In this document: positions 1 through 64,000 of the stretch, piece after piece
Layout of the letters: the number at the start of each line of letters is the position of its first letter
How positions within the stretch are numbered: the first letter of the stretch is position 1
Notes under the pieces: model-generated
What the model was told of the DNA's origin: nothing
The model's database searches: none
Seen by the model: only the letters and a program-made list of their open reading frames with translations
NCBI GenBank assembly: GCA_030698625.1
Contig: JAUYMS010000012.1
Span: 29,872-93,871 of the forward strand
DNA: 64,000 nucleotides
Reading direction: 5' to 3'
Source of the DNA: Candidatus Omnitrophota bacterium
GTDB lineage: Bacteria > Omnitrophota > Omnitrophia > Omnitrophales > Aquincolibacteriaceae
Made by a program: the position numbers and the translations under genes

Positions 1-565
1 TCAAATCCGCCGCAAGTTTGGCATGTTATTTCAAGGGTCCGCCTTGTTCAACTCGATGTCGGTAGGCGATAACGTAGCTTTGCCTCTCCGGGAACATACG
101 GATCTTTCAGATCAAATCATTAAAATTATCGTGAAGGTCAAACTTGAACTCGTGGGCTTGACGGGTTTTGAGGATTTTATGCCTTACGAGATTTCGGGCG
201 GCATGAAGAAAAGGGTGGCTTTGGCCCGCGCCATCGCTTTAGACCCAAAGATCGTTTTTTATGACGAACCGGGCGCGGGGCTTGACCCTATTACTGCGAG
301 CATGATTGATCAGCTCATCCTCGACCTTAGCCAAAAGCTCAAAATTACTTCGGTGGTTGTGACGCACGAGATGAAGAGTGCGTTTCACATTGCGGATAAA
401 ATCATCGTTCTCCATAAAGGGAAGGTGATTCAGACCGGGACTAGCGAAGAAATTCAGAATTCAAAAAATCCTTACGTCAAGCAGTTCATTTCAGGGGAGC
501 CGGACGGTGCGATTCCCCTCAAGCAAACAAGCGAAGAATACTTAAAAGGGTTGCTCGAGACATAG
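1..565 (+). CDS. ABC transporter ATP-binding protein, MlaF/Mkl-like; 5' end lies upstream of the window
   Basis: ABC signature LSGGMKKRVALARA, Walker B FYDEPGAGLD and H-loop VVTHE. Walker A is missing, so the gene starts before position 1. An MCE/MlaD gene follows immediately. Confidence 0.8.
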   Translation, partial: QIRRKFGMLFQGSALFNSMSVGDNVALPLREHTDLSDQIIKIIVKVKLELVGLTGFEDFMPYEISGGMKKRVALARAIALDPKIVFYDEPGAGLDPITASMIDQLILDLSQKLKITSVVVTHEMKSAFHIADKIIVLHKGKVIQTGTSEEIQNSKNPYVKQFISGEPDGAIPLKQTSEEYLKGLLET

Positions 566-583
566 GGCAGCCAGGAGAAAACC

Positions 584-1204
584 ATGGCCTATTCTACAGC
601 CGAAGTGAAATCCGGCGCTCTCATCATCGTCTCTTTTGCCCTGCTGCTAGGGCTCACCTTCTGGGTGGGGAACTTCACAGGGGGGGAAACGCAGAGTTAT
701 CATATTCGCTTTGGCTATATCAGCGGTTTGGAAAGGAATGCGCCCGTTTATTTCGGAGGCCATGAGGTTGGAAAGGTGTCCTCGATACGCATTCACCGCG
801 GTGAAGAGCGTCCCATCGTGGTTACGGTCAGCGTACCCTTGGAAATCGAAATTCGTGAGGGAGACCAGGCTTTTATCGATATGCTAGGAATGATGGGTGA
901 GAAAATCATAGAGATTCGTCCGAGCGCCGCAGCGACCAAGATCTTGTCGAGCGGCGGGCAGCTTGAAGGGACCGATCCTATTCCAATGTATCGTCTGATT
1001 CAGAAAATGGATCTTCTGGCGGACCGCATGGACGAACTAACGACCTCGCTGAATCCCATGATGACTCAGCTCGAGTCTTTACTCTCAGGCCATGAAGAGG
1101 AAATTGCGCGCATGATTGCTAATTTCGAGGAAACTTCCGCCAATATCAGGGATATGACAGGCGATCTCAAGTTCCGTCCCTGGAGATTACTACGCAAAGG
1201 TTGA
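584..1204 (+). CDS. MCE/MlaD family protein (outer membrane lipid asymmetry maintenance-like)
   Basis: N-terminal TM helix followed by an Mce-like beta region (HIRFGYISGLERNAPVYFGGHEVGKV). Sits directly after the ABC ATPase. Confidence 0.65.
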   Translation: MAYSTAEVKSGALIIVSFALLLGLTFWVGNFTGGETQSYHIRFGYISGLERNAPVYFGGHEVGKVSSIRIHRGEERPIVVTVSVPLEIEIREGDQAFIDMLGMMGEKIIEIRPSAAATKILSSGGQLEGTDPIPMYRLIQKMDLLADRMDELTTSLNPMMTQLESLLSGHEEEIARMIANFEETSANIRDMTGDLKFRPWRLLRKG

Positions 1205-1214
1205 GTCGCGGCGA

Positions 1215-3086
1215 ATGATGCGACGCCATCAAAGGGTTATCCAGAACGTTCTCCTGCCGATCGCTGTCTCTCTGTCTCTATTCCTTCTTCACCATTTTCA
1301 ATTCGTCAATTTTCATGAGTTGGGGGCCGTTGATTTGCGCATGCGCCTGCGCGGAAATCGGCCCGCACACGCTGATATCCTTTTAGTCGAAATTGATGAT
1401 AAGAGCCTAGAAGAACTCGGCCCGCGACCATGGCCGCGAGCCCTGCACGCAAGGCTGATCAGCATTCTCGAAAAGTATCAACCTCGCTTTATCGTCTACG
1501 ATGTCTTATTTGCAGAACCCGGACCCTCGGTAAATGAAGACCAGGCTCTGGCCTTGGCTATGGAGAAATCAGCCAATGTCATCTTACCTTTTTATTATTA
1601 TTCAGAGACTCCGTTTAAGGCTTTCTATACTGCGAGACTTTTCCGCGAATCGGCCCGCGCTACGGGGTATGTGAACTTGGAGCCGGACTGGGACGGAAAA
1701 ATTCGTCGCGTCAAAGCCTTTTTGAAGACAGCGGAAGAAACCTATTATCATGTTTCGGTTCTAGCGGTGATGGCACAGTTTGTCGACGAAGAGCGGGCCG
1801 CCCAATGGTTGAATACAATTCCGCGAGATTCTGAAAACCGCTTTGCAATTCATTATCCGGGAAGCCTGGAGTCATTTCAGCGAGTTTCGTCCAGCGATAT
1901 CATTGAAGCAAGGGGGACCGAGCAGGAACCGGAGCTCAGACGGTTGATTGCCAACCGGGTTGTGGTAATCGGCGAGACGGCCACCGGGAGTACCGATACC
2001 AAACCGATCGCCTTTTCGGCGTATTATCCTGGCATGGCGATTCACGCTGCTGCGATATCTACGCTTCTTTCAGGGGATTACCTCAGACCCGTGAGTTCGC
2101 AAGTTCATCTGATCTTGTTGCTAGCACTGACTGTGGGAGTGGCTTGGATGGCGAAATTTTTTGGCCCATCCAAGAGTTTTCTGTGGACGATTTCGATGGT
2201 TGCCGGATACGGCGGTATCAATATCCTCATTTTCCATCTTTCGGGGTGGGTATTGCCCCTTTTTGTCCCGATCGCGGCGATGATTATTACTTACACTTTG
2301 TGGTTCTTTATGGAATACGTAACGGTTACCTTCGAGGGCCAGCTCCTGGGGCAAGAGTTGAACACAGCGGCGCGCATCCAAGAAACGTTTCTGCCGCAAC
2401 AGACCCCGCACTTTGAAAAGCTGGATGTCGCTTTTCACTGCCGATTTGCTGAGCAAGTGGGCGGGGATCTGTATGATTGGAGTGATTTCGGAAACGGGAT
2501 TTATGGCGTTTGTGTCGGGGACGTATCCGGAAAGGGAATCCCTGCGGCTTTGTATATGGCGCGTGCTATCAGTGATTTTCGCCGCGAAGTTCGAGTCGAG
2601 CTCGGTCCTTCCCAGGTGTTCGACACGCTGAACCGTATTCTTGCGCATGGCGGCGTCCCGGGAATGTTTCTTACTATGACTTATGCCTTGATTGATACAA
2701 AAAATAAGAAATTCTCTTACTGCAATGCGGCGCAGGAGCCTTTAGTGCTTTATCGGGAGTCGAAAAAAGACGCAGCGATTGTGACAGGGAAGAGAAATCC
2801 GCCTATCGGAGTATTCACCGACGCCACGTATGAGTTTGATGAATCTCCGATCGGAGAAGGAGATATGCTCGTTTTTTTGAGCGACGGTGTGAAGGAGCTG
2901 CGCAATCGAAAGGGGCAGGAGTTTGGGATGGAGAAAATTCGCTCTTATGTGGGACGCAATGCGTACGACTTTTCGGCAAATGAGATGGTTGTGGGTTTGT
3001 TCGATGAAATGGAGAAATATATGGGCGGTCGGTCCGCAAGAGACGATCGTACGTTGCTTTGTGTTAAGTTCGGAACGCGTTTTTAA
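1215..3086 (+). CDS. CHASE2 sensor domain-containing PP2C serine phosphatase (SpoIIE/RsbU family)
   Basis: N-terminal TM plus a periplasmic CHASE2-like region (LLVEIDDKSLEELGPRPWPR, VVIGETATGSTD), then TM helices and a C-terminal PP2C/SpoIIE domain (GGDLYDW, CVGDVSGKGIPAALYMA, LVFLSDGV). Confidence 0.75.
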   Translation: MMRRHQRVIQNVLLPIAVSLSLFLLHHFQFVNFHELGAVDLRMRLRGNRPAHADILLVEIDDKSLEELGPRPWPRALHARLISILEKYQPRFIVYDVLFAEPGPSVNEDQALALAMEKSANVILPFYYYSETPFKAFYTARLFRESARATGYVNLEPDWDGKIRRVKAFLKTAEETYYHVSVLAVMAQFVDEERAAQWLNTIPRDSENRFAIHYPGSLESFQRVSSSDIIEARGTEQEPELRRLIANRVVVIGETATGSTDTKPIAFSAYYPGMAIHAAAISTLLSGDYLRPVSSQVHLILLLALTVGVAWMAKFFGPSKSFLWTISMVAGYGGINILIFHLSGWVLPLFVPIAAMIITYTLWFFMEYVTVTFEGQLLGQELNTAARIQETFLPQQTPHFEKLDVAFHCRFAEQVGGDLYDWSDFGNGIYGVCVGDVSGKGIPAALYMARAISDFRREVRVELGPSQVFDTLNRILAHGGVPGMFLTMTYALIDTKNKKFSYCNAAQEPLVLYRESKKDAAIVTGKRNPPIGVFTDATYEFDESPIGEGDMLVFLSDGVKELRNRKGQEFGMEKIRSYVGRNAYDFSANEMVVGLFDEMEKYMGGRSARDDRTLLCVKFGTRF

Positions 3087-3097
3087 GGGAGGCTACT

Positions 3098-3457
3098 ATG
3101 GCTAAACGTTTGAGGGTTGTATCCGCGATGGGACTTATTGCGGCACTGCTTTTTTTCTCGGTTACTGCGCATGCTGGGGAGGAAACCCTTGGGGATTATA
3201 GCGCAGAAATCGGCACCAAATTTGGACGAGGGCTTGTAAATATCGTATCCAGTCTTGCCGAAATTCCCTGTACCATAGCCGATGATGTAAAAGACACCGG
3301 CGCGGTTGGTTCCATCACCGGTTTTGGGAAGGGACTCGCTTTCATGCTTCGCCGTATTCTTGTCGGGGTAACGGAAGTTGGAACTTTCATGATCCCCATG
3401 GAAAGGACCATCCCGCCGGTCTGTCAGAGCCCATCACCGTCTATCGCACAGCAATAG
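3098..3457 (+). CDS. small secreted protein, TIGR04073-like putative exosortase-system-associated protein
   Basis: Signal peptide, and motifs GRGLVNIVSSLAEIP and VGVTEVGTFMIP. These resemble, from memory, the GRGxxNxxxGxxEIP / GxxExxTFPxP signature of TIGR04073. Has an RBS (GGGAGG). Confidence 0.45.
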   Translation: MAKRLRVVSAMGLIAALLFFSVTAHAGEETLGDYSAEIGTKFGRGLVNIVSSLAEIPCTIADDVKDTGAVGSITGFGKGLAFMLRRILVGVTEVGTFMIPMERTIPPVCQSPSPSIAQQ

Positions 3458-3465
3458 GTCATTGT

Positions 3466-4197
3466 GTGATACGAGAATTCCTGGAAGCGGCAAAATTTTT
3501 GACGGCCATACCGTTGCCGTCTGCGAGACACTCAGCTAAGCGTTTGGCTAAAGGGGCGCTCTTCTTCCCTGTTATCGGCCTTCTTATCGGAGTCCTATCA
3601 GTCGGTCTATACCTTCTGTTGAAACCGTTCGTCATCACCCCAGTCGCAGACTTTATCTTGCTCGCAATGCCCATTTTGCTGAGTGGGGGACTGCATTTGG
3701 ACGGATTGGCCGATACTTGTGATGGTTTTTTTGGCGGACGCACGCGTGAGGATGTGTTGCGTATCATGAAAGATTCGCGGCTGGGCGTGTGGGGGGTGGC
3801 GGGGGTCGTGGGACTGCTTTTGCTGAAGTTCGAGCTCTTGCAGGCATTGCCGTCAAAACTCCCGGTTTTTGTTCTGGCCCTTGTTCTCTCGCGCTGGGCT
3901 CAGGTCGTCTTATGCTATTTCATGTCGTATGCCGGAAACGGCGGCGGACTTGCCGATTCTGTGGTCGGCCATATCGGCATTCGGGAGCTGGTCGGCGCAA
4001 GTTTTTTTATGTGTCTCGGAGTCATAGTCCTGTCGTGGCCGGGTTTCCTGTGCCTGCTGGCCGTGATCATCCTGCTAGGGGTGCTCGGCTTTTTGTATCA
4101 GCAGCGAATAGGCGGCACAACGGGCGATACCGTGGGTGCTGCCAGCGAACTCATTGAGGTGCTTACCTTCCTCGTTGTGACGAGTATCTACCGCTGA
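3466..4197 (+). CDS. cobS: adenosylcobinamide-GDP ribazoletransferase (cobalamin synthase)
   Basis: Polytopic membrane protein with LTAIPLP and GGLHLDGLADTCDG motifs typical of CobS. Confidence 0.85.
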   Translation: MIREFLEAAKFLTAIPLPSARHSAKRLAKGALFFPVIGLLIGVLSVGLYLLLKPFVITPVADFILLAMPILLSGGLHLDGLADTCDGFFGGRTREDVLRIMKDSRLGVWGVAGVVGLLLLKFELLQALPSKLPVFVLALVLSRWAQVVLCYFMSYAGNGGGLADSVVGHIGIRELVGASFFMCLGVIVLSWPGFLCLLAVIILLGVLGFLYQQRIGGTTGDTVGAASELIEVLTFLVVTSIYR

Positions 4198-4226
4198 CCC
4201 CCTAGATCTGTTATTATGCACCTCCT

Positions 4227-5333
4227 ATGGCCTTATTGTCCCATGGTGGTGATCTGAAGTCGTTTGCGGAGCGGTATGGGCTCCGCGAAGATGAAATACG
4301 CGATTTTTCGAGTAATCGAAATCCCCTTGGCTTGCCGGACACCGTCGAAAAACTATTCCCTCATTTGCTAAAAGACCTTGGGCGTCATCCGGATCCGGAG
4401 GCCCGCGATCTGAGATGCGAAATTGCCCGAAAATATCCTCTCTGGCCCGAGAATGTAATTGCCGGCAACGGGTCAATTGCGATATTGCTCCTGGCGTTGC
4501 GCACGCTCGGGTCCCGACGTGCATTGTTAATCGAACCTTGTTTCTCCGAATATCGCCGCTTGCTCAATCAAGTCGGTGCTGAAATTCACAGTGTTCCACT
4601 CAAAGAGAGCGAGGGGTTTGGGTTTTCAGTTTCTCGGATTATAAACGCCATGCGCGGAGTGGATCTGCTGATCCTCGGACATCCGAACAATCCTACAGGA
4701 ACTGCGCTTTCACGCGCAGAGCTTCTCGAAGTTATCAGCGAAGCGCGCAGGCTCAGCGTTTTTGTGATTATCGATGAGGCCTTTGTTGATTGGTGCCCGG
4801 AATTGTCGATTGCCCAGGAAGTAAAGGACAACTCGTATTTTCTCATATTGCGTTCCATGACCAAGTTTTATTCATTGCCCGGCATTCGGGCCGGATACGC
4901 GCTTGGTTCCCGCAAACTCATCGAAAAGATGGCTTATGCTCAGGAAACTTGGTCCTGTAATCGAATTGCGCAGCGACTCGCGATTGAAGCCCTGCGGGAT
5001 CAGACTTTTCAGTCTCGCAGTCTCGAATGGTTTGAGAAGGAGTCAAAGTGGTTTCGCTCGACGATTGAACAGTCATCTGAATACAGGATTTTCCCGAGTT
5101 GGGCGAATTTCTTCCTTATCAAGCAAAAGCGTTCAGCGGAGCGAAAGGGGTTTTTTGACGACATGGGTCGCTCGGGAATTTATTTGCGAGAACTCCACCT
5201 TTTTCCCGGGCTAGGGCATGCTTATTTCCGAGCGGCACTCGGCTTGCGTTCAGACAATGAACTGTTGATAAGTCGTCTGGAAGAATGGGCCTGTCAAACT
5301 TCTCTGGCTCAGAGCCCCACCGCCGCCGTCTGA
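4227..5333 (+). CDS. cobD: L-threonine-O-3-phosphate decarboxylase (CobD; PLP-dependent aminotransferase class I/II fold)
   Basis: N-terminal HGGD motif. FSSNRNPLG, AGNGS, HPNNPTG, IDEAFVDW and LRSMTKFYSLPGIRAGY are collinear with Salmonella CobD. Confidence 0.8.
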   Translation: MALLSHGGDLKSFAERYGLREDEIRDFSSNRNPLGLPDTVEKLFPHLLKDLGRHPDPEARDLRCEIARKYPLWPENVIAGNGSIAILLLALRTLGSRRALLIEPCFSEYRRLLNQVGAEIHSVPLKESEGFGFSVSRIINAMRGVDLLILGHPNNPTGTALSRAELLEVISEARRLSVFVIIDEAFVDWCPELSIAQEVKDNSYFLILRSMTKFYSLPGIRAGYALGSRKLIEKMAYAQETWSCNRIAQRLAIEALRDQTFQSRSLEWFEKESKWFRSTIEQSSEYRIFPSWANFFLIKQKRSAERKGFFDDMGRSGIYLRELHLFPGLGHAYFRAALGLRSDNELLISRLEEWACQTSLAQSPTAAV

Positions 5334-5365
5334 CCAGTTTCGTGGACGTAACCTCTCTTATTCTC

Positions 5366-6292
5366 ATGGGTGCTTTTCTGGCGGATTGGTTTCTCGGCGA
5401 TCCCGTATACCGCTATCATCCTATCCGTCTCATGGGCAGGGCGATTACGTGGGGCGAGAACCGCATTCGCGGGGTCCTCTCACATACGTTTCTAGAGGGT
5501 GCGGTTTTGGCGCTGTTGTTTCCGGTTATTGTTTTTGGCATATCCGCACTAATCGTTACGCTCTCTTACCGGATTCACTTCGGCCTAGGGTTTTTGGTTT
5601 CTCTCTATGGCATCTATACTGCGCTTTCCGTCAAAGACCTTCGCGATGAAGGACTTCGTGTCTACCGTGCCTGTTGCGAAGAAGACCTGGGTTTGGCGCG
5701 TCGCGAGGTCTCGAGAATCGTGGGGCGCGATACGGCAGATATGCAGCTTCCGGATGTGCAGCGCGCCGCCGTCGAAACGATCGCCGAGAGTACCGTTGAC
5801 GGCGTGATTGCCCCATTGTTTTATGCGGTCCTTGGAGGAGCGCCGCTGGCCTTAACTTACAAAGCTGTGAATACATTGGATTCAATAATCGGAAATCGTA
5901 ACGAAAAATATCACGAGTTCGGCCGTTTTGCAGCCAAGCAGGACGAAGTCTGGAATTGGGTCCCGTCGAGGTTCTCCTACGTTTTGATTGCCTTGGCAGC
6001 GTTGCTGAGTGGTTGCCGAGGAGCGTGTGCCTTAAAAGTAGGTTGGAGCCATGTTTGTAAAATTCGTTCGACAAGCAGCAATGTGAGCGAATCCGCGTAC
6101 GCGGGTGCACTCGGTCTACAACTGGGTGGGCCAAGCCGCTATGGCGGACAAATCAGGCACAAACCGCTTCTGGGAATCGCTGATCGAGATGTGGCATGCG
6201 CGGATATCCTAAGGAGTCTGCGTCTCATGCGGTCTACAGCTTGGGTATCATTGATTTTATTTCTTTTTTTAAGATATACTATGTCCTTATGA
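5366..6292 (+). CDS. cbiB: adenosylcobinamide-phosphate synthase CbiB (alternative in-frame starts at 5285 or 5342)
   Basis: FLADWFLGDPVYRYHPIRLMGRAI and VDGVIAPLFYAVLGG motifs in a membrane protein. I chose the ATG at 5366 to avoid overlap with cobD. Confidence 0.8.
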   Translation: MGAFLADWFLGDPVYRYHPIRLMGRAITWGENRIRGVLSHTFLEGAVLALLFPVIVFGISALIVTLSYRIHFGLGFLVSLYGIYTALSVKDLRDEGLRVYRACCEEDLGLARREVSRIVGRDTADMQLPDVQRAAVETIAESTVDGVIAPLFYAVLGGAPLALTYKAVNTLDSIIGNRNEKYHEFGRFAAKQDEVWNWVPSRFSYVLIALAALLSGCRGACALKVGWSHVCKIRSTSSNVSESAYAGALGLQLGGPSRYGGQIRHKPLLGIADRDVACADILRSLRLMRSTAWVSLILFLFLRYTMSL

Positions 6293-6600
6293 AGCGCGCC
6301 TATATTGTCTTATCCAATAGTTCGGCCAAGCGGGGATTGGAAGCGCGGCGCGTCCTTTTGGAACACGCCGATGCCGGCGGTGATACCTGTATCGAAGTGG
6401 TTTCAAAAGGTGCTGATACTGCCTATTTTGAGAAGGCTGTGCGGCGCTGTATCAAGCGGGGATTTGAGAGCATGTTTATTTTTTCACTCGGTAAGTTAAC
6501 GCGGACACAAGAATGCGGAGTTTATCCGGAGACTGTGCGATTGATTCGCCGTGAACGCCCCGATATCGATTTTCATTTTGCCGGCCGGCTACGAATGTAA
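6289..6600 (+). CDS. CbiX/SirB-like small protein, possibly degenerate (catalytic His positions not conserved)
   Basis: ATGA overlap with the cbiB stop. About 104 aa with the alternating beta-alpha pattern of short CbiX, but SNS sits where HGS is expected and there is no G-H motif. Homology is weak. Confidence 0.3.
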   Translation: MKRAYIVLSNSSAKRGLEARRVLLEHADAGGDTCIEVVSKGADTAYFEKAVRRCIKRGFESMFIFSLGKLTRTQECGVYPETVRLIRRERPDIDFHFAGRLRM

Positions 6601-6612
6601 GGAAAGTTACTT

Positions 6613-6942
6613 ATGAGTGATAATCCATCCGTCACTGCTTATAAAAAACATGTATTTGTCTGCACGGGACCGCGTTGTGCTCCTGAGGAAGGTTCACGAC
6701 TCTATAAACGGTTCAAGGAGCGGCTCAAGGAGCTCGGACTACACGAAGGGCCCGATAGGATAGCTCGCAGCCAGGCCCATTGTTTCGGTATATGTAAGGG
6801 GGGTCCCTTAGCGGTCGTCTATCCCGAAGGTGTTTGGTATCATCACCTTACCGATGAATTGATGGATCGGGTGATCGAGGAACATTTGAGGCAGGGAAAG
6901 CCGGTGGAGGAGGGGGTCTTTCATGTCCAAGACTCTGAATAG
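6613..6942 (+). CDS. thioredoxin-like [2Fe-2S] ferredoxin
   Basis: Four Cys in a C-x4-C ... C-x3-C arrangement (CTGPRCAPEEG ... CFGICKGGP), which is the NuoE/Fdx4-like thioredoxin-fold ferredoxin pattern. Confidence 0.6.
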   Translation: MSDNPSVTAYKKHVFVCTGPRCAPEEGSRLYKRFKERLKELGLHEGPDRIARSQAHCFGICKGGPLAVVYPEGVWYHHLTDELMDRVIEEHLRQGKPVEEGVFHVQDSE

Positions 6943-7177
6943 GTGCCTATACCTAGTCATTAGTGGTGTCCTGTTGAGTAATCCCGTATGGGCAGAGGTT
7001 GAGGCAATTCCGGCTTCCTGGCAGCAGATCACGGTTTCTCTGGAGCGCAGCCAGCTTCGGGCCGGCAGAATCCAGAAGAAGTCGCGTGAGGCCCTTGCGA
7101 TTTGTGACGAAATCTTGGAGGAAATCGACCAACTTCAGGTATGGTCCCGCCGCTACACGCGCAAGAAGAGCCCCTAG
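6923..7177 (+). CDS. hypothetical small secreted protein
   Basis: An 84-aa ORF with a signal-peptide-like N-terminus. It overlaps the ferredoxin 3' end by 20 nt. I recognise no domain. Confidence 0.25.
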   Translation: MSKTLNRCLYLVISGVLLSNPVWAEVEAIPASWQQITVSLERSQLRAGRIQKKSREALAICDEILEEIDQLQVWSRRYTRKKSP

Positions 7178-7199
7178 CGCTATTTGGTCAGGTTGCGCC

Positions 7200-7227
7200 T
7201 TGACTGAAGGGGCGTGATGGCTATAAT
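7200..7227 (+). promoter_or_regulatory. sigma70-like promoter: TTGACT, 16-nt spacer, TATAAT
   Basis: TTGACT at 7200-7205 and TATAAT at 7222-7227, about 28 nt upstream of the ATG at 7256. Confidence 0.5.
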
Positions 7228-7255
7228 ATTCGTCTGTTCATTGTGAGGAGAGAAG

Positions 7256-7603
7256 ATGACGATTTCGACCGACGGTGAAACCGAATCCAAACAAGATCCT
7301 GAACTTCAGGATGGCAAATTTTTTGCAGCGATAGGCTATCTCAGCATCCTCTGTTTCGTGCCTTTGTCGCTAAAAAAGAACAATAAATTTGCTCAATTTC
7401 ACGGTAAACAAGCTCTGGTTTTATTTATCCTGGAGCTTGCCGCAAGCATCCTCAAGGTCGTGCCCGCCTTAGGCGATCTCATCTTTACGGTTGCTTTTGT
7501 CGTCTTCGGCATTCTCTCTCTGATCGGAATCACCAAGGTTCTGATGGGAGAATTTTGGGAAATGCCTGTGATCTCAGACATCGCCAGCAAGATATCTCTC
7601 TAA
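7256..7603 (+). CDS. DUF4870-like small membrane protein
   Basis: Two TM helices and the YLSILCFVPL...FHGKQALVLFI pattern that I associate with DUF4870. Confidence 0.5.
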   Translation: MTISTDGETESKQDPELQDGKFFAAIGYLSILCFVPLSLKKNNKFAQFHGKQALVLFILELAASILKVVPALGDLIFTVAFVVFGILSLIGITKVLMGEFWEMPVISDIASKISL

Positions 7604-7647
7604 AGTAGTTTCGTTTCTGACCTACCGTTGTCCCTATACATCGCGTC

Positions 7648-9306
7648 ATGGGGAAAGGACTTTTTTGCATGCTTCTCGGTAACAAAAAAACACAGAGAGA
7701 GGAACAGAACTGGTGTATTGTTCTGAGCCCGCTCCGCAATGAGATCGACAAGAAGAGAGTTTCCCGAAAGATATCGGGTGTCTTTTCGCTGTCTGCCGAA
7801 GAGGCTACCGATCTTGTTTCCAATACCCCGATCATTCTTCTCGATAATTTAACGCGTTCGGTTGCGGTAGAAATCAAAGAATATTTTCGGTCCGCCGGCG
7901 CGGAAATGATTCTTACCAACGACGTTTTTCTCAAGAGAAAGTGCTACCGAACAGTATGGCCGGAACCTCCGAATTTATCATTTTTGAATCAAAAATCCCA
8001 AGAAACGTCAGGCCTGCAAAGGCCGCCTGTCGAAGCCGAAGAAGTTCTAAACCCCGAAGATGCTTTGGCTCAAATTCGCACGCTTTCCGCCGAGGCGCCT
8101 CGGAAGCCAGAAGCAACGCCGATTCCCCAGTCGTATGGAATGCGTGATTCCGAGCGGCAAGATCTTCTTGAGGAAGCCGATAGGTGGCGTCGCGAGTGCA
8201 CTGCTCGCCGGGTAGAGATCGAGAAGTTGCAGCATCAACTTGAGCAGGCGACAAAACAGTTATCGATCCAGCAGTTGCCGTCACTCGACCAGACGGCCAC
8301 GCTTAAGGAGAGAGAAAAGGAAATCGCTGACATGCGGGGTCTTCTGACCAGCTCGCAGGAGAAATATGATGCACTGCGTGAGGAATATCGCGAGACCCGC
8401 GCCTTGCTGGAAGAGAAGGTGGCTGGTGCTAACGAGGATAAAGATCGTGAATCACGGACAACTCGGGATTTGATGCGGAAGTGGGAATCCTCACGGGATA
8501 TGGTTCGCGATGTCGAGGTCAAGATCGCCGAGAGCGAAAGTGCGAGGGTTGAGTTGATGAACTCTCTTGCCGAACTGCAAGGCAGAATCGATCAGGCGGA
8601 AGAAAAGATTAATATTCTGGAGCGAGCCAAAGAAAGCTTGGAGCGGGCGCTGAATGAGCAGACTGAGCTTGCTTCCTCATGGCGGGAGCGGTTCGAAGGA
8701 CTAAACGGAAAATTTGATTCTCTCAATGCCGAGCAGAACGAGGAGAGACTCAGGCGCGAAGATGAGCTGGTGAAGATCCGCGAGATCGAGCTAGAAAAAG
8801 ATGATCTCTCAAATAAGCTTGCCGACAGTCAACGGCGTTACGACGATGTTGAGATGAAGTTGCGGGAGTCCCAGAATACGGTTGATCATCTTTTGCGCGA
8901 AAAAGAGGAACAGGAGAGTCTTGCTCAGGAGCAGTGGAGCAATCGCCAGGAGCGTGAGCGTGAGCTGGAGGAGACCAGGCGCCAGCTGCGTACGATCAAT
9001 TTCCAGGCGGAGCAGCGTGAAGCCGCTAATAAGCGGACCTACATGGCCAATCGCATTGCCGAAAGGGAAATGCAATTAAAGAAATTGGTGCGCGAGCAAG
9101 AAAGAATCGAGTCCGAGATCAGAGATCGTGAGCAGTCTATGCGTGAGACCCTCTCGGAGCAGGAGCGCTTGGAAAAGGAAATTGTGGAGTGTAAACAGAC
9201 CCAGCGTCATCTCGTGGAGCAGGTCAAGAAGGAAAAACTTCCTCGCTTGCGCGTTACTAAAACAGAAAATGGTGCGAATATGTCTGAGCAGACGGAGGGT
9301 GTATGA
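7648..9306 (+). CDS. long coiled-coil protein with N-terminal ribosomal L7/L12 C-terminal-domain-like module
   Basis: Residues ~45-90 (LSAEEATDLVSNTPIILLDNLTRSVAVEIKEYFRSAGAEMIL) resemble the L7/L12 CTD (EAKDLVEgaPkavkegvskeEAeeiKkkLeeAGAeVel). The remaining ~450 aa is E/R/K/L/Q-rich heptad-like sequence. Confidence 0.55.
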   Translation: MGKGLFCMLLGNKKTQREEQNWCIVLSPLRNEIDKKRVSRKISGVFSLSAEEATDLVSNTPIILLDNLTRSVAVEIKEYFRSAGAEMILTNDVFLKRKCYRTVWPEPPNLSFLNQKSQETSGLQRPPVEAEEVLNPEDALAQIRTLSAEAPRKPEATPIPQSYGMRDSERQDLLEEADRWRRECTARRVEIEKLQHQLEQATKQLSIQQLPSLDQTATLKEREKEIADMRGLLTSSQEKYDALREEYRETRALLEEKVAGANEDKDRESRTTRDLMRKWESSRDMVRDVEVKIAESESARVELMNSLAELQGRIDQAEEKINILERAKESLERALNEQTELASSWRERFEGLNGKFDSLNAEQNEERLRREDELVKIREIELEKDDLSNKLADSQRRYDDVEMKLRESQNTVDHLLREKEEQESLAQEQWSNRQERERELEETRRQLRTINFQAEQREAANKRTYMANRIAEREMQLKKLVREQERIESEIRDREQSMRETLSEQERLEKEIVECKQTQRHLVEQVKKEKLPRLRVTKTENGANMSEQTEGV

Positions 9307-9704
9307 TTGAGCTGATCCTGAATAAGATTAAGATCGATGAAACTCGCAACGAACAGGTGATCGTGTTCCGAGAAAAAGAGGGGACGAGATACCTTCCGGT
9401 GGTGATCGGCTTGCCTGAGGTAAACGCCATCAAGCTCAAACTAAGCGGTTTGACGCCGCCAAGACCGCTGACACATGATCTTCTGCTTGAGACCATTCAG
9501 CATCTGGGTGCTAAGTTGGAAAAGGTCTGCATCGATAAGCTCCAAAACAATACTTTTTACGCAACACTGCACCTCCGCCGTAATGGCGACAATGTGGTGA
9601 TTGATGCCCGGCCGTCGGACGGCGTGGCCTTAGCTCTGCGCGCATCCTCTCCTATCTTTGTTGCCGAAGAAGTCATTGGCGAAGCGGGCGTCACCGAAGT
9701 CTAG
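9303..9704 (+). CDS. bifunctional nuclease family protein (DUF151/BFN domain)
   Basis: DARPSDGVALALRASSPIFVAEEV matches the DUF151 core. ATGA overlap with the upstream gene. Confidence 0.6.
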   Translation: MIELILNKIKIDETRNEQVIVFREKEGTRYLPVVIGLPEVNAIKLKLSGLTPPRPLTHDLLLETIQHLGAKLEKVCIDKLQNNTFYATLHLRRNGDNVVIDARPSDGVALALRASSPIFVAEEVIGEAGVTEV

Positions 9705-9716
9705 ATAGGATTTGTT

Positions 9717-10643
9717 ATGGCAGAGACTAAGAAATTTCAGGTTGTTATCATCGGAGCGGGCGGTGCTGGTTTAACGGCGGCCATTTATACCTCTCGCGCT
9801 AAACTTTCTACGGCTATATTTGAGAAGCTAACTCCGGGAGGGCAGATTGCCTTGACCGATTTGGTCGAGAATTACCCCGGTTTTCCGGAGGGGATTCTCG
9901 GGCCGGATGTTTCTCAGCGGATGGAGGCGCAAGCCAAGCGCTATGGTACCGAAGTGATTTACGAAGAAGTGAAGTCAATCGCTAAGCAGAACGGCGGGTT
10001 TCAAATTACGACGGGTTCCGGTTCTTACAGTGCGGCAGCCGTGATCTTGGCTTCGGGAGCTTCTTTTCGCATGGTGGGCGTGCCCGGCGAAAGGGAGCTA
10101 ACAGGCAAGGGTGTTTCGTACTGTGCCACTTGTGACGGGGCTTTCTTCAAGGAGAAGGAGATCGTTGTCGTGGGCGGGGGGGATTCGGCCATGCAGGAAG
10201 GAATTTTTCTAACCCGATTCGCCTCAAAAGTAACCGTCATTCACCGTCGTGACAGTTTACGTGCTAGTCCTATATTGAAGGATCGGGCCAAGGCGAATGA
10301 AAAGATCGAGTTCGTCTGGGATACTGTGATCGAAAAGATACTTGGGGAGAAAAAGGTCGAAGGCGTCAGCCTGCGTAATGTCAAGACCGGCGAGACGCGC
10401 GAATTTCGCACAGACGGTGTTTTTATCTTTATCGGGCATGACCCCAATTCTGCATTAGTGAAAGAGTTTGTGGAAATTGATGAGAGCGGCTATGTGAAGG
10501 CGACCGACTCTCTTCAGACTTCAGTCCCGGGTGTTTTTGCGGCCGGCGAAATCCGTGCCGGCGCCGTGAAGCAGCTTGTGGCTGCTTGCGGTGAAGGGTG
10601 TGAGGCGGCGCTGGCAGCGCAGCATCACATCGAAAACTTATGA
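9717..10643 (+). CDS. trxB: thioredoxin-disulfide reductase
   Basis: FAD motif GAGGAGLTAA, redox-active CATCDG, and NADPH motif VVGGGDSA. Confidence 0.9.
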   Translation: MAETKKFQVVIIGAGGAGLTAAIYTSRAKLSTAIFEKLTPGGQIALTDLVENYPGFPEGILGPDVSQRMEAQAKRYGTEVIYEEVKSIAKQNGGFQITTGSGSYSAAAVILASGASFRMVGVPGERELTGKGVSYCATCDGAFFKEKEIVVVGGGDSAMQEGIFLTRFASKVTVIHRRDSLRASPILKDRAKANEKIEFVWDTVIEKILGEKKVEGVSLRNVKTGETREFRTDGVFIFIGHDPNSALVKEFVEIDESGYVKATDSLQTSVPGVFAAGEIRAGAVKQLVAACGEGCEAALAAQHHIENL

Positions 10644-11152
10644 GCTTCTTTCGAGTCCTTTCGGCGGTTTTTCTCGTGACTTGTCTCGGAGCATGTTCCC
10701 CGTCCTCCCAGAAAAATGTCGGAGCCCAAGCTCCCGATTTTACCCTGCCGCTCCTTTCGGAAAATTCTTCGCCGGTTACGCTTTCCAATGTTACCGCAGA
10801 GCAGCAGGTACTCCTTGTTTTCTGGGCGACTTGGTGTCCCTCCTGCGTAGCTGAAATACCGGTTTTGAACGAGTGGAATAAGAAGTATGCTTCGCAGGGA
10901 TTGAAGATCTTGGGCATCAATATCGAGGAACCTCGGGGAAAAGTATTGGAGTTTGCCGAGAAATACCCTATGGACTACTCGATACTGCTGGATTCGGACG
11001 GACAGACCGCAGCCGTGTACGGACTCGTTGCCCTGCCTGTCACGGTTATGCTTGCGACTGGCGGTAAGATTATCTATTATGGTTTTGGTTTACCGGAAAT
11101 TGAAGAGTTGATGGATTTGGCACCGTCTCAGAATGTGCCATGGCAAGCTTAA
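10640..11152 (+). CDS. TlpA/ResA-like thiol-disulfide oxidoreductase lipoprotein (thioredoxin fold)
   Basis: Lipobox-like LVTCLGAC, WATWCPSC active site, and ATGA coupling with trxB. Confidence 0.8.
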   Translation: MSFFRVLSAVFLVTCLGACSPSSQKNVGAQAPDFTLPLLSENSSPVTLSNVTAEQQVLLVFWATWCPSCVAEIPVLNEWNKKYASQGLKILGINIEEPRGKVLEFAEKYPMDYSILLDSDGQTAAVYGLVALPVTVMLATGGKIIYYGFGLPEIEELMDLAPSQNVPWQA

Positions 11153-11173
11153 AACCCTTAAGGAGGAAGTCTC

Positions 11174-11473
11174 ATGGCGCTTGAAGGTGAATTCGGTAAA
11201 GAAGTTAATGAATTGATCCGCATCTTGAAGAAGCTGCTGAAGCACACCGTCAAAGATGAAAAGTGGGTCAAGATGGAATCCCACACTTCTGACAAGGGTC
11301 TTAATATCAATATTTTTCTTCACCCCATGATCCTTCTGAACGCACAAGACTTCGAGAGCTTGGATGAAGCTTACGACAAATACCTGTTCGACAAAGGTAT
11401 GAAGGATGACCTGCCCGGCGAGCTAAGTCCCGAGGACCTCGACTTCCTGAGTCAAAACGGTATCGAATACTAA
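11174..11473 (+). CDS. hypothetical acidic protein
   Basis: Strong RBS AAGGAGGAAG 5 nt upstream. 99 aa with no recognisable domain. Confidence 0.45.
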   Translation: MALEGEFGKEVNELIRILKKLLKHTVKDEKWVKMESHTSDKGLNINIFLHPMILLNAQDFESLDEAYDKYLFDKGMKDDLPGELSPEDLDFLSQNGIEY

Positions 11474-11487
11474 CCGTTCCTCTGCCC

Positions 11488-12327
11488 ATGCGCACCCGCC
11501 CGTACACAGTCCTCGTGGCTTTGATTATTCTGACGAGTCTATTCCTGCTCGGGATAGGACCTTCACTGGCCGCTGATCTTCATGATCATGCGGCTTGGGA
11601 TGCCTTTCTCAAGAAATACGTGAATGAGGCCGGTGAGGTGCAGTATCAGGCCGTCGCAGATAATCCCGATGACTTGAATGCGTACCTAGACGAGTTGGCG
11701 TCCGTAAATAACATGAGCTTGGGTCGTGACTGGACGCGTGAGGAGAAGTTGGCGCTTTATCTGAATGCCTACCATGCGGGTGTGATACGGCTGATTATCG
11801 AGCATTGGCCCGTAGAGACGATCCAGGAAATCCCCGGAGTTTGGGACCTTCCAGCGGTTCGGATCGGCAAGGAAAGTCACAGTTTAAATCATCTTCGTAG
11901 CCAAGATCTCATTGGTGCATTCCGGGACGAAAAAATTCATCTTGCTCTCGCTTGCGGGGCCAAGGGATGCCCGCGACTCCGTAAGGAAGCCTACTCGGCT
12001 ATGCGCGTGGAGGGGCAGCTCTTTCTGGCGACTCAGGAGTTTGTCAATGATCCCAATCGAACTATTATTTATACGGGTGCCAAAAAAATTGAGCTTTCCA
12101 GAATATTTAAATGGTACGGTTCGGATTTCCGTCTTGATTTTGCGGGTCCAGACGATGAAACTCAGTTCTCCGTTACCGAGACCGCCGTGCTGTCTTTCAT
12201 TGCACATTATTTGCAGGAAGCTGACAAGATTGATTTTCTCTCCCGCCGCAAGTATAAGATCAAATACCTGCCTTTTGAGTGGACATTGAATGAATGGGTG
12301 AGCGATAGTGGCGCCATCGCGAGATAA
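11488..12327 (+). CDS. DUF547 family protein (secreted)
   Basis: Signal peptide, and LALYLNAYHAGVIRLII ... GAKGCPRL, which is reminiscent of DUF547. Confidence 0.45.
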   Translation: MRTRPYTVLVALIILTSLFLLGIGPSLAADLHDHAAWDAFLKKYVNEAGEVQYQAVADNPDDLNAYLDELASVNNMSLGRDWTREEKLALYLNAYHAGVIRLIIEHWPVETIQEIPGVWDLPAVRIGKESHSLNHLRSQDLIGAFRDEKIHLALACGAKGCPRLRKEAYSAMRVEGQLFLATQEFVNDPNRTIIYTGAKKIELSRIFKWYGSDFRLDFAGPDDETQFSVTETAVLSFIAHYLQEADKIDFLSRRKYKIKYLPFEWTLNEWVSDSGAIAR

Positions 12328-13138
12328 ATCCAAGTTTCGAGTTGCTTGTATCCAGACAAAAGCAGGTAAGAACTTCGAATCGAATTGGCGTAGGATTAAG
12401 AGCCAGATTTCAGCAGCACTCCGCAAGCAGCCGCATCTCATTGCTTTGCCCGAAGCATTTTCATGCCGTGCTCCGCGGCAAGCCAATGAAGACATCGCTC
12501 GCCGACAAACGCCTTTTTTAATTCGAGAATTCACTCAGATAGCCAAGAAGAATCGCGTTGCTTTTCTCATGGGAAGTGTTCTGGAGTCCTCCAAGCGGCG
12601 CGGCAAGTTTTACAATACCTCATTGCTCATATCTGAAACGGGCCGCGTTGTGGCTCGGTATCGTAAAATTCATCTTTTTGACATCGGTATGAAGGGCAGG
12701 GTTCGCACTCGGGAATCCAGTCAAATAACACCGGGAAACAGAGTCGTCGTCGGAACTGTCTGGGGTGTTCGCGTAGGATTGTCAATCTGTTATGACCTTC
12801 GATTTCCGGAACTTTTCAGGGCTCTGGCCCAGAAGGGAAGTCGCATTATTTTCATGCCTGCGAATTTTACTTACTTCACCGGCAAGGCACACTGGGAAGT
12901 CTTGCTTCGGGCTCGCGCGATCGAGAACCAGGCTTATGTGGTTGCACCAGCCCAGGCCGGATCGCACCCGGCGACAGGCATAAAGAGTTTTGGTTGCAGC
13001 CTGCTAGTGGATCCCTGGGGTAAAGTGCTGCGACGGGCTGCTCGTGCCGGGGAACAGGTGCTCTGCGCCGATCTGGACTTGCGCTATCAGGCTCGGATTC
13101 GTAGAGAATTCCCTGTTTTGACGCACAGGCGGCTGTGA
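12308..13138 (+). CDS. carbon-nitrogen hydrolase family amidohydrolase
   Basis: CN-hydrolase catalytic E-K-C layout: ALPEAF, RYRKIHLFD, GLSICYDLRFPELF. Confidence 0.8.
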   Translation: MAPSRDKSKFRVACIQTKAGKNFESNWRRIKSQISAALRKQPHLIALPEAFSCRAPRQANEDIARRQTPFLIREFTQIAKKNRVAFLMGSVLESSKRRGKFYNTSLLISETGRVVARYRKIHLFDIGMKGRVRTRESSQITPGNRVVVGTVWGVRVGLSICYDLRFPELFRALAQKGSRIIFMPANFTYFTGKAHWEVLLRARAIENQAYVVAPAQAGSHPATGIKSFGCSLLVDPWGKVLRRAARAGEQVLCADLDLRYQARIRREFPVLTHRRL

Positions 13139-13188
13139 AGCTTCCGTATCTTATTCTTATATAGTAACTTACGGCAATAATAAAGGGA

Positions 13189-13217
13189 TTGACAGCGGTC
13201 GACTATTTTCATAATAT
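13189..13217 (+). promoter_or_regulatory. near-consensus sigma70 promoter for rplU-rpmA-obg (TTGACA, 17-nt spacer, TAATAT)
   Basis: TTGACA at 13189-13194, 17-nt spacer, TAATAT at 13212-13217, followed by a ~55-nt leader before the rplU ATG at 13274. Confidence 0.6.
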
Positions 13218-13273
13218 GTGCAGTCTCAAGCACTTAGCCACGTTGCTGAGTGTTTCTTTCCAGGAGGAATCTC

Positions 13274-13594
13274 ATGGCAGCTTATGCAATTGTAGAAACC
13301 GGCGCAAAGCAGTACTACGTAGAGCTCAACAGCATTCTTGAAGTCGAGAAGCTAAAGCTCGAAGATCAGCAGAAGGAAGTCTGCTTGGATCGCGTTCTGT
13401 TCTACAAAGACGGCGAAAAGACCGAAATCGGCAAGCCGACTGTCGAAGGTGCTCAGGTGGTCTGCGAGTTTCTGGGAAACACGAAGCTTAAAAAGGTTAT
13501 CTCCTTTAAATTTCGCCGCCGTAAAGATTCGCGTCGCAAACACGGGCATCGCCAAGAGGCCACTAAACTCCTGGTCAAAGAGATTAAGGTCTAA
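13274..13594 (+). CDS. rplU: 50S ribosomal protein L21
   Basis: [18 protein letters not shown]-terminus, with an AGGAGGAA RBS. Confidence 0.9.
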
Positions 13595-13616
13595 GGGAAA
13601 GGCCGAGCTTACTTAT

Positions 13617-13862
13617 ATGGCACACACAAAAGCGCAGGGAAGTTCATCAAACGGTCGGGATTCTAACTCCAAAAGGCTTGGCGTCAAGGCTAGCGGTGGT
13701 CAGTTTGTGCGTGCAGGCAGTATCATTGTGCGCCAGCGCGGCAATCGTTTTAGTCCGGGTTTTTTTGTCGGGCGGGGTAATGATTTTACGCTATTCGCTA
13801 AACGGGACGGTATTGTCGAATTCAGAACTAATCACTCGGTTCATATCATTCCTGCACAGTAA
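13617..13862 (+). CDS. rpmA: 50S ribosomal protein L27
   Basis: [24 protein letters not shown]...GSIIVRQRG signature. Confidence 0.9.
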
Positions 13863-13888
13863 AAACCTCAAGTTTCAATTAATCGCTA

Positions 13889-13930
13889 GGCTAAAAAGAT
13901 ATAGGGTTGTCTTTTTAGCCTTTTTTATTT
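13889..13930 (+). terminator. rho-independent terminator after rpmA
   Basis: Stem GGCTAAAAAGA / TCTTTTTAGCC (13889-13920) followed by TTTTTTATTT. Confidence 0.6.
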
Positions 13931-13986
13931 CTTAAGCCAATGTCTCATCACATCAAAATAGACAAGAGAAATGGGGCGGTAGTCTC

Positions 13987-14964
13987 ATGACGGTGTTCGT
14001 CGACCACATGCGTGTTGCCGTTCAAGCGGGCAACGGGGGTAACGGCTGTGCGAGCTTCTCTCGCCGTGATGACCGGAAGGTGGTTCCCGACGGAGCGGAT
14101 GGAGGCGACGGCGGGCGAATTATATTCCGCGCGGATACTAACGCACCGCCGCTTGTTTCCCTAAGAAGCCGCCAATATATTATTGCCGAGTCGGGAGGCC
14201 ACGGGAAAGGCGCGCGCAAACGCGGTCGTAACGGCGAAAGCACGGTCATCATTGTGCCTGTCGGAACTCGCATCTATGATCGCGATAAGAATCTGTTAAT
14301 TCGTCAGCTCACAACATCCGGCAGCGAAGTTGTTGTGTGCGAGGGGGGGCGCGGCGGCAGCGGAAATTCGGGGCATCGAGACGCAACGCTCGGAGAAAAG
14401 AAAGGGCCTCTGTCGCTAGAACTGCAATACCGTGTGCCTGCAGATATCTTTCTTGTGGGATTGCCCAATTCAGGCAAGTCGACGTTCCTAAATCGTTTGA
14501 CGCGCGCCCACGTTAAAATAGAATATTATCCTTTTACAACGAGGACTCCTGAGGTGGGGGTGCTGTCTTTTTCTGAGTATGAGCAACTCACTCTGTGTGA
14601 ATTACCTTCGCTTTATGCCGCCTCCGGAGAGGGGCGCGGGATGGGAGCTGATTTCTTGAAGCATCTGGAAGTGGCCAATCTGGTATTGTATTTTCTAGAC
14701 CCGCAATCAGAATTTGCGACATCCCTGGAGGATGGATTAGCTATATTGAAATCTGTTGTCGAAGCCCAGAATTCAGACTTTCTCAACATACCCTACGCGG
14801 TTGTTGTGAATAAAATAGACATAGCAGAAGCGAAAGCTAGTGCCGAGAAACAAGCCTTTGACCCCGGGGTCCCGTGTTTTTATATCTCCGCGCAACAAGG
14901 GGAGGGGCTCAAGCCTTTGAATGAATACTTGAAAGAGGTATACGAAACGAGTCAAGATGCGTGA
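13987..14964 (+). CDS. obg: GTPase Obg/CgtA
   Basis: Gly-rich Obg fold (AGNGGNG, DGGDGGRI) plus G motifs GLPNSGKST and NKID. Confidence 0.9.
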   Translation: MTVFVDHMRVAVQAGNGGNGCASFSRRDDRKVVPDGADGGDGGRIIFRADTNAPPLVSLRSRQYIIAESGGHGKGARKRGRNGESTVIIVPVGTRIYDRDKNLLIRQLTTSGSEVVVCEGGRGGSGNSGHRDATLGEKKGPLSLELQYRVPADIFLVGLPNSGKSTFLNRLTRAHVKIEYYPFTTRTPEVGVLSFSEYEQLTLCELPSLYAASGEGRGMGADFLKHLEVANLVLYFLDPQSEFATSLEDGLAILKSVVEAQNSDFLNIPYAVVVNKIDIAEAKASAEKQAFDPGVPCFYISAQQGEGLKPLNEYLKEVYETSQDA

Positions 14965-16069
14965 CCGATTAAAAACATGCCGCCGTATTGTGATTAAAGT
15001 GGGTACCAGCATCCTTACTTCCCGCAAGGGGAGGTTTACGCCGCGCAGTGTCACACGCTTGGTGGCCGAAGTTTCTTCGCTGTGGCGCCATCAAAAGGAA
15101 GTTGTGCTAGTCAGCTCCGGTGCCATTGCGTTGGGTATGGAGGTAGGGAAATTGAGGCGTCGACCAAGAAAAATGGACCAGCTTCAAGCCTGTGCTGCGA
15201 TGGGACAAGGGAAATTGATGCATGCTTATGAACAGAGTTTTTCCCGTCGGGGAATGCATTCGGCACAGCTTCTCTTGACACGTGATGGACTCGAACAAAG
15301 AAACCGCTACTTGTGTGTGCGGCAGACATTGAGCGCATTGCTTGAGATGAAGGTGGTGCCGATTATCAACGAGAATGACACCGTGGCCACTGAAGAGATT
15401 GCTTTCGGCGATAACGATATCCTCTCCGTGTACGTTGCTGACCTTGTTCACGCGGACCTTCTGGTCATCCTCTCCGATGTCGACGGGTTTCACTTGAGAG
15501 ACGGGTCACGAATTCGCCGCGTTGATTCCGCGGAAGAAATTGATAAGGAACTGGTAAGACATATTCGGGACAGCAAAACTCACACAACGGTCGGCGGCAT
15601 GAAGGCAAAGTTAGAGGCAGCGCGCATTGCGATGCGTCTGGCGGTGCCTTTGCTAATCGTCAACGGCCATCGCGAAGGGATTATCCAACAGGCACTGGCG
15701 GGTGAGGATGTCGGGACTCTCTTTTTGCCCGGAACAGCCCATAAGAGTGCGCGAAAGAAGTGGATCGCCTTCTCTGCGCCTCGGCGCGGGAGAGTTGTGG
15801 TTGATGACGGGGCCTATGAAGCCCTGTCGCGAAGAAAGAGTAGTTTGCTACCGCGAGGCATTGTAGAAGTGCACGGCAATTTTGAGAAAGGTCATGTTGT
15901 TGAGTTATCCATGACTGACGGCAGTGTCTTCGGGCGGGGTGTTGCCCAATTTTCAAGCCGTGATTTGGTCAGCCTGGTTGGAAAAAAGACGGCTGAAATT
16001 CATGAAATCCTAGGTTATAAAGCCCAGGATGAAGCCATACATCGTAATAATCTCGTGCTTTGGAGATAA
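14957..16069 (+). CDS. proB: glutamate 5-kinase (with PUA domain)
   Basis: RIVIKVGTSILT, amino-acid kinase fold, and a C-terminal PUA-like region. Confidence 0.9.
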   Translation: MRDRLKTCRRIVIKVGTSILTSRKGRFTPRSVTRLVAEVSSLWRHQKEVVLVSSGAIALGMEVGKLRRRPRKMDQLQACAAMGQGKLMHAYEQSFSRRGMHSAQLLLTRDGLEQRNRYLCVRQTLSALLEMKVVPIINENDTVATEEIAFGDNDILSVYVADLVHADLLVILSDVDGFHLRDGSRIRRVDSAEEIDKELVRHIRDSKTHTTVGGMKAKLEAARIAMRLAVPLLIVNGHREGIIQQALAGEDVGTLFLPGTAHKSARKKWIAFSAPRRGRVVVDDGAYEALSRRKSSLLPRGIVEVHGNFEKGHVVELSMTDGSVFGRGVAQFSSRDLVSLVGKKTAEIHEILGYKAQDEAIHRNNLVLWR

Positions 16070-16076
16070 AGTCGAC

Positions 16077-17360
16077 ATGAAAAAGAAATCCCGACAAACA
16101 GCTAACCGGTGGAAATCAAAGTTGACGAGAACACTGGCAAACATGAATGAAGCTTCGGGCGAGATGAGCCTATTGTCAAAGAGTATCAAGAATAAGATCC
16201 TCCTCGATGCGGCTCGGAAGCTAGAAACGAATAAGAGTTTTCTCTTAAAGCAGAACGCAAAAGATCTTCGCAGTGGCCGTGAATCGGGGCTCAGTGCAGC
16301 CCTCTTGGATAGGCTCACCCTTACTGACGGCCGAGTTCGTGCCATGGCCGACGGTGTACGCGCGGTTGCATCCTTAGCGGACCCTATCGGACAGGTGAGC
16401 AAGCGTTGGCGCCGTCCAAACGGACTGCGTATTTCGCGTGTGGTTGTTCCGCTCGGGGTTATTTTGATTATTTACGAGTCCCGGCCCAATGTGACCGTGG
16501 AGTGTGCCTCCCTATGTATTAAGAGCGGTAACACTGTTCTGCTTCGGGGAGGACGCGAAGCTTTTAATTCCAACCGGGCCCTAGCGTCTATATTTACGGA
16601 GGCATTGCAGCGCCACCGCCTTCCGAAGGCCGGCGTAAGTTTCGTCGATACCGTGGATCGTGCGGCAGTAGATTTTCTGCTACACAGAGATCAAGAGATT
16701 CAGTTGGTCATTCCCAGAGGCGGTGAGGCCCTTATCCGCAAAGTTGCGAGCACTTCAAGAATCCCGGTCATAAAGCATTATCAGGGTATCTGTCATGTGT
16801 ATGTGGACAAAGACGCGGATATCCAAAAGGCGGTAGCCATTGCTTTCAATGCCAAGGTGCAGAGGCCTTCGGTTTGCAATGCGATGGAAACGCTTTTGGT
16901 TCACGAGAAGGCCGCGGCGCGTATCCTTCCTCCTCTCGGAAAGAAGCTTCGCGAGGCTGGGTGCGAAGTGCGTGGCGACAGATCGACTCGGGGTTTTTTG
17001 CCCTGGGCTCGAAAGGCCAAGAATAGCGACTACGGTTATGAATATCTGGATAAGGTTTTAGCTATTAAAGTGGTTAAGGACATAAACGGGGCGATTCGCC
17101 ATATCCGTGATTACGGTTCGGGGCATACCGATGCGATTGTGACGAAGAATCGAAAAGCAGCGCGTCTTTTTACGGAGCAGGTCGATTCCTCGTCGGTGAT
17201 GGTGAACGCATCAACGCGTTTCGCTGACGGATTTGAGTACGGTTTCGGTGCGGAGATCGGAATATCGACTGATAAGATTCATGCCCGCGGCCCGATGGGG
17301 TTGGAGGGATTGACCTCCTATAAGTACGTTGTAGAGGGCCAAGGACAGATTCGAACTTAA
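16077..17360 (+). CDS. proA: gamma-glutamyl phosphate reductase (alternative start at 16143)
   Basis: Aldehyde dehydrogenase-like protein with a catalytic Cys region (PSVCNAMETLLVH) directly after proB. Confidence 0.9.
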   Translation: MKKKSRQTANRWKSKLTRTLANMNEASGEMSLLSKSIKNKILLDAARKLETNKSFLLKQNAKDLRSGRESGLSAALLDRLTLTDGRVRAMADGVRAVASLADPIGQVSKRWRRPNGLRISRVVVPLGVILIIYESRPNVTVECASLCIKSGNTVLLRGGREAFNSNRALASIFTEALQRHRLPKAGVSFVDTVDRAAVDFLLHRDQEIQLVIPRGGEALIRKVASTSRIPVIKHYQGICHVYVDKDADIQKAVAIAFNAKVQRPSVCNAMETLLVHEKAAARILPPLGKKLREAGCEVRGDRSTRGFLPWARKAKNSDYGYEYLDKVLAIKVVKDINGAIRHIRDYGSGHTDAIVTKNRKAARLFTEQVDSSSVMVNASTRFADGFEYGFGAEIGISTDKIHARGPMGLEGLTSYKYVVEGQGQIRT

Positions 17361-17380
17361 CACCGCACGCGAGGGATGGA

Positions 17381-17971
17381 ATGAAAGTAGGCATACTCGG
17401 CGGCACGTTTGACCCAATTCATGAAGGACATTTGACCCTCGCGCGGTCCGCCATGGGCCAATACGGTCTCGATAAGGTTATCTTTATCCCTGCGTGCATC
17501 CCGCCTAACAAGACAGATCGAAAGAACATGACTCCTGCATCAGAGCGCTTGAGGATGGTGGAGATGGCGCTTCAGCACGAACCCTCCTTTGAGCTTTCCG
17601 AGATGGAGCTAGAGCGATCCGGTATTTCGTATACGGTGGATACTCTTGTCCAGATCAAAGAACGTTTTCCGGACGACGAGCTGTTTCTGATCCTGGGTTT
17701 TGACACACTAAGCGAGATTCCGAGCTGGAGGGATTGCGATCAGATTGCCGGCTTGGCCCGCTTTTTGGTGGCTCGCCGGGGTCCTCTGACCGGAAAGATA
17801 CCGTTTAGGGAAAATGTGCAGTGGATTGACATGGACAATTGTCCTCTGTCGTCTTCAATCATTCGTGAAAAGATTCAACTGGGGCTCTTGGCTCAGGGAG
17901 ATCTGCCGCCGGGGGTGGAGTCCTACATTCGTAAGCAGCGACTTTACGGGGGCAATCCAACATGCAGTTAG
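17381..17971 (+). CDS. nadD: nicotinate-nucleotide adenylyltransferase
   Basis: GILGGTFDPIHEGHL (HxGH nucleotidyltransferase motif) and ISSSIIR. Confidence 0.85.
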   Translation: MKVGILGGTFDPIHEGHLTLARSAMGQYGLDKVIFIPACIPPNKTDRKNMTPASERLRMVEMALQHEPSFELSEMELERSGISYTVDTLVQIKERFPDDELFLILGFDTLSEIPSWRDCDQIAGLARFLVARRGPLTGKIPFRENVQWIDMDNCPLSSSIIREKIQLGLLAQGDLPPGVESYIRKQRLYGGNPTCS

Positions 17972-19197
17972 GCTTGAATCTTCTCATTTTTCTTCTCCTC
18001 TTTGCCTTGGCCACGTTCTTTGCGGGGGCGGAGACGGCTCTTTTTTCTCTGTCCCGTATCGAACGGAGGCGGTTGGAGCGCGGTCATCCGCGATTGGGCG
18101 GGTGGGTTAATGACCACCTTGATAATCCCAAGAGGACATTGGCGACCATTCTTATCGGGAATCTGGTCGTTCATACCCTGGCGACAGCAATGGTCACACT
18201 AATAGCGAAGAAGGTCGTAGGACATCAGGGGATTGGCTTCTCTTTGGTTATTTTTACTCTACTGCTCGTTCTATTTGGTGAAATTCTCCCCAAAACATTC
18301 GCGGTTCGCAATAACGAGGTGTTTTCGCTGTTTGTCGCCATTCCCCTGAAGATATTCTCGTTCCTGTTCTACCCCTTCCGTGTGATAGCACGGCTGGCAA
18401 CCGATCGTATCCTAGGGCTTCTCATCCACGAGAAAATAGAACATAAGGACAAGATGTCTGAAGAGGAGCTCATGACCCTGATCAAAATCGGTGAGGAGGA
18501 GGGCGTTTTAGACCGGCAAGAGCGCTATATGCTGCATAAGCTGTTTGATCTCGGACAGAGACAAGTCAAGGAGATCATGACGCCTCGAGTGGATCTGGCT
18601 GCTCTTGATATCGAAGACAGTGCCGACAGCCACGTCGAAATGATGAGGAAATATCACTTTACACACTTTCCCGTTTATCAGGGATCCTCAGATCACGTAT
18701 TGGGAGTTATATCGGTTGACGAGTATTTGCTGAGCCGTACGCGTGACCTGCGGTCGCTGCTTCAGCAGCCTTTGTTCGTGCCCGAAAGTAAGCGTATCGA
18801 CGATTTGCTGGAAGAATTTCGTGAGAAGCGGCAAAAGTTTGCGATCTGTGTCGACGAGTTTGGCGGTACGGCAGGCATAGTCACGTTAGAGGATATTCTC
18901 GAAGAAATCTTCGGAGAGTATTACGACGAATATGCCGAGATTCAATTGCCTGTCCGCGCTATCGGGGAAAACCGTTTTATCGTTGAGGCGAAAATGAATC
19001 TTGCGGATTTTAACGAGTATTTTTCCACTCATTTGCAGGCTGACGATGCGGCGACGCTTGGCGGATTTATTCTAGAGAGATTAGGAGAGGTTCCGGCGCG
19101 CGGTAAGACCCTTAAAACAGACGAATGTGAGATAACGATCCATGAGGTTATCCGCCAGCGGCGTATCCGAAGCGTGATTGTGAGGCCCCGCCCATGA
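17962..19197 (+). CDS. hemolysin-family transporter, CNNM/DUF21 + CBS pair + CorC/HlyC C-terminal domain
   Basis: N-terminal DUF21 TM domain, two CBS domains and a transporter-associated C-terminus (GGTAGIVTLEDILEEIFGE). Confidence 0.8.
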   Translation: MQLGLNLLIFLLLFALATFFAGAETALFSLSRIERRRLERGHPRLGGWVNDHLDNPKRTLATILIGNLVVHTLATAMVTLIAKKVVGHQGIGFSLVIFTLLLVLFGEILPKTFAVRNNEVFSLFVAIPLKIFSFLFYPFRVIARLATDRILGLLIHEKIEHKDKMSEEELMTLIKIGEEEGVLDRQERYMLHKLFDLGQRQVKEIMTPRVDLAALDIEDSADSHVEMMRKYHFTHFPVYQGSSDHVLGVISVDEYLLSRTRDLRSLLQQPLFVPESKRIDDLLEEFREKRQKFAICVDEFGGTAGIVTLEDILEEIFGEYYDEYAEIQLPVRAIGENRFIVEAKMNLADFNEYFSTHLQADDAATLGGFILERLGEVPARGKTLKTDECEITIHEVIRQRRIRSVIVRPRP

Positions 19198-20126
19198 TAA
19201 CGCTCGCATTCATCTTTCTCCTCTGCGTGTTGTTCTCCGCGTTCTTTTCCGGCTCAGAAATGGCGTTTGTGTCAGCCAATAAGCTGGCCTTGCGTAACCG
19301 AGCGGATTCCGGAGACCGTGCGGCTAAGATGATTGTCAAGCTGCAGAGGCAGTCTCACGCGTTCCTGACCGCAGTTTTACTCGGTAATAATATTGTCAAC
19401 GTGACGGCAACTGCCGTTTTGACATTAGCGCTACAGCAGTACTTTGGCATAGAAAGTGAGTTGGTTGTGACGTTGCTCCTGGCCCCCGTGATCATTGTCT
19501 TTGGTGAAATGGTGCCTAAGGACTATTGCCGTATGCGGTCGCAGTCTTTTCTCGTTAAAAATGCGGGCGCTTTGAACCTCTTTTTCTCTATCTTTAAACA
19601 TCCGGCGCGCTGGATATCGGCAGGTGCCAATCTTCTTTTGCCTCGGCGGCATAAAAGTATATTTGTCAGTGAGAGAGAGTTTCGTGCGATCATTGAGGAA
19701 AGTACTCATGCGGGTGTCGTCAGCCGTGACGAAAAAAAGATGGTTGACAGGATTCTTGATTTTGAAAAGACGCATGTCCACACAGTCATGATACCGCTCG
19801 AAGAGGTCTCCAAGGTCAATAACCGGGCTACGGTGGGAGAAGTTAAAGAGGTTGCACGTCGAAGCCGTGCCAAGATGATCTTGGTTTACGAAGAAATTCC
19901 GTCCATCATTGTGGGTATGATTTACGTTTTTGACCTGTTGTTCGAGGAGAGAAATCACCTTGGGTTGAAGGAATTTCTCCGCTCGCCCATTTTTTTGCCT
20001 CAGAATACATCTCTTGAAAAGGCCTTTTTTACGCTACAGCAAAAGCGGCAGTCGAATGCCGTCATAATTGACCGCCGAGGGAACGTCGCCGGCGTTGTTC
20101 CCATTGAGCGGCTTATCACGCTGTAG
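19194..20126 (+). CDS. CNNM/DUF21 + CBS domain membrane protein (paralog of the upstream gene, without the CorC C-terminal domain)
   Basis: DUF21 TM region followed by CBS-like segments. ATGA overlap with the upstream gene. Confidence 0.7.
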   Translation: MITLAFIFLLCVLFSAFFSGSEMAFVSANKLALRNRADSGDRAAKMIVKLQRQSHAFLTAVLLGNNIVNVTATAVLTLALQQYFGIESELVVTLLLAPVIIVFGEMVPKDYCRMRSQSFLVKNAGALNLFFSIFKHPARWISAGANLLLPRRHKSIFVSEREFRAIIEESTHAGVVSRDEKKMVDRILDFEKTHVHTVMIPLEEVSKVNNRATVGEVKEVARRSRAKMILVYEEIPSIIVGMIYVFDLLFEERNHLGLKEFLRSPIFLPQNTSLEKAFFTLQQKRQSNAVIIDRRGNVAGVVPIERLITL

Positions 20127-20149
20127 ACTATAGGCGGAGGAGAAGCCTC

Positions 20150-20635
20150 GTGGCTCATAGATATAATCAATTATTCCCCTATTTAGTGACCCTGGGTCTT
20201 ACGATTTTTATGATTCTGGTTTCCACGGCAGGGGAGGCCGCCATCGACGATGATATTGGAGCTCCAGCTCAGGAAGTCTACGAGGCGGCGCTGTTTGTCC
20301 TGAACGATGTTGGAGTTTCCACGCAGGACGAAAATGACTTCTATATCGAAAGCGATTGGTCCATAGATACAATAGAGGAAGTTCGAAAACTTCCGTTTAA
20401 TTTCGCATTGGATAAAAAACTCGATCGGCGAGCCCGTTACCATATCCGGCTTGTGCGGTGGCCAACTTACACCGAGGTTCATATTGAGACCAAGTTTCAA
20501 GACCGGCGCCACGGCGCTGGGCGTATGGTGCGGTGGAAGACGCGTAAGGCGACTTTTAACGACCATCAACTCGAAAAGAACCTTTTCGAAGATATTCTCC
20601 TGCGGCTCGAAGCAAACCGCATCCGAAAAGGTTAA
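20150..20635 (+). CDS. hypothetical secreted/lipoprotein-like protein
   Basis: N-terminal hydrophobic helix. I recognise no domain. Confidence 0.4.
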   Translation: MAHRYNQLFPYLVTLGLTIFMILVSTAGEAAIDDDIGAPAQEVYEAALFVLNDVGVSTQDENDFYIESDWSIDTIEEVRKLPFNFALDKKLDRRARYHIRLVRWPTYTEVHIETKFQDRRHGAGRMVRWKTRKATFNDHQLEKNLFEDILLRLEANRIRKG

Positions 20636-20755
20636 AATCCTGCCAAAAACCCCTCTGCCTGCGATAAAGCTTTAGAAAGTGGAGCCGTTATATAGTAGGA
20701 CAGGTGTCGATCCTGTTAGACATCATCCGACCACCTAATAAGGGAGAACGGCTGG

Positions 20756-21856
20756 TTGCAGGTTATAGCAATTGCCAATCAGAAGGGTGGGTGCGGCAAG
20801 ACGACGAGCAGCATTAATCTTGCTGCCTGCTTAGCTCACCTGAAAAAGAAAGTACTTTTGGTGGATCTTGATCCCCAGGGGCATGCCACTTGTGGGCTAG
20901 GGATTCGCGCAGAGGAACTTCCTTATAGTCTTTATGACCTTTTGTCGCCTAAAGACGAACAGAAGCCGGGCGTCTCAGAAGTGCTCATTGAGATTAATCC
21001 ACACTTTTGCCTGCTGCCTTCCCACACAGTTTTGAGTGCCGTAGAAGAGGAATTGGCCTTTCACGGAGGACGTCAAAAGCGCCTGAAATCGTTGTTGTTC
21101 CGCGTTGCTCAGGAGATCGGCGACTTTGACCATATCATAATCGATTGTCCTCCCAATCTTGGCGTATTGACCTATAACGCGCTGGATGCGGCTGACGAAG
21201 TTATCATACCGCTCGAGCCTTCCTTTTTTTCACTGCACGGTCTTGCCAAGATTACGGAAACGATTCAGTGGGTAAACCAAGAAAGAAAGCGGGCTATTGA
21301 ATTGCACGCGCTTATGACCATCTACGATGCGCGCACTTGTTTCGCACGAGAGGTCTACGAAGAGGTTGAAAGATACTTTTCCGAGAGGCTCTTTCGTGCC
21401 GTGATTCACGAAAGCGTGCTGCTGAAAGAGGCGGCAAGTGCGGGCCAGAGCATTGTGGATTACGAGCCGGACTCTATTCCGTTCTATGATTATCTTAGTG
21501 TGGCCACCGAGCTTATGGAGCGCCAATGGAGTCGCATTCTCCCGGAGCAGGAAACGCGCTGGCTCGATAAGATTCAAAATAGGTACGGCCCCCGGTCCGT
21601 CTGCGGGGGAGTCCTTTTTCAATGCTATAACAAATACGCGCGCTTTGTGGAAATTGCCGGAGACTTCAACAATTGGATACCCGAAGCCCTAGTGCAAAGA
21701 AACGACAATGGCCTTTGGCAGAAGGTGATCACGGCGCATGGGGGCGCCTGCCGGTATAAATTTATAGTGGACGGCGAGTGGCAAGTGGACCCTCATCAAC
21801 TGGAGCAACGCGAAAACGCCTACGGCAGTTTCGATTCTTATTTGGAAGTAGGCTGA
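20756..21856 (+). CDS. ParA/MinD-family ATPase fused to C-terminal CBM48/AMPK-beta glycogen-binding-like domain (TTG start)
   Basis: Deviant Walker A NQKGGCGKTTSSINLA, VDLDPQG and IIIDCPP motifs. The C-terminal ~90 aa (ARFVEIAGDFNNWIP...GLWQKV...CRYKFIVDGEWQVDP) matches the AMPK-beta/CBM48 pattern. Confidence 0.75.
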   Translation: MQVIAIANQKGGCGKTTSSINLAACLAHLKKKVLLVDLDPQGHATCGLGIRAEELPYSLYDLLSPKDEQKPGVSEVLIEINPHFCLLPSHTVLSAVEEELAFHGGRQKRLKSLLFRVAQEIGDFDHIIIDCPPNLGVLTYNALDAADEVIIPLEPSFFSLHGLAKITETIQWVNQERKRAIELHALMTIYDARTCFAREVYEEVERYFSERLFRAVIHESVLLKEAASAGQSIVDYEPDSIPFYDYLSVATELMERQWSRILPEQETRWLDKIQNRYGPRSVCGGVLFQCYNKYARFVEIAGDFNNWIPEALVQRNDNGLWQKVITAHGGACRYKFIVDGEWQVDPHQLEQRENAYGSFDSYLEVG

Positions 21857-21858
21857 AC

Positions 21859-22683
21859 GTGAACCCCGATCGGAAACTCAAACGAGGCTTAAAAGATATT
21901 TCACCGGCTTTTTCTGAGCCAACGAAGGCCATCCCCTCTATAGTTAGGCGAGTGACGCTGGATGGGCCACCCGGTGTCACCGTGTTGAGTATTTTTAGCC
22001 CGGATTATCCCGCGGATTCCTTTTTGTTGAATACGCTGTTGGCGTCTCGCTTGGCTAATGCTCAGAGGCCGGGACACATTATATCCATCGATGCGGAGTG
22101 GGACGCCCGCCAGGCTGGGAAGGAAAAACGCATCTTTTCTCAAGAGCTGCTGAATCTTCACCTGAGACGGTCGCGTTTCTCATGGTCTCAGTTCTCTGAG
22201 ATCTGCCGCCGGCGTGTTCCTGAGACAGCCACCGTCACGGTTCCGGATCAACTCATTTTTCTGGATGTTCACTATGGCTGTGTTCCCTTTGATGAGGAAA
22301 TCGCGCCGATTCTGGACAAGTGGATATTTTTTCTCCAACCGCGAGCCGACAGTCTGAGTGAAGCCTATAAAATGATGAAGGCCACATTCGCCCATAATCC
22401 GCATCTCGAGTATTTTCTTGTGTTTGAAGGGGACTCGAAGCGCAAGCCACTCGGCCCTTATCTCTTTGAGCGCTTCTCGTCAATTTTATCCGAGCGTCTT
22501 GGCGTCAATTTAGTCTGGCTGGGATATCTGGATCCGTCCGGTGCGCCGAATGCTTCTCCTGGAGAGATCACTCTAGAACATCTTTTTTTAGGCGAAAGAC
22601 GCGCTATGGATAATCCGGCAAAAGTGGCATTGGCCGGGCTGACTGAGTTATCACTCGGTCGGTACATGTCTACAGCATCATGA
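21859..22683 (+). CDS. degenerate ParA/MinD-like protein lacking Walker A (GTG start; alternative ATG at 21778 overlaps the upstream gene)
   Basis: Collinear with the ParA fold (VTVLSIFSP..., IISIDAEWD, FLDVHYG, FFLQPRADSLSEAYKMMK) but carries no KGG-x-x-K[ST] P-loop. Confidence 0.4.
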   Translation: MNPDRKLKRGLKDISPAFSEPTKAIPSIVRRVTLDGPPGVTVLSIFSPDYPADSFLLNTLLASRLANAQRPGHIISIDAEWDARQAGKEKRIFSQELLNLHLRRSRFSWSQFSEICRRRVPETATVTVPDQLIFLDVHYGCVPFDEEIAPILDKWIFFLQPRADSLSEAYKMMKATFAHNPHLEYFLVFEGDSKRKPLGPYLFERFSSILSERLGVNLVWLGYLDPSGAPNASPGEITLEHLFLGERRAMDNPAKVALAGLTELSLGRYMSTAS

Positions 22684-23291
22684 AGCTCTACTTCCTGCCT
22701 CCCTCCGACACCGTTTCAGATTCAGTTGTCACAGCCCTGAGAGAAGCGGTCCTCAGCCGACAGCCCGAAGCCGGTGAAGATATCGGTATGCCTATGATGG
22801 GGGCCTACAGGCAGCAGATCGTTCTCAGAATGAGCGATGGCGTTTTTTGGGGGCGCGTATTTCGTGATCGAGTTTCAGGCGCAGCTCTTGTTAAGCTTGA
22901 AAAAGAGTATCAACAGCTCAAATCTATTCTGCGCGATAATCTCAGTTACACTGTTTTCTATTCCTCAGCGGTGCCGGAATCACCGGCTAATCCGGAAGCT
23001 TGGCCTGAAGATTTGCTCGAAGACCTTGGCCGACCCGGATTTCACTGCTTTGAATATAGAATCGTGTCTTGTGAGGGAAGCCGCGCATTGGTTTTGCAGA
23101 CTAGCTCCGTTACGCGCGGACTTGGGATTCAACCGCCGGATACCAAGGAAAAGCGTGTTTCCTTCACCCCGCCGCCCCAGAACGCCGAATCGTGCGATGA
23201 ATTGGGGCATCGACTTTCTCCGGCAGAGATAGCCGAATTCGTAGAACTTGGCCTGGAAATTAGAAAACTTACAGGCACCCGCCCTGATTAA
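22680..23291 (+). CDS. hypothetical protein
   Basis: A 203-aa ORF whose start overlaps the upstream stop (ATGA). I recognise no domain with confidence. Confidence 0.4.
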   Translation: MKLYFLPPSDTVSDSVVTALREAVLSRQPEAGEDIGMPMMGAYRQQIVLRMSDGVFWGRVFRDRVSGAALVKLEKEYQQLKSILRDNLSYTVFYSSAVPESPANPEAWPEDLLEDLGRPGFHCFEYRIVSCEGSRALVLQTSSVTRGLGIQPPDTKEKRVSFTPPPQNAESCDELGHRLSPAEIAEFVELGLEIRKLTGTRPD

Positions 23292-23321
23292 AGCGTCATC
23301 TATATCCAAACGACAGTTTTG

Positions 23322-23330
23322 TGGTATAAT
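23322..23330 (+). promoter_or_regulatory. extended -10 promoter element (TGgTATAAT) implying a leaderless or near-leaderless transcript
   Basis: TGGTATAAT at 23322-23330. The ATG at 23340 lies only 9 nt downstream, and there is no room for a Shine-Dalgarno sequence. Confidence 0.4.
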
Positions 23331-23339
23331 CCGCCATAA

Positions 23340-24053
23340 ATGACAGAGATTAAAGCCAATATTGAAATCCTCAAGCAAGCCCAAGAGTTGGATTGGACTG
23401 TATACCATTCCGGACAGCGTCTTATAGAGATCCCTCAGGAGAGGGATAGACTCAAACAGACATTGGAGTCTGAAAAAAGCCATCTCAAGCAACTTCAAGA
23501 CCATCTCACGACCCTTCAACTCAAGCAAAAGGAGAAGGAGCTGGAGCTCGGTGAGAAGGAGGCGCATATTAAGAAGTTAGACGGGCAGCTAGCGCAGGTT
23601 AAAACTAACAAGGAATATAGCGCTATGCAGCAAGAAGTAGCGTCGCTTAAGGCTGATAACTCCGTCCTCGAGGAAGAGATTATTCGAATAATGGATGAAG
23701 TGGAAGCCGCGCAGGAAGAGGTCAAGAAGGAGAGTGACCGCCTCAAGGAGCGCGAAAAGCATTATCAAAGCCAGGAAGTCGAGCTGGCCAGTAAAGAAAA
23801 GAAGCTTAACGAGGAGATTGAAAACCTCCTAAAAGGCAGGGAGGAGATCCTCCAGAGGGTTGATCCCGAGATCCGCGGTAAGTACGAGATCGTGGTGAAG
23901 AAGAAGGAGGGGGTTGCCTTGGCAAAGGTCCTCAATGAAACCTGTTCTGCCTGCCAGATGCGCCTTAGACCCCAGTTGCTTAATGAGATTATTCTCGCCG
24001 CGGACCTCGTTGCCTGCGAAAACTGCTATCGTTTTCTCTACATAGATAAGTAA
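23340..24053 (+). CDS. zinc-ribbon domain coiled-coil protein (C4-type, PF02591-like)
   Basis: About 190 aa of coiled coil followed by CSACQMRL...CENC (a CxxC...CxxC zinc ribbon). Confidence 0.6.
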   Translation: MTEIKANIEILKQAQELDWTVYHSGQRLIEIPQERDRLKQTLESEKSHLKQLQDHLTTLQLKQKEKELELGEKEAHIKKLDGQLAQVKTNKEYSAMQQEVASLKADNSVLEEEIIRIMDEVEAAQEEVKKESDRLKEREKHYQSQEVELASKEKKLNEEIENLLKGREEILQRVDPEIRGKYEIVVKKKEGVALAKVLNETCSACQMRLRPQLLNEIILAADLVACENCYRFLYIDK

Positions 24054-24173
24054 GCCCCTAGCGGCTGACCCCGAAATAACCCTATCCCAGCGACTCTATC
24101 TCTTGTAGGCCCCTCTTTGCCCGCACCCAATATATTGTATCTCTTTATATAGCAATAACTTTTGAAAAAGATT

Positions 24174-24202
24174 TTGACACGAAGGTCAATTCAACCTATA
24201 CT
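24174..24202 (+). promoter_or_regulatory. near-consensus sigma70 promoter of mraZ (TTGACA, 17-nt spacer, TATACT)
   Basis: TTGACA at 24174-24179, 17-nt spacer, TATACT at 24197-24202. Confidence 0.55.
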
Positions 24203-24217
24203 CCAGTCGATAATAAA

Positions 24218-24245
24218 GTGGTAGGAAGTGGTAGGTTGTGGGGAA
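24218..24245 (+). promoter_or_regulatory. three direct GTGG(T/G)(A/G)G repeats at 10-bp spacing; candidate MraZ operator boxes
   Basis: GTGGTAGGAA, GTGGTAGGTT, GTGGGGAAAC between the promoter and the mraZ ATG. E. coli MraZ binds a series of GTGGG direct repeats in its own promoter. Confidence 0.5.
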
Positions 24246-24266
24246 ACCCGAGGAGCCATTCCAGTT

Positions 24267-24704
24267 ATGTTTTACGGCGAATATGAACATACACTCGATA
24301 AGAAAGACCGCATCATCATCCCAGCCAAGTTTCGCGAGATCTTCAAGGAAAATTATGTGGAGCGATTCTATGTCACCCGGGGACTTGATCGCTGTCTGTT
24401 CGTCTTTACCGAAGAGACCTGGAAAAATCAGGAAAAAAAGTTTCGTGAAATGCCCTTTACCCGGCCGGAAGCACGCCGCTTTAACCGGCTTTACTTCTCT
24501 GGTGCAGTCGACGTTGTTTGCGACAAACAGGGGAGGATTCTCATCCCGTCTTATCTCAAGTCATACGCAACGATCAATGAACATGTTGTCGTTATCGGAG
24601 TTTCAGACCGCATCGAAATCTGGGCGAAAGAAAAGTGGAAAGAGTTCTATGACGAAAATCAGGGCAGCTTCGAAGACTTGGCAGAAAAACTAATTACGGA
24701 ATAA
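24267..24704 (+). CDS. mraZ: transcriptional regulator MraZ
   Basis: MFYGEYEHTLDKKDRIIIPAKFRE and the second repeat DKQGRILIP (two DXXXR motifs). Confidence 0.9.
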   Translation: MFYGEYEHTLDKKDRIIIPAKFREIFKENYVERFYVTRGLDRCLFVFTEETWKNQEKKFREMPFTRPEARRFNRLYFSGAVDVVCDKQGRILIPSYLKSYATINEHVVVIGVSDRIEIWAKEKWKEFYDENQGSFEDLAEKLITE

Positions 24705-24724
24705 AACTAAAAGGGGGTTCACCT

Positions 24725-25063
24725 GTGGCTTATCGATCGAGATCTAAGATGGGCGTTGATGTACTGCGATTCGAAGGAGATCTGAGTGCTGTTGAGATGG
24801 TAAAGATTAAAAGCCGTTTGTCTCGCTTGTTGAAGAAGAATCACAAGAAGCTTCTGCTTGATCTCAAGCGCGCGCGCCGCGTTGAATTAGCAGGATTGGG
24901 TATTCTCGTTGACCGTCTCATGAAGGTGCGTCAACAGAAGGGTGATATCAAGTTGTGCAACATCCGACCTGAAGTGGAACAGACGCTACGCATGATCGGG
25001 GTCAGTGGTCTTATGGAGTCGTTTTGTACGGAAGAAGAGGCTATACGGAGTTTTGCTGCATAA
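24725..25063 (+). CDS. STAS-domain protein (anti-sigma-factor antagonist-like; phosphorylatable Ser replaced by Ala)
   Basis: LRFEGDL...LLLDL...ELAGLGILV...IRPEVEQTLRMIGVSGL fits the SpoIIAA/STAS fold. It has AGLG where DSSGLG is expected. RBS AAGGGGG. Confidence 0.55.
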   Translation: MAYRSRSKMGVDVLRFEGDLSAVEMVKIKSRLSRLLKKNHKKLLLDLKRARRVELAGLGILVDRLMKVRQQKGDIKLCNIRPEVEQTLRMIGVSGLMESFCTEEEAIRSFAA

Positions 25064-25973
25064 ACCGGTTCTTATAAAGGAAACCCTGGATTGTTTAGCG
25101 ATCCCTCGGGATGCCGTTGCTGTTGACGGAACTCTGGGTGACGGGGGCCACGCAGAAGAGATGCTTAAGCGATTAGGCCCTGGGGGAAGACTGATCGCGA
25201 TCGACCAAGATCCACAGGCGATCCTCAGATGCCGGGAGCGTTTCAAAGATTATCGCAATATTTCATTTCATCATGAGAATTTTAGGAATATGCCGGCTGT
25301 TCTGGATTCATTGAATATTGTTGCGGTGGATGCTGTGCTGTTGGACATAGGCTTTTCATCCGATCAACTCGAAGACGCATCCCGCGGCTTTAGTTTTGCA
25401 CGAAACGGCCCTCTGGATATGCGAATGAATCCGGATCTTACATTGCAGGCATTCGATATCGTTAACGGGTACAGACAACAGGAGCTCGAAAAGGTGTTTT
25501 ATGAGTTCGGCGAACAGCGATGGTCACGGAGATTTGCTCGTCAGATCGTTGAAGAGCGACATAAGAAGCCCATCCTTACAACCACAGAGCTTGCTGAAGT
25601 CCTTGAGCGTTCCGTGCCCGGAAGATTTTCCCATCCAAAAAGCAAACGGCCTTCGTGGTCTCGCCATCATCCCGCAACGCGCGCTTTTCAAGCATTGCGA
25701 ATTGCCGTCAATGATGAGCTCGGCGCCCTTGAAGAAGGGCTGGATAGAATGTGGCCGTTCCTAAGATCCGGCGGACGACTTGCAACCATTACGTTTCATT
25801 CCCTGGAAGATCGCATTGTGAAGAACCGATTTCGTAATTGGGCTCGGTCCGGGGAAGCGATCCTTGTGCACAAAAAGCCCGTCACCCCCGGCCGCGATGA
25901 AACAGTCGATAACCCGAGGGCACGGAGTGCTAAATTGAGGGTTGTGGAGAGGACCGATGAGCGGATTTCTTAA
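25005..25973 (+). CDS. rsmH: 16S rRNA (cytosine1402-N4)-methyltransferase (GTG start at 25005, or TTG at 25053)
   Basis: HKPVLIKE, VDGTLGDGGHAEEML and LLDIGFSS motifs. Confidence 0.9.
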   Translation: MVLWSRFVRKKRLYGVLLHKPVLIKETLDCLAIPRDAVAVDGTLGDGGHAEEMLKRLGPGGRLIAIDQDPQAILRCRERFKDYRNISFHHENFRNMPAVLDSLNIVAVDAVLLDIGFSSDQLEDASRGFSFARNGPLDMRMNPDLTLQAFDIVNGYRQQELEKVFYEFGEQRWSRRFARQIVEERHKKPILTTTELAEVLERSVPGRFSHPKSKRPSWSRHHPATRAFQALRIAVNDELGALEEGLDRMWPFLRSGGRLATITFHSLEDRIVKNRFRNWARSGEAILVHKKPVTPGRDETVDNPRARSAKLRVVERTDERIS

Positions 25974-26340
25974 AATTATAGGATGGATCATACCGTTAAC
26001 GGTAGGGCTTTTGCTCTATGTTCACGGACAGGTCTCGCTCTTTCAAGTCTCGTATTCTCTGGACTTGCAGCGGCATATAGTTGCCGAAAAGAGGGAAGAA
26101 TACCGCCGCCTTAAGTTTGAGGTGGATCAACTTAAAGCACCCAGGGTGCTTGAACGCCGCATTAAGGACGAAGGCTTAGAACTTGCATTGCCCGACCAAA
26201 TCCGAGTCCTTCGCGTCAGTCCCCCTGTGAATATCCCATTACCGCCCGTCGTGCGGATCCAACCGAAAGCCTTTTCAGACGGCCTGACGAATTTCCTTGG
26301 TAAATGGGTGAGGGTGGCTCAGGCGAAGCCGGACGCCTGA
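25942..26340 (+). CDS. ftsL: cell division protein FtsL-like
   Basis: Small bitopic protein (TM followed by a coiled coil) sitting between rsmH and ftsI. Confidence 0.55.
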   Translation: MWRGPMSGFLKIIGWIIPLTVGLLLYVHGQVSLFQVSYSLDLQRHIVAEKREEYRRLKFEVDQLKAPRVLERRIKDEGLELALPDQIRVLRVSPPVNIPLPPVVRIQPKAFSDGLTNFLGKWVRVAQAKPDA

Positions 26341-28121
26341 TGCCCGCATCGGTTTCACTGCGACGGTTCTGGTTTCTTAATCTTGTCATCGGCATTGTGT
26401 TCTGTGTCCTAACCTATCAGTTTGTTCAACTCACCGTATTACGCCAGCCCGCTCTCAAGGCCGTTGCCCAGAGGCAGCACACCTTAACCATAGACCTTCC
26501 GCCCTTTCGGGGTGCGATTCTCGACGCCCGAGGAAAGGAGCTTGCAACGAATCTCAAAGTGCCCTCCGTATATGCCGTGCCCCGTCTTCTGACCGAGGAA
26601 AACAGGAAAACTGTAGCGAGAGAAGTGAGCAACTTATTGGGAGTAGACTACGATTTTGCCCTCGAACGTCTGTCGCGCGATAAGTCATTCGTCTGGATCA
26701 GACGGCGAGTAACGCATGAGGAGGCGAAAAAGATAAGGGAATTGAAGCTGCCCTCGTTGGGAATTATTGAGGACTATCAGCGTTTTTATCCGCAGGGTGA
26801 CTTGCTGGCACAAGTCCTGGGTTTTACAAATATCGATAATGAAGGACTTGAAGGTCTCGAACTCAAATACGATCACGCCCTGCACGGCCGACCGGGAAAG
26901 CGGTATACCAAGCGAGACGCCTTGGGGCGCGAGATCAAGGCTTTTGAGATCAAGACCATTCCGGCGGTTCATGGGCACAAAGTGGTTTTGACCATTGATC
27001 AATACCTGCAGTACTTAACAGAAACGGCACTCGAAAAAGCCTATCGCGAGTGGAATGCGAAAGGCGCCATGGCTGTCCTCATGGACCCTGCAAGCGGTCG
27101 AATTCTTGCCATTGCCAATCGTCCTGGTTTTGATCTGAATCATATTGCTTCAGCGAATGCCGACAGTCGGCGAAATCGCGCAATCACCGATACTTATGAA
27201 CCGGGTTCCGTCTTCAAGATCGTTACCGCCAGCGCTGCCCTTAATGAAGGTGTTGCGAATACTGAGACAAATTTCTTCTGTGAAAATGGTGAGTATCGTT
27301 ATGGATCACGTACCTTGCATGATGTGCACCCGTACGGTGATCTCAGTTTTGCCGATGTCATAGTAAAATCAAGCAACATTGGCGCCGTGAAAATTGCCGC
27401 ACTCATGAAGCCCGACGTGTTTCAATCCTATATCGACGGTTATGGATTTGGTAAGAAAACGCAGATCGATCTCCCGGGTGAGGTTTCCGGTTTTACAAGG
27501 CCGCCGGCGCAGTGGTCAAAGACGACACCGTACAATATTCCCATGGGGCATGAGATTATGGTTACGGCGATTCAGATGACGGCCGCCATGGCGACTCTCG
27601 CTAACGGCGGGGACCGCGTCAAACCCTATATCGTCTCGCACATAGAAGATCAGTCCGGCTTTGTCATGCGGCGCAACCTGCCTCAGGTAGTCAAGCACGT
27701 AGTTCGTCCCGAGGTCGCCAAGCAAATGCGGGAAATGCTCACGAGAGTTGTCGAAGAAGGAACCGGTAAGCGTGCCCGCATCGAGGGGACTCAAGTCGGA
27801 GGAAAGACGGGAACGGCGCAGAAGGTATTGCCCGGAGGAAAGGGATATTCTCATGACAGCTTTATTTCATCTTTCGTAGGATTTGCCCCGAGTGAAAATC
27901 CGCAGCTCGCAATGGCAGTTGTTCTTGATGACCCTCACCCGAGTTACTATGGGGGAACGGTTGCCGCGCCGGTTTTTAAGGAAGTAATGGAGAGAGGACT
28001 TCTGTATTTGGGTTATATCCCCGAAGAGGCCCGGCGCCTGGAGCCTTCCAACCGGAAACCAGTGCCTCAAGCGAATCCGCCCATGTTTGTACCGGCGCAA
28101 GCTGCGGGTACAAGGATTTAG
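26304..28121 (+). CDS. ftsI: peptidoglycan D,D-transpeptidase FtsI / PBP3-like class B penicillin-binding protein
   Basis: PBP dimerisation domain plus a transpeptidase domain with SVFK, SSN and KTGT motifs. Confidence 0.85.
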   Translation: MGEGGSGEAGRLMPASVSLRRFWFLNLVIGIVFCVLTYQFVQLTVLRQPALKAVAQRQHTLTIDLPPFRGAILDARGKELATNLKVPSVYAVPRLLTEENRKTVAREVSNLLGVDYDFALERLSRDKSFVWIRRRVTHEEAKKIRELKLPSLGIIEDYQRFYPQGDLLAQVLGFTNIDNEGLEGLELKYDHALHGRPGKRYTKRDALGREIKAFEIKTIPAVHGHKVVLTIDQYLQYLTETALEKAYREWNAKGAMAVLMDPASGRILAIANRPGFDLNHIASANADSRRNRAITDTYEPGSVFKIVTASAALNEGVANTETNFFCENGEYRYGSRTLHDVHPYGDLSFADVIVKSSNIGAVKIAALMKPDVFQSYIDGYGFGKKTQIDLPGEVSGFTRPPAQWSKTTPYNIPMGHEIMVTAIQMTAAMATLANGGDRVKPYIVSHIEDQSGFVMRRNLPQVVKHVVRPEVAKQMREMLTRVVEEGTGKRARIEGTQVGGKTGTAQKVLPGGKGYSHDSFISSFVGFAPSENPQLAMAVVLDDPHPSYYGGTVAAPVFKEVMERGLLYLGYIPEEARRLEPSNRKPVPQANPPMFVPAQAAGTRI

Positions 28122-28989
28122 CTTCCGCCAGTCCCGCGGGGCAGGTGACATTGACCTCAATCAGTCGGTCCATCAAGACGTCAATGCCGACAAAATGAAG
28201 CCCCTGATTTTTTAGATAAGGGGCCATTTCTTCAACGAGCTTTTTTTCGAGACCCGTAAGCGTTGCCGGACAGTAACTCGCGCCCGCGCTCAAGTTGCCC
28301 CGGAAATCACCCTTCCCGAATCGCTTTTCATACGCAAGGAGGACTTCGCCATCAAGGATCAGAATCCGTTTGTCACCGTGAACCCCATCGCCTGTTAAAT
28401 AACGCTGCGCCATAATCGTCTGCGTCCCGTTCTGTGTCGCCTGTTTGAGCAATTCGCTTTTGTGGTTGTCGGCGCGGTGCAGGAGAAAAACTCCCTTCCC
28501 TCCCTTTTCATCAAGCGGCTTTACGACCACATCCGACTGCAGACGATCTTGAAAATCAAGTATCGTGGTTTCGGAACGGGAGACTACGGTTTCCGGCATC
28601 CAGCGGGAAAAATGGAGCGCCGACAATTTCTCGTTGTTGTTACGGATTCCGGTCGGGTGGTTCAGCACCGGCACCAGGCGGGCAACGTGGTCCAAGAGGT
28701 GCGTGAGGTACAGGTAATTGGCGTCGAACGGGGGCTCTTTGCGGATCAGGATAAGCTGAAAGTCACGAGCCTTTAGCCTCTTTCTGTCGGTAGCGTGATA
28801 TCGGAAGTCTGCATCCGGGCAGATGCGGCTCGCGTCAGCCACCACATCGGGCGTCTCATACCACACCTCATGGGTATCCGCTGCCCAGGTTGAGTGACCC
28901 CGGGCGGCCAATTCCCGCAAAAGGGTTAGCGAGGTATCCCATTTCGCATCAAGGACTTCTAGTGGATCTAAGATAAATAGACAATTCAT
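27976..28989 (-). CDS. gshB: glutathione synthetase (ATP-grasp)
   Basis: The N-terminus LFILDPLEVLDAKWDTSLTLLRELAARGH resembles GshB. ATP-grasp region. Its 3' end overlaps ftsI head-on. Confidence 0.7.
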   Translation of the reverse strand: MNCLFILDPLEVLDAKWDTSLTLLRELAARGHSTWAADTHEVWYETPDVVADASRICPDADFRYHATDRKRLKARDFQLILIRKEPPFDANYLYLTHLLDHVARLVPVLNHPTGIRNNNEKLSALHFSRWMPETVVSRSETTILDFQDRLQSDVVVKPLDEKGGKGVFLLHRADNHKSELLKQATQNGTQTIMAQRYLTGDGVHGDKRILILDGEVLLAYEKRFGKGDFRGNLSAGASYCPATLTGLEKKLVEEMAPYLKNQGLHFVGIDVLMDRLIEVNVTCPAGLAEAKSLYPQLAPVQTWADSLEALVSGWKAPGAGPLRGYNPNTEVLSPLLP

Positions 28990-29113
28990 GATTTCTCCGT
29001 TTCCAATACCCTAGACTAGCGTAAAAAGCCGATATATCAAGGAAATTAGGAGGTATTGAGTAATTTCCCAATTGGCAGTATTCTACGGCTTATGAGTGCA
29101 ACCGAGGAAAGAC

Positions 29114-30478
29114 ATGAGTAAATTGATGGGGCAGGATAAAGGGCAAGAACGGATTACTGAGGAGGATTTGGCCGGGTATTTCCAGCGGTTTGCCAAAACG
29201 CGTGAGTTTATGCGGGTGGGAGTTGAATGCGAGTTCTTCGGTGTTCGGGCCAGGGACGGCAAGGCGATCCCCTTTGATGGACCCTCAGGTATTGAGGCCA
29301 TACTGAAGTGGCTTGCCCAGAACTTTGGCTATGAAGAGGTTCTTGAGGAGAGCAGGGTGATTGCCCTTAAACGGGAGGACATTTCTGTGACCTTGGAGCC
29401 CGGCGGTCAGGTGGAGTTAAGCGGTGCGCCAGTCTGGAACGTGTTCGAAATTGAAGCGCAGATCCAAGAGTTTGTCCACGAACTGCGTGAGTCGCGCTGC
29501 CGCTTTCCTGAACTGGAGTGGCTGGCCGTAGGGATACAACCCTTCAGTCGGGCGGATGACATAGCCTGGGTTCCCAAAAAAAGATACGAGATAATGCGTG
29601 AGCATTTCCGGGAACGCGGGCCGATGTCTCACCACATGATGAAAACTACCGCGACTAATCAGGTCAATTTCGATTATCTGAGCGAAGAAAACGCCATGGC
29701 AAACCTTCGTGTTGTCTACGGGATTACGTCGATTGTTTCGGCGCTCTTTGCCAATTCCGGGTTTTCTGAAGGGCGCCCAAACGGTTATGCGACAAAACGA
29801 TTGGAAATCTGGAATCACACCGATCCCGATCGAACGGGGCTTCTATTGCGATTCCTTGAACCCGGGGCGACTTTTCAGGACTATATTGAATATCTTCTAA
29901 AGATGCCGATGATCTTTTTGGTGCGTGACCGAAGATGGATTCCCTCTGATGGGCGCAGTTTTCGTACGTTTTTGGCAGAGGGATATCAGGGGTTCTCGGC
30001 GACGCTGGCGGACTTCGAGCTTCACTTAAGCACGGCTTTCCCCGAAGCGCGGCTCAAGCAATATCTGGAAATTCGCGGCGTGGACTGCCAGAGCCCTCAT
30101 CTGATGCCGGCCGTGGCGGCGTTTTGGAAAGGGATTCTCTATGACCCCGAGACAAGCGATAAGGCCTGGAAACTCGTGGCGGATGTCCCGCTGAAAGAGC
30201 GGATCCGGGTTCATCAGAATATCCCGCGCGAGGGCTTAAAAGGGCGCATTGGCGTCCGAACTGTGTTTGAAGTTGCCCGTGAGTTGGTGGATCTCGCCTG
30301 TGCCAGCTTGGCAAAGCAGAGGACTCAGACCGAAACCCGCGACGAGTGTCGCTTTCTGGACCGCATTAGGAAGACCATTATTGCCGAAGGCAAGTCACCC
30401 GCTGAGACGATGCTGGAAAAGTGGTACGCGGATCTGGGGGAGGACCCTGCCAGATTGCTGGAGTATCTGAGAATCTAG
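29114..30478 (+). CDS. gshA: glutamate--cysteine ligase, GCS2/plant-type family (alternative start at 29096)
   Basis: RVGVECEFFGV... carboxylate-amine ligase pattern. Divergent from gshB. RBS GAGGAAAG. Confidence 0.7.
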   Translation: MSKLMGQDKGQERITEEDLAGYFQRFAKTREFMRVGVECEFFGVRARDGKAIPFDGPSGIEAILKWLAQNFGYEEVLEESRVIALKREDISVTLEPGGQVELSGAPVWNVFEIEAQIQEFVHELRESRCRFPELEWLAVGIQPFSRADDIAWVPKKRYEIMREHFRERGPMSHHMMKTTATNQVNFDYLSEENAMANLRVVYGITSIVSALFANSGFSEGRPNGYATKRLEIWNHTDPDRTGLLLRFLEPGATFQDYIEYLLKMPMIFLVRDRRWIPSDGRSFRTFLAEGYQGFSATLADFELHLSTAFPEARLKQYLEIRGVDCQSPHLMPAVAAFWKGILYDPETSDKAWKLVADVPLKERIRVHQNIPREGLKGRIGVRTVFEVARELVDLACASLAKQRTQTETRDECRFLDRIRKTIIAEGKSPAETMLEKWYADLGEDPARLLEYLRI

Positions 30479-30496
30479 GCGCTTAGAGTACGCTTC

Positions 30497-30525
30497 TTGT
30501 CGACTCTTCCATTCTCCGGTATAAT
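30497..30525 (+). promoter_or_regulatory. sigma70-like promoter of tRNA-Pro (TTGTCG, 17-nt spacer, TATAAT)
   Basis: TTGTCG at 30497-30502 and TATAAT at 30520-30525, about 33 nt before the tRNA 5' end. Confidence 0.5.
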
Positions 30526-30558
30526 CCTGCTCTTGCTCGTCATCAACCGTTTCAATAT

Positions 30559-30633
30559 CGGGATGTAGCACAGCATGGCTAGTGCGCTCGGTTCGGGTCC
30601 GAGAGGTCGCAGGTTCGAATCCTGCCATCCCGA
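30559..30633 (+). tRNA. tRNA-Pro (anticodon CGG)
   Basis: 75-nt cloverleaf: acceptor CGGGATG/CATCCCG, D-arm GCAC/GTGC, anticodon stem CTCGG/CCGAG with loop TTCGGGT, T-arm GCAGG-TTCGAAT-CCTGC. CCA is not encoded. Confidence 0.85.
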
Positions 30634-30646
30634 CTCCCATTTTCAA

Positions 30647-30674
30647 TTGCATTTTTGAGACCCGCTCATATAAT
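30647..30674 (+). promoter_or_regulatory. sigma70-like promoter for gcv operon (TTGCAT, 16-nt spacer, TATAAT)
   Basis: TTGCAT at 30647-30652 and TATAAT at 30669-30674. Confidence 0.45.
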
Positions 30675-30736
30675 GTGTCAAATAGAAGGTCCGAACCCGG
30701 GTTTTACGACCCTCCCATATTGAAAGACTACCGAGG

Positions 30737-31852
30737 TTGAACGAAATTACCGTGTCCCAGATCTGCCGATTGCCGCTCCACGACACACATGTCCGTTTGG
30801 GTGCACGTATCGGGGCGTTCGGCTCGTGGGAAGTACCGCTTTATTACACAAGCATCGTTCAGGAGCACGAAGCGGTACGCCAAAGGGCCGGTCTTTTTGA
30901 CATTTCTCATATGGGGGAATTCCGGGTAACAGGGAATGACGCCCTTGGGTTTTTGCAGGAGCTCCTGCCGCGGGATGTCGGCAAAATGGAAACGGGGCAG
31001 GCTTTGTACATGCCGTTATTAAATGAAGACGGCGGAATTATTGATGACGTCATTCTTTACCGTTTTGAGCCGGCGCATTTTCTGCTTATTGTCAATGCGG
31101 GTAATGTCGATAAGGATTGGTCCTGGGTCGAATCCAGAGCCGCCGCTCATAAAGGGGCGGCACCCGACTTTAAGATTCAAAATGCCAGCGCCGATTTCGG
31201 CTTGCTTGCCTTGCAGGGGCCCGGCAGTGCCGCAATTATTGAAAAGACACTCGGATCGACTTGGACAGATGTGGCTTATTATCACTTTCGGCCTTTTGGA
31301 GACGGCATGATTGCACGGACCGGGTACACCGGTGAAGACGGTTTTGAGATCATGGTCAAGAAAGCAGGCCTCTTGGAGATGTGGGATCGTCTTATGGCGG
31401 CCGGCCGCGCAGACGGATTGGTCCCCGCAGGTTTCGGCGCCCGCGACACCCTGCGGCTCGAAGCGGGCATGCTGCTCTATGGGCACGATATGGAGGATAC
31501 GACGAACCCGCTCGAAGCCGGAATAAGCTGGGCCGTCGATCTGAAGAAGGCATCCTTTATAGGCCGCGATGCCTTGGCGAAGCAGGCTGGCAAACCGCAG
31601 GCGAAAAAGCTGGCGGCTTTTGAGATGATTGAGCGCGCCATTCCGCGGCAGGGCTATGAGCTTCGCAAGGGTTCTCAGACGCTCGGGCATGTCACGAGCG
31701 GAACATTTTCGCCGACGCTCGCGAAGAATATCGGTATGGGGTATGTCCCTCCGTCAGAAGCCGTAGCCGGTAATGAAATTCAGGTGGTCGTCAGACAAAA
31801 ATCGATACAAGCAAAAATAGTTAAACTTCCGTTCTATAAAAGAAAGAAATAA
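30737..31852 (+). CDS. gcvT: glycine cleavage system aminomethyltransferase T protein (TTG start)
   Basis: LPLHDTHVRLGARIGAFGSWEVPLYY and a C-terminal GcvT barrel. Confidence 0.9.
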   Translation: MNEITVSQICRLPLHDTHVRLGARIGAFGSWEVPLYYTSIVQEHEAVRQRAGLFDISHMGEFRVTGNDALGFLQELLPRDVGKMETGQALYMPLLNEDGGIIDDVILYRFEPAHFLLIVNAGNVDKDWSWVESRAAAHKGAAPDFKIQNASADFGLLALQGPGSAAIIEKTLGSTWTDVAYYHFRPFGDGMIARTGYTGEDGFEIMVKKAGLLEMWDRLMAAGRADGLVPAGFGARDTLRLEAGMLLYGHDMEDTTNPLEAGISWAVDLKKASFIGRDALAKQAGKPQAKKLAAFEMIERAIPRQGYELRKGSQTLGHVTSGTFSPTLAKNIGMGYVPPSEAVAGNEIQVVVRQKSIQAKIVKLPFYKRKK

Positions 31853-31868
31853 ACGCGTTGGAGGATAC

Positions 31869-32261
31869 ATGAATTTCCCAAAAGAATTACGATATACGAA
31901 ATCTCATGAGTGGGCGCGCCGCGAAGGTGAGAAAGTTGTTTGCGGCATTACCGAGTATGCCCAGAAAGAGATTTCGGATGTGGTCTTTGTTGAGGTTCCC
32001 AAGAGGGGGCAGGCGGCAGAGCAGGCCAAAGCTGTGGCCGTTGTTGAATCCGTAAAGGCGGCATTCGATATCTATGCGCCGATGTCAGGCAAGGTGTCGC
32101 AGGTTAACGCAGACCTGGAATCGCGGCCGGAACTTGTGAATCAGGATTGCTATGGGCAGGGTTGGTTTTTCGAGATCGAGGCCAGTGACCCCTCTGAGTG
32201 GGATAAATTGATGACAGCCGAAGAGTATGAAAAAAACATTCAGAATGAAAGTGTCAAGTAG
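31869..32261 (+). CDS. gcvH: glycine cleavage system H protein
   Basis: YTKSHEWAR...VESVKAA (lipoyl-lysine). Confidence 0.9.
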   Translation: MNFPKELRYTKSHEWARREGEKVVCGITEYAQKEISDVVFVEVPKRGQAAEQAKAVAVVESVKAAFDIYAPMSGKVSQVNADLESRPELVNQDCYGQGWFFEIEASDPSEWDKLMTAEEYEKNIQNESVK

Positions 32262-33598
32262 TGCATTACCAGCCTCTATCTACGGAAGATAAACAGGCGG
32301 TTCTCGACGGCATCGGCGTCGCCGACATCAACGAACTCCTCAAGGGAGTTCCGTCCTCGTTAAGGCATCCCAAGATCAATATTCCGCCTGCTCTGAGCGA
32401 GCTCGAAGTCCAGCGCCTTCTCAGGGAACTCGGGAGCATGAATCAGTGCGTCGGGAGCAGCCTTTCTTTTCTGGGCGCCGGAAGCTACGAGCACTTTGTT
32501 CCGGCAGCCGTTGCCGAGGTAACGCGCAGAAACGAGTTCTACACGGCTTATACCCCTTATCAGGCAGAGGCATCGCAGGGCACGCTTCAGAGTATTTACG
32601 AGTACCAGAGCCTCATGACCGAGCTGACGGGGCTCGACATTTCGAATGCGTCTCACTATGACGGCGCTACGAGCATGGCCGAAGCGGCGCTCCTGGCTTT
32701 GCGCCACACTGACCGCACGCGTGTCCTTGTCTCAGAGGCGGTTCACCCGCATTACCGCGAAGTTTTAAAGACCTACCTGCGCGGGACTCCGTATGAGGTC
32801 GAAGAGTTCGGCCTGAACGCAGACAGAACTTTCAATGTTGACGATTTCAAATCAAAGTTAAACGATCAAGTCGCGGGCGCAATTTTCCAGAGCCCGAATT
32901 TCTTCGGTGTTCTGGAAGATCTAGAAGGCCTGAGCGATAAGCTGCATGGTCTGGGAGCGCTCATGATTCTCGTCGGTCACCCCTTGGCCTACGGGGCGTT
33001 GACATGTCCGGGGGAGTGGGGCGCTGACGTTGCCGTGGGCGAAGGGCAGCCGCTCGGGATCGGTCTTCAATACGGAGGTCCGTATCTGGGCTATTTTGCC
33101 GCCACGCGGTCGCTCATGCGGCGCATTCCGGGCCGTCTCTGCGGCATGACGCAAGACTCGGAGGGGCGCAGGGCCTTTACCCTCACCATTCAGGCGCGCG
33201 AACAGCACATACGGCGTGAGCGGGCGACTTCCAATATATGCACGAACCAGGCGCTCTGTGCCCTGGCCGCATGCGCGTACATGACTCTGCTCGGCAAGGA
33301 GGGCATTCGCGAAGTCTCCGAGATCAACATGGACCGCGCGTACTATCTGCGCAGCCGCATCGGCAAACTTACGGGCTTTGAAGTGGATATGAAGACGCCT
33401 ATTTTTAATGAGTTCGTCGTGAAATCAGCCAAGCCCTTTTCAAGGATCCAAGAAAAGCTTGTGAAAAAGAATATCTTTCCCGGAGTTGAGATTACGCAAT
33501 TTTACCCAAAATTTAAGAATGAATTCCTCGTATGCGCTACTGAAACAAAGACGCGCGAACAGATGGATGCCTTTGTCGAGAAGTTGGCCAAATGTTAA
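32261..33598 (+). CDS. gcvPA: glycine dehydrogenase (decarboxylating) subunit 1
   Basis: Typical GcvPA N-terminal subunit ([25 protein letters not shown]). Confidence 0.9.
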
Positions 33599-35085
33599 TT
33601 TCACCCGATGACCAGTTGAGTTTTGAGAAGAGCCGGCCCGGAAGACGGGGGGCTTCGCTTCCGGCTGACCGCTGTGCGAAAGACAAGCTGTTTGAGAAGA
33701 TCCCCGATCACTTCAAACGCCGCAGGCCGCTCCTGTTTCCGGAACTCTCCGAGCCCGAGATTGTGCGTCATTTCGTCAACCTCTCGAGAAAGAATTTTTC
33801 GATTGACACTCATTTTTACCCGCTCGGAAGCTGCACAATGAAATACAACCCGAAGGTGAACGAGTGGGCTGCCGGCCTGGACGCTTTTGCGAATCTTCAC
33901 CCGCTGCAACTCGAAAAGACAACCCAAGGCATACTCAAAGTGATGTGGGACCTCGAAGGATATCTCCGGGAAATTACCGGTATGGACCGTTTTACGCTGC
34001 AGCCGGCAGCGGGTGCTCACGGGGAGTTGACGGGCATGATGCTTGTGCGGGCCTATCATGACGCGCTCGGTCAGACGAAAAGAAAGAAAGTCCTCGTTCC
34101 TGATTCGAGTCACGGCACCAATCCGGCAAGTGCGGCGTTGCTTGGTTTTCATGTGATCGAATTAAAGTCGAATGCCCGGGGCCGCGTCGACCTCGAGACA
34201 CTCGAAAAACACCTGGACGATGAGACTGCCTGCCTCATGTTGACGAATCCGAATACCCTGGGCCTGTTTGAAGAAGAGATTATGCAGATCACCAAGCGTG
34301 TGCATGAAAAAGGCGCGCTCCTCTATTATGACGGCGCAAACCTCAACGCTTTGATGGGAATTGCCCGGCCCGGGGATATGGGCTTTGATATCGTGCATCT
34401 GAATCTTCACAAGACTTTCTCAACGCCGCACGGCGGCGGCGGGCCCGGTTCGGGACCGGTCGGTGTACGCGCGAAGCTTGTGCCGTATCTGCCTGTGCCT
34501 CTCGTGACTCAGCAGGGGCAGAATTATAAACTCGATTTCGATAATAAAAAGACCATCGGCCGCGTGAAATCGTTTTACGGCAATACGGGGATGCTGCTGC
34601 GCGCCTACGTTTACATCCGTTCCCTGGGCAGGGAAGGCTTGTTCAAGGCGAGTGAGGATGCCATTTTGAATGCCAACTACTTGAAGGAAAAACTGAAGGT
34701 CGCTTACAAGGTGGCTGTGGATGAGCCGTGCATGCACGAGTTCGTGCTTTCTTTGAAATCGGCGGGTGTTCACGCCGGCGATGTCGGAAAGAGACTGCTC
34801 GATTACGGATTTCATGCCCCGACCGTTCACTTTCCGCTCGTGGTCGAAGAGGCTCTCATGATCGAACCCACGGAAAGCGAAAGTAAGGAGACTCTGGATC
34901 TCTTCGTGAAGGCGATGATCGAGATCGCTAAGGAAATCATTGAGGAACCGGACAAAGTGCGCATGGCGCCGCATACCATGCCGATTCGCCGCCCCGACGA
35001 GGTGATGGCGGCGCGCAGGCCCATCCTTTCATATCGCGATCAGCTTCGTGAAAGGATTCTCCTGGCCGAAGGCGCGCCGACATAA
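33592..35085 (+). CDS. gcvPB: glycine dehydrogenase (decarboxylating) subunit 2
   Basis: PLP-binding [16 protein letters not shown] motif. Confidence 0.9.
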
Positions 35086-35093
35086 CGGGCTCC

Positions 35094-35768
35094 TTGATGA
35101 AAACGTGGCAGTTGCTTCCGGAAATAAGTGCATCGATGCCTTTTCAAATGGCTCTCGACGAGCTCTGCTTTCGAAGGGCCAAAAACGGATCCCTCACGGA
35201 ATCTGCCCCGCCCATCATCCGTTTCTATTTTTCGTCAGGGCCGTGGATTACGGTAGGTTATTCACAGACGGCGGGCGAGATTAATTCCGTACCTGTTTGC
35301 AAGAGGTTGACCGGAGGAGGTAGGGTGCGGCACGGTTCCGATCTTATATTTTCTCTTATTGCCCGCAAATCAGATCATGAATCCTTTACGTCCGTGCGAA
35401 TAAGCTATCTCAAGATCCATGAAGCCGTAAAGTCGGCTTTCGAGGCCTTAGGCCGGAGCCCGCGCATGTATCGCTGTGACGAAGAACTACCGCGGGGGGA
35501 AGATTGTTTTCGCTTTCCGATCGCAACCGATCTTTCTTTGAACGGCCGTAAAGTGGCCGGCGGCAGTCAGAAGCGCTCTTCGGGTTTTCTGCTCCATCAG
35601 GAGTCTATCCAGGATCTCCACGGCATTCCTTACCGTGATCTTATCCGGGAATTATCCCGTGCTTTTGAGCAGGTGTTCGCTGCGCGTTTGGTTTCAACGG
35701 ATCTTAGCCCGGAACTATTGCGCGAGGCGGAAGAATCGGCCGGGGCGCGAGAGGGGGTCGCTGTATGA
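35094..35768 (+). CDS. lipoate-protein ligase / octanoyltransferase family protein (BPL_LplA_LipB domain)
   Basis: IRFYFSSGPWITVGYSQ and GRKVAGGSQKR (catalytic Lys region). Immediately downstream of gcvH/P. Confidence 0.65.
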   Translation: MMKTWQLLPEISASMPFQMALDELCFRRAKNGSLTESAPPIIRFYFSSGPWITVGYSQTAGEINSVPVCKRLTGGGRVRHGSDLIFSLIARKSDHESFTSVRISYLKIHEAVKSAFEALGRSPRMYRCDEELPRGEDCFRFPIATDLSLNGRKVAGGSQKRSSGFLLHQESIQDLHGIPYRDLIRELSRAFEQVFAARLVSTDLSPELLREAEESAGAREGVAV

Positions 35769-36151
35769 AAGAGCTCGATAGCTTTCTCCATAAAATAGAA
35801 AAACTCATCGAAGAGAATGCTCAGTACAAGTATGAGGCCTACAGCTTTGTCCTGGCGGCGCTTCATTATGCCTCGTCGAGCCTGAAAAAACCCCGCCACA
35901 TCACGGGCAGGGAGCTCCTCGAGGGGATCAGGAAGTACTCCCTGGATCAGTTCGGCCCCTTAGCAAAAACCGTATTGAATTATTGGGGGATTCACGAAAC
36001 TGCCGATTTCGGCAAGATCGTCTTCGGGTTGGTCGACGCCGGAGTTTTGCGTAAACAGCCGGAAGATAAGATCGAAGATTTTGAGAACGTCTACAGCTTT
36101 GACGAGGCGTTTCACCAAGATTTTGAGATCGAGGACGACCCGTCAACGTGA
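35765..36151 (+). CDS. hypothetical protein
   Basis: A 128-aa ORF that overlaps both neighbours through ATGA/GTGA coupling. I recognise no domain. Confidence 0.4.
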   Translation: MKELDSFLHKIEKLIEENAQYKYEAYSFVLAALHYASSSLKKPRHITGRELLEGIRKYSLDQFGPLAKTVLNYWGIHETADFGKIVFGLVDAGVLRKQPEDKIEDFENVYSFDEAFHQDFEIEDDPST

Positions 36152-38202
36152 AACCCGAAGCCATCCTCGCCGATTTAAACGATGCGCAGAAGCAGGCCGT
36201 GACCTGGCCGGCGCAGCCCCTGCTTATACTGGCCGGCGCGGGCAGCGGCAAGACGCGAATCCTTACCCGCCGAATCGCCCATCTGGTTAAGAGCGGTGTC
36301 CCGTCGTTTAATATTTTGGGAGTCACCTTTACCAATAAAGCGGCTCAGGAGATGAAACTGCGTGTGCAGCAACTCATCAACCAGGATGTCTGGATAAGTA
36401 CTTTTCATGCGACCTGCCTGCGAATTCTGCGCATGGAAGGTCCGGCCATTGGCATCGATAAGAACTTTACGATTTATGATGACCAGGACCAGATGAGTGT
36501 GATCAAGGATTGCCTGAAGGAGCTCGGCCTCAATGAGAAGCAGGCGCATCCGAAGGGTGTCCGGGAGCGGATCCAGCGCGCCAAGGATTTTTTGACGACG
36601 CCGTATCAATACGCCGAGAGGGCCGAAGATTTTTTTGAGGAGCAGGTGGCGCGTGTCTATGAGCGCTATGAGAGGGAACTGGCCCGGTTGAAGGCCCTTG
36701 ATTTCGGCGACTTGATTATGAAGACGGTATTGCTATTCGACCGTCATCCCCGGGTGCTCCAAACTTGGCAGGACCGCTTCCAACATATATTGATCGATGA
36801 GTATCAGGATACCAACAATTGCCAATACCGTTTGATCCGGCTGTTGGCGGCCTCAAAGCGGCAGATCACGGTGGTCGGGGATCCGGATCAGTCGATCTAT
36901 GCTTGGCGCGGGGCCGATATTCGCAACATCCTCAATTTCGAAAAGGATTATCCTGACTGCGGCATCATCAAGATGGAACAGAACTATCGCTCGACGGCCG
37001 TGATCCTTGAGGCGGCCAATGAGTTGATTCAGCGTAATCAGATTCGCAAGCCGAAGTCGTTGTGGACGGAGCGTGAGGAGGGGGCTCGCATCCGTCTCGT
37101 GGAAACAGAGGACGAAAAGGAAGAGGCCCGGTATGTCGTCAGTCAAATTGTCCGCGCCAAGAACGCGGGGCATGCGCTCTCGGACGTGGTTGTCTTTTAC
37201 CGAACCCATGCCCAGTCGCGGGTATTAGAGGACGTGCTTCGCCGGGTAAATATTCCGTATAAGATTCTGGGCGGCACGCGGTTCTATGACCGTAAGGAGA
37301 TCAAGGATCTCATCGCCTATTTACGGGTCATTGCCTTCCCGCATGACGACGTCAGTATGAAGCGTATTCTAAATGTTCCGGCGCGAGGTATCGGTAAAAA
37401 GGCTCTGGAAACGTTGGCGGCGGCAGTGGCCGAGAAGTCGCTCACCATGAACGATGTCCTGCAGCGGGCGGATTCGTTGGAACTCACGCCGCGGACCAAG
37501 CGCACCGTCAAACAATTTTCCGAAATGCTGACCCGATTCAGACAGCAATCGTCTCAGGGCAGTCTTTCGGGCTTGTTGGAGAAGCTGCTGGAGCGGACAG
37601 GATACGTCGATGCCCTCGAAGCCGAAAAGACCGTAGAGGCCCAAGCGCGAATTGAAAATATAGAAGAATTCTTTACGGTCATTAAAGACTTTGAAGAGGA
37701 GAAGCACGAACAGAAGCCGACGCTTGCGGGTTTCTTGGAATCCATCTCTTTAATGACCAATCTCGACTCCTGGGATAAGGGTTCCAATGTCCTGACCCTC
37801 ATGACCTTTCATATGGCCAAGGGGCTGGAGTTTCCGTTGGTCTATATGATAGGGATGGAGGAGGGGATTTTCCCCCATTACAATTCCTATACGGATGATC
37901 CCGAGGATTTAGAAGAAGAGAGACGGCTCTGTTACGTCGGCATCACGCGGTCTAAGGATGAACTGACCCTGACCTATGCGCGCCAGCGACGCCTCTTCGG
38001 TTCCGTGCAGCACAACCTGCCTTCTCGCTTTCTCAATGAGATGCCTTCCGGCCTATTCGATACCCGCCTTTCCGGAGACTCGGCTTTTCAGCATGCGCTC
38101 GACGAGCCTGATGACGTTTTGAAGGACGATGACGGTGGTGATATTGATATTGACATTGAGCTCGAGCCTGACGAGATAAAGCGCCGCATCTTGTTTGATT
38201 AG
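36148..38202 (+). CDS. uvrD: ATP-dependent DNA helicase UvrD/PcrA
   Basis: UvrD motifs: AGAGSGKT (I), DEYQDTN (II), VVGDPDQSIY (III), and the 2B and C-terminal domains. Confidence 0.9.
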   Translation: MKPEAILADLNDAQKQAVTWPAQPLLILAGAGSGKTRILTRRIAHLVKSGVPSFNILGVTFTNKAAQEMKLRVQQLINQDVWISTFHATCLRILRMEGPAIGIDKNFTIYDDQDQMSVIKDCLKELGLNEKQAHPKGVRERIQRAKDFLTTPYQYAERAEDFFEEQVARVYERYERELARLKALDFGDLIMKTVLLFDRHPRVLQTWQDRFQHILIDEYQDTNNCQYRLIRLLAASKRQITVVGDPDQSIYAWRGADIRNILNFEKDYPDCGIIKMEQNYRSTAVILEAANELIQRNQIRKPKSLWTEREEGARIRLVETEDEKEEARYVVSQIVRAKNAGHALSDVVVFYRTHAQSRVLEDVLRRVNIPYKILGGTRFYDRKEIKDLIAYLRVIAFPHDDVSMKRILNVPARGIGKKALETLAAAVAEKSLTMNDVLQRADSLELTPRTKRTVKQFSEMLTRFRQQSSQGSLSGLLEKLLERTGYVDALEAEKTVEAQARIENIEEFFTVIKDFEEEKHEQKPTLAGFLESISLMTNLDSWDKGSNVLTLMTFHMAKGLEFPLVYMIGMEEGIFPHYNSYTDDPEDLEEERRLCYVGITRSKDELTLTYARQRRLFGSVQHNLPSRFLNEMPSGLFDTRLSGDSAFQHALDEPDDVLKDDDGGDIDIDIELEPDEIKRRILFD

Positions 38203-38356
38203 AAGCATTTAGACCTATTATTTAGAAGTCGTTTAACCTCTCCAATCCTAACACTCCTATCACCCACTAAAAAAAACATGATCGAAATTTTGACAAATCC
38301 ACTATGATCAGCTACTTTTAATATACTAAATAAACTATTAGCAAAAGTGGACGCAA

Positions 38357-41300
38357 ATGATGAAACACAAAAAAAGGGCGATTAGTATACTGACGCTGAT
38401 GTTCTTCATGAGCACTCAGGCCGTTGGCGCTATGCCGGCCGGTGGCATTGAGTACGCTCCGCAGGGTGAAACTCCGTCCTTCTTACAAATTGATATTCCC
38501 GACAACCTGGCTCGCGTCGAAGAAGTTTACGAGGCGCCTCCCAAGGTAGATCCGAACCTTATCCTTCACATTCAGAACGCTCACGGCAATTATGAAGCCC
38601 AAGTTAAGATCAAGGGGCTTATGGACTACCTCTATAAGAGCTACGGATTCAAGTTGTTCTTCGTCGAAGGTGCGGTCGAGAAGATGAATGCCGACTACCT
38701 CAGGTTCTACTCCGATCCGGAACGCAATCAGCAATTTGCCGATCTTCTTGCGCGCGACGGAGAACTGACCGGCGCGGAACTGTTTCTGTTGGAGGCCCCG
38801 GCAGAAGTTGAAGCGATCGGTATCGAACAGGCAGAGCTCTACAAAGCAAACTACGAGGCCTTCAAAACCGTGTATAAGGCCGAATCCGACTTTGAAAATT
38901 ATCTGAGAGATCTCGACAAGCGGCTGATGAGCTTCTCGTCAAAGGCCCTTCCGAGTGAATTGCGAAGCATTCTCGTCGAGTGGAAAAAGTTCGAAGAAGG
39001 AAGGCGGCAGTTCCTTCCTTACGTCAAGCGCCTGGCCGAACATGCCAAGCGGTACCTGGATATGGATTTACGCAGTCTTTTTTCGCAGATTGAATGGCCG
39101 CAGATTTCCCGTTTGCTTGTTTTGCAGTCTATGGAAACGGACCTCGATATCGAGGCCGGACGAAAAGAACGTGAAGGCGTCGTAAGATTCCTCAGGGAGC
39201 ACCAAGTCTCCGAAAAGCTGATAACGGCCGTGCAGGAGCTCGAAGAGAAGAAGATTCAGATGAGCCGTCTGAATGTTCGCGACGAACGTCTCGAGGACCT
39301 GCCGAGGTATCTCCTGGAACGCCTTGTAAGCGAAGCCGGGCCCAAAGGATTTAGGTTTGACGATTTTCCCGCTTTCAGTCTTTATGCCGGATACCTGGTT
39401 TTGAAAAGCGAACTGGATTCCAAACAGCTATTTCGCGAAATTGACTTCCTCTTCGACCGTATTATGAATAAGTTGGCCGTCACACCCGAAGAAAAAGCGC
39501 TCCTCGAGCTTTTTCACGACGCCGAATCGCTCCGCAAACTTTTTCACCTGGAGCTTTCCCGGCCCGACTGGCAGACCGCCGTTCGCAGGCGCAACATGAT
39601 CGAACCTTCGGTGATGGCAGAACGGGCCGCAGCCATGGATCCGGAATCCGAAGCGATTGTGGTGAAGCCCTCACTTGCGCAAGTATTCGATACGGCCTTT
39701 ACCTTCTATGACCTGGCCCGCCAGCGCGAGGCCGTTTTCCATTACACGATGAAGCAGGAAATGTTCAAGCGGGGTTTGGATAAGACCAGCGTCCTCACCG
39801 GCGGCTTTCACACCGAAGGCATGCTCGATATGTTCCGCGAAGACGAAACCAATTACGGAGTTTTGATGCCGCGCATACGCGGCAAGGTGGACCGTGAAAA
39901 TTACGTGCACACCGTCATGGGCGACAGGCCCGGCACCTTTGAGGCGTCCACCATGGAAGTTCGTTCGGGTGTTGTCAGTCCCGCCAACTTCGTCGCATCC
40001 GGCGGTGATGTCGCCCTACTCACACAGCGCAATGCGCTTAAGGTTGCAGCCGTAGACAAAGACAATGCCACTAATGCGCCAGACGGCAATCAATTTGAGG
40101 TCGTCAGAAGGACGGATGCGCTGAATAATACACCCTTTGCGCTCGATTATGGCGTTGCCTTTCTTTATGATCCCGTTCAGCAGATTGTTTACCTGTTTGT
40201 TGCAGGGAAACCGTTAAGAGTTGACGGGCAGTATCTTGCCGTCGCAACGGCACTGGTTACCAACCGGGTAAATCGCAGTGAGCTTCGTTCCCTCGATGAT
40301 CGTTTGCTGCGCATACCGCAGGCGCCGTCACGGAAGCTACTCGACGACCTCGCCGGGATCCTTGGCGAACAGGAAGTTGCCAGAAACAAACGCCGCCGTG
40401 AGCAACAGCCGCTCGGTACGCGCCCGGACAGCCGAACCGGTCTCGTTCTCCCTGACGGCGGGGTCACTGCACCTGCCTCCGGTGTGGCTCGTGTAGATAA
40501 CGGCCTACTGGTTTCAGAAACGGCCGGACAGCTTGTCGGTGTTGATGGTCAAGTGATTTCGTCGGCATCAAGACGCGTAGTTGCCGTCTCCGGTTTACAG
40601 ACAATACCCGCACAGACAATTGCTGCGGATCAACCGCCCACGCCGCCGGCAGGAATCCCGGGGCTCGATTTTCTACTTGGAAGGGATGGCCTAGATATAC
40701 AAACCGCCGTGAGGGGAGTCGTCGGCGCGAGTGCCTTACAACAAGTTCCTTTCTTAGGGGACGTTGCCGGCTTTAGAGGCGTTGGGGCCAATCTCCTGCG
40801 ACAGTTGGTTGAGGATCAACGCGAACCGCCCTCGGCCGATAGAGTGCGTGCGATCGTCAGCACGAGCGGCACGGCTGGTATTGTATCTCGCAATGGTTCG
40901 GTCGCGCAGTTTCAAACTGATCTCACAGCCATTGTTCTGGCCGTCAGCCAGAACCAGGATCCGAAGCTTGTCACGGCCCGCAATGCATTGCGCGCTCTCG
41001 CACCGGGAACACCGTCGCATACAACGAATGTCGTGGATGCTTTAGAGCTTACCCGATCTGAGCTGCGTACCGCTAATGTCTTTCTCCTATCATTGGACCA
41101 GCCTTCGGCCGTTACTTATTTTGCTCTGTTACCGGCACAGGCGACCCGAGAGCAGATTACCGCGGCGCAGGATGGCTTTGACACGATTCTCAGTAAATTC
41201 GCTGCGACGACCCTGGGGAGGGCACCCGGGCTTAGCGTGAAAGTTGTGCCCGCGAGCCGCCGCGCCTTGCAAAAGGCCGCTATACAGGCTACGGCTTCGG

Positions 41301-41734
41301 CTTATGCGAATCTATTGAGCAGATTTGTGGATAATATCGCCGACCTCAGCAAAAATCATTCGCTGACAACCGTACGTCCTGACGGTCAGAGAGTTCTGGA
41401 TCAGGCGGGCATCGACATTACGCTTGCGATCACACAAACGCTGCTTACTACGACAGCGATCGCGGCTACTGACTTAAGCGACAAAGAAAAGAATGCAGTC
41501 CTTATTCTGGGGGCCAGCATCGCGGGACAAATGGTTGCGGCCGAAAAGTTGGATGAGGTCGGTGCCGAACGCCTACTGACGATTGCCAGCAGCTTGCGTG
41601 AAGACGTTAAAGCCGCGATCGATGCTTTCCAAGATAAATTCGGTATCAATCCTACGGGATTTAAGCTATTTAGCAGCGCAGCGGTGCTCGTACAAGCCCT
41701 TGCCGCCCTCGAAGAACTCGCCAAAGCCGCGTAA
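38357..41734 (+). CDS. large secreted protein of unknown function (1125 aa)
   Basis: Signal peptide MMKHKKRAISILTLMFFMSTQAVGA. The N-terminal ~500 aa is of mixed composition and the C-terminal ~600 aa is A/V/T/G/L-rich with few charged residues. I recognise no domain. Preceded by a ~150-nt AT-rich region. Confidence 0.5.
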   Translation: MMKHKKRAISILTLMFFMSTQAVGAMPAGGIEYAPQGETPSFLQIDIPDNLARVEEVYEAPPKVDPNLILHIQNAHGNYEAQVKIKGLMDYLYKSYGFKLFFVEGAVEKMNADYLRFYSDPERNQQFADLLARDGELTGAELFLLEAPAEVEAIGIEQAELYKANYEAFKTVYKAESDFENYLRDLDKRLMSFSSKALPSELRSILVEWKKFEEGRRQFLPYVKRLAEHAKRYLDMDLRSLFSQIEWPQISRLLVLQSMETDLDIEAGRKEREGVVRFLREHQVSEKLITAVQELEEKKIQMSRLNVRDERLEDLPRYLLERLVSEAGPKGFRFDDFPAFSLYAGYLVLKSELDSKQLFREIDFLFDRIMNKLAVTPEEKALLELFHDAESLRKLFHLELSRPDWQTAVRRRNMIEPSVMAERAAAMDPESEAIVVKPSLAQVFDTAFTFYDLARQREAVFHYTMKQEMFKRGLDKTSVLTGGFHTEGMLDMFREDETNYGVLMPRIRGKVDRENYVHTVMGDRPGTFEASTMEVRSGVVSPANFVASGGDVALLTQRNALKVAAVDKDNATNAPDGNQFEVVRRTDALNNTPFALDYGVAFLYDPVQQIVYLFVAGKPLRVDGQYLAVATALVTNRVNRSELRSLDDRLLRIPQAPSRKLLDDLAGILGEQEVARNKRRREQQPLGTRPDSRTGLVLPDGGVTAPASGVARVDNGLLVSETAGQLVGVDGQVISSASRRVVAVSGLQTIPAQTIAADQPPTPPAGIPGLDFLLGRDGLDIQTAVRGVVGASALQQVPFLGDVAGFRGVGANLLRQLVEDQREPPSADRVRAIVSTSGTAGIVSRNGSVAQFQTDLTAIVLAVSQNQDPKLVTARNALRALAPGTPSHTTNVVDALELTRSELRTANVFLLSLDQPSAVTYFALLPAQATREQITAAQDGFDTILSKFAATTLGRAPGLSVKVVPASRRALQKAAIQATASAYANLLSRFVDNIADLSKNHSLTTVRPDGQRVLDQAGIDITLAITQTLLTTTAIAATDLSDKEKNAVLILGASIAGQMVAAEKLDEVGAERLLTIASSLREDVKAAIDAFQDKFGINPTGFKLFSSAAVLVQALAALEELAKAA

Positions 41735-41740
41735 CCGTCA

Positions 41741-41762
41741 ATTTTCCCGCCGGCGGGAAAAT
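41741..41762. terminator. bidirectional intrinsic terminator (perfect palindrome TTTCCCGCCGGCGGGAAA flanked by A/T)
   Basis: aTTTTCCCGCC GGCGGGAAAAt between convergent genes. The T-run on + and the A-run on + give T-tracts on both transcripts. Confidence 0.55.
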
Positions 41763-42443
41763 TCAGCTACCACCTTCCATTCTTTTGAGCAGGGCTTCCA
41801 TCTTTTTCTGCGGCATCATGTCTCCGTTTTCGGTAGCGACCTGAATCCCTCGTTCGTAAATTTTACGCGCCTTGGCCTTATCCCCAAATGCTTCCAAAGC
41901 CATTCCCAGGCCCAGATACGACGAGGTATGCTTTGCGTCTACCTCGATCGCTTTCTCAAAAGTATCCATAGCCTCGCGCTTTTTTCCGGACTCGAAATAG
42001 GCCGTCCCTAAACTGTAATAGCCCAGGACATCGGCAGGATCGATTTCGATCACCTGTTTAAAACGTTCGATTCTCTCCGCATGATCCACTTTGGGCATTT
42101 CCGCTTGCTTGGATTTGAGTTCTGACTTCCAGGTGAGCCGGCGCGCTTCATTCTGCTCGTCTTCGGCTTCGAGGATCATCTCCTTGGCGACATAGCAGCG
42201 GGAAAGATTGGTGTGAGCCATAATGCAGTTCGGGTTTAGCTTGACCCACTTCTTCGTGCAGGTGATGGCCTCGTCGTATTTTTTCTGATTATAAAGAATG
42301 ACTGAGAGGGCTTCGTGGGCGTCTTCGAATGCGGGATGGGCGGCAATGACGCGGTTTAATTTCTCGATTGCGGCAGCATTGCGGTCGTGACGAAAGTCTT
42401 CGAGGGCTTCTTGGTAGAGTGGCGGGATTTCCTTACTGCTCAT
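41763..42443 (-). CDS. TPR repeat protein
   Basis: Multiple 34-aa TPR-like repeats (AHTNLSRCYV..., GYYSLGTAYFESGKKREAMDTFEKAIEVD..., SYLGLGMALE...). Confidence 0.6.
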   Translation of the reverse strand: MSSKEIPPLYQEALEDFRHDRNAAAIEKLNRVIAAHPAFEDAHEALSVILYNQKKYDEAITCTKKWVKLNPNCIMAHTNLSRCYVAKEMILEAEDEQNEARRLTWKSELKSKQAEMPKVDHAERIERFKQVIEIDPADVLGYYSLGTAYFESGKKREAMDTFEKAIEVDAKHTSSYLGLGMALEAFGDKAKARKIYERGIQVATENGDMMPQKKMEALLKRMEGGS

Positions 42444-42744
42444 TCAGGCCTAATTTTTTCTTGCCTTCCTCGCTGATGCGTTCGGGTGTCCAGGGCGGAT
42501 CAAAGACGAGCTCCACATCGACATCTTCGGTGCCGCAGGTCTCCACAATTTTGTTGCGCAGTTGGGCCGGAATCTCCTGTGCTGAGGGGCAGGATTGAGA
42601 GGTTAGCGACATACGGATCTTTACGGCGCCGGAATCGGGCGCGGCCTCAATGTCGTAGATCAAACCCAGGTCCCAGATATTTACGGGAATTTCGGGGTCA
42701 AAACACAGCTTGGCGGCTTCGATTACTTGTTCTTTGGTAGGCAT
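42433..42744 (-). CDS. SufT/DUF59 (MIP18-family) Fe-S cluster assembly protein
   Basis: CFDPEIPVNIWDLGLIY ... TSQSCP motif typical of DUF59. Confidence 0.7.
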   Translation of the reverse strand: MPTKEQVIEAAKLCFDPEIPVNIWDLGLIYDIEAAPDSGAVKIRMSLTSQSCPSAQEIPAQLRNKIVETCGTEDVDVELVFDPPWTPERISEEGKKKLGLNEQ

Positions 42745-42792
42745 GATAGCATCATAGCAGAATATGGCACGGTTGTGCTAAAATCCTGCGCT

Positions 42793-43581
42793 ATGGCACC
42801 GGGACGAGAACTAACTGTGTTTATGAGCCTGTGGTATACGGTGACAGGCTGGCTATGTGCGATGCTTTTGACGATAGGCCTGTCGCTTTGGGGCATCGTC
42901 GTTTGTCTGCCGTTTAGCTTGATTTGCCAAAAGGGATCTCGAGCCTCAGTTCACGGGATATCTCTTCTGTGGGCGGACCTTCTCCTCTTCTTTAACCCCG
43001 CCTGGCGCATTAGACTGGAAGGGAATCAATTGCTTGATCACGACGGGCCCTTTGTCATCATTGCCAACCACCAGAGTCTTCTGGATATTTTGATCGTATG
43101 CGCAGGCTTGAAGCGCCATTTTAAATTCCTGGCAAAAAAAGAACTGTTTCCGATCCCGTTTATGGGGTGGCATATGTTCGCGGCCGGATACATCCCTTTA
43201 AGGCGCGGAGACCGCGAAAGTGCGAGGGCGGCCCTTGAAGAGGCGCGGCAATGGCTTCGCCGCGGGGTGAGCGTATTGTTCTTCCCGGAGGGCACCCGCA
43301 GCCTGGATGGAGAAATTCACGATTTCAAACCGGGCGCCTTTAAACTGGCGCGCGAAGAAGGCGTCGATGTTTTACCCCTCGTCATTGATCGCACAGGCAC
43401 GGCCCTGCCGAAACATTCCATCATGATTCGGCGCAAAACGGATTTCTGGCTGTCCATCGGTAAGCCGGTGTCTGTTGTTGACGGCAAGGACAGGCTCGAT
43501 GCGATCCGCCTATCGGTTCGCGCCGAGATGGCAGACCGCTTACACAACATCCGCAGTCGCGAAGAAACCCCGACCCCGTGA
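42793..43581 (+). CDS. plsC: 1-acyl-sn-glycerol-3-phosphate acyltransferase (LPLAT family)
   Basis: HxxxxD motif (IANHQSLLDILI), FPEGTRS, and an N-terminal TM. Confidence 0.75.
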   Translation: MAPGRELTVFMSLWYTVTGWLCAMLLTIGLSLWGIVVCLPFSLICQKGSRASVHGISLLWADLLLFFNPAWRIRLEGNQLLDHDGPFVIIANHQSLLDILIVCAGLKRHFKFLAKKELFPIPFMGWHMFAAGYIPLRRGDRESARAALEEARQWLRRGVSVLFFPEGTRSLDGEIHDFKPGAFKLAREEGVDVLPLVIDRTGTALPKHSIMIRRKTDFWLSIGKPVSVVDGKDRLDAIRLSVRAEMADRLHNIRSREETPTP

Positions 43582-44342
43582 AAATACTGACCCTCAATAC
43601 CTGGCAAGAGCGCGGACCCTGGGAAGCGCGCTGGGAACTCATCATCGACTGGATCGACAATGAAAAGCCCGACTTCATCGCCTTTCAGGAACTCTTTAAC
43701 GGCGAGTGGGCCGCGGCGGTCCGGAAACGCACCGGTTACGGCCACCTCGTCAGTTATCCGGAACCTTCCGGTCTGGTGTTCCTTTCACAGCAGCCCGTGG
43801 TGAATTCTGCCTTAGTTGAAATGCAGGCGCAGTCGCCGACAGAAGACTATTCCCGATACGCGCTATTCTCCGAGTTCGAATTTTTAGGAAAGCCCCTGAC
43901 CCTGCTCAACACGCATCTGTCCTGGAAACTCGGCGAGGATGACGTGCGAGCGCGGCAGGTCGATGAACTTCTGAGTCTTGTCGATCGCCGGCATGAGGGG
44001 CGGCTAGTTTTCGCGATGGGCGATTTTAATAGCCCGCCGGAGGGCGCGGCGATTCGGAAAATGGTCCGGCAGGGGTCTTTTAAAGACGCCTATGCCGGTC
44101 TTCATCCGGGCGAAGAAGGGTTGACGTGGAGCCACAGGAATCCCTACACGCAGATCGCCAGTACCATTGACGGGGCCGTCGATTTGCCGGCGCGCCGGCT
44201 CGACTATATCTTTGTGAAAGAAGGCGCGGGCCGGGAAATTCGGGCGGCTTCAGTCGAGGTCGTTTTGCATGAGCCGGATGCGGCAGGGGTGTGGCCTTCC
44301 GACCATTTCGGACTGCTGGCGACCTTTGAGGGGCTTGAATAA
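43578..44342 (+). CDS. endonuclease/exonuclease/phosphatase (EEP) family protein
   Basis: LNTWQE...FQEL... MGDFNS ... SDHFGL motifs. Confidence 0.7.
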   Translation: MKILTLNTWQERGPWEARWELIIDWIDNEKPDFIAFQELFNGEWAAAVRKRTGYGHLVSYPEPSGLVFLSQQPVVNSALVEMQAQSPTEDYSRYALFSEFEFLGKPLTLLNTHLSWKLGEDDVRARQVDELLSLVDRRHEGRLVFAMGDFNSPPEGAAIRKMVRQGSFKDAYAGLHPGEEGLTWSHRNPYTQIASTIDGAVDLPARRLDYIFVKEGAGREIRAASVEVVLHEPDAAGVWPSDHFGLLATFEGLE

Positions 44343-44348
44343 AGGCCG

Positions 44349-45089
44349 ATGCGCGGGAGTCTAAACAATATGAGAAAGTCCTGGATTGGCGTGATTTTGG
44401 TAGGACTGCTCTGGCACGGATGCGCGACTGCGCCCAAGACTTTCCTGGCGGCCGACGGGGTGCCGATTGCTTATAAACATCAGGTTGTTGAAGGCGCCAG
44501 AGGTACGGCAATCCTTCTGCACGGCTTGGGGTCCTCCTACGACGAATGGTACGATTTTGCGAAATTTCTTAATCGAGAAGGCTGGTCGACATTGGCCATT
44601 GATTTTCGCGGTCACGGAGAAAGTACGGAATGGCTGGGAGCGAACATCGATTGGCATAATTTCCCGGTCAAGAGTTCGAAATTATTCTTGCGCGACGTAG
44701 AGGCGGCGGCGCGGCATTTGGAAGGCGAAGGAGAACTCTGGCTGGTGGGGGGCAGTATGGGGAGCGGTATGAGCTTGTCCTATGCGGCGGAGCATGCTGA
44801 AATCAGCGGTATCGTGCTCCTGTCACCGGGCCTTAAGACAATGGGTTTGGATCTCAAGCCCGCTATTGAGCGCTATGGCACACGCCCGATTCTTGTGGCC
44901 GCTTCGGCCGATGACGGCAAGAGCGTCGCGAATAGTCAGTATTTGCATGAGAAAGCGGCGGGGCCGAAGAAGATCATTACCTATGAAGACGCAGGCCATT
45001 CCACGGCGATGCTGGATTGGGAGAAGGACTTAAAACAGGAAATTCTTTCGTTCATGAATGAACATGTAAAACCGAAAGCCGGGGGATAA
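44349..45089 (+). CDS. secreted alpha/beta hydrolase
   Basis: Signal peptide, GxSxG nucleophile elbow (GGSMGSG), and an HGLG oxyanion region. Confidence 0.7.
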   Translation: MRGSLNNMRKSWIGVILVGLLWHGCATAPKTFLAADGVPIAYKHQVVEGARGTAILLHGLGSSYDEWYDFAKFLNREGWSTLAIDFRGHGESTEWLGANIDWHNFPVKSSKLFLRDVEAAARHLEGEGELWLVGGSMGSGMSLSYAAEHAEISGIVLLSPGLKTMGLDLKPAIERYGTRPILVAASADDGKSVANSQYLHEKAAGPKKIITYEDAGHSTAMLDWEKDLKQEILSFMNEHVKPKAGG

Positions 45090-45092
45090 ACG

Positions 45093-46208
45093 ATGAGTGA
45101 CGAAGGGTACACAGCAGACAAAGCAACGGCGTATCAGAAGATCAAACAGAAACTCAGTCTCTTTCACCTGGTGCTTACCCCGGTGCTCTTGTACCTGGCA
45201 CTTGCCGGTCCGCTGGCCTCCGCGCTTAGGAGCGGCGGCAGTCTCTTAGGAGAGAATCCTTTCGCGGCCGTGGGGCTCTACTTTCTCCTGTTCTCCGTTT
45301 ACCTCTTTCTCTTCGACTTTCCGTTATCCTTTTATTCGGGTTTTGTCTTGGAACACCGTTTCGGTCTTTCCAACCAAAGCCTCGGCGCCTGGCTCGGCTT
45401 TCTAGGAAAACGCCTCTTGATTTCCACTTTGTTTTCTTTGGCCCTGGTTGAAGCGCTCTATGCGTTGATCCGTCATTTCCCCGACACCTGGTGGCTGTTC
45501 GCCTGGGCGGGATATGCCTTTGTGGGCTATGTGCTCGGGAAAATATTTCCCGTCGTCATCGTGCCGCTTTTTTATAAGTACAGCGCGGTCGCCGACGATG
45601 CCTTGCGGGAGCGGATTCTGACGCTCGCGAAGCGTTATGGTTTGGGTGTCGAAAATGTCTATTCGCTGAACTTGAGTAAGACGACCAAGAAGGCGAACGC
45701 GGCCTTTATGGGCTTGGGCAAGACAAAGCGTGTCGTCCTAAGCGACACCCTGATTGACAACTTCACCCATGATGAGATCGAGACGGTCGTCGCGCATGAA
45801 CTGGGGCATTTTAAACACCGTGATATTTGGCGGCAGTTGGCTTTCGGGTTAGTCACTTCGTTGATAGGTTTCTGGATCGCCTTTCGAGTCATGGGTGCCG
45901 CCGCGACCTCCTGGGGCCTCGAGGGTGTTTCCGATGTCGGCAGTATGCCGCTTCTATTTCTGGTCTTTTATGTTTTCGGCCTTGCCCTGATGCCCGTGGG
46001 CAACGGTTTTTCTCGTTATATGGAAAGGGGGGCCGATCGATTTGCCTTGGAAGCCCTGCGGCGGGCCGACGTCTTTATTTCTTGTATGGATAAATTAGGA
46101 AAGGTGAACCTGGCAGATCCCGAACCGAATCCGGTTTACGAATGGTTTTTTTACGATCATCCGGCCATCGGCCGGCGGATTGCCATGGCAAAATCCTTTA
46201 AGGCATGA
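45093..46208 (+). CDS. M48 family zinc metalloprotease (Ste24/HtpX-like)
   Basis: Multi-TM N-terminus and HELGHFKHRD (HExxH) zinc motif. Confidence 0.8.
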   Translation: MSDEGYTADKATAYQKIKQKLSLFHLVLTPVLLYLALAGPLASALRSGGSLLGENPFAAVGLYFLLFSVYLFLFDFPLSFYSGFVLEHRFGLSNQSLGAWLGFLGKRLLISTLFSLALVEALYALIRHFPDTWWLFAWAGYAFVGYVLGKIFPVVIVPLFYKYSAVADDALRERILTLAKRYGLGVENVYSLNLSKTTKKANAAFMGLGKTKRVVLSDTLIDNFTHDEIETVVAHELGHFKHRDIWRQLAFGLVTSLIGFWIAFRVMGAAATSWGLEGVSDVGSMPLLFLVFYVFGLALMPVGNGFSRYMERGADRFALEALRRADVFISCMDKLGKVNLADPEPNPVYEWFFYDHPAIGRRIAMAKSFKA

Positions 46209-47317
46209 TGCCCTTCCGCGTGTCTTTTTTTCTGATGTTCTCGCTGATGATCACGACTTCTGCGGGTTTTGCCGAGGACGAGAAATCATCGGCGGCTAAG
46301 GCATTGGAAAGGAGGCAGAAGGTGCAGTTGATGAGTTTTTTTCATCAGGACCCGAAGCAGGCCAAGCTCCCCACGGCACCGATGGCCATTGAGCTGTTCA
46401 ATCAGGCCGTAGAGTTCTACCAACAGCAGGAGTATGAGCTTGCGCTCGAGGTCTTGAGAGATTCGCTGCATTACGATGACCAGAATGCCCTGGCGTATGA
46501 ACTTATAGGCGACATCTATTACCTGCAGCAAAAGCTTGCCGATGCCAAAGAGAATTACCAGATCGCGTTTGCCTTAAGGCCGCAGGCCGATTTGAAGGCC
46601 AAGATCGAGAAATTGCGCGCTGAGGCGACCGTAGAGCGGGGACTGGCAACTTATCGGGAAAAACACTTCATCATCAAATACCGGGGAGAAGACATGCGCT
46701 TTGAAGGTTATGAATTGCGTGAACTGCTCCGGCAGACTTACCGCGATCTCTCGAAGACGCTCGGTTATTACTTCAACCACAAGGTGGTCGTGGTGCTTTA
46801 CGATCAGAAAGAGTTCGCCGAGATTACGCGGCTGCCGCACTGGGCAGCCGGTGTTTACGACGGCAAGGTCCGCATGCCGATTTACAAACAAGGTTTTCAG
46901 GAGATCGATCTTAAGGCCCTGACGGTGCATGAGGTGACCCACGCTTTTGTCGCAGGGATGAGTTCGCGGCGGGCTCCGGCATGGGTCAACGAAGGGTTGG
47001 CGGAGTACTTCGAGCGGCAGGTTCAGCCGGGTGATGATCTGGTCCTCAAAGCCGCCATCAAGACTAATACCCTGATCGCCGTCGACAAACTGATGTTGCC
47101 CGGAATTACAGGCTCCCTGAATGACCCCCTGCTGATAACTCTCTTTTATGACCAGTCTTACAGCCTTGTCCGCTACATGATAGACCGGTACGGATTGTTC
47201 CGCATGAAGAAGCTGTTGGAGGAGTTCGGCAAGGGGTCAAACTCGGATGAGGCTCTGAGAAAGGTACTCAGGATCTCTCCTCTGAAGCTGGAGGCCGAGT
47301 GGAAGGAAACTTTGTAG
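46205..47317 (+). CDS. secreted TPR protein with HExxH putative metallopeptidase (peptidase MA-like) region
   Basis: Signal peptide, TPR repeats, then LTVHEVTHAF (HExxH) ... NEGLAEYFE (a putative third ligand Glu). Confidence 0.45.
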   Translation: MMPFRVSFFLMFSLMITTSAGFAEDEKSSAAKALERRQKVQLMSFFHQDPKQAKLPTAPMAIELFNQAVEFYQQQEYELALEVLRDSLHYDDQNALAYELIGDIYYLQQKLADAKENYQIAFALRPQADLKAKIEKLRAEATVERGLATYREKHFIIKYRGEDMRFEGYELRELLRQTYRDLSKTLGYYFNHKVVVVLYDQKEFAEITRLPHWAAGVYDGKVRMPIYKQGFQEIDLKALTVHEVTHAFVAGMSSRRAPAWVNEGLAEYFERQVQPGDDLVLKAAIKTNTLIAVDKLMLPGITGSLNDPLLITLFYDQSYSLVRYMIDRYGLFRMKKLLEEFGKGSNSDEALRKVLRISPLKLEAEWKETL

Positions 47318-47371
47318 GGCGTCTCGCACGAACCCGTGCTATAATTATCCCTTTGTACAACAGGGGTTACG

Positions 47372-49285
47372 ATGAATAAGTCTTCCTTTTTGGCGGGTCT
47401 GTTTTGTGTGTTTGCGATTGGAATCCCCCTGTTCGCCCAGGATATCCTTGTCACTTCCACTTTTGATAAGCGCTCGGCCAACGTCAACGAAGAGATCCGC
47501 CTGACAATTCGCGTGACGGGGTCTCAGGGAAATATTCAGGCCCCGCGCCTTCCGGACTTTCAAGGATTTGATACGTTTTATACGGGGCGTGCGTCGCATC
47601 TTACTTTTGTCAACGGGCAGTCGAGCTCGATGGTGGAATTCAGCTACGTGTTGATTCCGAAAGTCGCAGGGCGGTTTACGCTCGCTCCGATTCAGGTCAC
47701 GGCCGGGGGCCGTGTGTTTCGAACCGATGCCATATCGGTGGAAATTCTGGCAGACAAGGGAACTATGGGGCGCGCCACACCGGAGCCCGCGCAAGCGCAG
47801 CCTTCGGGATTTCAGCCCGCACCGGGAGTGCAAGCGCCCCCGGTACAAGCCCCGCAGGTTTCGTCGCAACCCGATGAAAATATTTTTGTTCAGGCGTGGA
47901 TTGACAAGGAAGCCGTCTATCCGAATGAGCAGGTGCTGCTCAGCTATTCGTTGTATACGCGATACGACACGCGGTACGAAGGGTTTGAAGAGGAGCCGCA
48001 GATCAGCGGGTTCTGGATCGAAGAGTTTCCTATGGACCGCAATATTGAGCGCGAGACCGTGAGGGTTAACGGCAGGCGCTACATCAAGGCCGACATTCGA
48101 AAAATCGCCTTGTTTCCGACGGCCGCGGCCGAGTATACGATTCAGCCGGGCACACTTAAGGTTTCAGTCCGCAATGAGCCGCAGCAATCCAGTATCTTTG
48201 ACGACTTTTTCAGCGACAGTTTTTTTAGCGGCGGCAGTTTCTTTGCGCGGCGCGAGTCGCGCTTGCTCAGGCCGGCGCCGATTCGTTTTACCGTCAAGCC
48301 CTTCCCCGATGAGGGCAAGCCCGACGGTTTCACGGGCGTCGTCGGCGATTTTCGTGTCTCGGCAACCGTGGACAAGCAGGAAGTAAAGCAGAACGAACCG
48401 GTGACCATGACGCTCATCATTCAGGGGCAGGGCAATATCGAAACCTTGAACATGCCGAAGCTCCCGGAACTGCCGGAGTTCAGAATTTATGAAGCCGATG
48501 CCTCCTCGCAGTTGTTCAAGAGCGGAGACGTCATCGGCGGCACGAAGACATTCGAAGTGGTGTTTATTCCGAAGCAGGCGGGACGAGTCGTTATCCCAAA
48601 ATTGGAATTTAGTTTTTTTAATCCGCAGCGGCGCCAGTACGTCACCCAGGATACGCCTCAGTTTCCTCTAACCGTCGAAGAATCGACCGAAGTATTTCAG
48701 CTGCCGAGCCGCATTGCGGATCTCGGTGCTTACAAGAAGAACATTGAAGTCGAAGGGCGGGATATCCGGTATATCAATGAAAAATATCCGACGGGTGTTA
48801 AAGAGCGGGTTGTTAAGGGGCTCTATTACGGTTTTGCGGTATCCGGAGCGCTTTTGACGCTGCTCTATGGGTTCGGCCTGTGGCGGCATCGCACGGAGCG
48901 GATTTTTGCCAAGGATTCGGCCCTGAGGAGGCGGAAACTGGCGCGATCCTCGGCCGCGTCATCGATCAAGCAGTTGAAGCGTCTGATGAAATCGAAGAAG
49001 GGGACTGAGCTCGGGGCTTATTATGAGGGCGTGGACAAGGTTCTGACCCAGTATCTGAGCGACAAGTTCAATCTCTCGACGTTCGGGACGGCACGCCTGG
49101 ATTTGGAAAGACAATTAGAACAAGCCCTGGGTTCCGGAGATTCCCTTTATCAGAGCATTCTGGAACTGTATCGTCTCTGCGATGAATCACGGTTTGCGCG
49201 GGGCACGGTTGCGGAGGAACACAAGGTGGAAGCCCTGAATATTTTGCAGGAGACCATTGCGCGGGTCGACAAGGTGAGACAATGA
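47372..49285 (+). CDS. BatD-like (aerotolerance operon) protein
   Basis: Signal peptide. Long extracytoplasmic domain with the BatD-like start (FDKRSANVNEEIRLTIRVTG). A single TM near the C-terminus (GLYYGFAVSGALLTLLYGFGLW) and a cytoplasmic tail. Confidence 0.6.
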   Translation: MNKSSFLAGLFCVFAIGIPLFAQDILVTSTFDKRSANVNEEIRLTIRVTGSQGNIQAPRLPDFQGFDTFYTGRASHLTFVNGQSSSMVEFSYVLIPKVAGRFTLAPIQVTAGGRVFRTDAISVEILADKGTMGRATPEPAQAQPSGFQPAPGVQAPPVQAPQVSSQPDENIFVQAWIDKEAVYPNEQVLLSYSLYTRYDTRYEGFEEEPQISGFWIEEFPMDRNIERETVRVNGRRYIKADIRKIALFPTAAAEYTIQPGTLKVSVRNEPQQSSIFDDFFSDSFFSGGSFFARRESRLLRPAPIRFTVKPFPDEGKPDGFTGVVGDFRVSATVDKQEVKQNEPVTMTLIIQGQGNIETLNMPKLPELPEFRIYEADASSQLFKSGDVIGGTKTFEVVFIPKQAGRVVIPKLEFSFFNPQRRQYVTQDTPQFPLTVEESTEVFQLPSRIADLGAYKKNIEVEGRDIRYINEKYPTGVKERVVKGLYYGFAVSGALLTLLYGFGLWRHRTERIFAKDSALRRRKLARSSAASSIKQLKRLMKSKKGTELGAYYEGVDKVLTQYLSDKFNLSTFGTARLDLERQLEQALGSGDSLYQSILELYRLCDESRFARGTVAEEHKVEALNILQETIARVDKVRQ

Positions 49286-50079
49286 TCCGGCATAAAAAGA
49301 GATCGCATATCTTGAGTTTCGCGGCCTTGATTTTAATCGTCGTCCTTGCGTTTGTCTGCGGTATGGGCAAGCGCGCGAATGCGCAAATGCAGGAAGACGA
49401 CAAGATGACTTTCGAGTCGGCAAACCAAAATTATCGTGAGGGAAAATATAGCGACGCCATACGTTTGTATCAGGGGTTGGCCGAAAAATATCCGGGGCAG
49501 GGAGTGTTTTTCTATAATCTGGGTAACAGCTATTTTCGTAACGGCGCGTTGGGTAAGGCTATTCTTTCCTATGAGCGGGCGAGGCTGCACGAACCGCGCG
49601 ATAAGGATATTTATTACAATCTTAAATATTTAAACGGACTGCTTGAATACCGCGTCGACGACAAGCGTAACTGGTACATTCGCACCGGGGAGATCGTTCT
49701 ACAGCGGTTTACGGTAAAGGAGATGGGCGTCTTATTGCTCATGACCTATTTTACCTTCATGGCGGGGAATTCCTTCGTGGTCTTCTTTCTCCCGGGGGAG
49801 CCCTGGAAATGGAAGCGGAAAGCCGCGCTGACCTTATTTCTTGTTTTTGCGGTTCTATTCGGACTAAAGCAGGTTGAAGAGAATGTGCTCAAAGATGCCA
49901 TCGTGACGACCCAGGAAGCCGAGATTCGTTACGGGCCGTCGGCTCAGGATCAGGTCGCGTTCCGGCTCGGAGAGGGCTTGAAGGTTCAGGTTATCGACTC
50001 GCGCGAGAAATGGAGCCGCATTCTTTTAGCCAATAGAGAAAGCGGCTGGGTCCGGCAATCGGATATCGCTATCGTATGA
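49282..50079 (+). CDS. TPR + C-terminal SH3-like domain protein (BatE-like)
   Basis: TPR repeats ([23 protein letters not shown]), TM segments, and a C-terminal SH3b-like ending ([24 protein letters not shown]). Confidence 0.5.
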
Positions 50080-51269
50080 TGAAAAAGACATTACCGGATA
50101 AACGAGGCTATTTCGGAGATTTCGGGGGGCGCTATGTGCCGGAGACCCTCATGCGTGCGCTCGACGAGCTTACGAATGCGTATCGTCTCGTTCGCAAAGA
50201 CTCGAATTTCCAAAAGGAACTGCGCGAATATCTGGAAGACTATGCAGGCCGCCCGACGGCGCTTTATGAAGCGAAGCGTTTGAGCGCTGTCTATAAGCGG
50301 GCCCGCATTTTTCTCAAGCGCGAAGACCTTTGTCACACAGGCGCGCATAAGATTAACAACACGTTAGGACAGGGGCTCCTGGCCGTGAGGCTGGGCAAGA
50401 AGAGGATCGTCGCCGAAACGGGTGCCGGGCAACACGGGGTGGCGACAGCTACGGCATGCCGCGTTTTCGGGCTGAAGTGCGTTGTCTACATGGGTGCCCT
50501 GGATATCGAGCGGCAGGCTCTGAATGTCTACAAGATGAGGTTACTCGGCGCCGAAGTCCGCCCTGTCTATTCGGGCTCCCGGACCTTGAAGGACGCGACC
50601 AATGAAGCCATTCGAGACTGGGTCACAAACGTGGATGATACGCATTATTTATTGGGGTCGGTAGTCGGTCCGCATCCGTACCCGGCCATGGTTCGCGATT
50701 TTCAATCCACCATCGGAGATGAGACACGCGGCCAGCTCCGCAAAAAACGGGTCGGACTGCCCGATTACCTGATCGCCTGTGTCGGCGGCGGCAGCAACGC
50801 GATCGGCTTCTTTCATACTTTTCTCAAAGACCGGGGCGTGCGAATGATCGGTGTCGAGGCCGCGGGTAAAGGCGTCAACACGCGTGAACACGCGGCGACC
50901 CTGACTAAAGGTTTTCCGGGCATTTTGCACGGCATGAAGAGTTATCTGTTACAAAACCGCGACGGGCAGGTGGAACTCGCACATTCGATTTCCGCGGGCC
51001 TCGATTATCCCTCGGTCGGCCCGGAACACTCCTATTTGAAAGACGCGAAACGCGTAAGGTACGTGACCGCCACGGACCGCGACGCGCTCGACGGTTTTAA
51101 ACTGCTGACCGAAGCCGAAGGCATTATGCCCGCCTTGGAGCCGTCGCATGCGATCGGTTATTTGAAGCGTCTGATGCCTAAAACCAAGAAATCGGAATCG
51201 GTTGTGCTTTGTCTTTCGGGCCGCGGAGATAAAGATATCGATACCGTGAAATCACTTCTGAAGACCTGA
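50076..51269 (+). CDS. trpB: tryptophan synthase beta chain
   Basis: [14 protein letters not shown], and the PLP lysine region HTGAHKINN. Confidence 0.9.
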
Positions 51270-51270
51270 C

Positions 51271-52068
51271 ATGACAGAGAGTCGTCTCATTGACAAACTC
51301 GGGAACTTGCGCAAACAAAAATCGAAGGTGTTCTGCGCCTTCCTCACCCTGGGTTATCCGAATCTGGGCGCGACCGAGAAATTGATTAAGGCCTTCGATC
51401 GCGAAGGCGTGGATATCATTGAACTTGGTTTTCCTTTTTCGGATCCGTTGGCCGACGGGCCCACCATTCAGTATTCGTCCGAGAAGGCCTTGGCCCGCGG
51501 AGTGACTCTCCGAGATGCCTTCGGCCTCGCAAAAAAATTACGAAGGCAGGGTTGTCGGATCCCGATCCTCTTTTTTTCTTATTTGAATCCGATCTACCGC
51601 TACGGAATTCGCGCGTTTGCAAAAAAGGCTGCGGCCTCGGGTTTTGACGGCGTGATTGTGCCGGATCTGCCGCCGGAAGAAGAGACCGGCTTTCAGCATG
51701 ATTGCCGCCGCTATGGACTGGCGCAGGTTTTTCTCGTCACACCGACCACCGCGCAGCCGCGGGCTCGCGCCATCGCGCGAAAATGCCGGGGATTTATCTA
51801 TTACGTCTCATTGCGCGGTGTGACCGGAGCGCGCAGAAACATTTCCGCCGATGTGCGGCGCCATCTGGCCGTCTTGGAAAAGGACACCGACAAACCGGTG
51901 CTCGTCGGATTCGGTGTTTCCAGCCCGAAGCAGGCCAAGTTTTTGTCGGGTCTGAGTGAAGGTGTGATTGTCGGCAGCGCCATTATCGATCGGCTCAGAA
52001 AATCATCGGGAAAAACGGGCCCGGCCATTGCTTATATTCGGAGTATGGTCAGGGCCGTAAAGAGTTAA
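51271..52068 (+). CDS. trpA: tryptophan synthase alpha chain
   Basis: TIM barrel with IELGFPFSDPLADGPTIQ and YVSLRGVTG. Confidence 0.85.
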   Translation: MTESRLIDKLGNLRKQKSKVFCAFLTLGYPNLGATEKLIKAFDREGVDIIELGFPFSDPLADGPTIQYSSEKALARGVTLRDAFGLAKKLRRQGCRIPILFFSYLNPIYRYGIRAFAKKAAASGFDGVIVPDLPPEEETGFQHDCRRYGLAQVFLVTPTTAQPRARAIARKCRGFIYYVSLRGVTGARRNISADVRRHLAVLEKDTDKPVLVGFGVSSPKQAKFLSGLSEGVIVGSAIIDRLRKSSGKTGPAIAYIRSMVRAVKS

Positions 52069-52080
52069 GGGTGGTTAACT

Positions 52081-52512
52081 GTGGTTTATTTGGGGCTGGA
52101 TCTCGGGACAAAAAGGGTTGGCGTCGCGGTTAGCGATCCGAGCGGATCAATGGCGTTACCCCTAACGACCCTGGATTACCTGGGGCGTGCTTATCTCCTG
52201 AATCAATTGCGTGATCTGATTGGACAGTATAAGGCCGATCGGGTTGTCCTGGGGTATCCCAAAAAATTGGACGGATCGGTCGGCCCGGCAGCCGAGCGGG
52301 CGACAGAGCATGCCGAATGGCTCAAGAGCGAATTGGAGCAGGAAGTGATTCTCTGGGATGAGCGGTTGAGCACTGCGGAGGTCGAGCGGGTACTGCAAGC
52401 GGCCGGCGTCGGACACAAGCGCCGAAAGCAAGTACGCGACCAGCTCGCAGCTCAGCGCATCCTCCAGAACTACCTGGACTACTCGCGCAACAGATCCGGC
52501 GATTCCCGCTGA
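52081..52512 (+). CDS. ruvX: Holliday junction resolvase-like RuvX/YqgF (GTG start)
   Basis: YLGLDLGTKRVGVAVSD RNase H-like N-terminus. Confidence 0.85.
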   Translation: MVYLGLDLGTKRVGVAVSDPSGSMALPLTTLDYLGRAYLLNQLRDLIGQYKADRVVLGYPKKLDGSVGPAAERATEHAEWLKSELEQEVILWDERLSTAEVERVLQAAGVGHKRRKQVRDQLAAQRILQNYLDYSRNRSGDSR

Positions 52513-52514
52513 GT

Positions 52515-53795
52515 ATGGACTACCAACTAACGCAATTGCCGAACGGTCTCAAGGTCGTGACGATTCCCATGCAGGACCGGGAAACCGTCGCGGTAGCGAT
52601 TTGGGTGCGCGTCGGCAGTCGCTATGAGCCCCTGCGGAGTTCGGGGCTATCGCATTTTATGGAGCACATGCTTTTCAAGGGAACCCGCCGGCGCAGTACA
52701 CGCCAGATTAAAGCTGAAATCGAGGGGGTTGGGGGGATGCTCAACGCCTTTACAAGTGAGGAGACGACCTGTTTCTTTGCGAAAGTGATGAAAGACCACT
52801 ATTCCGGAGCGTTGGACGTGCTTGCGGATATGGTCAATCATGCAACACTCAAGCCGGATGAGATCCGCAAAGAAAAGACGGTGATCGTCGAAGAAATTAA
52901 AATGTATCAGGATTTGCCCAGCCATGAGGTTTTTGAGTTGTTGGGAGAAATGGTGTGGCCGAATCAGCCGTTGGGCAGAAATCTTGCCGGAAGTGAAAAA
53001 ACGGTGATGTCATTTACCCGGCCGGACGTCACGAAATTCAAACAGCGCTTTTATCATCCCGGTAATTTGGTGCTCTCAGTCTCGGGTCCGGTTTTTCACG
53101 AGGAAATTTTAGAGCAGGCCCGGTCTCTTTTCGGCGACAAGCCGCGGCATGCCGTCTCCCGCTTTCCGAAGGCCCGAATCAGCCGCCGGGGGCCGAGGAC
53201 CCGTTTCTGTGACAAAGAGACCGCCCAGACGCACTTTGTGATAGGGTTTCATAGTGTTTCCCGGTATCATGCCTATCGTTACGCCGTGGGGCTCCTGAGC
53301 GTCATGCTGGGCGGCAATATGTCGAGCCGGCTCTATGAGGAACTGCGCGAGAAGCGCGGATTGGCCTATGAAATTCGGGCCGGTGCGAGTTTTCTCCAGG
53401 ATACGGGGTGTTTTACCGTTTCTGCAGGGGTCGAGCCCGAGAAGGCGACTACAGCCATTTCAGTGGTCTTGCGGGAGCTGGGCAAAATTTGTCACAGCCG
53501 TATGAGCGAGCGTGAACTGCGGCGGGCGAAGGATTACTTTTTGACCCAGCTTTGGATGGCCCTCGAGGATACCCTTGATCACATGCTCTGGGCCGGCGAG
53601 AGGATGGTTTATAGCGACGATCTGCCCAGTCTCAACTCGCTTCGCAGGGGTATTGAGCAGGTTACTGTGCGCGATATGCAGGAAGCCGCGCGCCAAATAT
53701 TCCAAACACAGAATTTGCACCTTGCTTTGATCGGAAAACTGAATGCGAAACAACAGCGCCGAATCAAAGAAAGCTTTGTGATCCCGGGTGCGTAA
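52515..53795 (+). CDS. M16 family zinc peptidase (pitrilysin-like)
   Basis: Inverted zinc motif HFMEHMLFKGT (HxxEH) and ...E...E downstream. Confidence 0.8.
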   Translation: MDYQLTQLPNGLKVVTIPMQDRETVAVAIWVRVGSRYEPLRSSGLSHFMEHMLFKGTRRRSTRQIKAEIEGVGGMLNAFTSEETTCFFAKVMKDHYSGALDVLADMVNHATLKPDEIRKEKTVIVEEIKMYQDLPSHEVFELLGEMVWPNQPLGRNLAGSEKTVMSFTRPDVTKFKQRFYHPGNLVLSVSGPVFHEEILEQARSLFGDKPRHAVSRFPKARISRRGPRTRFCDKETAQTHFVIGFHSVSRYHAYRYAVGLLSVMLGGNMSSRLYEELREKRGLAYEIRAGASFLQDTGCFTVSAGVEPEKATTAISVVLRELGKICHSRMSERELRRAKDYFLTQLWMALEDTLDHMLWAGERMVYSDDLPSLNSLRRGIEQVTVRDMQEAARQIFQTQNLHLALIGKLNAKQQRRIKESFVIPGA

Positions 53796-54480
53796 ACCAG
53801 AAATTCAAAGCGAGGCATTGAATACGGCTGTGACGCAGAAAACGCTTATAGCGCCCAGTATTTTATCTGCAGACTTTTCACGTTTGGGCGAGGAAATCGA
53901 GGATATCGAAAAGGGAGGCTGCGATATTATTCATATTGATGTCATGGACGGCCGCTTTGTTCCTAATTTGACGCTCGGACCTCCGGTGATCAAACACTTT
54001 CGCAAGGTCTCCAAGCTGCCCTTCGATGTCCATCTCATGATCGACGAGCCCATTAATTCCGTAGCCGATTACAGAAAAGCGGGCGCAGACTGGATTACGA
54101 TTCATGTGGAAGCAGCAAGTGATGTGAGTGCAACTCTGACGGCCATCGGTGACCTGGGCGCGAAAAGAGGTATTTCACTGCGGCCGATGACACCCCTTTC
54201 GGCCGTGGAGCCTTATTTGGACCAGGTAGATCTGGTTCTGATTATGACGGTAGAACCCGGATTCGGCGGCCAGTCATTTATGCCGGAGATGCTGAAGAAG
54301 ATAAGGACGCTCAGGCCGAAGTTTACGGGCCTGATCTCGGTTGACGGCGGCATCAATGTAGAGACTGGGCGCGCTAGTCTGGAAGCCGGCGCCGACATTC
54401 TCGTTGCCGGAACTTCCGTCTTTGGTCAGGAAGACCGTGCCCAGGCGATTGCGTCGCTTCGCCGAGCTGCCGGTAAGTGA
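53788..54480 (+). CDS. rpe: ribulose-phosphate 3-epimerase (alternative GTG start at 53830)
   Basis: IAPSILSADF, HIDVMDG, HLMI, and a TIM barrel. Confidence 0.9.
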   Translation: MRKPEIQSEALNTAVTQKTLIAPSILSADFSRLGEEIEDIEKGGCDIIHIDVMDGRFVPNLTLGPPVIKHFRKVSKLPFDVHLMIDEPINSVADYRKAGADWITIHVEAASDVSATLTAIGDLGAKRGISLRPMTPLSAVEPYLDQVDLVLIMTVEPGFGGQSFMPEMLKKIRTLRPKFTGLISVDGGINVETGRASLEAGADILVAGTSVFGQEDRAQAIASLRRAAGK

Positions 54481-56261
54481 TGGATCCTTCCAAGATTCGC
54501 AATTTTTCCATTATCGCCCACATTGATCACGGAAAGTCTACGCTCGCAGACCGACTTCTGTTGAATACCGGCGCTATTTCCAAGCGAGAATTCCGCGAGC
54601 AAATCCTTGATGACATGGATCTCGAGCGTGAGCGCGGTATTACGATCAAGGCGCGTGCGGTTCGAATTCATTACAAGGACTACTACCTTAATCTGATCGA
54701 CACTCCCGGACATATCGATTTCACGTATGAAGTATCTAAGAGCCTGGCCGCGTGCGAAGGGGTGTTGCTCTTAGTGGACGCGGGCCAGGGGATTCAGGCG
54801 CAGACCGTCACGAATCTTTATTTGGCGATGGAGCGTGATATGTTGATTATCCCGATCATCACCAAAATCGACCTGCCGACGGCGGAACCGGAGCGTGTGC
54901 GCAAGGAAGTCAGTGATTTTCTCGGCTGTAATCCCGATGAGATTCTTTCGATAAGCGCAAAAACCGGAGAGGGCACCGACGAGGTTTTGACGGCGATCAT
55001 CGAGCGAATACCCGCGCCTTCGGGTAACCCGAACTCGCCGTTGAAGGCGCTTATCTTTGATTCAAAGTATGATGTCTACCAGGGGGTCATTGCCTATATC
55101 CGCATTATGGACGGAAAGATTAACCATAATGATGAGTACGTTATGATGCAGATAGGCAAAAAGTATATTGCCGAACAACTCGGCTTTTTGAATCCGCACC
55201 CGGAGGAGTCTGCCGAGATGGGCGTCGGTGAGGTTGGGTATGTCTCCGGCAACATCCGGGATATCGGCGACGTCAAAATCGGGGACACGATAACGCTTAT
55301 AAAATCTCCGGCAACACACCCCCTTGAGGGCTATCAGGAAGTGAAGCCCATGGTTTTTTGCGGGCTATATCCTATTCAGGCAAAGGATTTCGATTCCTTG
55401 CGCGATGCGCTCGGCAAACTTCGTCTTAACGACGCCTCCTTTATGTTCGAACCGGAGACCTCGGCGTCTCTGGGTTTCGGGTTTCGATGTGGTTTTCTCG
55501 GGCTTCTGCATATGGAGATTGCTAAAGAACGTCTGGAACGGGAATTCGGTCTCGACCTTCTCATTACGGCGCCTACCGTTGTTTACCGTGTGTACACGAC
55601 TGATGGCAAAGTGGCCGATCTGGCAAACCCCACGAAATTACCGCCCGTTCAACAGATTGAGAAGATCGAAGAGCCTTATATCCGTGCCAACTTGATTATC
55701 CCTGCGAGCAATATCGGCGCGGTCATGCAGTTTTGCCAGGACCGAAGGGGCATCTATAAGCACACCGAATATCTGGATCAGAACCGCGTCGTGCTGTCCT
55801 ATGAGCTGCCGTTCGCAGAAATCGTTATGGACTTTTACGATAAGTTGAAATCCATGACCGCCGGCTACGGATCCTTTAATTATGATTTTATCGCGGGGCA
55901 GACCGCGAAGCTCGTGAAGCTGGATGTTCTCATTAACGGAGATCCCGTTGATGCGCTTTCGAGTATCGTCGTGAGCGACCAAGCATACCACCGCGGTAAG
56001 GCATTGGTCGAGAAGCTGCGCAAAGTTATCCCGCGCCAACTTTTCGAAGTAGTCATCCAGGCGGCGATCGGCTCAAAGATTATCTCCCGCGAGTCGATAA
56101 GTGCGCTTAAGAAAAACGTAACGGAAAAGTGTTACGGCGGCGACATCACCCGCAAGCGGAAGCTTTGGGATAAGCAGAAAGAGGGTAAGAAGAAAATGAA
56201 GCGTATCGGTAAAGTGGAACTTCCGCAGGAAGCCTTCATCAGCGTCTTGAGGGTGGACTAA
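54477..56261 (+). CDS. lepA: elongation factor 4
   Basis: IRNFSIIAHIDHGKSTLADRLL, DTPGHIDF and NKID G-motifs, and a C-terminal LepA domain. Confidence 0.95.
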   Translation: MMDPSKIRNFSIIAHIDHGKSTLADRLLLNTGAISKREFREQILDDMDLERERGITIKARAVRIHYKDYYLNLIDTPGHIDFTYEVSKSLAACEGVLLLVDAGQGIQAQTVTNLYLAMERDMLIIPIITKIDLPTAEPERVRKEVSDFLGCNPDEILSISAKTGEGTDEVLTAIIERIPAPSGNPNSPLKALIFDSKYDVYQGVIAYIRIMDGKINHNDEYVMMQIGKKYIAEQLGFLNPHPEESAEMGVGEVGYVSGNIRDIGDVKIGDTITLIKSPATHPLEGYQEVKPMVFCGLYPIQAKDFDSLRDALGKLRLNDASFMFEPETSASLGFGFRCGFLGLLHMEIAKERLEREFGLDLLITAPTVVYRVYTTDGKVADLANPTKLPPVQQIEKIEEPYIRANLIIPASNIGAVMQFCQDRRGIYKHTEYLDQNRVVLSYELPFAEIVMDFYDKLKSMTAGYGSFNYDFIAGQTAKLVKLDVLINGDPVDALSSIVVSDQAYHRGKALVEKLRKVIPRQLFEVVIQAAIGSKIISRESISALKKNVTEKCYGGDITRKRKLWDKQKEGKKKMKRIGKVELPQEAFISVLRVD

Positions 56262-56891
56262 ATGCCTATTTGGATCCCCTTAGCGGTTATTGCGGTTTTG
56301 ATCCTTTATCGCCACAAACTTGTCGAGGAGTGGCAGATGTTCAGGACACAAAGGCGCGAATGGCTCCGCGACAAATGGAAGAATTGGGGAGAACCTTTTG
56401 TCGTTGCCGCAATTCTGGCCATCGTGATCCGTACGTTTCTTCTTGGCCCTTATAAGATACCGACCGGATCCATGCGCCCGACATTTCTGGAGGGTGACCG
56501 CATTTTTGTGGATAAAGTTTCCTATCGGTTTAATGAGCCTGACCGCGGCGACATTATTGTGTTTAAGTATCCCGAGGACAAGAAGAAGGATTTCGTGAAG
56601 AGGCTTGTAGGGCTCTCAGGCGATCGCCTGGAGATACGTCAGGGCAAGATCTGGATCAACGGAGAAGCCCTTGATGACCCGCCCTTTTCGCAAAACTACT
56701 ACTACAACATGGGCGATTACGGCAAGGAGAATGGGAGCATCATCATTCCCGAGAATAGTCTTTTCGCCATGGGGGATAACTCGGCCCACTCCTCTGATAG
56801 CCGCAATTGGGGATATGTTCCGCGCGGTAATGTAGTCGGAAAGGCATTTGTGATTTGGTGGCCTCCCAAGCGCGTCAAGCTCGTCGAATAG
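56262..56891 (+). CDS. lepB: signal peptidase I
   Basis: PTGSMRPT (catalytic Ser), catalytic Lys region VKRLVGLSGD, and GDNSAHSSDSRNWG. Confidence 0.85.
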   Translation: MPIWIPLAVIAVLILYRHKLVEEWQMFRTQRREWLRDKWKNWGEPFVVAAILAIVIRTFLLGPYKIPTGSMRPTFLEGDRIFVDKVSYRFNEPDRGDIIVFKYPEDKKKDFVKRLVGLSGDRLEIRQGKIWINGEALDDPPFSQNYYYNMGDYGKENGSIIIPENSLFAMGDNSAHSSDSRNWGYVPRGNVVGKAFVIWWPPKRVKLVE

Positions 56892-58140
56892 CCCCTACCT
56901 TTCTCTGGGCGCCGCCACTTCGGCACATCAAGTCGAAGGCAATAATGACCGCAATGACTGGTGGGCTTGGGAAGCAGCGGGCAAGGTCAGGACCCCTTCC
57001 CGAGAGGCCTGTGATCACTGGTCTCGCATTCACGAAGACGTAGCCCTTATCGCCTCGCTTGGCCACACGGCCTATCGCTTTTCCCTGGAGTGGAGCCGCC
57101 TAGAACCCAATGAGAATGAGTGGGACGAAGCGGCTTTTTCTCACTACGCAAAGCTCCTCACTGAATTACACCTGAGACAAATTGAGCCCGTAGTGACCCT
57201 GCATCACTTTACGAATCCTCAGTGGTTTGCGCGAAGGGGAGGGTGGCTTGCTGAGGATGCCCCGCTCATTTTTGCGCGTTATGTCCGCGAGGTGAGCCGA
57301 CGCGTCGGCGGAAAGGTGCGTTTCTGGATTACCATCAACGAGCCGATGGTCTACGTGTATTATGGCTATGTGATAGGTTCCTGGCCGCCGGGAGAACGGT
57401 CCTTTGATGCGGCAACACGAGTTCTGCGGAATCTTTTGATCGCGCATGTGCGTGCCTATCAGGAATTGCATTCGATTTGTGACGGGCTGACAGGTGCCCC
57501 TGTCTCAGTCTCTATCGCGAAGCATCTTACCCATTTCGCACCCTGCCGGAAGAACAGTCTGAGTGACCGGTTTGCGGTGTTCCTACGAAATCAGTTTTTT
57601 AATGCGATGTGTTTTTCCGCGCTATCAACGGGCTTTCTCTTCTTTCCGGGTGTTTTCTGCGAAAGGTTGCCGGGGGAGCGAACCTTGGATTTTTTAGGGG
57701 TGAATTATTACCGCAGAGATTTCATCCGTTTTGGAGGATTGCGGGATCAGGGCCCCCTCGGCGAGATCTGTGAAGATGCCCATCATGCCGGGCAAATAGC
57801 CGAGCGGAATTCCATGGGGTGGGAGATATACCCCGAAGGTTTGTATCGGGTCCTCGCGGCTTTACGCCGCTTTTCACTGCCGGTGCTTATCTGTGAAAAC
57901 GGAGTTGCCACCGACGATGACACTCAGCGTGTCCGTTTTATTGAGAGCCACGTGCAGTCGATCGAGAGGGTTCGGTCCGAGGGGCTTGATGTGAGCGGCT
58001 ATTTGTACTGGTCGCTGTTCGATAACTTTGAGTGGGCAGAAGGTTACAAGCCCCGGTTCGGCATCGTCGAAGTCGGGGCAGCCGATAAAACAAGAAAAGT
58101 CAGGCCCAGCGCTCATGTTCTAAGCCGGGTTTGCCGATAG
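56855..58140 (+). pseudogene. GH1 family beta-glucosidase, apparently frameshifted near the N-terminus (single-base G indel around 56905-56912); the long intact portion is the ORF 57193-58140 frame
   Basis: The frame starting at the ATG at 56855 reads ...PTFLW. The next frame reads GAATSAHQVEGNNDRNDWWAWE... Fused, they give FLWGAATSAHQVEG, the GH1 N-terminal signature. Downstream are TINEP (acid/base) and ICENG (nucleophile). The long frame has no start codon between the stop at 56851 and 57193. Confidence 0.55.
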
Positions 58141-58147
58141 CTATCCC

Positions 58148-58744
58148 ATGCAGGCTGACCTTTTTGATTCTTCATCTTCGAGATCTTCCCTAGCAAATGA
58201 CTCTCAGGGTGCTTTTTTCGACCGCTACCGGTTGTCTATCCGTCTAGACAAGGCGCTGCTGCTCTTTATCGCTATGCTCATGGTAAATGTCTTTGTCTAC
58301 TGCCGCGGAGTCGATAGCGGTAAACAGGCGGCTCAGGCGCCGCTGCAAGAGGTGACGGAAGTCCCTGTGGAATCTGAGCCTATAAAGCCTATTGAGATGA
58401 TTCCGCCGCTGCCGACTGAAATAGGGGGGCTTCAAATTACAGAAATCCAGCCCTCCCGCGAGAAGCTGCCGCCTGATGTGTCCACGGCGGATGAAACTCA
58501 GGCAAAGCCGCATGGAAAGTATACGATACAGATCGTTACGTATAAATCGCAGCAGTCGGTGGACCAGCAGGTGCAGAAACTCGCCTCGAAGGGCTATCAA
58601 GGCTTCGTGATCCCCAGCGGTAAGTATTTGCAGGTCTGTGTAAACGCTTTTAATGAGCGCCGCGAGGCTATGAGCGCACTGCGAGATCTTCAGTTGCACG
58701 GATTGGCGCCCCCAGACGCGTTTGTGCGTCCCATGAGCCGGTAG
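58148..58744 (+). CDS. SPOR domain protein (membrane-anchored)
   Basis: TM helix, a Pro/Glu-rich linker, and a C-terminal SPOR-like fold (YTIQIVTYKSQQSVDQQVQKLASKGYQGFVIPSGKYLQVCVNAFNERREA). Confidence 0.6.
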   Translation: MQADLFDSSSSRSSLANDSQGAFFDRYRLSIRLDKALLLFIAMLMVNVFVYCRGVDSGKQAAQAPLQEVTEVPVESEPIKPIEMIPPLPTEIGGLQITEIQPSREKLPPDVSTADETQAKPHGKYTIQIVTYKSQQSVDQQVQKLASKGYQGFVIPSGKYLQVCVNAFNERREAMSALRDLQLHGLAPPDAFVRPMSR

Positions 58745-58790
58745 TTATCGAGTCTTTCTATCCCGTCCGATTCTTGGTAACATAGACCCT

Positions 58791-59558
58791 ATGAGTGCTT
58801 CTCCAAAACTCGTTATCCTAGCCATTCTAATGCTTCTCTTACAACCAGCGTGGGCCATTGAGCGCATAGAGCCGTGGCAAGAGGCTGTGCGGCTCAACAA
58901 TGAAGGTCTTAGACTGGAAGCTCAGGGCGACCTTCGCGAGGCCCGGGCTCAGTATGAAGAAGCGACCCGTCAAGACCCGAAGTTGGCCATTGCTTTCAGC
59001 AATCTCGGAAATCTCTACTATCAGGAGCAGAACTATGAGAAAGCGGCCCAGTTTTTTAAAAAGGCCGTTCGTTTGAAGCCTGATACCGCTGCTTTTCATA
59101 TCAATCTGGCTAACGTTTTCTACGCGGAAAAGGGCTATGACAAGGCTATTCGCGAGTACCAAATAGCCCTCAAATTAGACCCCGAAAATGCGGTAGCGGA
59201 ATCAAATCTGGGGGATACTTACCTGCAGAAAGGTGCTCTCAAGCTTGCGGGCCATCACCTGAGCCGTGCCGTGCAGAAGAATCCTGGGCTGAGTATTGCT
59301 CACTATAATAGGGGTATGCTCTTTCTGGCGGCCGGAAAGCGTCAGGAAGCTCGCGAGAGTCTCGAGCGTTCTCTGGAATTGAATCCCCTGTTTGCGGATA
59401 CCCACTTTCAGCTAGCCAAAATCTACGAAGATGAGTATAATACTGTGCTAGCTGTAAGGCACTTCGGGGCCTATCTTAAGATCGACAGACAAGGTCCGAA
59501 TGCACTGAAAGCGGCAAGGAGCATTCAGCGGTTGTCCCGCCAGCTTCCGCAGAGTTAG
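58791..59558 (+). CDS. secreted TPR repeat protein
   Basis: Signal peptide plus at least five TPR units (AFSNLGNLYYQEQNYEKAAQFFKKAVRL... etc.). Confidence 0.6.
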   Translation: MSASPKLVILAILMLLLQPAWAIERIEPWQEAVRLNNEGLRLEAQGDLREARAQYEEATRQDPKLAIAFSNLGNLYYQEQNYEKAAQFFKKAVRLKPDTAAFHINLANVFYAEKGYDKAIREYQIALKLDPENAVAESNLGDTYLQKGALKLAGHHLSRAVQKNPGLSIAHYNRGMLFLAAGKRQEARESLERSLELNPLFADTHFQLAKIYEDEYNTVLAVRHFGAYLKIDRQGPNALKAARSIQRLSRQLPQS

Positions 59559-59667
59559 CCCGCAGAGCGCAGTCAGGTTCGGTTTCGTATTTTCCAAGTT
59601 CCTTGCGATAACGGGGGAGCTGTCTTAGATAAAAGCTGAAAGGCTTAATTTTTTAGGAGGAAGTGAT

Positions 59668-59940
59668 ATGTCTCAGCATGGCAGTTTAAGAGTCGATAGC
59701 GTCGGCAAAAAGCATCGCAATGTATTTAAGCGCCTTGAGCGTATTAAGCGTATGCAGGAACAAAACCGCTTTGCCGACAACCGGTCCATTTATAATCTCC
59801 CCAAGATCAAGTCGATCAAGATCAAGGTCAAGGCCACTGCTGTAAAAGCAGCAGAGGGTGAAGCCGGAGCCGCTGGAGCGGCTGGAGCAGCCGCGCCAGC
59901 ATTACCTGGCGCTCAATCTAAGGAAAAGGCGAAGAAGTAA
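59668..59940 (+). CDS. small basic hypothetical protein with Ala/Gly-rich C-terminal tail
   Basis: Strong RBS AGGAGGAAG. Basic N-terminus, and a C-terminal AAEGEAGAAGAAGAAAPALPGAQ tail encoded by a tandem GCTGGAGC-like DNA repeat. Confidence 0.4.
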   Translation: MSQHGSLRVDSVGKKHRNVFKRLERIKRMQEQNRFADNRSIYNLPKIKSIKIKVKATAVKAAEGEAGAAGAAGAAAPALPGAQSKEKAKK

Positions 59941-59945
59941 CCCCT

Positions 59946-60449
59946 GTGAATGCTTCCAAGATAAATATCAGACGTTTTACAGCCGGCGATGAGACCTCCG
60001 TTAAGAGCCTGATCAAAGAGATCATGGCTCATGAATTTAACGATGATCAGGGGGCATATCCGACTGAGGATATTGAAGAGGTGGAACGTTCTTACGGGGG
60101 ATTGGGAGAAGCATTTTTTGTTGCCGAGGATAATTCACAGATTGTTGGAACAGTTGCTATCAAGAAGGAAGACGATCGTGTCGCGCTTCTCAGGCGACTT
60201 TTCGTTGCAGCGGATTACCGCAAGCGTAAGATTGGGCTAGAACTCGTCGATCATGCCCTTGAGTTTTGTCACGAGGTGGGCTATGAGGAAATCATCTTTA
60301 GAACGACCTCCCGCATGCAGGCGGCCATCAAATTGTGTCAAAAATGCGGCTTTATTCCACGCGCAAAACTCAAATTGGGTCCTATCGAACTCTTAAAGTT
60401 CGCCTTGTCGATACGGGACGGTCGCAAGACCGCTAAGTCCCGTTCCTAA
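59946..60449 (+). CDS. GNAT family N-acetyltransferase
   Basis: Acetyl-CoA binding motif RRLFVAADYRKRKIGLELV. Confidence 0.75.
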   Translation: MNASKINIRRFTAGDETSVKSLIKEIMAHEFNDDQGAYPTEDIEEVERSYGGLGEAFFVAEDNSQIVGTVAIKKEDDRVALLRRLFVAADYRKRKIGLELVDHALEFCHEVGYEEIIFRTTSRMQAAIKLCQKCGFIPRAKLKLGPIELLKFALSIRDGRKTAKSRS

Positions 60450-60459
60450 ACCGATCACT

Positions 60460-61458
60460 ATGGCATGGTTTTCACGTAAAAGAAAAGAAAAAGGCACGGA
60501 ATCCCTCAAGACGCTTTCCGAAGAGGAGATTCAACAAAAGCTCTACGGGCAGTTTGACCTGCGTAATACACTTGCCGAGGAGCCTGCTGAGGCCGAAGAC
60601 CCTGACTCAGAGTCCGATGGATCTGACAGCGGCCGGTTCGCGAAGCAGCCCGCCGTTCCGCCAACGCAGAATGCATTCGAGGAAAAAAAGCGCTTCGACC
60701 GCTTGACCATCGTCAAGGACGAAGACCTCAAAGTAGAGCCTACTCCCAAGATCATTAAGCACCCGAAGCGCCCGTCCAGAAAGCCGAGCTCCTTTAAGTT
60801 TAAGCTGATTTCTTTGAAGCCGATTCTGACGACATTGCGTATGGTGATAGTCGTCGTTTTGACGAAGGTAACAGAACTTCTCATCACGGGTATTCGTTTT
60901 CTGCTCAAGGGGATTAAATGGGTTGACCCCCGCAGACGCGCGGTCCGGCGGGTGATTTATTGGATGGCTGGCCTAGCCCTGGTTTTTTGTCTTTTTATGG
61001 GGATTCATATTTTGAATGTTCAGAGGGAAAAAGCGATGCGAAGCTCCGCGGGAGTATCTGCTGTCGCGCCGAAGTTTGAAAGGCGCACTACAGTGAATGC
61101 CGCAGAGTCGCCCTTAGTGGCGATTACCGGGCAAGAGGAAACAGTCGAGATTGCTCAGTCTGAATCCGAGGAAGAGTTAGATGCGTCCGTTTCTGGCGAC
61201 TCACCCGCATTACCGTATGTCATTCAGGTGGCCACGTATGTGGGGCCTCAAGACGCAGCACGAGTTTCAGAGGATCTGAGTGAGGCGAAATTTCCCGGTT
61301 TTGTACAAAAGCTAAGCCGCTCAGGTGGGAGAGTTTACTATTCCGTATTTTTAGGGCGCTATGCGACCTTTCAGGAAGCGCAAAATAAGCTTGTCCAGTT
61401 TCGCAAGCACCGCGCCTCACGACCCTTTTCCGACGCATTCATCCGCTCGCTGACCTAA
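60460..61458 (+). CDS. SPOR domain protein (bitopic membrane protein)
   Basis: Internal TM, and a C-terminal SPOR-like region (YVIQVATYVGPQDAARVSEDL...GGRVYYSVFLGRYATFQEAQ). Confidence 0.6.
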   Translation: MAWFSRKRKEKGTESLKTLSEEEIQQKLYGQFDLRNTLAEEPAEAEDPDSESDGSDSGRFAKQPAVPPTQNAFEEKKRFDRLTIVKDEDLKVEPTPKIIKHPKRPSRKPSSFKFKLISLKPILTTLRMVIVVVLTKVTELLITGIRFLLKGIKWVDPRRRAVRRVIYWMAGLALVFCLFMGIHILNVQREKAMRSSAGVSAVAPKFERRTTVNAAESPLVAITGQEETVEIAQSESEEELDASVSGDSPALPYVIQVATYVGPQDAARVSEDLSEAKFPGFVQKLSRSGGRVYYSVFLGRYATFQEAQNKLVQFRKHRASRPFSDAFIRSLT

Positions 61459-61462
61459 TTCT

Positions 61463-61825
61463 ATGTGGGACGGCCTAAATCATAGAAAGTTTCCCCGCTC
61501 CGCGCTTCGTTGCGAAATAGACGTTATTCCAAATGCGAAGGGCCGACGTATCCACGTGCAAACTCAGAACGTAGGTATTGGCGGTGTCTGCGTTATTTTG
61601 AACCGTTCTCTCCGGAGGTATAGTGAGTGCGGGATACGTCTCGAAGTAGACAAGGCTCAGCCCGAAATCAGGTGCAATGGGAAGGTTGTCTGGACCGTTG
61701 AGACGCGCGATGTACAGTCTGGCAAGAGTCACTACGATACGGGTATAGAATTTATAGATCTTCCGGCCGCAGGTCGTGAGCAGATCGTGAATCATATCGC
61801 CGTGCGAGCAGCCGGCAACGAGTAA
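61463..61825 (+). CDS. PilZ domain protein
   Basis: An RxxxR-like region (HRKFPRSALR) and a D/NxSxGG-like region (QNVGIGGVCV) in a ~120-aa protein. Confidence 0.5.
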   Translation: MWDGLNHRKFPRSALRCEIDVIPNAKGRRIHVQTQNVGIGGVCVILNRSLRRYSECGIRLEVDKAQPEIRCNGKVVWTVETRDVQSGKSHYDTGIEFIDLPAAGREQIVNHIAVRAAGNE

Positions 61826-61839
61826 GGGGCACTGGTTCT

Positions 61840-62334
61840 ATGGCGCAGTTTTCTTTTGATATCATTTCCAGGGTCGACTTCCAGGAAGTAGACAATGCCG
61901 TCAATCAAGCTGTTAAAGAGCTCCGAACGCGCTTTGATTTTAGAGGATCCAAGAGTTCGATTGAGTTTTTAAAAGACGACAATCGCATTCGGATCGTCGG
62001 AGATGACGACTTGAAACTCCGGAATCTGCAGGATATTCTCAAGACGCGCATTGCCGCCCGAAAGATCCCTATCAAAGCCCTCCAATTTGGGACCCCTGAA
62101 CAGGCCTTCGAAGGGACGCTGAGGCAGGACGTTGACCTGGTAAATGGGATTCCCCAGGACAAAGCCAAGGAATTGGTGAAGATTATCAAGGAATCGCGCT
62201 TGAAGGTACAGGTAAGCATTCAGGGTGATGAAATAAGGGTGACCTCAAAGAACAAAGATGATTTACAGTCTGTGATCCAGCTTCTGAATTCAAATCCGCT
62301 GGATATTCCGATTCAGTTCACTAACTATCGGTAG
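61840..62334 (+). CDS. yajQ: YajQ family cyclic-di-GMP-binding protein (UPF0234)
   Basis: MAQFSFDIISRVDFQEVDNAVNQAVKELRTRFDFRGS is the canonical YajQ N-terminus. About 164 aa. Confidence 0.85.
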   Translation: MAQFSFDIISRVDFQEVDNAVNQAVKELRTRFDFRGSKSSIEFLKDDNRIRIVGDDDLKLRNLQDILKTRIAARKIPIKALQFGTPEQAFEGTLRQDVDLVNGIPQDKAKELVKIIKESRLKVQVSIQGDEIRVTSKNKDDLQSVIQLLNSNPLDIPIQFTNYR

Positions 62335-62571
62335 TCCTTAACTCTTTATAATGTAATATGTTAAAGTCATATTCTGAAGGTCTGAGCAAGACGTTTTTCG
62401 GCTCGAAAAAAAAGAAAAAAAAAGAGGGCGGGTCCCTTGTATTACCTAATACCCCATGCTATATTTGCTCTAGATCCCAAACGTGAGAAGTGAGCCTAGT
62501 TAAATTAAGAGATATTAAAAGTGCTTAAAAAAGACCCCAAACATAATTTAGACCAAGAAAGGAGGCAGCTT

Positions 62572-62964
62572 ATGGAGAAGGAAAGACGTAAATTCAAACG
62601 GTTTGATGCCTACATGAGTGTGAAATACCATGTAAATGACAATGATCAGATCCATGGGATCAGTCTCAGTAAGGATCTGTCTCGAGAGGGCATTAAGATC
62701 AATTCCAATCAGTCTTTTCAAAATGGAACCATGCTTGACCTACAGATTGACATACCGGATGATCCGAAGCCGATTCAGACGTCAGCAAAGGTGGTGTGGT
62801 CGCGTCCTTCAGTTGGAACCAATCAAGGCTATGACCAAGGTGTAAGATTTCTGATGATGGACCCTGTAGATAAGTTCCGGGTTCTTGATTATGCTTACAA
62901 TCATTGGCTTGAAAACAAGGTCAACGATTTTGGAGATCCGGAAGATATCTCGGAAATCGGTTAA
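62572..62964 (+). CDS. PilZ domain protein
   Basis: ERRKFKRF (RxxxR) and LSKDLSREGIKI (DxSxxG), then VVW...GVRF. RBS AGGAGG at 62560. Confidence 0.6.
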   Translation: MEKERRKFKRFDAYMSVKYHVNDNDQIHGISLSKDLSREGIKINSNQSFQNGTMLDLQIDIPDDPKPIQTSAKVVWSRPSVGTNQGYDQGVRFLMMDPVDKFRVLDYAYNHWLENKVNDFGDPEDISEIG

Positions 62965-63013
62965 CATCCGCAGCATCCCATAGCTTGCTATTCCTGCACC
63001 CGATTCATTCTCT

Positions 63014-64000
63014 ATGACGTTATCTGCTGTTCTCGCGATCGATCAGGGAACAACCGGGACAAGAGCAATACTCTACAGTTCTTCAGGCCGTCAGCTTGCG
63101 GCTGCTTACCAGGAATTTCGTCAATATTACCCCAGACCAGCCTGGGTCGAACATGATCCCTCCGAAATTTGGAAGTCCACAATTTCCGTTATCAGAAGAG
63201 CCCTTCAATCCGCGCGCCTTACAGGCGCTAGCATTGCCACTATCGGTATTACTAATCAGCGCGAAACTACAGTTTTGTGGGACAGGCGAACGGGTCGTCC
63301 TATAGGAAGGGCTATTGTTTGGCAGGATCGTCGCGGGGTTGTGGTCACAGATCGCTTGAAAAAAAGTGGACTGGAAGCCGTTTTTCGTCAGAAAACGGGA
63401 CTTGTCCTGGATCCCTATTTCTCAGGCCCAAAGATCGCTTGGCTTTTACAGCACGTTTCCGGTTTAAGACGAAGGGCAGCTCGTGGTGACATCTTTTTTG
63501 GGACCATTGACTCATGGCTCCTTTGGAAACTGACAGGCGGAAAGGTTCATGCTACCGATGTGACTAATGCCTCTCGAACACTTCTGTATAACATCCGCAG
63601 ATTGTGTTGGGACTCAGAGCTTATGAAAATCCTCAGAGTGCCAGCGACTATACTCCCCGAAGTCTATGAGTCAGGTACTCAGTTTGGCGCCACGGTGAAG
63701 CAGGGGCCCCTCATTTCAGGGATTCCGATCACGGCGATTATGGGAGACCAACAAGCGGCTTTGTACGGCCAGGCCTGTTATCGACGGGGAGAGACCAAGA
63801 ACACATATGGGACCGGTTGTTTTGTAGTCCAGAATATAGGCAAGCACATTGGGAGAATGCCCTTTGGGTTGTTGGTGACCGTTGCTTGCGATGAGGCAGG
63901 AAAGCCGGTGTACGCGCTTGAGGGATCCATCTTTATTGCCGGTGCGGCCGTACAATGGCTTCGTGACGGCCTTGGTTTTTTTAAACATGCCGGAGAAACG
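63014..64000 (+). CDS. glpK: glycerol kinase, N-terminal ~329 aa (continues beyond window; absent from the ORF track because it has no stop in the window)
   Basis: My own translation from the ATG at 63014 is stop-free to position 64000: MTLSAVLAIDQGTTGTRAILYSSSGR...WVEHDPSEIW...ITNQRETTVLWDRRTGRPIGRAIVWQDRR...GTIDSWLLWKLTGG...MGDQQAALYGQ. Confidence 0.85.
   Translation, partial: MTLSAVLAIDQGTTGTRAILYSSSGRQLAAAYQEFRQYYPRPAWVEHDPSEIWKSTISVIRRALQSARLTGASIATIGITNQRETTVLWDRRTGRPIGRAIVWQDRRGVVVTDRLKKSGLEAVFRQKTGLVLDPYFSGPKIAWLLQHVSGLRRRAARGDIFFGTIDSWLLWKLTGGKVHATDVTNASRTLLYNIRRLCWDSELMKILRVPATILPEVYESGTQFGATVKQGPLISGIPITAIMGDQQAALYGQACYRRGETKNTYGTGCFVVQNIGKHIGRMPFGLLVTVACDEAGKPVYALEGSIFIAGAAVQWLRDGLGFFKHAGET

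Follow-up and report, generated by a model that had tools for sequence, protein, structure and literature searches.

ParA/MinD ATPases are a general bacterial means of positioning large cargo. In the ParABS systems of B. subtilis, T. thermophilus and M. xanthus the ATPase, Soj or ParA, is accompanied by ParB, a CTPase with a ParB/Srx domain and an HTH. In a second group of systems (McdA/McdB, which positions carboxysomes, PomXYZ, ParC/ParP, and FlhG) a ParA-family ATPase is combined with a small, fast-evolving, and lineage-specific partner whose N-terminus is a conserved basic peptide. The organelle-positioning ParA/MinD systems have been reviewed (PMC11407121, PMC10241942), and among the cargoes discussed in one of these reviews carbohydrate or glycogen is not mentioned. 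Likewise, in the literature searched we found no relevant description of a ParA/MinD protein with glycogen, CBM48, or a carbohydrate-binding module, and no mechanism by which bacterial glycogen granules are placed or shared.

Here we describe a locus of an uncultured Omnitrophota bacterium which lies in a window of 64 kb (the whole stretch of DNA that was analysed) and which codes for a ParA-type ATPase with a predicted glycogen-binding module at its C-terminus and for a partner protein directly downstream. The module looks like an undescribed machine to position or sense glycogen granules. A conserved ParA having its own glycogen module and a dedicated partner makes granule placement directly testable.

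The ParA–CBM48 fusion gene

The fusion gene comprises the following parts:

20756..21856, plus strand: ParA–CBM48 fusion gene, 366 aa, TTG start (ORF list, Pfam)
20756..21520, plus strand: Soj-type ParA ATPase domain, residues 1–255 (phmmer, Foldseek)
20783..20806, plus strand: deviant Walker A motif KGGCGKTT, residues 10–17, with K10 as the signature lysine and a Cys typical of this family
21521..21628, plus strand: linker between ATPase and CBM, residues 256–291 (alignment)
21629..21853, plus strand: predicted CBM48/AMPK-beta-type glycogen-binding module, residues 292–366 (Pfam, structure alignment)

The open reading frame 20756–21856, for whose product a sequence-identical entry exists under the name 'AAA family ATPase, Candidatus Omnitrophota', is confirmed as a ParA/MinD ATPase of the deviant Walker A (SIMIBI) type, as the signature motif, the HMM matches, and the fold all fit. 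An earlier interpretation of the locus from its letters (the sequence-only reading) had recognized a bona fide deviant-Walker-A ATPase with the motifs KGGCGKTT, DLDPQG, and IIIDCPP, and our results agree with it in coordinates and in motifs (NQKGGCGKTT, DLDPQG, IIIDCPP). In Pfam the protein matches AAA_31 (E=1.5e-51) and CbiA (E=1.4e-17). When compared with the PDB by phmmer, the ATPase domain matches ParA 8ray (1.1e-50) and T. thermophilus Soj (2e-43), and Foldseek aligns it to Soj/ParA structures with 39–41% identity, E=1e-25, and a target-normalised TM score of 0.92. Residue counts given here and below refer to 81 aligned fusions. The sequence KGGCGKTT, which includes K10 and K15, is identical in 80/80 fusions covering the Walker A motif; the aspartates D37, D39, and D130 are conserved and R193 is also seen. 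The fusion differs from Soj and ParA by its C-terminal CBM48 and by the cysteine in Walker A, where Soj and ParA have a valine. In addition, the DNA-contact segment PRNVR of Soj reads HESVL in the clade to which this protein belongs.

Three arginines of CcParA, R195, R221, and R224, are DNA-binding positions (PMC7229837). The equivalent of R195 is retained in 77/81 fusions, a feature shared with the ParABS ATPases, and the equivalent of R224 is lysine or arginine in 67/81, whereas the R221 position is basic in no member of the family. In the clade of ORF 20756–21856 the R224 equivalent is a leucine, and with no basic residue at the R221 position either, it is uncertain whether this protein binds the nucleoid.

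The linker following the ATPase domain is conserved within the clade at W258, P263, W269, P279, and G285, and its residues 262–276 are modelled with low confidence. Across the phyla the fusion proteins span 337 to 469 aa, which is consistent with a linker of variable length.

The assignment of an AMPK-beta/CBM48 pattern to the last ~90 residues, already made in the sequence-only reading, stands after a HMM search of the C-terminus, which gave significant CBM matches: AMPK1_CBM (PF16561) is found at residues 292–365 with E=2.2e-10 and 41.0 bits (cut-off 26.8), and CBM_48 (PF02922) at the C-terminus with 31.4 bits (cut-off 22.4), both above the curated gathering cut-offs of Pfam. Among solved structures the C-terminal 91 aa are best matched by the CBMs of AMPK beta-1 and beta-2 (E=1.4e-5), followed by pullulanase and GlgB. 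The residues W307, K335, and W342 align to W100, K126, and W133 of AMPK beta-1, and the intervals of 26 and 7 residues between them are preserved. Both tryptophans are present in 81/81 fusions, as is a lysine or arginine at position 335; position 356, equivalent to L146 of AMPK beta-1, is F or Y in 59/81. Position 360, which is N or D in 81/81, corresponds to N150 of AMPK beta-1, a residue said to have been described as a carbohydrate contact by Polekhina in 2005. In AMPK beta-1, W100, K126, W133, L146, and T148 touch the carbohydrate, and their mutation lowers or abolishes glycogen binding (PMC2642990). Judged by these residues, the CBM48 module of the fusion is intact-looking for sugar contact; the corresponding section of the structural model has moderate confidence only (pLDDT about 41–76). 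Unlike the AMPK beta CBM and its CBM48 relatives, which belong to a kinase scaffold or to a GH13 enzyme, the predicted glycogen module is here part of a P-loop ATPase.

More than 120 protein clusters, drawn from assemblies of NCBI, JGI, ENA, and Logan, show the fusion architecture. It is also present in each of the 80 genome loci retrieved for this family, and these belong to >10 phyla, among them Omnitrophota, Planctomycetota, Myxococcota, and Desulfobacterota. The fusion would be an artefact if a ParA gene and a CBM48 gene had been joined by a chimeric assembly or an error in gene calling, and the sequence-only reading had voiced the worry that it might be unique to one assembly. We found nothing in favour of such an artefact, whose probability is negligible. 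As one and the same open reading frame recurs in these independent clusters and loci of different phyla, the fusion is neither a chance product nor a chimera. The carriers belong to uncultured, environmentally important phyla, and the present annotation of the family as merely 'AAA family ATPase' or 'chromosome partitioning protein' probably misleads genome interpretation.

The partner protein

The gene following the fusion has these features:

21859..22683, plus strand: partner gene, 274 aa; N-terminal peptide followed by a disordered linker and a MinD/FlhG-like domain lacking the P-loop
21874..21912, plus strand: candidate ParA-binding/activating peptide K-L-K-R-G-L-K-D-I-S-P-(L/A)-F, partner residues 6–18
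21976..22680, plus strand: MinD/FlhG-like pseudo-ATPase domain, residues 40–274 (fold matches, secondary structure)

The partner gene starts with GTG at 21859, 3 nt past the stop of the fusion gene, and independent gene calling on the public contig gave the same start. Its product has no match in Pfam or NCBIfam; 27 clusters of homologues and, in another search, 255 representatives were found for it. The gene is located directly downstream of the fusion in 38/78 loci, and further cases were recognized by eye. According to its AlphaFold2 model (pLDDT 82.5) the partner has a MinD/FlhG fold without the Walker A nucleotide-binding loop. Foldseek matches the model to FlhG (4rz2, E=1e-7, probability 1.0) and also to FleN, MinD, ParF, and ParA, and a comparison of the partner profile with the PDB yields FlhG as well (E=0.007). 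The likeness extends to the region after Walker B, where the partner consensus ipiLDkwillvqPelesLseaYkmiK can be set beside LKSVDDVFVVTTPEPTAMTDAYAMMK of FlhG. Unlike FlhG, FleN, and MinD, which share its overall fold, the protein encoded by 21859–22683 has the sequence SPDYPADS at the position of the P-loop and carries in addition the ParB-like N-terminal peptide. The P-loop is degenerate throughout the clade; a few distant homologues retain GxxxxGK[ST].

The sequence-only reading had regarded this protein as a degenerate paralogue of the adjoining ParA. Our data bear out the P-loop-less ParA/MinD-type fold but not a close paralogy: when their profiles were aligned by hhalign, partner and fusion gave no significant match (E=0.47), with only the segment after Walker B aligning, collinearly, and the nearest relatives are FlhG and MinD. 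The idea that both proteins form a heterodimer likewise found no support. The best-conserved feature of the partner is its ParB-like N-terminal motif, KLKRGLKDISPLF, in which L7, K8, R9, L11, S15, and F18 are invariant. Partners from other phyla have a relaxed form, LGRGL.D[IV]SH[LF]FLS. The spacing L-x-R-x-L-x-x-I (L7-R9-L11-I14) is that of L11, R13, L15, and L18 in M. xanthus ParB, where this motif binds ParA (PMC12462528), and the general pattern L-x-R/K-x-L-x-x-I/L, with aliphatic residues about a central R/K, resembles that of ParB. The likeness is one of spacing only, since a profile built from the N-termini of 23 partners gave no match in the PDB at E<=10. The motif points to the partner being a ParB/MinE/McdB-style activator of the ATPase.

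Using the alignment with 8ray we also mapped the pocket of M. xanthus ParA for ParB (L150, L152, L155, L187, L192) onto the fusion. Hydrophobic residues are kept at no more than the first two of these positions (L135 and V137), and R177 takes the place of L192. This mapping neither supports nor excludes docking of the partner peptide to the fusion.

The 39–41% identity to Soj/ParA structures, the ParB-like motif of the partner, and the lack of a second ParA or any ParB in the window could suggest an ordinary chromosome-partition ParA of the Soj type, in which the Ig-like beta-sandwich has lost sugar binding and now mediates protein interactions or lends stability. The hallmark of ParABS, an adjacent ParB with a ParB/Srx CTPase domain and an HTH, was not found in the partner or in the product of the third gene (see below) with Pfam and NCBIfam; in place of the CTPase/HTH protein ParB there is a P-loop-less MinD/FlhG-like protein. 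Furthermore, the family is present in Myxococcota and Planctomycetota, and a canonical ParABS system is known from Myxococcus xanthus, which belongs to Myxococcota (PMC12462528). Lastly, a sugar ligand is favoured by the sugar-contact tryptophans, K/R, and N/D present in 81/81 fusions of >10 phyla, a conservation hard to explain otherwise. Thus, we consider an ordinary Soj very unlikely.

Proposed mode of action

We suggest that the locus codes for a module of the ParA type which serves positioning or partition; its ATPase would bear its own alpha-glucan (glycogen) binding domain and be reset by the partner. We see about an even chance for this proposal. Its functional steps, namely glycogen binding, ATPase control, and positioning, are all ones that we infer. 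On ATP binding the ATPase would form a sandwich dimer, and such a dimer would show two CBM48 modules and so gain avidity for the multivalent surface of a glycogen particle. A parallel is found in MinD, the dimers of which bind the membrane through two amphipathic helices. In most members of the family the dimer would probably bind the nucleoid too, through the retained Soj-type Arg/Lys pair. The N-terminal peptide of the partner would then dock on the dimer, stimulate ATP hydrolysis, and free the ATPase, while the pseudo-ATPase domain might be a dimerising or anchoring scaffold. Repeated cycles could distribute the glycogen granules over the length of the cell and apportion them to the daughters, or could signal the glycogen status elsewhere.

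In its general layout such a module would resemble McdA/McdB, PomXYZ, ParC/ParP, and FlhG, and as in McdA/McdB the proposed cargo would be a cytoplasmic inclusion and not DNA. Unlike in these systems, this inclusion would be a polysaccharide granule, the candidate cargo-binding domain is found on the ATPase, and the fold of the partner is that of a pseudo-ATPase. In the usual ParA scheme cargo would be bound by the partner and not by the ATPase, and this departure speaks against our proposal.

A more far-reaching claim would be that glycogen is a third matrix or cargo for ParA/MinD proteins besides the nucleoid and the membrane, bound by a bivalent CBM48 dimer which forms with ATP and is reset by a ParB-like peptide, in an ancient and phylum-spanning system for the active arrangement and partition of a polysaccharide storage granule. 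We put this forward tentatively and rate it as possible, yet rather doubtful. If true, the family would gain a matrix- or cargo-binding determinant of a novel type.

Neighbouring genes

The following features flank the fusion and partner genes:

20150..20635, plus strand: upstream gene, 161 aa, with an N-terminal hydrophobic segment; a neighbour kept within the clade
22680..23291, plus strand: third gene, 203 aa, 4-nt overlap with the partner stop, fast-evolving
23340..24053, plus strand: CT398/CdsZ-like gene coding for a coiled coil and a zinc ribbon (Zn_ribbon_9 1.8e-10, CT398_CC 3.4e-9)
24174..24202, plus strand: promoter-like site TTGACA-17-TATACT, 11/12 matches, ahead of mraZ

The window with its ~45 annotated ORFs contains no glgA, glgB, glgP, or other glycogen-metabolism gene. 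The sequence-only reading had proposed to look for conservation of the fusion and the gene pair beside glgA/glgB/glgP: fusion and pair are indeed conserved across many phyla, but the glg genes are missing from the window. In a sister clade of Omnitrophota a GH57 alpha-glucan enzyme of ~520 aa is encoded two genes upstream of the fusion in 11 loci; this link is limited to one clade, which is without the adjacent partner. Omnitrophota MAGs often encode glycogen synthesis (PMC8542988). The presence of GH57 near the sister-clade loci, together with the AMPK-beta sugar contacts kept in the 81 fusions, strengthens the glycogen reading.

In the clade studied here the module is always located directly upstream of mraZ-STAS-rsmH-ftsL-ftsI. 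This synteny with mraZ-rsmH-ftsL-ftsI, and not with glg genes, is an observation against our proposal. It would rather fit a glycogen-sensing regulator of segregation or division, that is, a nucleoid-acting ATPase like Soj, MipZ, or PomZ in which CBM48 is an allosteric sensor coupling these processes to the carbon reserves without any movement of granules. The CBM of AMPK is known to be a regulatory sensor in addition to a tether (PMC2642990), the ATPase domain is nearest to chromosomal Soj/ParA, and the R195-equivalent arginine is conserved. On the other hand, within the family only one clade shows the synteny with the division cluster, a strong promoter-like site precedes mraZ itself, and Pfam and NCBIfam reveal no FtsZ-, MinC-, or ParB-type domain in either the partner or the product of the third gene. 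Regulation of this kind is therefore unlikely in our opinion, though clearly less so than an ordinary Soj.

Returning to the proposed positioning module, the third gene seems to belong to it. Every locus of the clade has a gene for 173–223 aa in this place, and its alignment consists of positional orthologues only. The protein has no match in Pfam or NCBIfam, a word-indexed search returned no sequence but its own, and local phmmer/HMM iteration detected no homologue. By hhalign it may be related to the family of third genes known from other phyla (probability 56%, E=1.2e-4), for which NucS, a nuclease of the PD-(D/E)xK type, ranks first in the PDB (E=0.003). The Pfam match to NucS_C (0.0023) is below the cut-off, and of the catalytic residues D...E-x-K the E-x-K position is unconserved. 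The third gene may thus possibly code for a degenerate NucS-like fold, by way of this weak match of its counterparts in other phyla to an inactive nuclease. The PADLOC defence models matched no system in the locus and gave generic P-loop and coiled-coil hits only.

The product of 23340..24053 matches the NCBIfam model for CdsZ with 5e-23, yet below its cut-off, and its membership in the module is uncertain because this neighbour is conserved in this Omnitrophota clade only. The promoter-like site at 24174..24202 likely marks the downstream boundary of the module. At the other side, the upstream gene for 161 aa is probably outside the module.

The fusion protein, its relatives and its putative sugar-binding site

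The module seems to comprise three consecutive genes:

20756–21856, + strand: the fusion, a Soj-type ParA ATPase with a C-terminal CBM48/AMPK-beta-type module (TTG start, 366 aa)
21859–22683, + strand: the partner (274 aa; the start agrees with an independent gene call)
22680–23291, + strand: the third gene (203 aa)

The fusion carries the motifs KGGCGKTT, DLDPQG and IIIDCPP, as the sequence-only reading had noted for this ORF, and an identical database entry is named Candidatus Omnitrophota. Residues 1–250 match Pfam AAA_31 (E=1.5e-51) and CbiA. The C-terminal CBM48/AMPK-beta domain suspected from the sequence could be confirmed, as residues 284–365 exceed the Pfam cut-offs of both AMPK1_CBM (E=2.2e-10, 41.0 bits, cut-off 26.8) and CBM_48 (31.4 bits, cut-off 22.4). 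The NCBIfam matches (ParA/MinD and GlgB) are all sub-threshold, and thus no curated family spans the ParA plus CBM architecture. Among solved structures the C-terminal 91 aa are closest to the carbohydrate-binding modules of AMPK beta-1 and beta-2 (E=1.4e-5), followed by a pullulanase and GlgB. The nearest relatives of the ATPase domain are chromosomal Soj/ParA proteins (ParA 8ray, 1.1e-50; T. thermophilus Soj, 2e-43), and the AlphaFold2 model of the fusion (pLDDT 80.3) matches Soj/ParA with a target-normalised TM of ~0.9 at 39–41% identity. KGGCGKTT is identical in 80/80 fusions covering the motif (81 aligned); the cysteine stands where Soj/ParA proteins have a valine in Walker A.

The ParA–CBM fusion is real, old and widespread. 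A protein search yielded >120 clusters with 54–63% identity, all of ~366 aa with both Pfam domains, and every named one is from Omnitrophota. Scanning GTDB with one genome per species gave at least 553 confirmed relatives. Among the best 80 of these the match spans the full 366 residues in 80/80, and they come from Omnitrophota, Planctomycetota (Phycisphaerae, Pirellulales, Tepidisphaerales), Myxococcota, Desulfobacterota, Latescibacterota, Krumholzibacteriota, Eisenbacteria, Gemmatimonadota, Acidobacteriota, Margulisiibacteriota and others. The fusion is therefore not confined to one assembly, a point that the sequence-only reading had left to be checked. As local HMMs of the ATPase part and of the CBM part match one and the same ORF in 83/85 loci, including 80/80 from the GTDB scan, an assembly chimera is excluded and with it the explanation as an artefact.

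In rat AMPK beta-1 the carbohydrate is contacted by W100, K126, W133, L146 and T148, and mutation of these residues markedly lowers glycogen binding (McBride et al., PMC2642990). In a HMMER alignment to AMPK structures W307, K335 and W342 of the fusion align to W100, K126 and W133, with the same spacing as in AMPK (26 + 7 residues).

Conservation of the carbohydrate-binding module in 81 aligned fusions
Fusion residue; AMPK beta-1 residue; conservation
W307; W100; 81/81
K/R335; K126; 81/81 (31 K, 50 R)
W342; W133; 81/81
Aromatic 356; L146; 59/81
G357; G147 (by our own alignment); 80/81
N/D360; presumably N150; 81/81

This pattern is the one expected of a working alpha-glucan site under selection in many phyla, which is not a proof of binding. 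The conserved sugar-binding residues speak against an ordinary chromosomal Soj with a beta-sandwich that does not bind sugar, the second likeliest of the rival explanations, and so does the partner, which is not a ParB.

The DNA-binding face can be judged from R195 and R224 of CcParA, which are conserved DNA-binding arginines, and from HpSoj, in which the equivalents of R221, V223, R224 and K241 contact DNA (PMC7229837). The R195 equivalent is arginine in 77/81 fusions and the R224 equivalent is K/R in 67/81, so that by these residues nucleoid binding appears plausible for the family. It is uncertain for the protein of the window, since its clade (the Omnitrophota loci with mraZ–ftsI synteny) has L222 at the R224 equivalent and the R221 equivalent is basic in no fusion.

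The partner and its N-terminal peptide

The partner has no match in Pfam or NCBIfam. Its homologues comprise 27 clusters at 31–45% identity and 255 representatives in an exhaustive library, hence its evolution is faster than that of the ATPase. In the AlphaFold2 model (pLDDT 82.5) residues 40 onward form an alternating beta/alpha domain, for which the top Foldseek matches are FlhG (E=1e-7), FleN, plasmid ParA/ParF, Get3, NifH and MinD (probability 1.0 each); FlhG is also the top match of the sequence profile (E=0.007), across the segment after Walker B. As the P-loop position reads SPDYPADS, the earlier claim of a ParA-fold protein without a P-loop is correct. As to the claim that it is a paralogue of the neighbouring ATPase, it is not a recent duplicate: comparing the profiles of the two families gives no significant match (E=0.47), although the single aligned segment is collinear. 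After local iteration the partner profile does reach two fusion ATPases (1e-5 to 1e-6), as would be expected of distant homology within the superfamily. Since some distant partners retain GxxxxGK[ST] (GKGVRGKT, GERVKGKS, GDRTPGKS), the family probably goes back to a MinD/FlhG-like ATPase that was active.

Conservation in the partner is highest outside the fold, in residues 6–18 (K-L-K-R-G-L-K-D-I-S-P-L-F), with L7, K8, R9, L11, S15 and F18 invariant; residues 13–30 have pLDDT <50 in the model. In other phyla the motif is [KR]LGRGL.D[IV]SH[LF]FLS or a shorter variant. The ParA-binding motif of M. xanthus ParB is built from L11, L15, L18 and I19 around a central R13, a position at which roughly half of ParB proteins have K, and a peptide with this motif suffices for ParA stimulation (PMC12462528). 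L7-x-R9-x-L11-x-x-I14 of the partner has equal spacing; the two motifs are alike only in spacing and chemistry, and a profile of 23 partner N-terminal peptides found no match in the PDB. By this analogy we read the partner as an activator of the fused ATPase acting via its N-terminal peptide, and not as half of a heterodimer as had been proposed.

In a Margulisiibacteriota locus the gene 3′ of the fusion (L021:5530–6456) starts with the shared motif (IERFSHLFLS), followed by a P-loop of another kind (GMGKT) that appears intact, which suggests that the peptide may be attached to other ATPase scaffolds.

Gene neighbourhood and a possible link to glycogen

In the clade of the window the gene order is fixed: proB-proA-nadD-CNNM-CNNM-[~155 aa]-ParA_CBM-partner-[173–223 aa]-CT398-like zinc ribbon-mraZ-STAS-rsmH-ftsL-ftsI. 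ATPase and partner are separated by 2 nt, partner and third gene overlap by 4 nt, and a strong promoter-like site (11/12 matches) lies immediately 5′ of mraZ; thus the module looks like an operon of its own beside the division cluster. Counted over all phyla, a member of the partner family is the next gene 3′ of the fusion in 38/78 loci with enough sequence, so the gene pair is indeed found in related genomes; the motif is also visible by eye in several further downstream genes, and most clades of the fusion family include partner-linked loci.

The dcw synteny in this clade and the Soj-like ATPase speak for the likeliest of the rival explanations, in which the system senses glycogen and regulates segregation or division; against it speaks the restriction of this synteny to the one clade.

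The division cluster itself (24228–28121) ends after mraZ-STAS-rsmH-ftsL-ftsI with no mur/ftsZ genes following, a break also present in related loci; beyond it (27976–30478) lie a glutathione-synthetase-like gene on the reverse strand and a GCS2 gene. The STAS-domain (anti-sigma-antagonist-like) gene at 24725–25063, between mraZ and rsmH, is an unusual addition to a dcw cluster, and all related Omnitrophota loci examined have it at this position. The gene immediately 5′ of mraZ (23340–24053), conserved in the Omnitrophota loci of this clade, encodes a coiled-coil and C4 zinc-ribbon protein of the CT398/CdsZ type, whose family is known for roles in Chlamydia type III secretion and in RpoN regulation.

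For the third gene of the window no sequence homologue was detected, and a similar-sized gene is always at this position in its clade. The genes that follow the partner in other phyla make up a family, whose best PDB match is the NucS C-terminal nuclease domain (E=0.003), with a sub-threshold Pfam NucS_C match and a PADLOC PDC-S18 match (5e-9); the E-x-K catalytic positions are not conserved in it. Both families share the C-terminal motif L(S/T)xxE(L/I)xx(F/L) and hhalign relates them with a probability of 56% (E=1.2e-4), a weak lead to a NucS-like relationship. No membership in a defence system was found.

The sequence-only reading had further looked to glycogen genes near the fusion. None was found in the 64-kb window; in the sister Omnitrophota clade (11 loci: L019, L025, L035, L036, L038, L040, L046, L048, L060, L068, L083) the fusion lies in the block AlgE-like porin-GH57 (~520 aa)-membrane-anchored beta-sandwich protein-ParA_CBM-DUF4870-small protein-DUF134. 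No direct genomic link to alpha-glucan enzymes was found other than the GH57 gene of this block. The anchored protein (190 aa) has a cytoplasmic N-terminus that is conserved (MDKKDIYEHLAKIYLD), a single transmembrane helix and a beta-sandwich resembling a CBM, and no partner adjoins the fusion in these 11 loci. Omnitrophota MAGs generally encode glycogen synthesis (PMC8542988).

The interpretation with the best support is that of a ParA-type system linked to glycogen. In it the dimer, with ATP bound, would expose two CBM48 modules together with, in most members, a DNA-binding face; the partner peptide would set off hydrolysis and release, and cycling would either distribute the granules or signal that they are present. 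Our literature searches gave no paper describing a ParA/MinD ATPase that carries a carbohydrate-binding module, or the positioning of glycogen by a ParA, and a 2024 review of the ParA/MinD family names no matrix determinants other than membrane-targeting helices and basic patches that bind DNA, carbohydrate being absent. Known here are the ATPase engine and the peptide-activator logic; new are the appended domain, the probable cargo and the pseudo-ATPase partner.

Other observations in the window

A CHASE2 sensor domain fused to a SpoIIE/PP2C phosphatase (1215–3086) lies downstream of MlaD-like and ABC transporter genes. The 1125-aa ORF at 38357–41734 has no Pfam match at E<=0.01, and the 552-aa ORF at 7648–9306 has no significant one, with a single weak match to the ribosomal L12 C-terminal domain. 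The 315-aa ORF at 57193–58140 has two stretches similar to glycoside hydrolase family 1 (best, profile positions 285–447 of 453) and may be a truncated or split gene. Over 1–64000 nearly all long ORFs are on the + strand and the cumulative GC skew climbs steadily, consistent with a single replication arm and strong gene co-orientation.

What the first reader, a model, noticed from the sequence alone, without database searches (positions are those of the whole stretch)
56855..58140. GH1 beta-glucosidase gene with an apparent N-terminal frameshift in a G-run (possible pseudogene, phase-variable, or sequencing error)
The long ORF frame (57193-58140, extendable upstream to 56854) contains every GH1 hallmark (GAATSAHQVEG, NEP acid/base, ENG nucleophile) but has no start codon. 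The only ATG (56855) is in the adjacent frame and encodes ...PTFLW, the residues that precede GAAT in the GH1 consensus FLWGAAT. A single G gain or loss in ctcTGGGCGCC (56903-56913) reunites them. The gene also overlaps the lepB stop. An otherwise perfectly conserved enzyme is interrupted after ~17 codons.
Basis: seen in the sequence. Interest (0 to 1): 0.55.

Follow-up and report, generated by a model that had tools for sequence, protein, structure and literature searches.

The report
Frameshifted GH1 glycosidase gene after lepB
A sugar-cleaving enzyme gene (glycoside hydrolase family 1) in an uncultured Omnitrophota bacterium has lost one G near its start, which most likely makes it a very young broken gene; this is an ordinary lesion, and the public annotation hides it by starting the gene at a CTG codon.

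Summary
The core observation holds. Frame 1 (56908-58140) encodes a complete, highly conserved GH1 body with no ATG/GTG/TTG before 57193. The adjacent frame (56855-56908) ends in ...PTFLW, and inserting one G into GGG 56907-56909 gives a 428-aa ORF.

Corrections:
- Codon 56855 is TTG, not ATG (GTG at 56858).
- Only a G gain rejoins the frames, not a single loss.
- The run is only 3 G.

All ten lepB-adjacent orthologs (53-60% identical, Omnitrophota) read FLW/IW-G as TGG-GGN, so the lesion is G4 to G3.

An independent Logan assembly of SRR13727534 is 100% identical over 8283 bp, including GGG. None of about 20 other genes tested in the window is split. 920 homopolymer runs of 4 or more bases lie inside open ORFs. 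A homopolymer-type sequencing artefact is therefore unlikely.

The body shows no decay: 0 of 93 columns conserved at 95% or more are violated. GenBank (MDP3919565.1, 411 aa) starts the gene at CTG 56905, which drops F-L-W from barrel strand beta-1.

Best reading: a real 1-bp deletion and a very young pseudogene, or at best a crippled gene. Phase variation and programmed frameshifting are not supported. Interest is low.

The parts
56262..56891 (+). lepB (signal peptidase I, 209 aa), the upstream gene. Its stop TAG is at 56889-56891.
   Evidence: ORF. Peptidase_S26 in the identical Logan contig. NCBI MDP3919564.1 'signal peptidase I'. The C-terminus ...IWWPPKRVKLVE* is collinear with orthologs.
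56855..56908 (+). Remnant of the GH1 N-terminus in the neighbouring frame: (TTG)VASQARQARRIAPTFLW. Read on in this frame, it terminates at 57041-57043 (62 aa). TTG 56855 and GTG 56858 lie inside the conserved I-W-W codons of lepB.
   Evidence: PTFLW matches the ortholog consensus P-F-L-W. The same TTG-GTG occurs in ortholog L002, where it is not the start.
56906..56910 (+). Lesion site: TGGGC, where all lepB-adjacent orthologs have TGG GGN (Trp-Gly). This is a one-base deletion, G4 to G3.
   Evidence: Junction DNA of 10 orthologs. A +1 G restores a 428-aa ORF.
56905..58140 (+). The public gene model: CTG start, 411 aa, MGAATSAHQVEG... (MDP3919565.1, 'glycoside hydrolase family 1 protein').
   Evidence: There is no Shine-Dalgarno-like pairing upstream (+0.1 kcal/mol). 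The product lacks F16-L17-W18, while beta-1 spans residues 17-21 in the AF2 model.
56908..58140 (+). GH1 catalytic body (residues 19-428 of the repaired protein), fully open reading frame.
57337..57345 (+). N-E-P motif; Glu163 is the acid/base.
   Evidence: Invariant columns N162, E163, P164 in 120 sequences. Aligned to NEP of 1VFF.
57895..57903 (+). E-N-G motif; Glu348 is the nucleophile.
   Evidence: Invariant columns E348, N349, G350. Aligned to ENG of 1VFF.
57193..58140 (+). Longest ORF from a canonical start (GTG, 315 aa). This is what an automatic gene caller reported on the Logan contig (P0001). It lacks the first 113 residues of the open frame (95 residues of the barrel), so it cannot be a complete barrel.
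58148..58744 (+). Downstream SPOR-domain gene, part of the conserved block.

Best explanation
The window comes from an uncultured Candidatus Omnitrophota genome. Its lepB-adjacent GH1 beta-glycosidase gene carries a genuine one-base deletion at the Trp18-Gly19 codon junction (ancestral TGG GGC, now TGGGC).

Consequences:
- Ribosomes starting in the N-terminal frame (TTG 56855 or GTG 56858, overlapping lepB) make only a 62-residue peptide.
- The catalytic body has no canonical start before GTG 57193.
- The only nearby option, CTG 56905, has no ribosome-binding signal and would remove F-L-W from barrel strand beta-1.

The gene is therefore most likely a very recently inactivated pseudogene that has not yet accumulated any further damage.

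Shown: the lesion, its reproducibility in two assemblies, the ortholog state, and the lack of decay. Inferred: that the reads themselves are correct and that no functional protein is made.
For: - Frames and motifs.
- All 119 homologs and 10 syntenic orthologs keep [FI]xW-G in one frame with TGG GGN.
- The Logan contig of SRR13727534 is 100% identical over 8283 bp, including GGG.
- No intact allele exists. The repaired 428- and 427-aa proteins are absent from 15 billion proteins, and no other hit exceeds 60% identity.
- About 20 neighbouring genes cover their Pfam profiles end to end, and 920 runs of 4 or more bases (80 of 6 or more) lie inside open ORFs.
- CTG 56905 has no SD.
- Beta-1 spans residues 17-21 in a pLDDT-95 model.
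- There is no slippery site and no downstream RNA structure (z=0.25).
Against: - The 410-codon body (56908-58137) is pristine. It violates 0 of 93 columns conserved at 95% or more (homologs average 1.0) and 2 of 124 at 90% or more.
- Its identity to orthologs relative to lepA (0.69-0.79) overlaps that of intact pairs (0.71-0.85).
- This is what an intact gene with a base-calling or consensus error, or a still-functional gene, would also look like.
- Both assemblies probably derive from the same reads, so they test the assembler, not the chemistry.
- The gene sits in a strongly conserved block, which argues that loss should be selected against.
Confidence: 0.55

Rival explanations
1. Sequencing or consensus error. 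The organism has TGG GGC, and the gene is intact (428 or 427 aa), starting at TTG 56855 or GTG 56858 inside the end of lepB.
For: - The ORF body is perfectly conserved.
- A single +G restores everything.
- The block is conserved in all relatives.
- At least one ortholog (L168) also lacks an ATG and probably starts at a TTG overlapping lepB.
- Several orthologs overlap lepB by 1-8 nt.
Against: - Two different assemblies give the same GGG.
- No other gene in the 64 kb is broken, although much longer homopolymers (up to A9, G7, T7) lie in coding sequence.
- A 34-37-nt overlap with lepB and a 17-residue leader before the conserved Trp lie beyond what the 10 syntenic orthologs show (start from 11 nt inside lepB to 33 nt after its stop).
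- TTG-GTG is a by-product of the lepB I-W-W codons.
Confidence: 0.2
2. The deletion is real but the enzyme is still made, as in the GenBank model. Translation starts at CTG 56905, perhaps by re-initiation of ribosomes terminating at the lepB stop 14 nt upstream, giving a 411-aa protein that lacks F-L-W.
For: - NCBI annotates exactly this protein.
- The lepB stop is 13 nt upstream of the CTG (14 nt before the Trp codon), so coupling is conceivable (sequence).
- The lack of decay in the body is compatible with continued selection.
- SD use is weak genome-wide, so a missing SD is not decisive.
Against: - CTG is a very poor bacterial initiator (established knowledge).
- None of 63 first-start ORFs in the window needs one: 40 ATG, 18 GTG, 5 TTG.
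- W18 is conserved at 90% or more, and no ortholog starts after it once gene-call artefacts are resolved.
- The product would lose 2 of the 5 residues of barrel strand beta-1.
Confidence: 0.15
3. Programmed recoding or switching. Either a -1 ribosomal frameshift at CTC-TGG-G joins the two frames, or the G tract is a phase-variable on/off switch.
For: The two frames overlap in the way recoded genes do. The site is a short G run, and all orthologs carry 4 or more G there (L003 has 6).
Against: - There is no X XXY YYZ heptamer at or near the junction (sequence).
- tRNA-Trp cannot re-pair after a -1 slip (inference).
- The downstream 116 nt fold no better than shuffles (z=0.25), and there is no Rfam hit.
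- None of 10 orthologs is frameshifted.
- A 3-4 nt tract is far too short for slipped-strand phase variation, and a cytoplasmic-type glycosidase is not a typical contingency gene (established knowledge).
Confidence: 0.03

Closest known systems
GH1 beta-glycosidase of Pyrococcus horikoshii (PDB 1VFF, 423 aa)
   Same: It is the best solved relative by sequence (E=6.5e-96, query 14-428 vs chain 7-404) and by fold (TM 0.88, 40% identity). It belongs to the same short (about 420 aa) GH1 subtype, with the same SSHQ[IV]EGNN, NEP and ENG motifs.
   Different: It is archaeal and only 40% identical. It is intact, whereas the window gene is interrupted after codon 18. Substrate preference cannot be transferred at this distance.
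lepB-adjacent GH1 genes of other Omnitrophota MAGs (e.g. P0002, P0005, P0012, P0017)
   Same: They are 53-60% identical. They share the gene order M16 peptidase-rpe-lepA-lepB-GH1-SPOR-...-GNAT-SPOR. They have the same N-terminal P-F-L-W-G-A-A-T-S.
   Different: All are in one frame, with TGG GGN and a start from 11 nt inside lepB to 33 nt after its stop. The window has TGGGC and no canonical start near the junction.
Ordinary bacterial frameshift pseudogenes (single-base indel in a short homopolymer)
   Same: A one-base loss in a short G run lies near the 5' end, the ORF is otherwise collinear with intact orthologs, and no recoding signals are present.
   Different: There is no secondary decay at all, and only one genome is available, so fixation in the population and loss of function are not demonstrated.
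Phase-variable contingency loci and programmed frameshift genes (prfB, dnaX type)
   Same: Two overlapping frames must be joined at a nucleotide run.
   Different: The tract is too short (3 G). There is no slippery heptamer, no stimulatory SD or structure, and the frameshift is not conserved in orthologs.

Membership tests
Glycoside hydrolase family 1 (Pfam PF00232) | Significant match to the family profile | tested here: met
   E=2.3e-81, 274 bits against a cut-off of 22.6. 193 PDB GH1 sequences at E<=1e-20.
Glycoside hydrolase family 1 (Pfam PF00232) | Catalytic acid/base Glu in N-E-P and nucleophile Glu in E-N-G | tested here: met
   N162-E163-P164 and E348-N349-G350 are invariant in 120 sequences and present in the window.
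Glycoside hydrolase family 1 (Pfam PF00232) | (beta/alpha)8 barrel fold | tested here: met
   AF2 model of the repaired protein has pLDDT 95.4 and pTM 0.93. Foldseek best hit is 1VFF at TM 0.88, and all top 50 hits are GH1.
Glycoside hydrolase family 1 (Pfam PF00232) | Complete coding sequence: start codon and first barrel strand (F-L-W-G-A-A-T) in one frame | tested here: not met
   F-L-W and G-A-A-T are in different frames, and there is no canonical start in the body frame before 57193.
Glycoside hydrolase family 1 (Pfam PF00232) | Beta-glycosidase activity | not testable with these tools
   This needs expression and pNP-beta-glycoside assays of the repaired and CTG-start forms.
Pseudogene (recent frameshift) | Reading frame disrupted relative to intact orthologs | tested here: met
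   10 of 10 syntenic orthologs are intact at the site; the window has lost one G.
Pseudogene (recent frameshift) | The lesion is in the genome, not an artefact | tested here: inconclusive
   An identical sequence appears in an independent Logan assembly, and there are no other broken genes. The reads themselves could not be inspected.
Pseudogene (recent frameshift) | Relaxed selection or secondary lesions | tested here: not met
   0 of 93 columns conserved at 95% or more are violated, the GH1/lepA identity ratio is within the range of intact pairs, and there are no internal stops. This is compatible only with a very young pseudogene.
Phase-variable contingency locus | Long homopolymer or short-repeat tract (typically 7 nt or more) in the 5' coding region | tested here: not met
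   The tract is GGG (3 nt); the ancestral state was 4 G.
Phase-variable contingency locus | Tract-length heterogeneity among reads or strains | not testable with these tools
   No reads were available. No second allele was found in protein or DNA collections.
Programmed -1 ribosomal frameshift | Slippery heptamer X XXY YYZ at the frame junction | tested here: not met
   The junction reads ACC TTT CTC TGG GCG, with no such heptamer.
Programmed -1 ribosomal frameshift | Downstream stimulatory structure, and conservation of the shift in orthologs | tested here: not met
   Fold z-score is 0.25, there is no Rfam family, and orthologs are unshifted.

The most novel reading that the evidence does not exclude
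The deletion is real yet the enzyme is still produced. Ribosomes finishing lepB at TAG 56889-56891 would re-initiate 14 nt downstream at CTG 56905 without a Shine-Dalgarno sequence. The resulting GH1 barrel would tolerate loss of the F-L-W half of strand beta-1. This would explain why the body shows no decay, and it would validate the GenBank CTG model.
Probability: 0.12. Interest if true: 0.35.

Novelty: new member of a known kind. Interest (0 to 1): 0.15.

Why it matters
Mostly as an annotation and quality point. The GenBank protein MDP3919565.1 (411 aa, CTG start) is a rescued model of a frameshifted gene and should probably be flagged as a pseudogene or frameshifted. Automatic callers report 315 aa or 411 aa for what was a protein of about 428 aa.

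Biologically, the gene belongs to a block (lepA-lepB-GH1-SPOR) that is conserved across Omnitrophota. A lineage that has just lost it would be a small natural experiment on what this GH1 does. Nothing here challenges current understanding.

Tried and rejected
- **Exact DNA search.** The junction was searched with GGG or GGGN in genome contigs and metagenome contigs, with no match. Neither the source genome nor an alternative allele is in those collections.
- **Profile-driven locus searches.** Searches in genome contigs and metagenome contigs returned 160 loci, but nearly all are more distant GH1s (40-50% identity) without lepB upstream. Only L004, L005 and L084 were usable for the junction.
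- **Contig look-up.** A look-up of the NCBI protein P0121 found nothing on record.
- **Paper search.** A search for SRR13727534 gave no hit, so the sequencing platform is unknown. A search for Omnitrophota plus GH1 gave nothing relevant.
- **Shine-Dalgarno scoring.** Candidate starts were scored, but the genome uses SD only weakly (46% of ORFs at -4 kcal/mol or below, against 33% of random sites), so the test does not discriminate.
- **A second lesion (loss of the native ATG).** I first thought a lost ATG was a second lesion, because 9 syntenic orthologs have an ATG within -8 to +33 nt of the lepB stop. I dropped this as firm evidence after L168 turned out to have no ATG and a probable TTG start overlapping lepB, and L165-L167 overlap lepB by 1-8 nt.
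- **Apparently truncated orthologs.** P0029 ('MWGAATS') and P0027 ('MEG...') looked like precedents for a short N-terminus. Both are gene-call artefacts with F/M-W upstream in frame.
- **A lepB-GH1 fusion by +1 shift at the lepB stop.** Rejected: GAA-TAG is not slippery, and the fused frame reads SPYLSL instead of PTFLW.

Full report
**What is in the sequence**

- lepB (signal peptidase I) occupies 56262-56891 and ends ...IWWPPKRVKLVE-TAG.
- In the frame of 56908, the sequence reads GAATSAHQVEGNNDRNDWW... without a stop to 58140.
- Upstream, this frame stays open to 56854 (FGGLPSASSSSNSPYLSL) but contains no ATG, GTG or TTG before GTG 57193. Its only near-cognate codon is CTG 56905.
- In the neighbouring frame, TTG 56855 and GTG 56858 open an ORF reading (M)VASQARQARRIAPTFLW. 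It then continues out of frame (APPLRH...) to a stop at 57041-57043.
No canonical start exists in any frame from 56859 to 56944.
- Inserting one G into GGG 56907-56909 gives a single 428-codon ORF with ...PTFLWGAATSAHQVEG.... Deleting one G gives a stop at codon 29. So only a gain repairs the gene.

**What the gene is**

- The repaired protein matches Pfam Glyco_hydro_1 at E=2.3e-81.
- Its best solved relative is the 423-aa beta-glycosidase of Pyrococcus horikoshii, 1VFF, at E=6.5e-96.
- An AlphaFold model built on 120 sequences has pLDDT 95.4. It superposes on 1VFF at TM 0.88, and all other top hits are also GH1.
- N162-E163-P164 (57337-57345) and E348-N349-G350 (57895-57903) are invariant columns.

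**Where it comes from**

- The closest database proteins are 52-60% identical, about 420-430 aa, and come from Candidatus Omnitrophota MAGs.
- The flanking proteins are in GenBank on one 101,789-bp contig: MDP3919564.1 (signal peptidase I) and MDP3919566.1 (SPOR domain protein), both labelled Candidatus Omnitrophota bacterium.
- The same contig carries MDP3919565.1, 'glycoside hydrolase family 1 protein', 411 aa, beginning MGAATSAHQVEG. NCBI's pipeline therefore started the gene at CTG 56905.
- A gene caller on the Logan assembly reported only the 315-aa ORF from GTG 57193 (P0001).

**The ancestral state**

- The gene lies in a conserved block: M16 peptidase-rpe-lepA-lepB-GH1-SPOR-TPR-small ORF-GNAT-SPOR.
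- In ten lepB-adjacent orthologs (L002-L005, L084, L164-L168), the GH1 N-terminus is in one frame. The Trp-Gly junction is always TGG GGN, giving 4-6 consecutive G.
- L084 reads ATT TGG GGC GCC GCA where the window reads CTC TGG G-C GCC GCC.
- The lesion is therefore loss of one G from a G4 run.
- All 119 aligned homologs have [FI]xWG[AT]ATS. The two apparent exceptions are gene-call artefacts with the motif upstream in frame: P0029 'MWGAATS' and P0027 'MEG'.

**Is it an artefact?**

- The Logan contig assembled independently from run SRR13727534 is 100% identical to window 53248-61530 (8283 bp, no mismatch or gap), including TGGGC.
- The window is tiled by open ORFs (93% of bases).
- About 20 genes at the most suspicious junctions cover their Pfam profiles end to end. 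Examples are MraW 3-308/309, CobD 1-282/282, CN_hydrolase 1-255/256 and Exo_endo_phos 1-225/225.
- 920 homopolymer runs of 4 or more bases lie inside open ORFs, including 80 of 6 or more and 32 of 7 or more.
- A platform or assembler prone to homopolymer indels would have broken longer runs first. GH1 is the only break seen.
- Caveat: both assemblies probably use the same reads, and I could not inspect reads or learn the platform.
- No intact allele exists in the collections searched. The repaired 428- and 427-aa proteins are absent from 15 billion proteins, nothing lies between 60% and 100% identity, and the junction DNA with GGG or GGGN is absent from the genome and metagenome contig sets.

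**Has the gene decayed?**

- No. Downstream of the shift the protein violates 0 of 93 columns conserved at 95% or more (homologs: mean 1.0, maximum 6). It violates 2 of 124 columns at 90% or more (homologs: mean 3.0).
- Its identity to orthologs, scaled by lepA identity, is 0.69-0.79. Intact ortholog pairs give 0.71-0.85.
- The 410-codon body (56908-58137) has no stop.
- So the lesion is very recent, or the gene is still under selection, or the lesion is not real.

**Can it still be expressed?**

- CTG 56905 has no Shine-Dalgarno pairing (+0.1 kcal/mol). However, SD use is weak throughout the window, so this says little.
- In the model, barrel strand beta-1 spans residues 17-21 (L-W-G-A-A). 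A CTG start removes F16, L17 and the nearly invariant W18.
- For an intact (repaired) gene, the start would have to be TTG 56855 or GTG 56858.
  - These two codons are by-products of the conserved I-W-W codons of lepB. They also occur, unused, in L002.
  - They would imply a 34-37-nt overlap with lepB. Orthologs start from 11 nt inside lepB to 33 nt after its stop.
  - Since L168 probably uses a TTG overlapping lepB, I do not count the missing ATG as a firm second lesion.
- ATA 56888 sits where L165 and L166 have an ATG overlapping the lepB stop (L165 MAPAF... versus window (I)APTF...). An ATG there would destroy the lepB TAG, so this remains speculation.

**Recoding and phase variation**

- The junction (ACC TTT CTC TGG GCG) has no X XXY YYZ heptamer.
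- The 116 nt downstream fold no better than shuffles (z=0.25), and Rfam finds only a tRNA-Pro elsewhere.
- No ortholog is shifted.
- A 3-4-nt tract is far below the lengths that give slipped-strand switching (established knowledge).
- Both ideas are rejected.

**Verdict**

The rankings are:

| Reading | Confidence |
|---|---|
| Genuine one-base deletion producing a very young pseudogene | about 0.55 |
| Base-calling or consensus error in an intact gene | about 0.2 |
| Still-functional CTG-initiated truncated enzyme, as GenBank annotates | about 0.15 |
| Programmed recoding or phase variation | about 0.03 |

This is an ordinary kind of lesion in a known enzyme family. Its main practical consequence is that the public gene model is probably wrong.

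Noticed in passing
window 52515-61458; loci L001-L005, L164-L168: The gene order M16 peptidase-rpe-lepA-lepB-GH1-SPOR-TPR-small ORF-GNAT-SPOR is conserved among Omnitrophota contigs that are only 53-60% identical in GH1. A cytoplasmic-type GH1 locked between signal peptidase I and SPOR (septal peptidoglycan-binding) proteins is an unexplained association.
   Followed up: partly
window 56905-58140: GenBank protein MDP3919565.1 (411 aa) is this gene started at CTG 56905 (MGAATS...). The Logan gene call is 315 aa from GTG 57193. Neither record flags the frameshift.
   Followed up: yes
L164 806-830; L168 800-870: Two ortholog proteins in the database are N-terminally mis-called. P0029 (MWGAATS) has an in-frame ATG four codons upstream (MLKPMWG). 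P0027 (MEG...) has FPFPFLWGTSTS upstream in frame, with only a TTG start overlapping lepB by about 11 nt.
   Followed up: yes
L002-L005, L084, L164-L168 at the Trp-Gly codons: Every ortholog encodes W-G as TGG GGN, so the family carries a built-in run of 4-6 G at codon 18/19 of a conserved motif. This is a small intrinsic indel hotspot.
   Followed up: partly
window 20756-21856 (+): A ParA/MinD-type ATPase (AAA_31, CbiA) carries a C-terminal glycogen-binding module (AMPK1_CBM / CBM48, residues about 284-365). This is an unusual domain combination.
   Followed up: no
window 13449-13862 (+): The ribosomal protein L27 domain begins only at residue 58 of the first-start ORF. Either the start is over-called or there is a long N-terminal extension. 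The 311-nt stretch upstream (13139-13448) has no ORF of 80 aa or more, where rplU might be expected.
   Followed up: no
window 27976-28989 (-) and 29096-30478 (+): A 337-aa minus-strand ORF overlaps the 3' end of the PBP/FtsI-like gene (26304-28121) by about 145 nt. It diverges from a GCS2 glutamate-cysteine ligase gene. From memory it looks like a glutathione-synthetase-type ATP-grasp protein, but this was not tested.
   Followed up: no
window 30559-30634 (+): tRNA-Pro(CGG) is the only RNA gene detected in the 64 kb by Rfam and ARAGORN.
   Followed up: yes
window 24725-28121 (+): This is the start of a division/cell-wall cluster: a STAS-domain protein, MraW/RsmH methyltransferase (25005-25973), a small ORF (25942-26340, no Pfam hit, in the FtsL position) and the PBP transpeptidase.
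   Followed up: no
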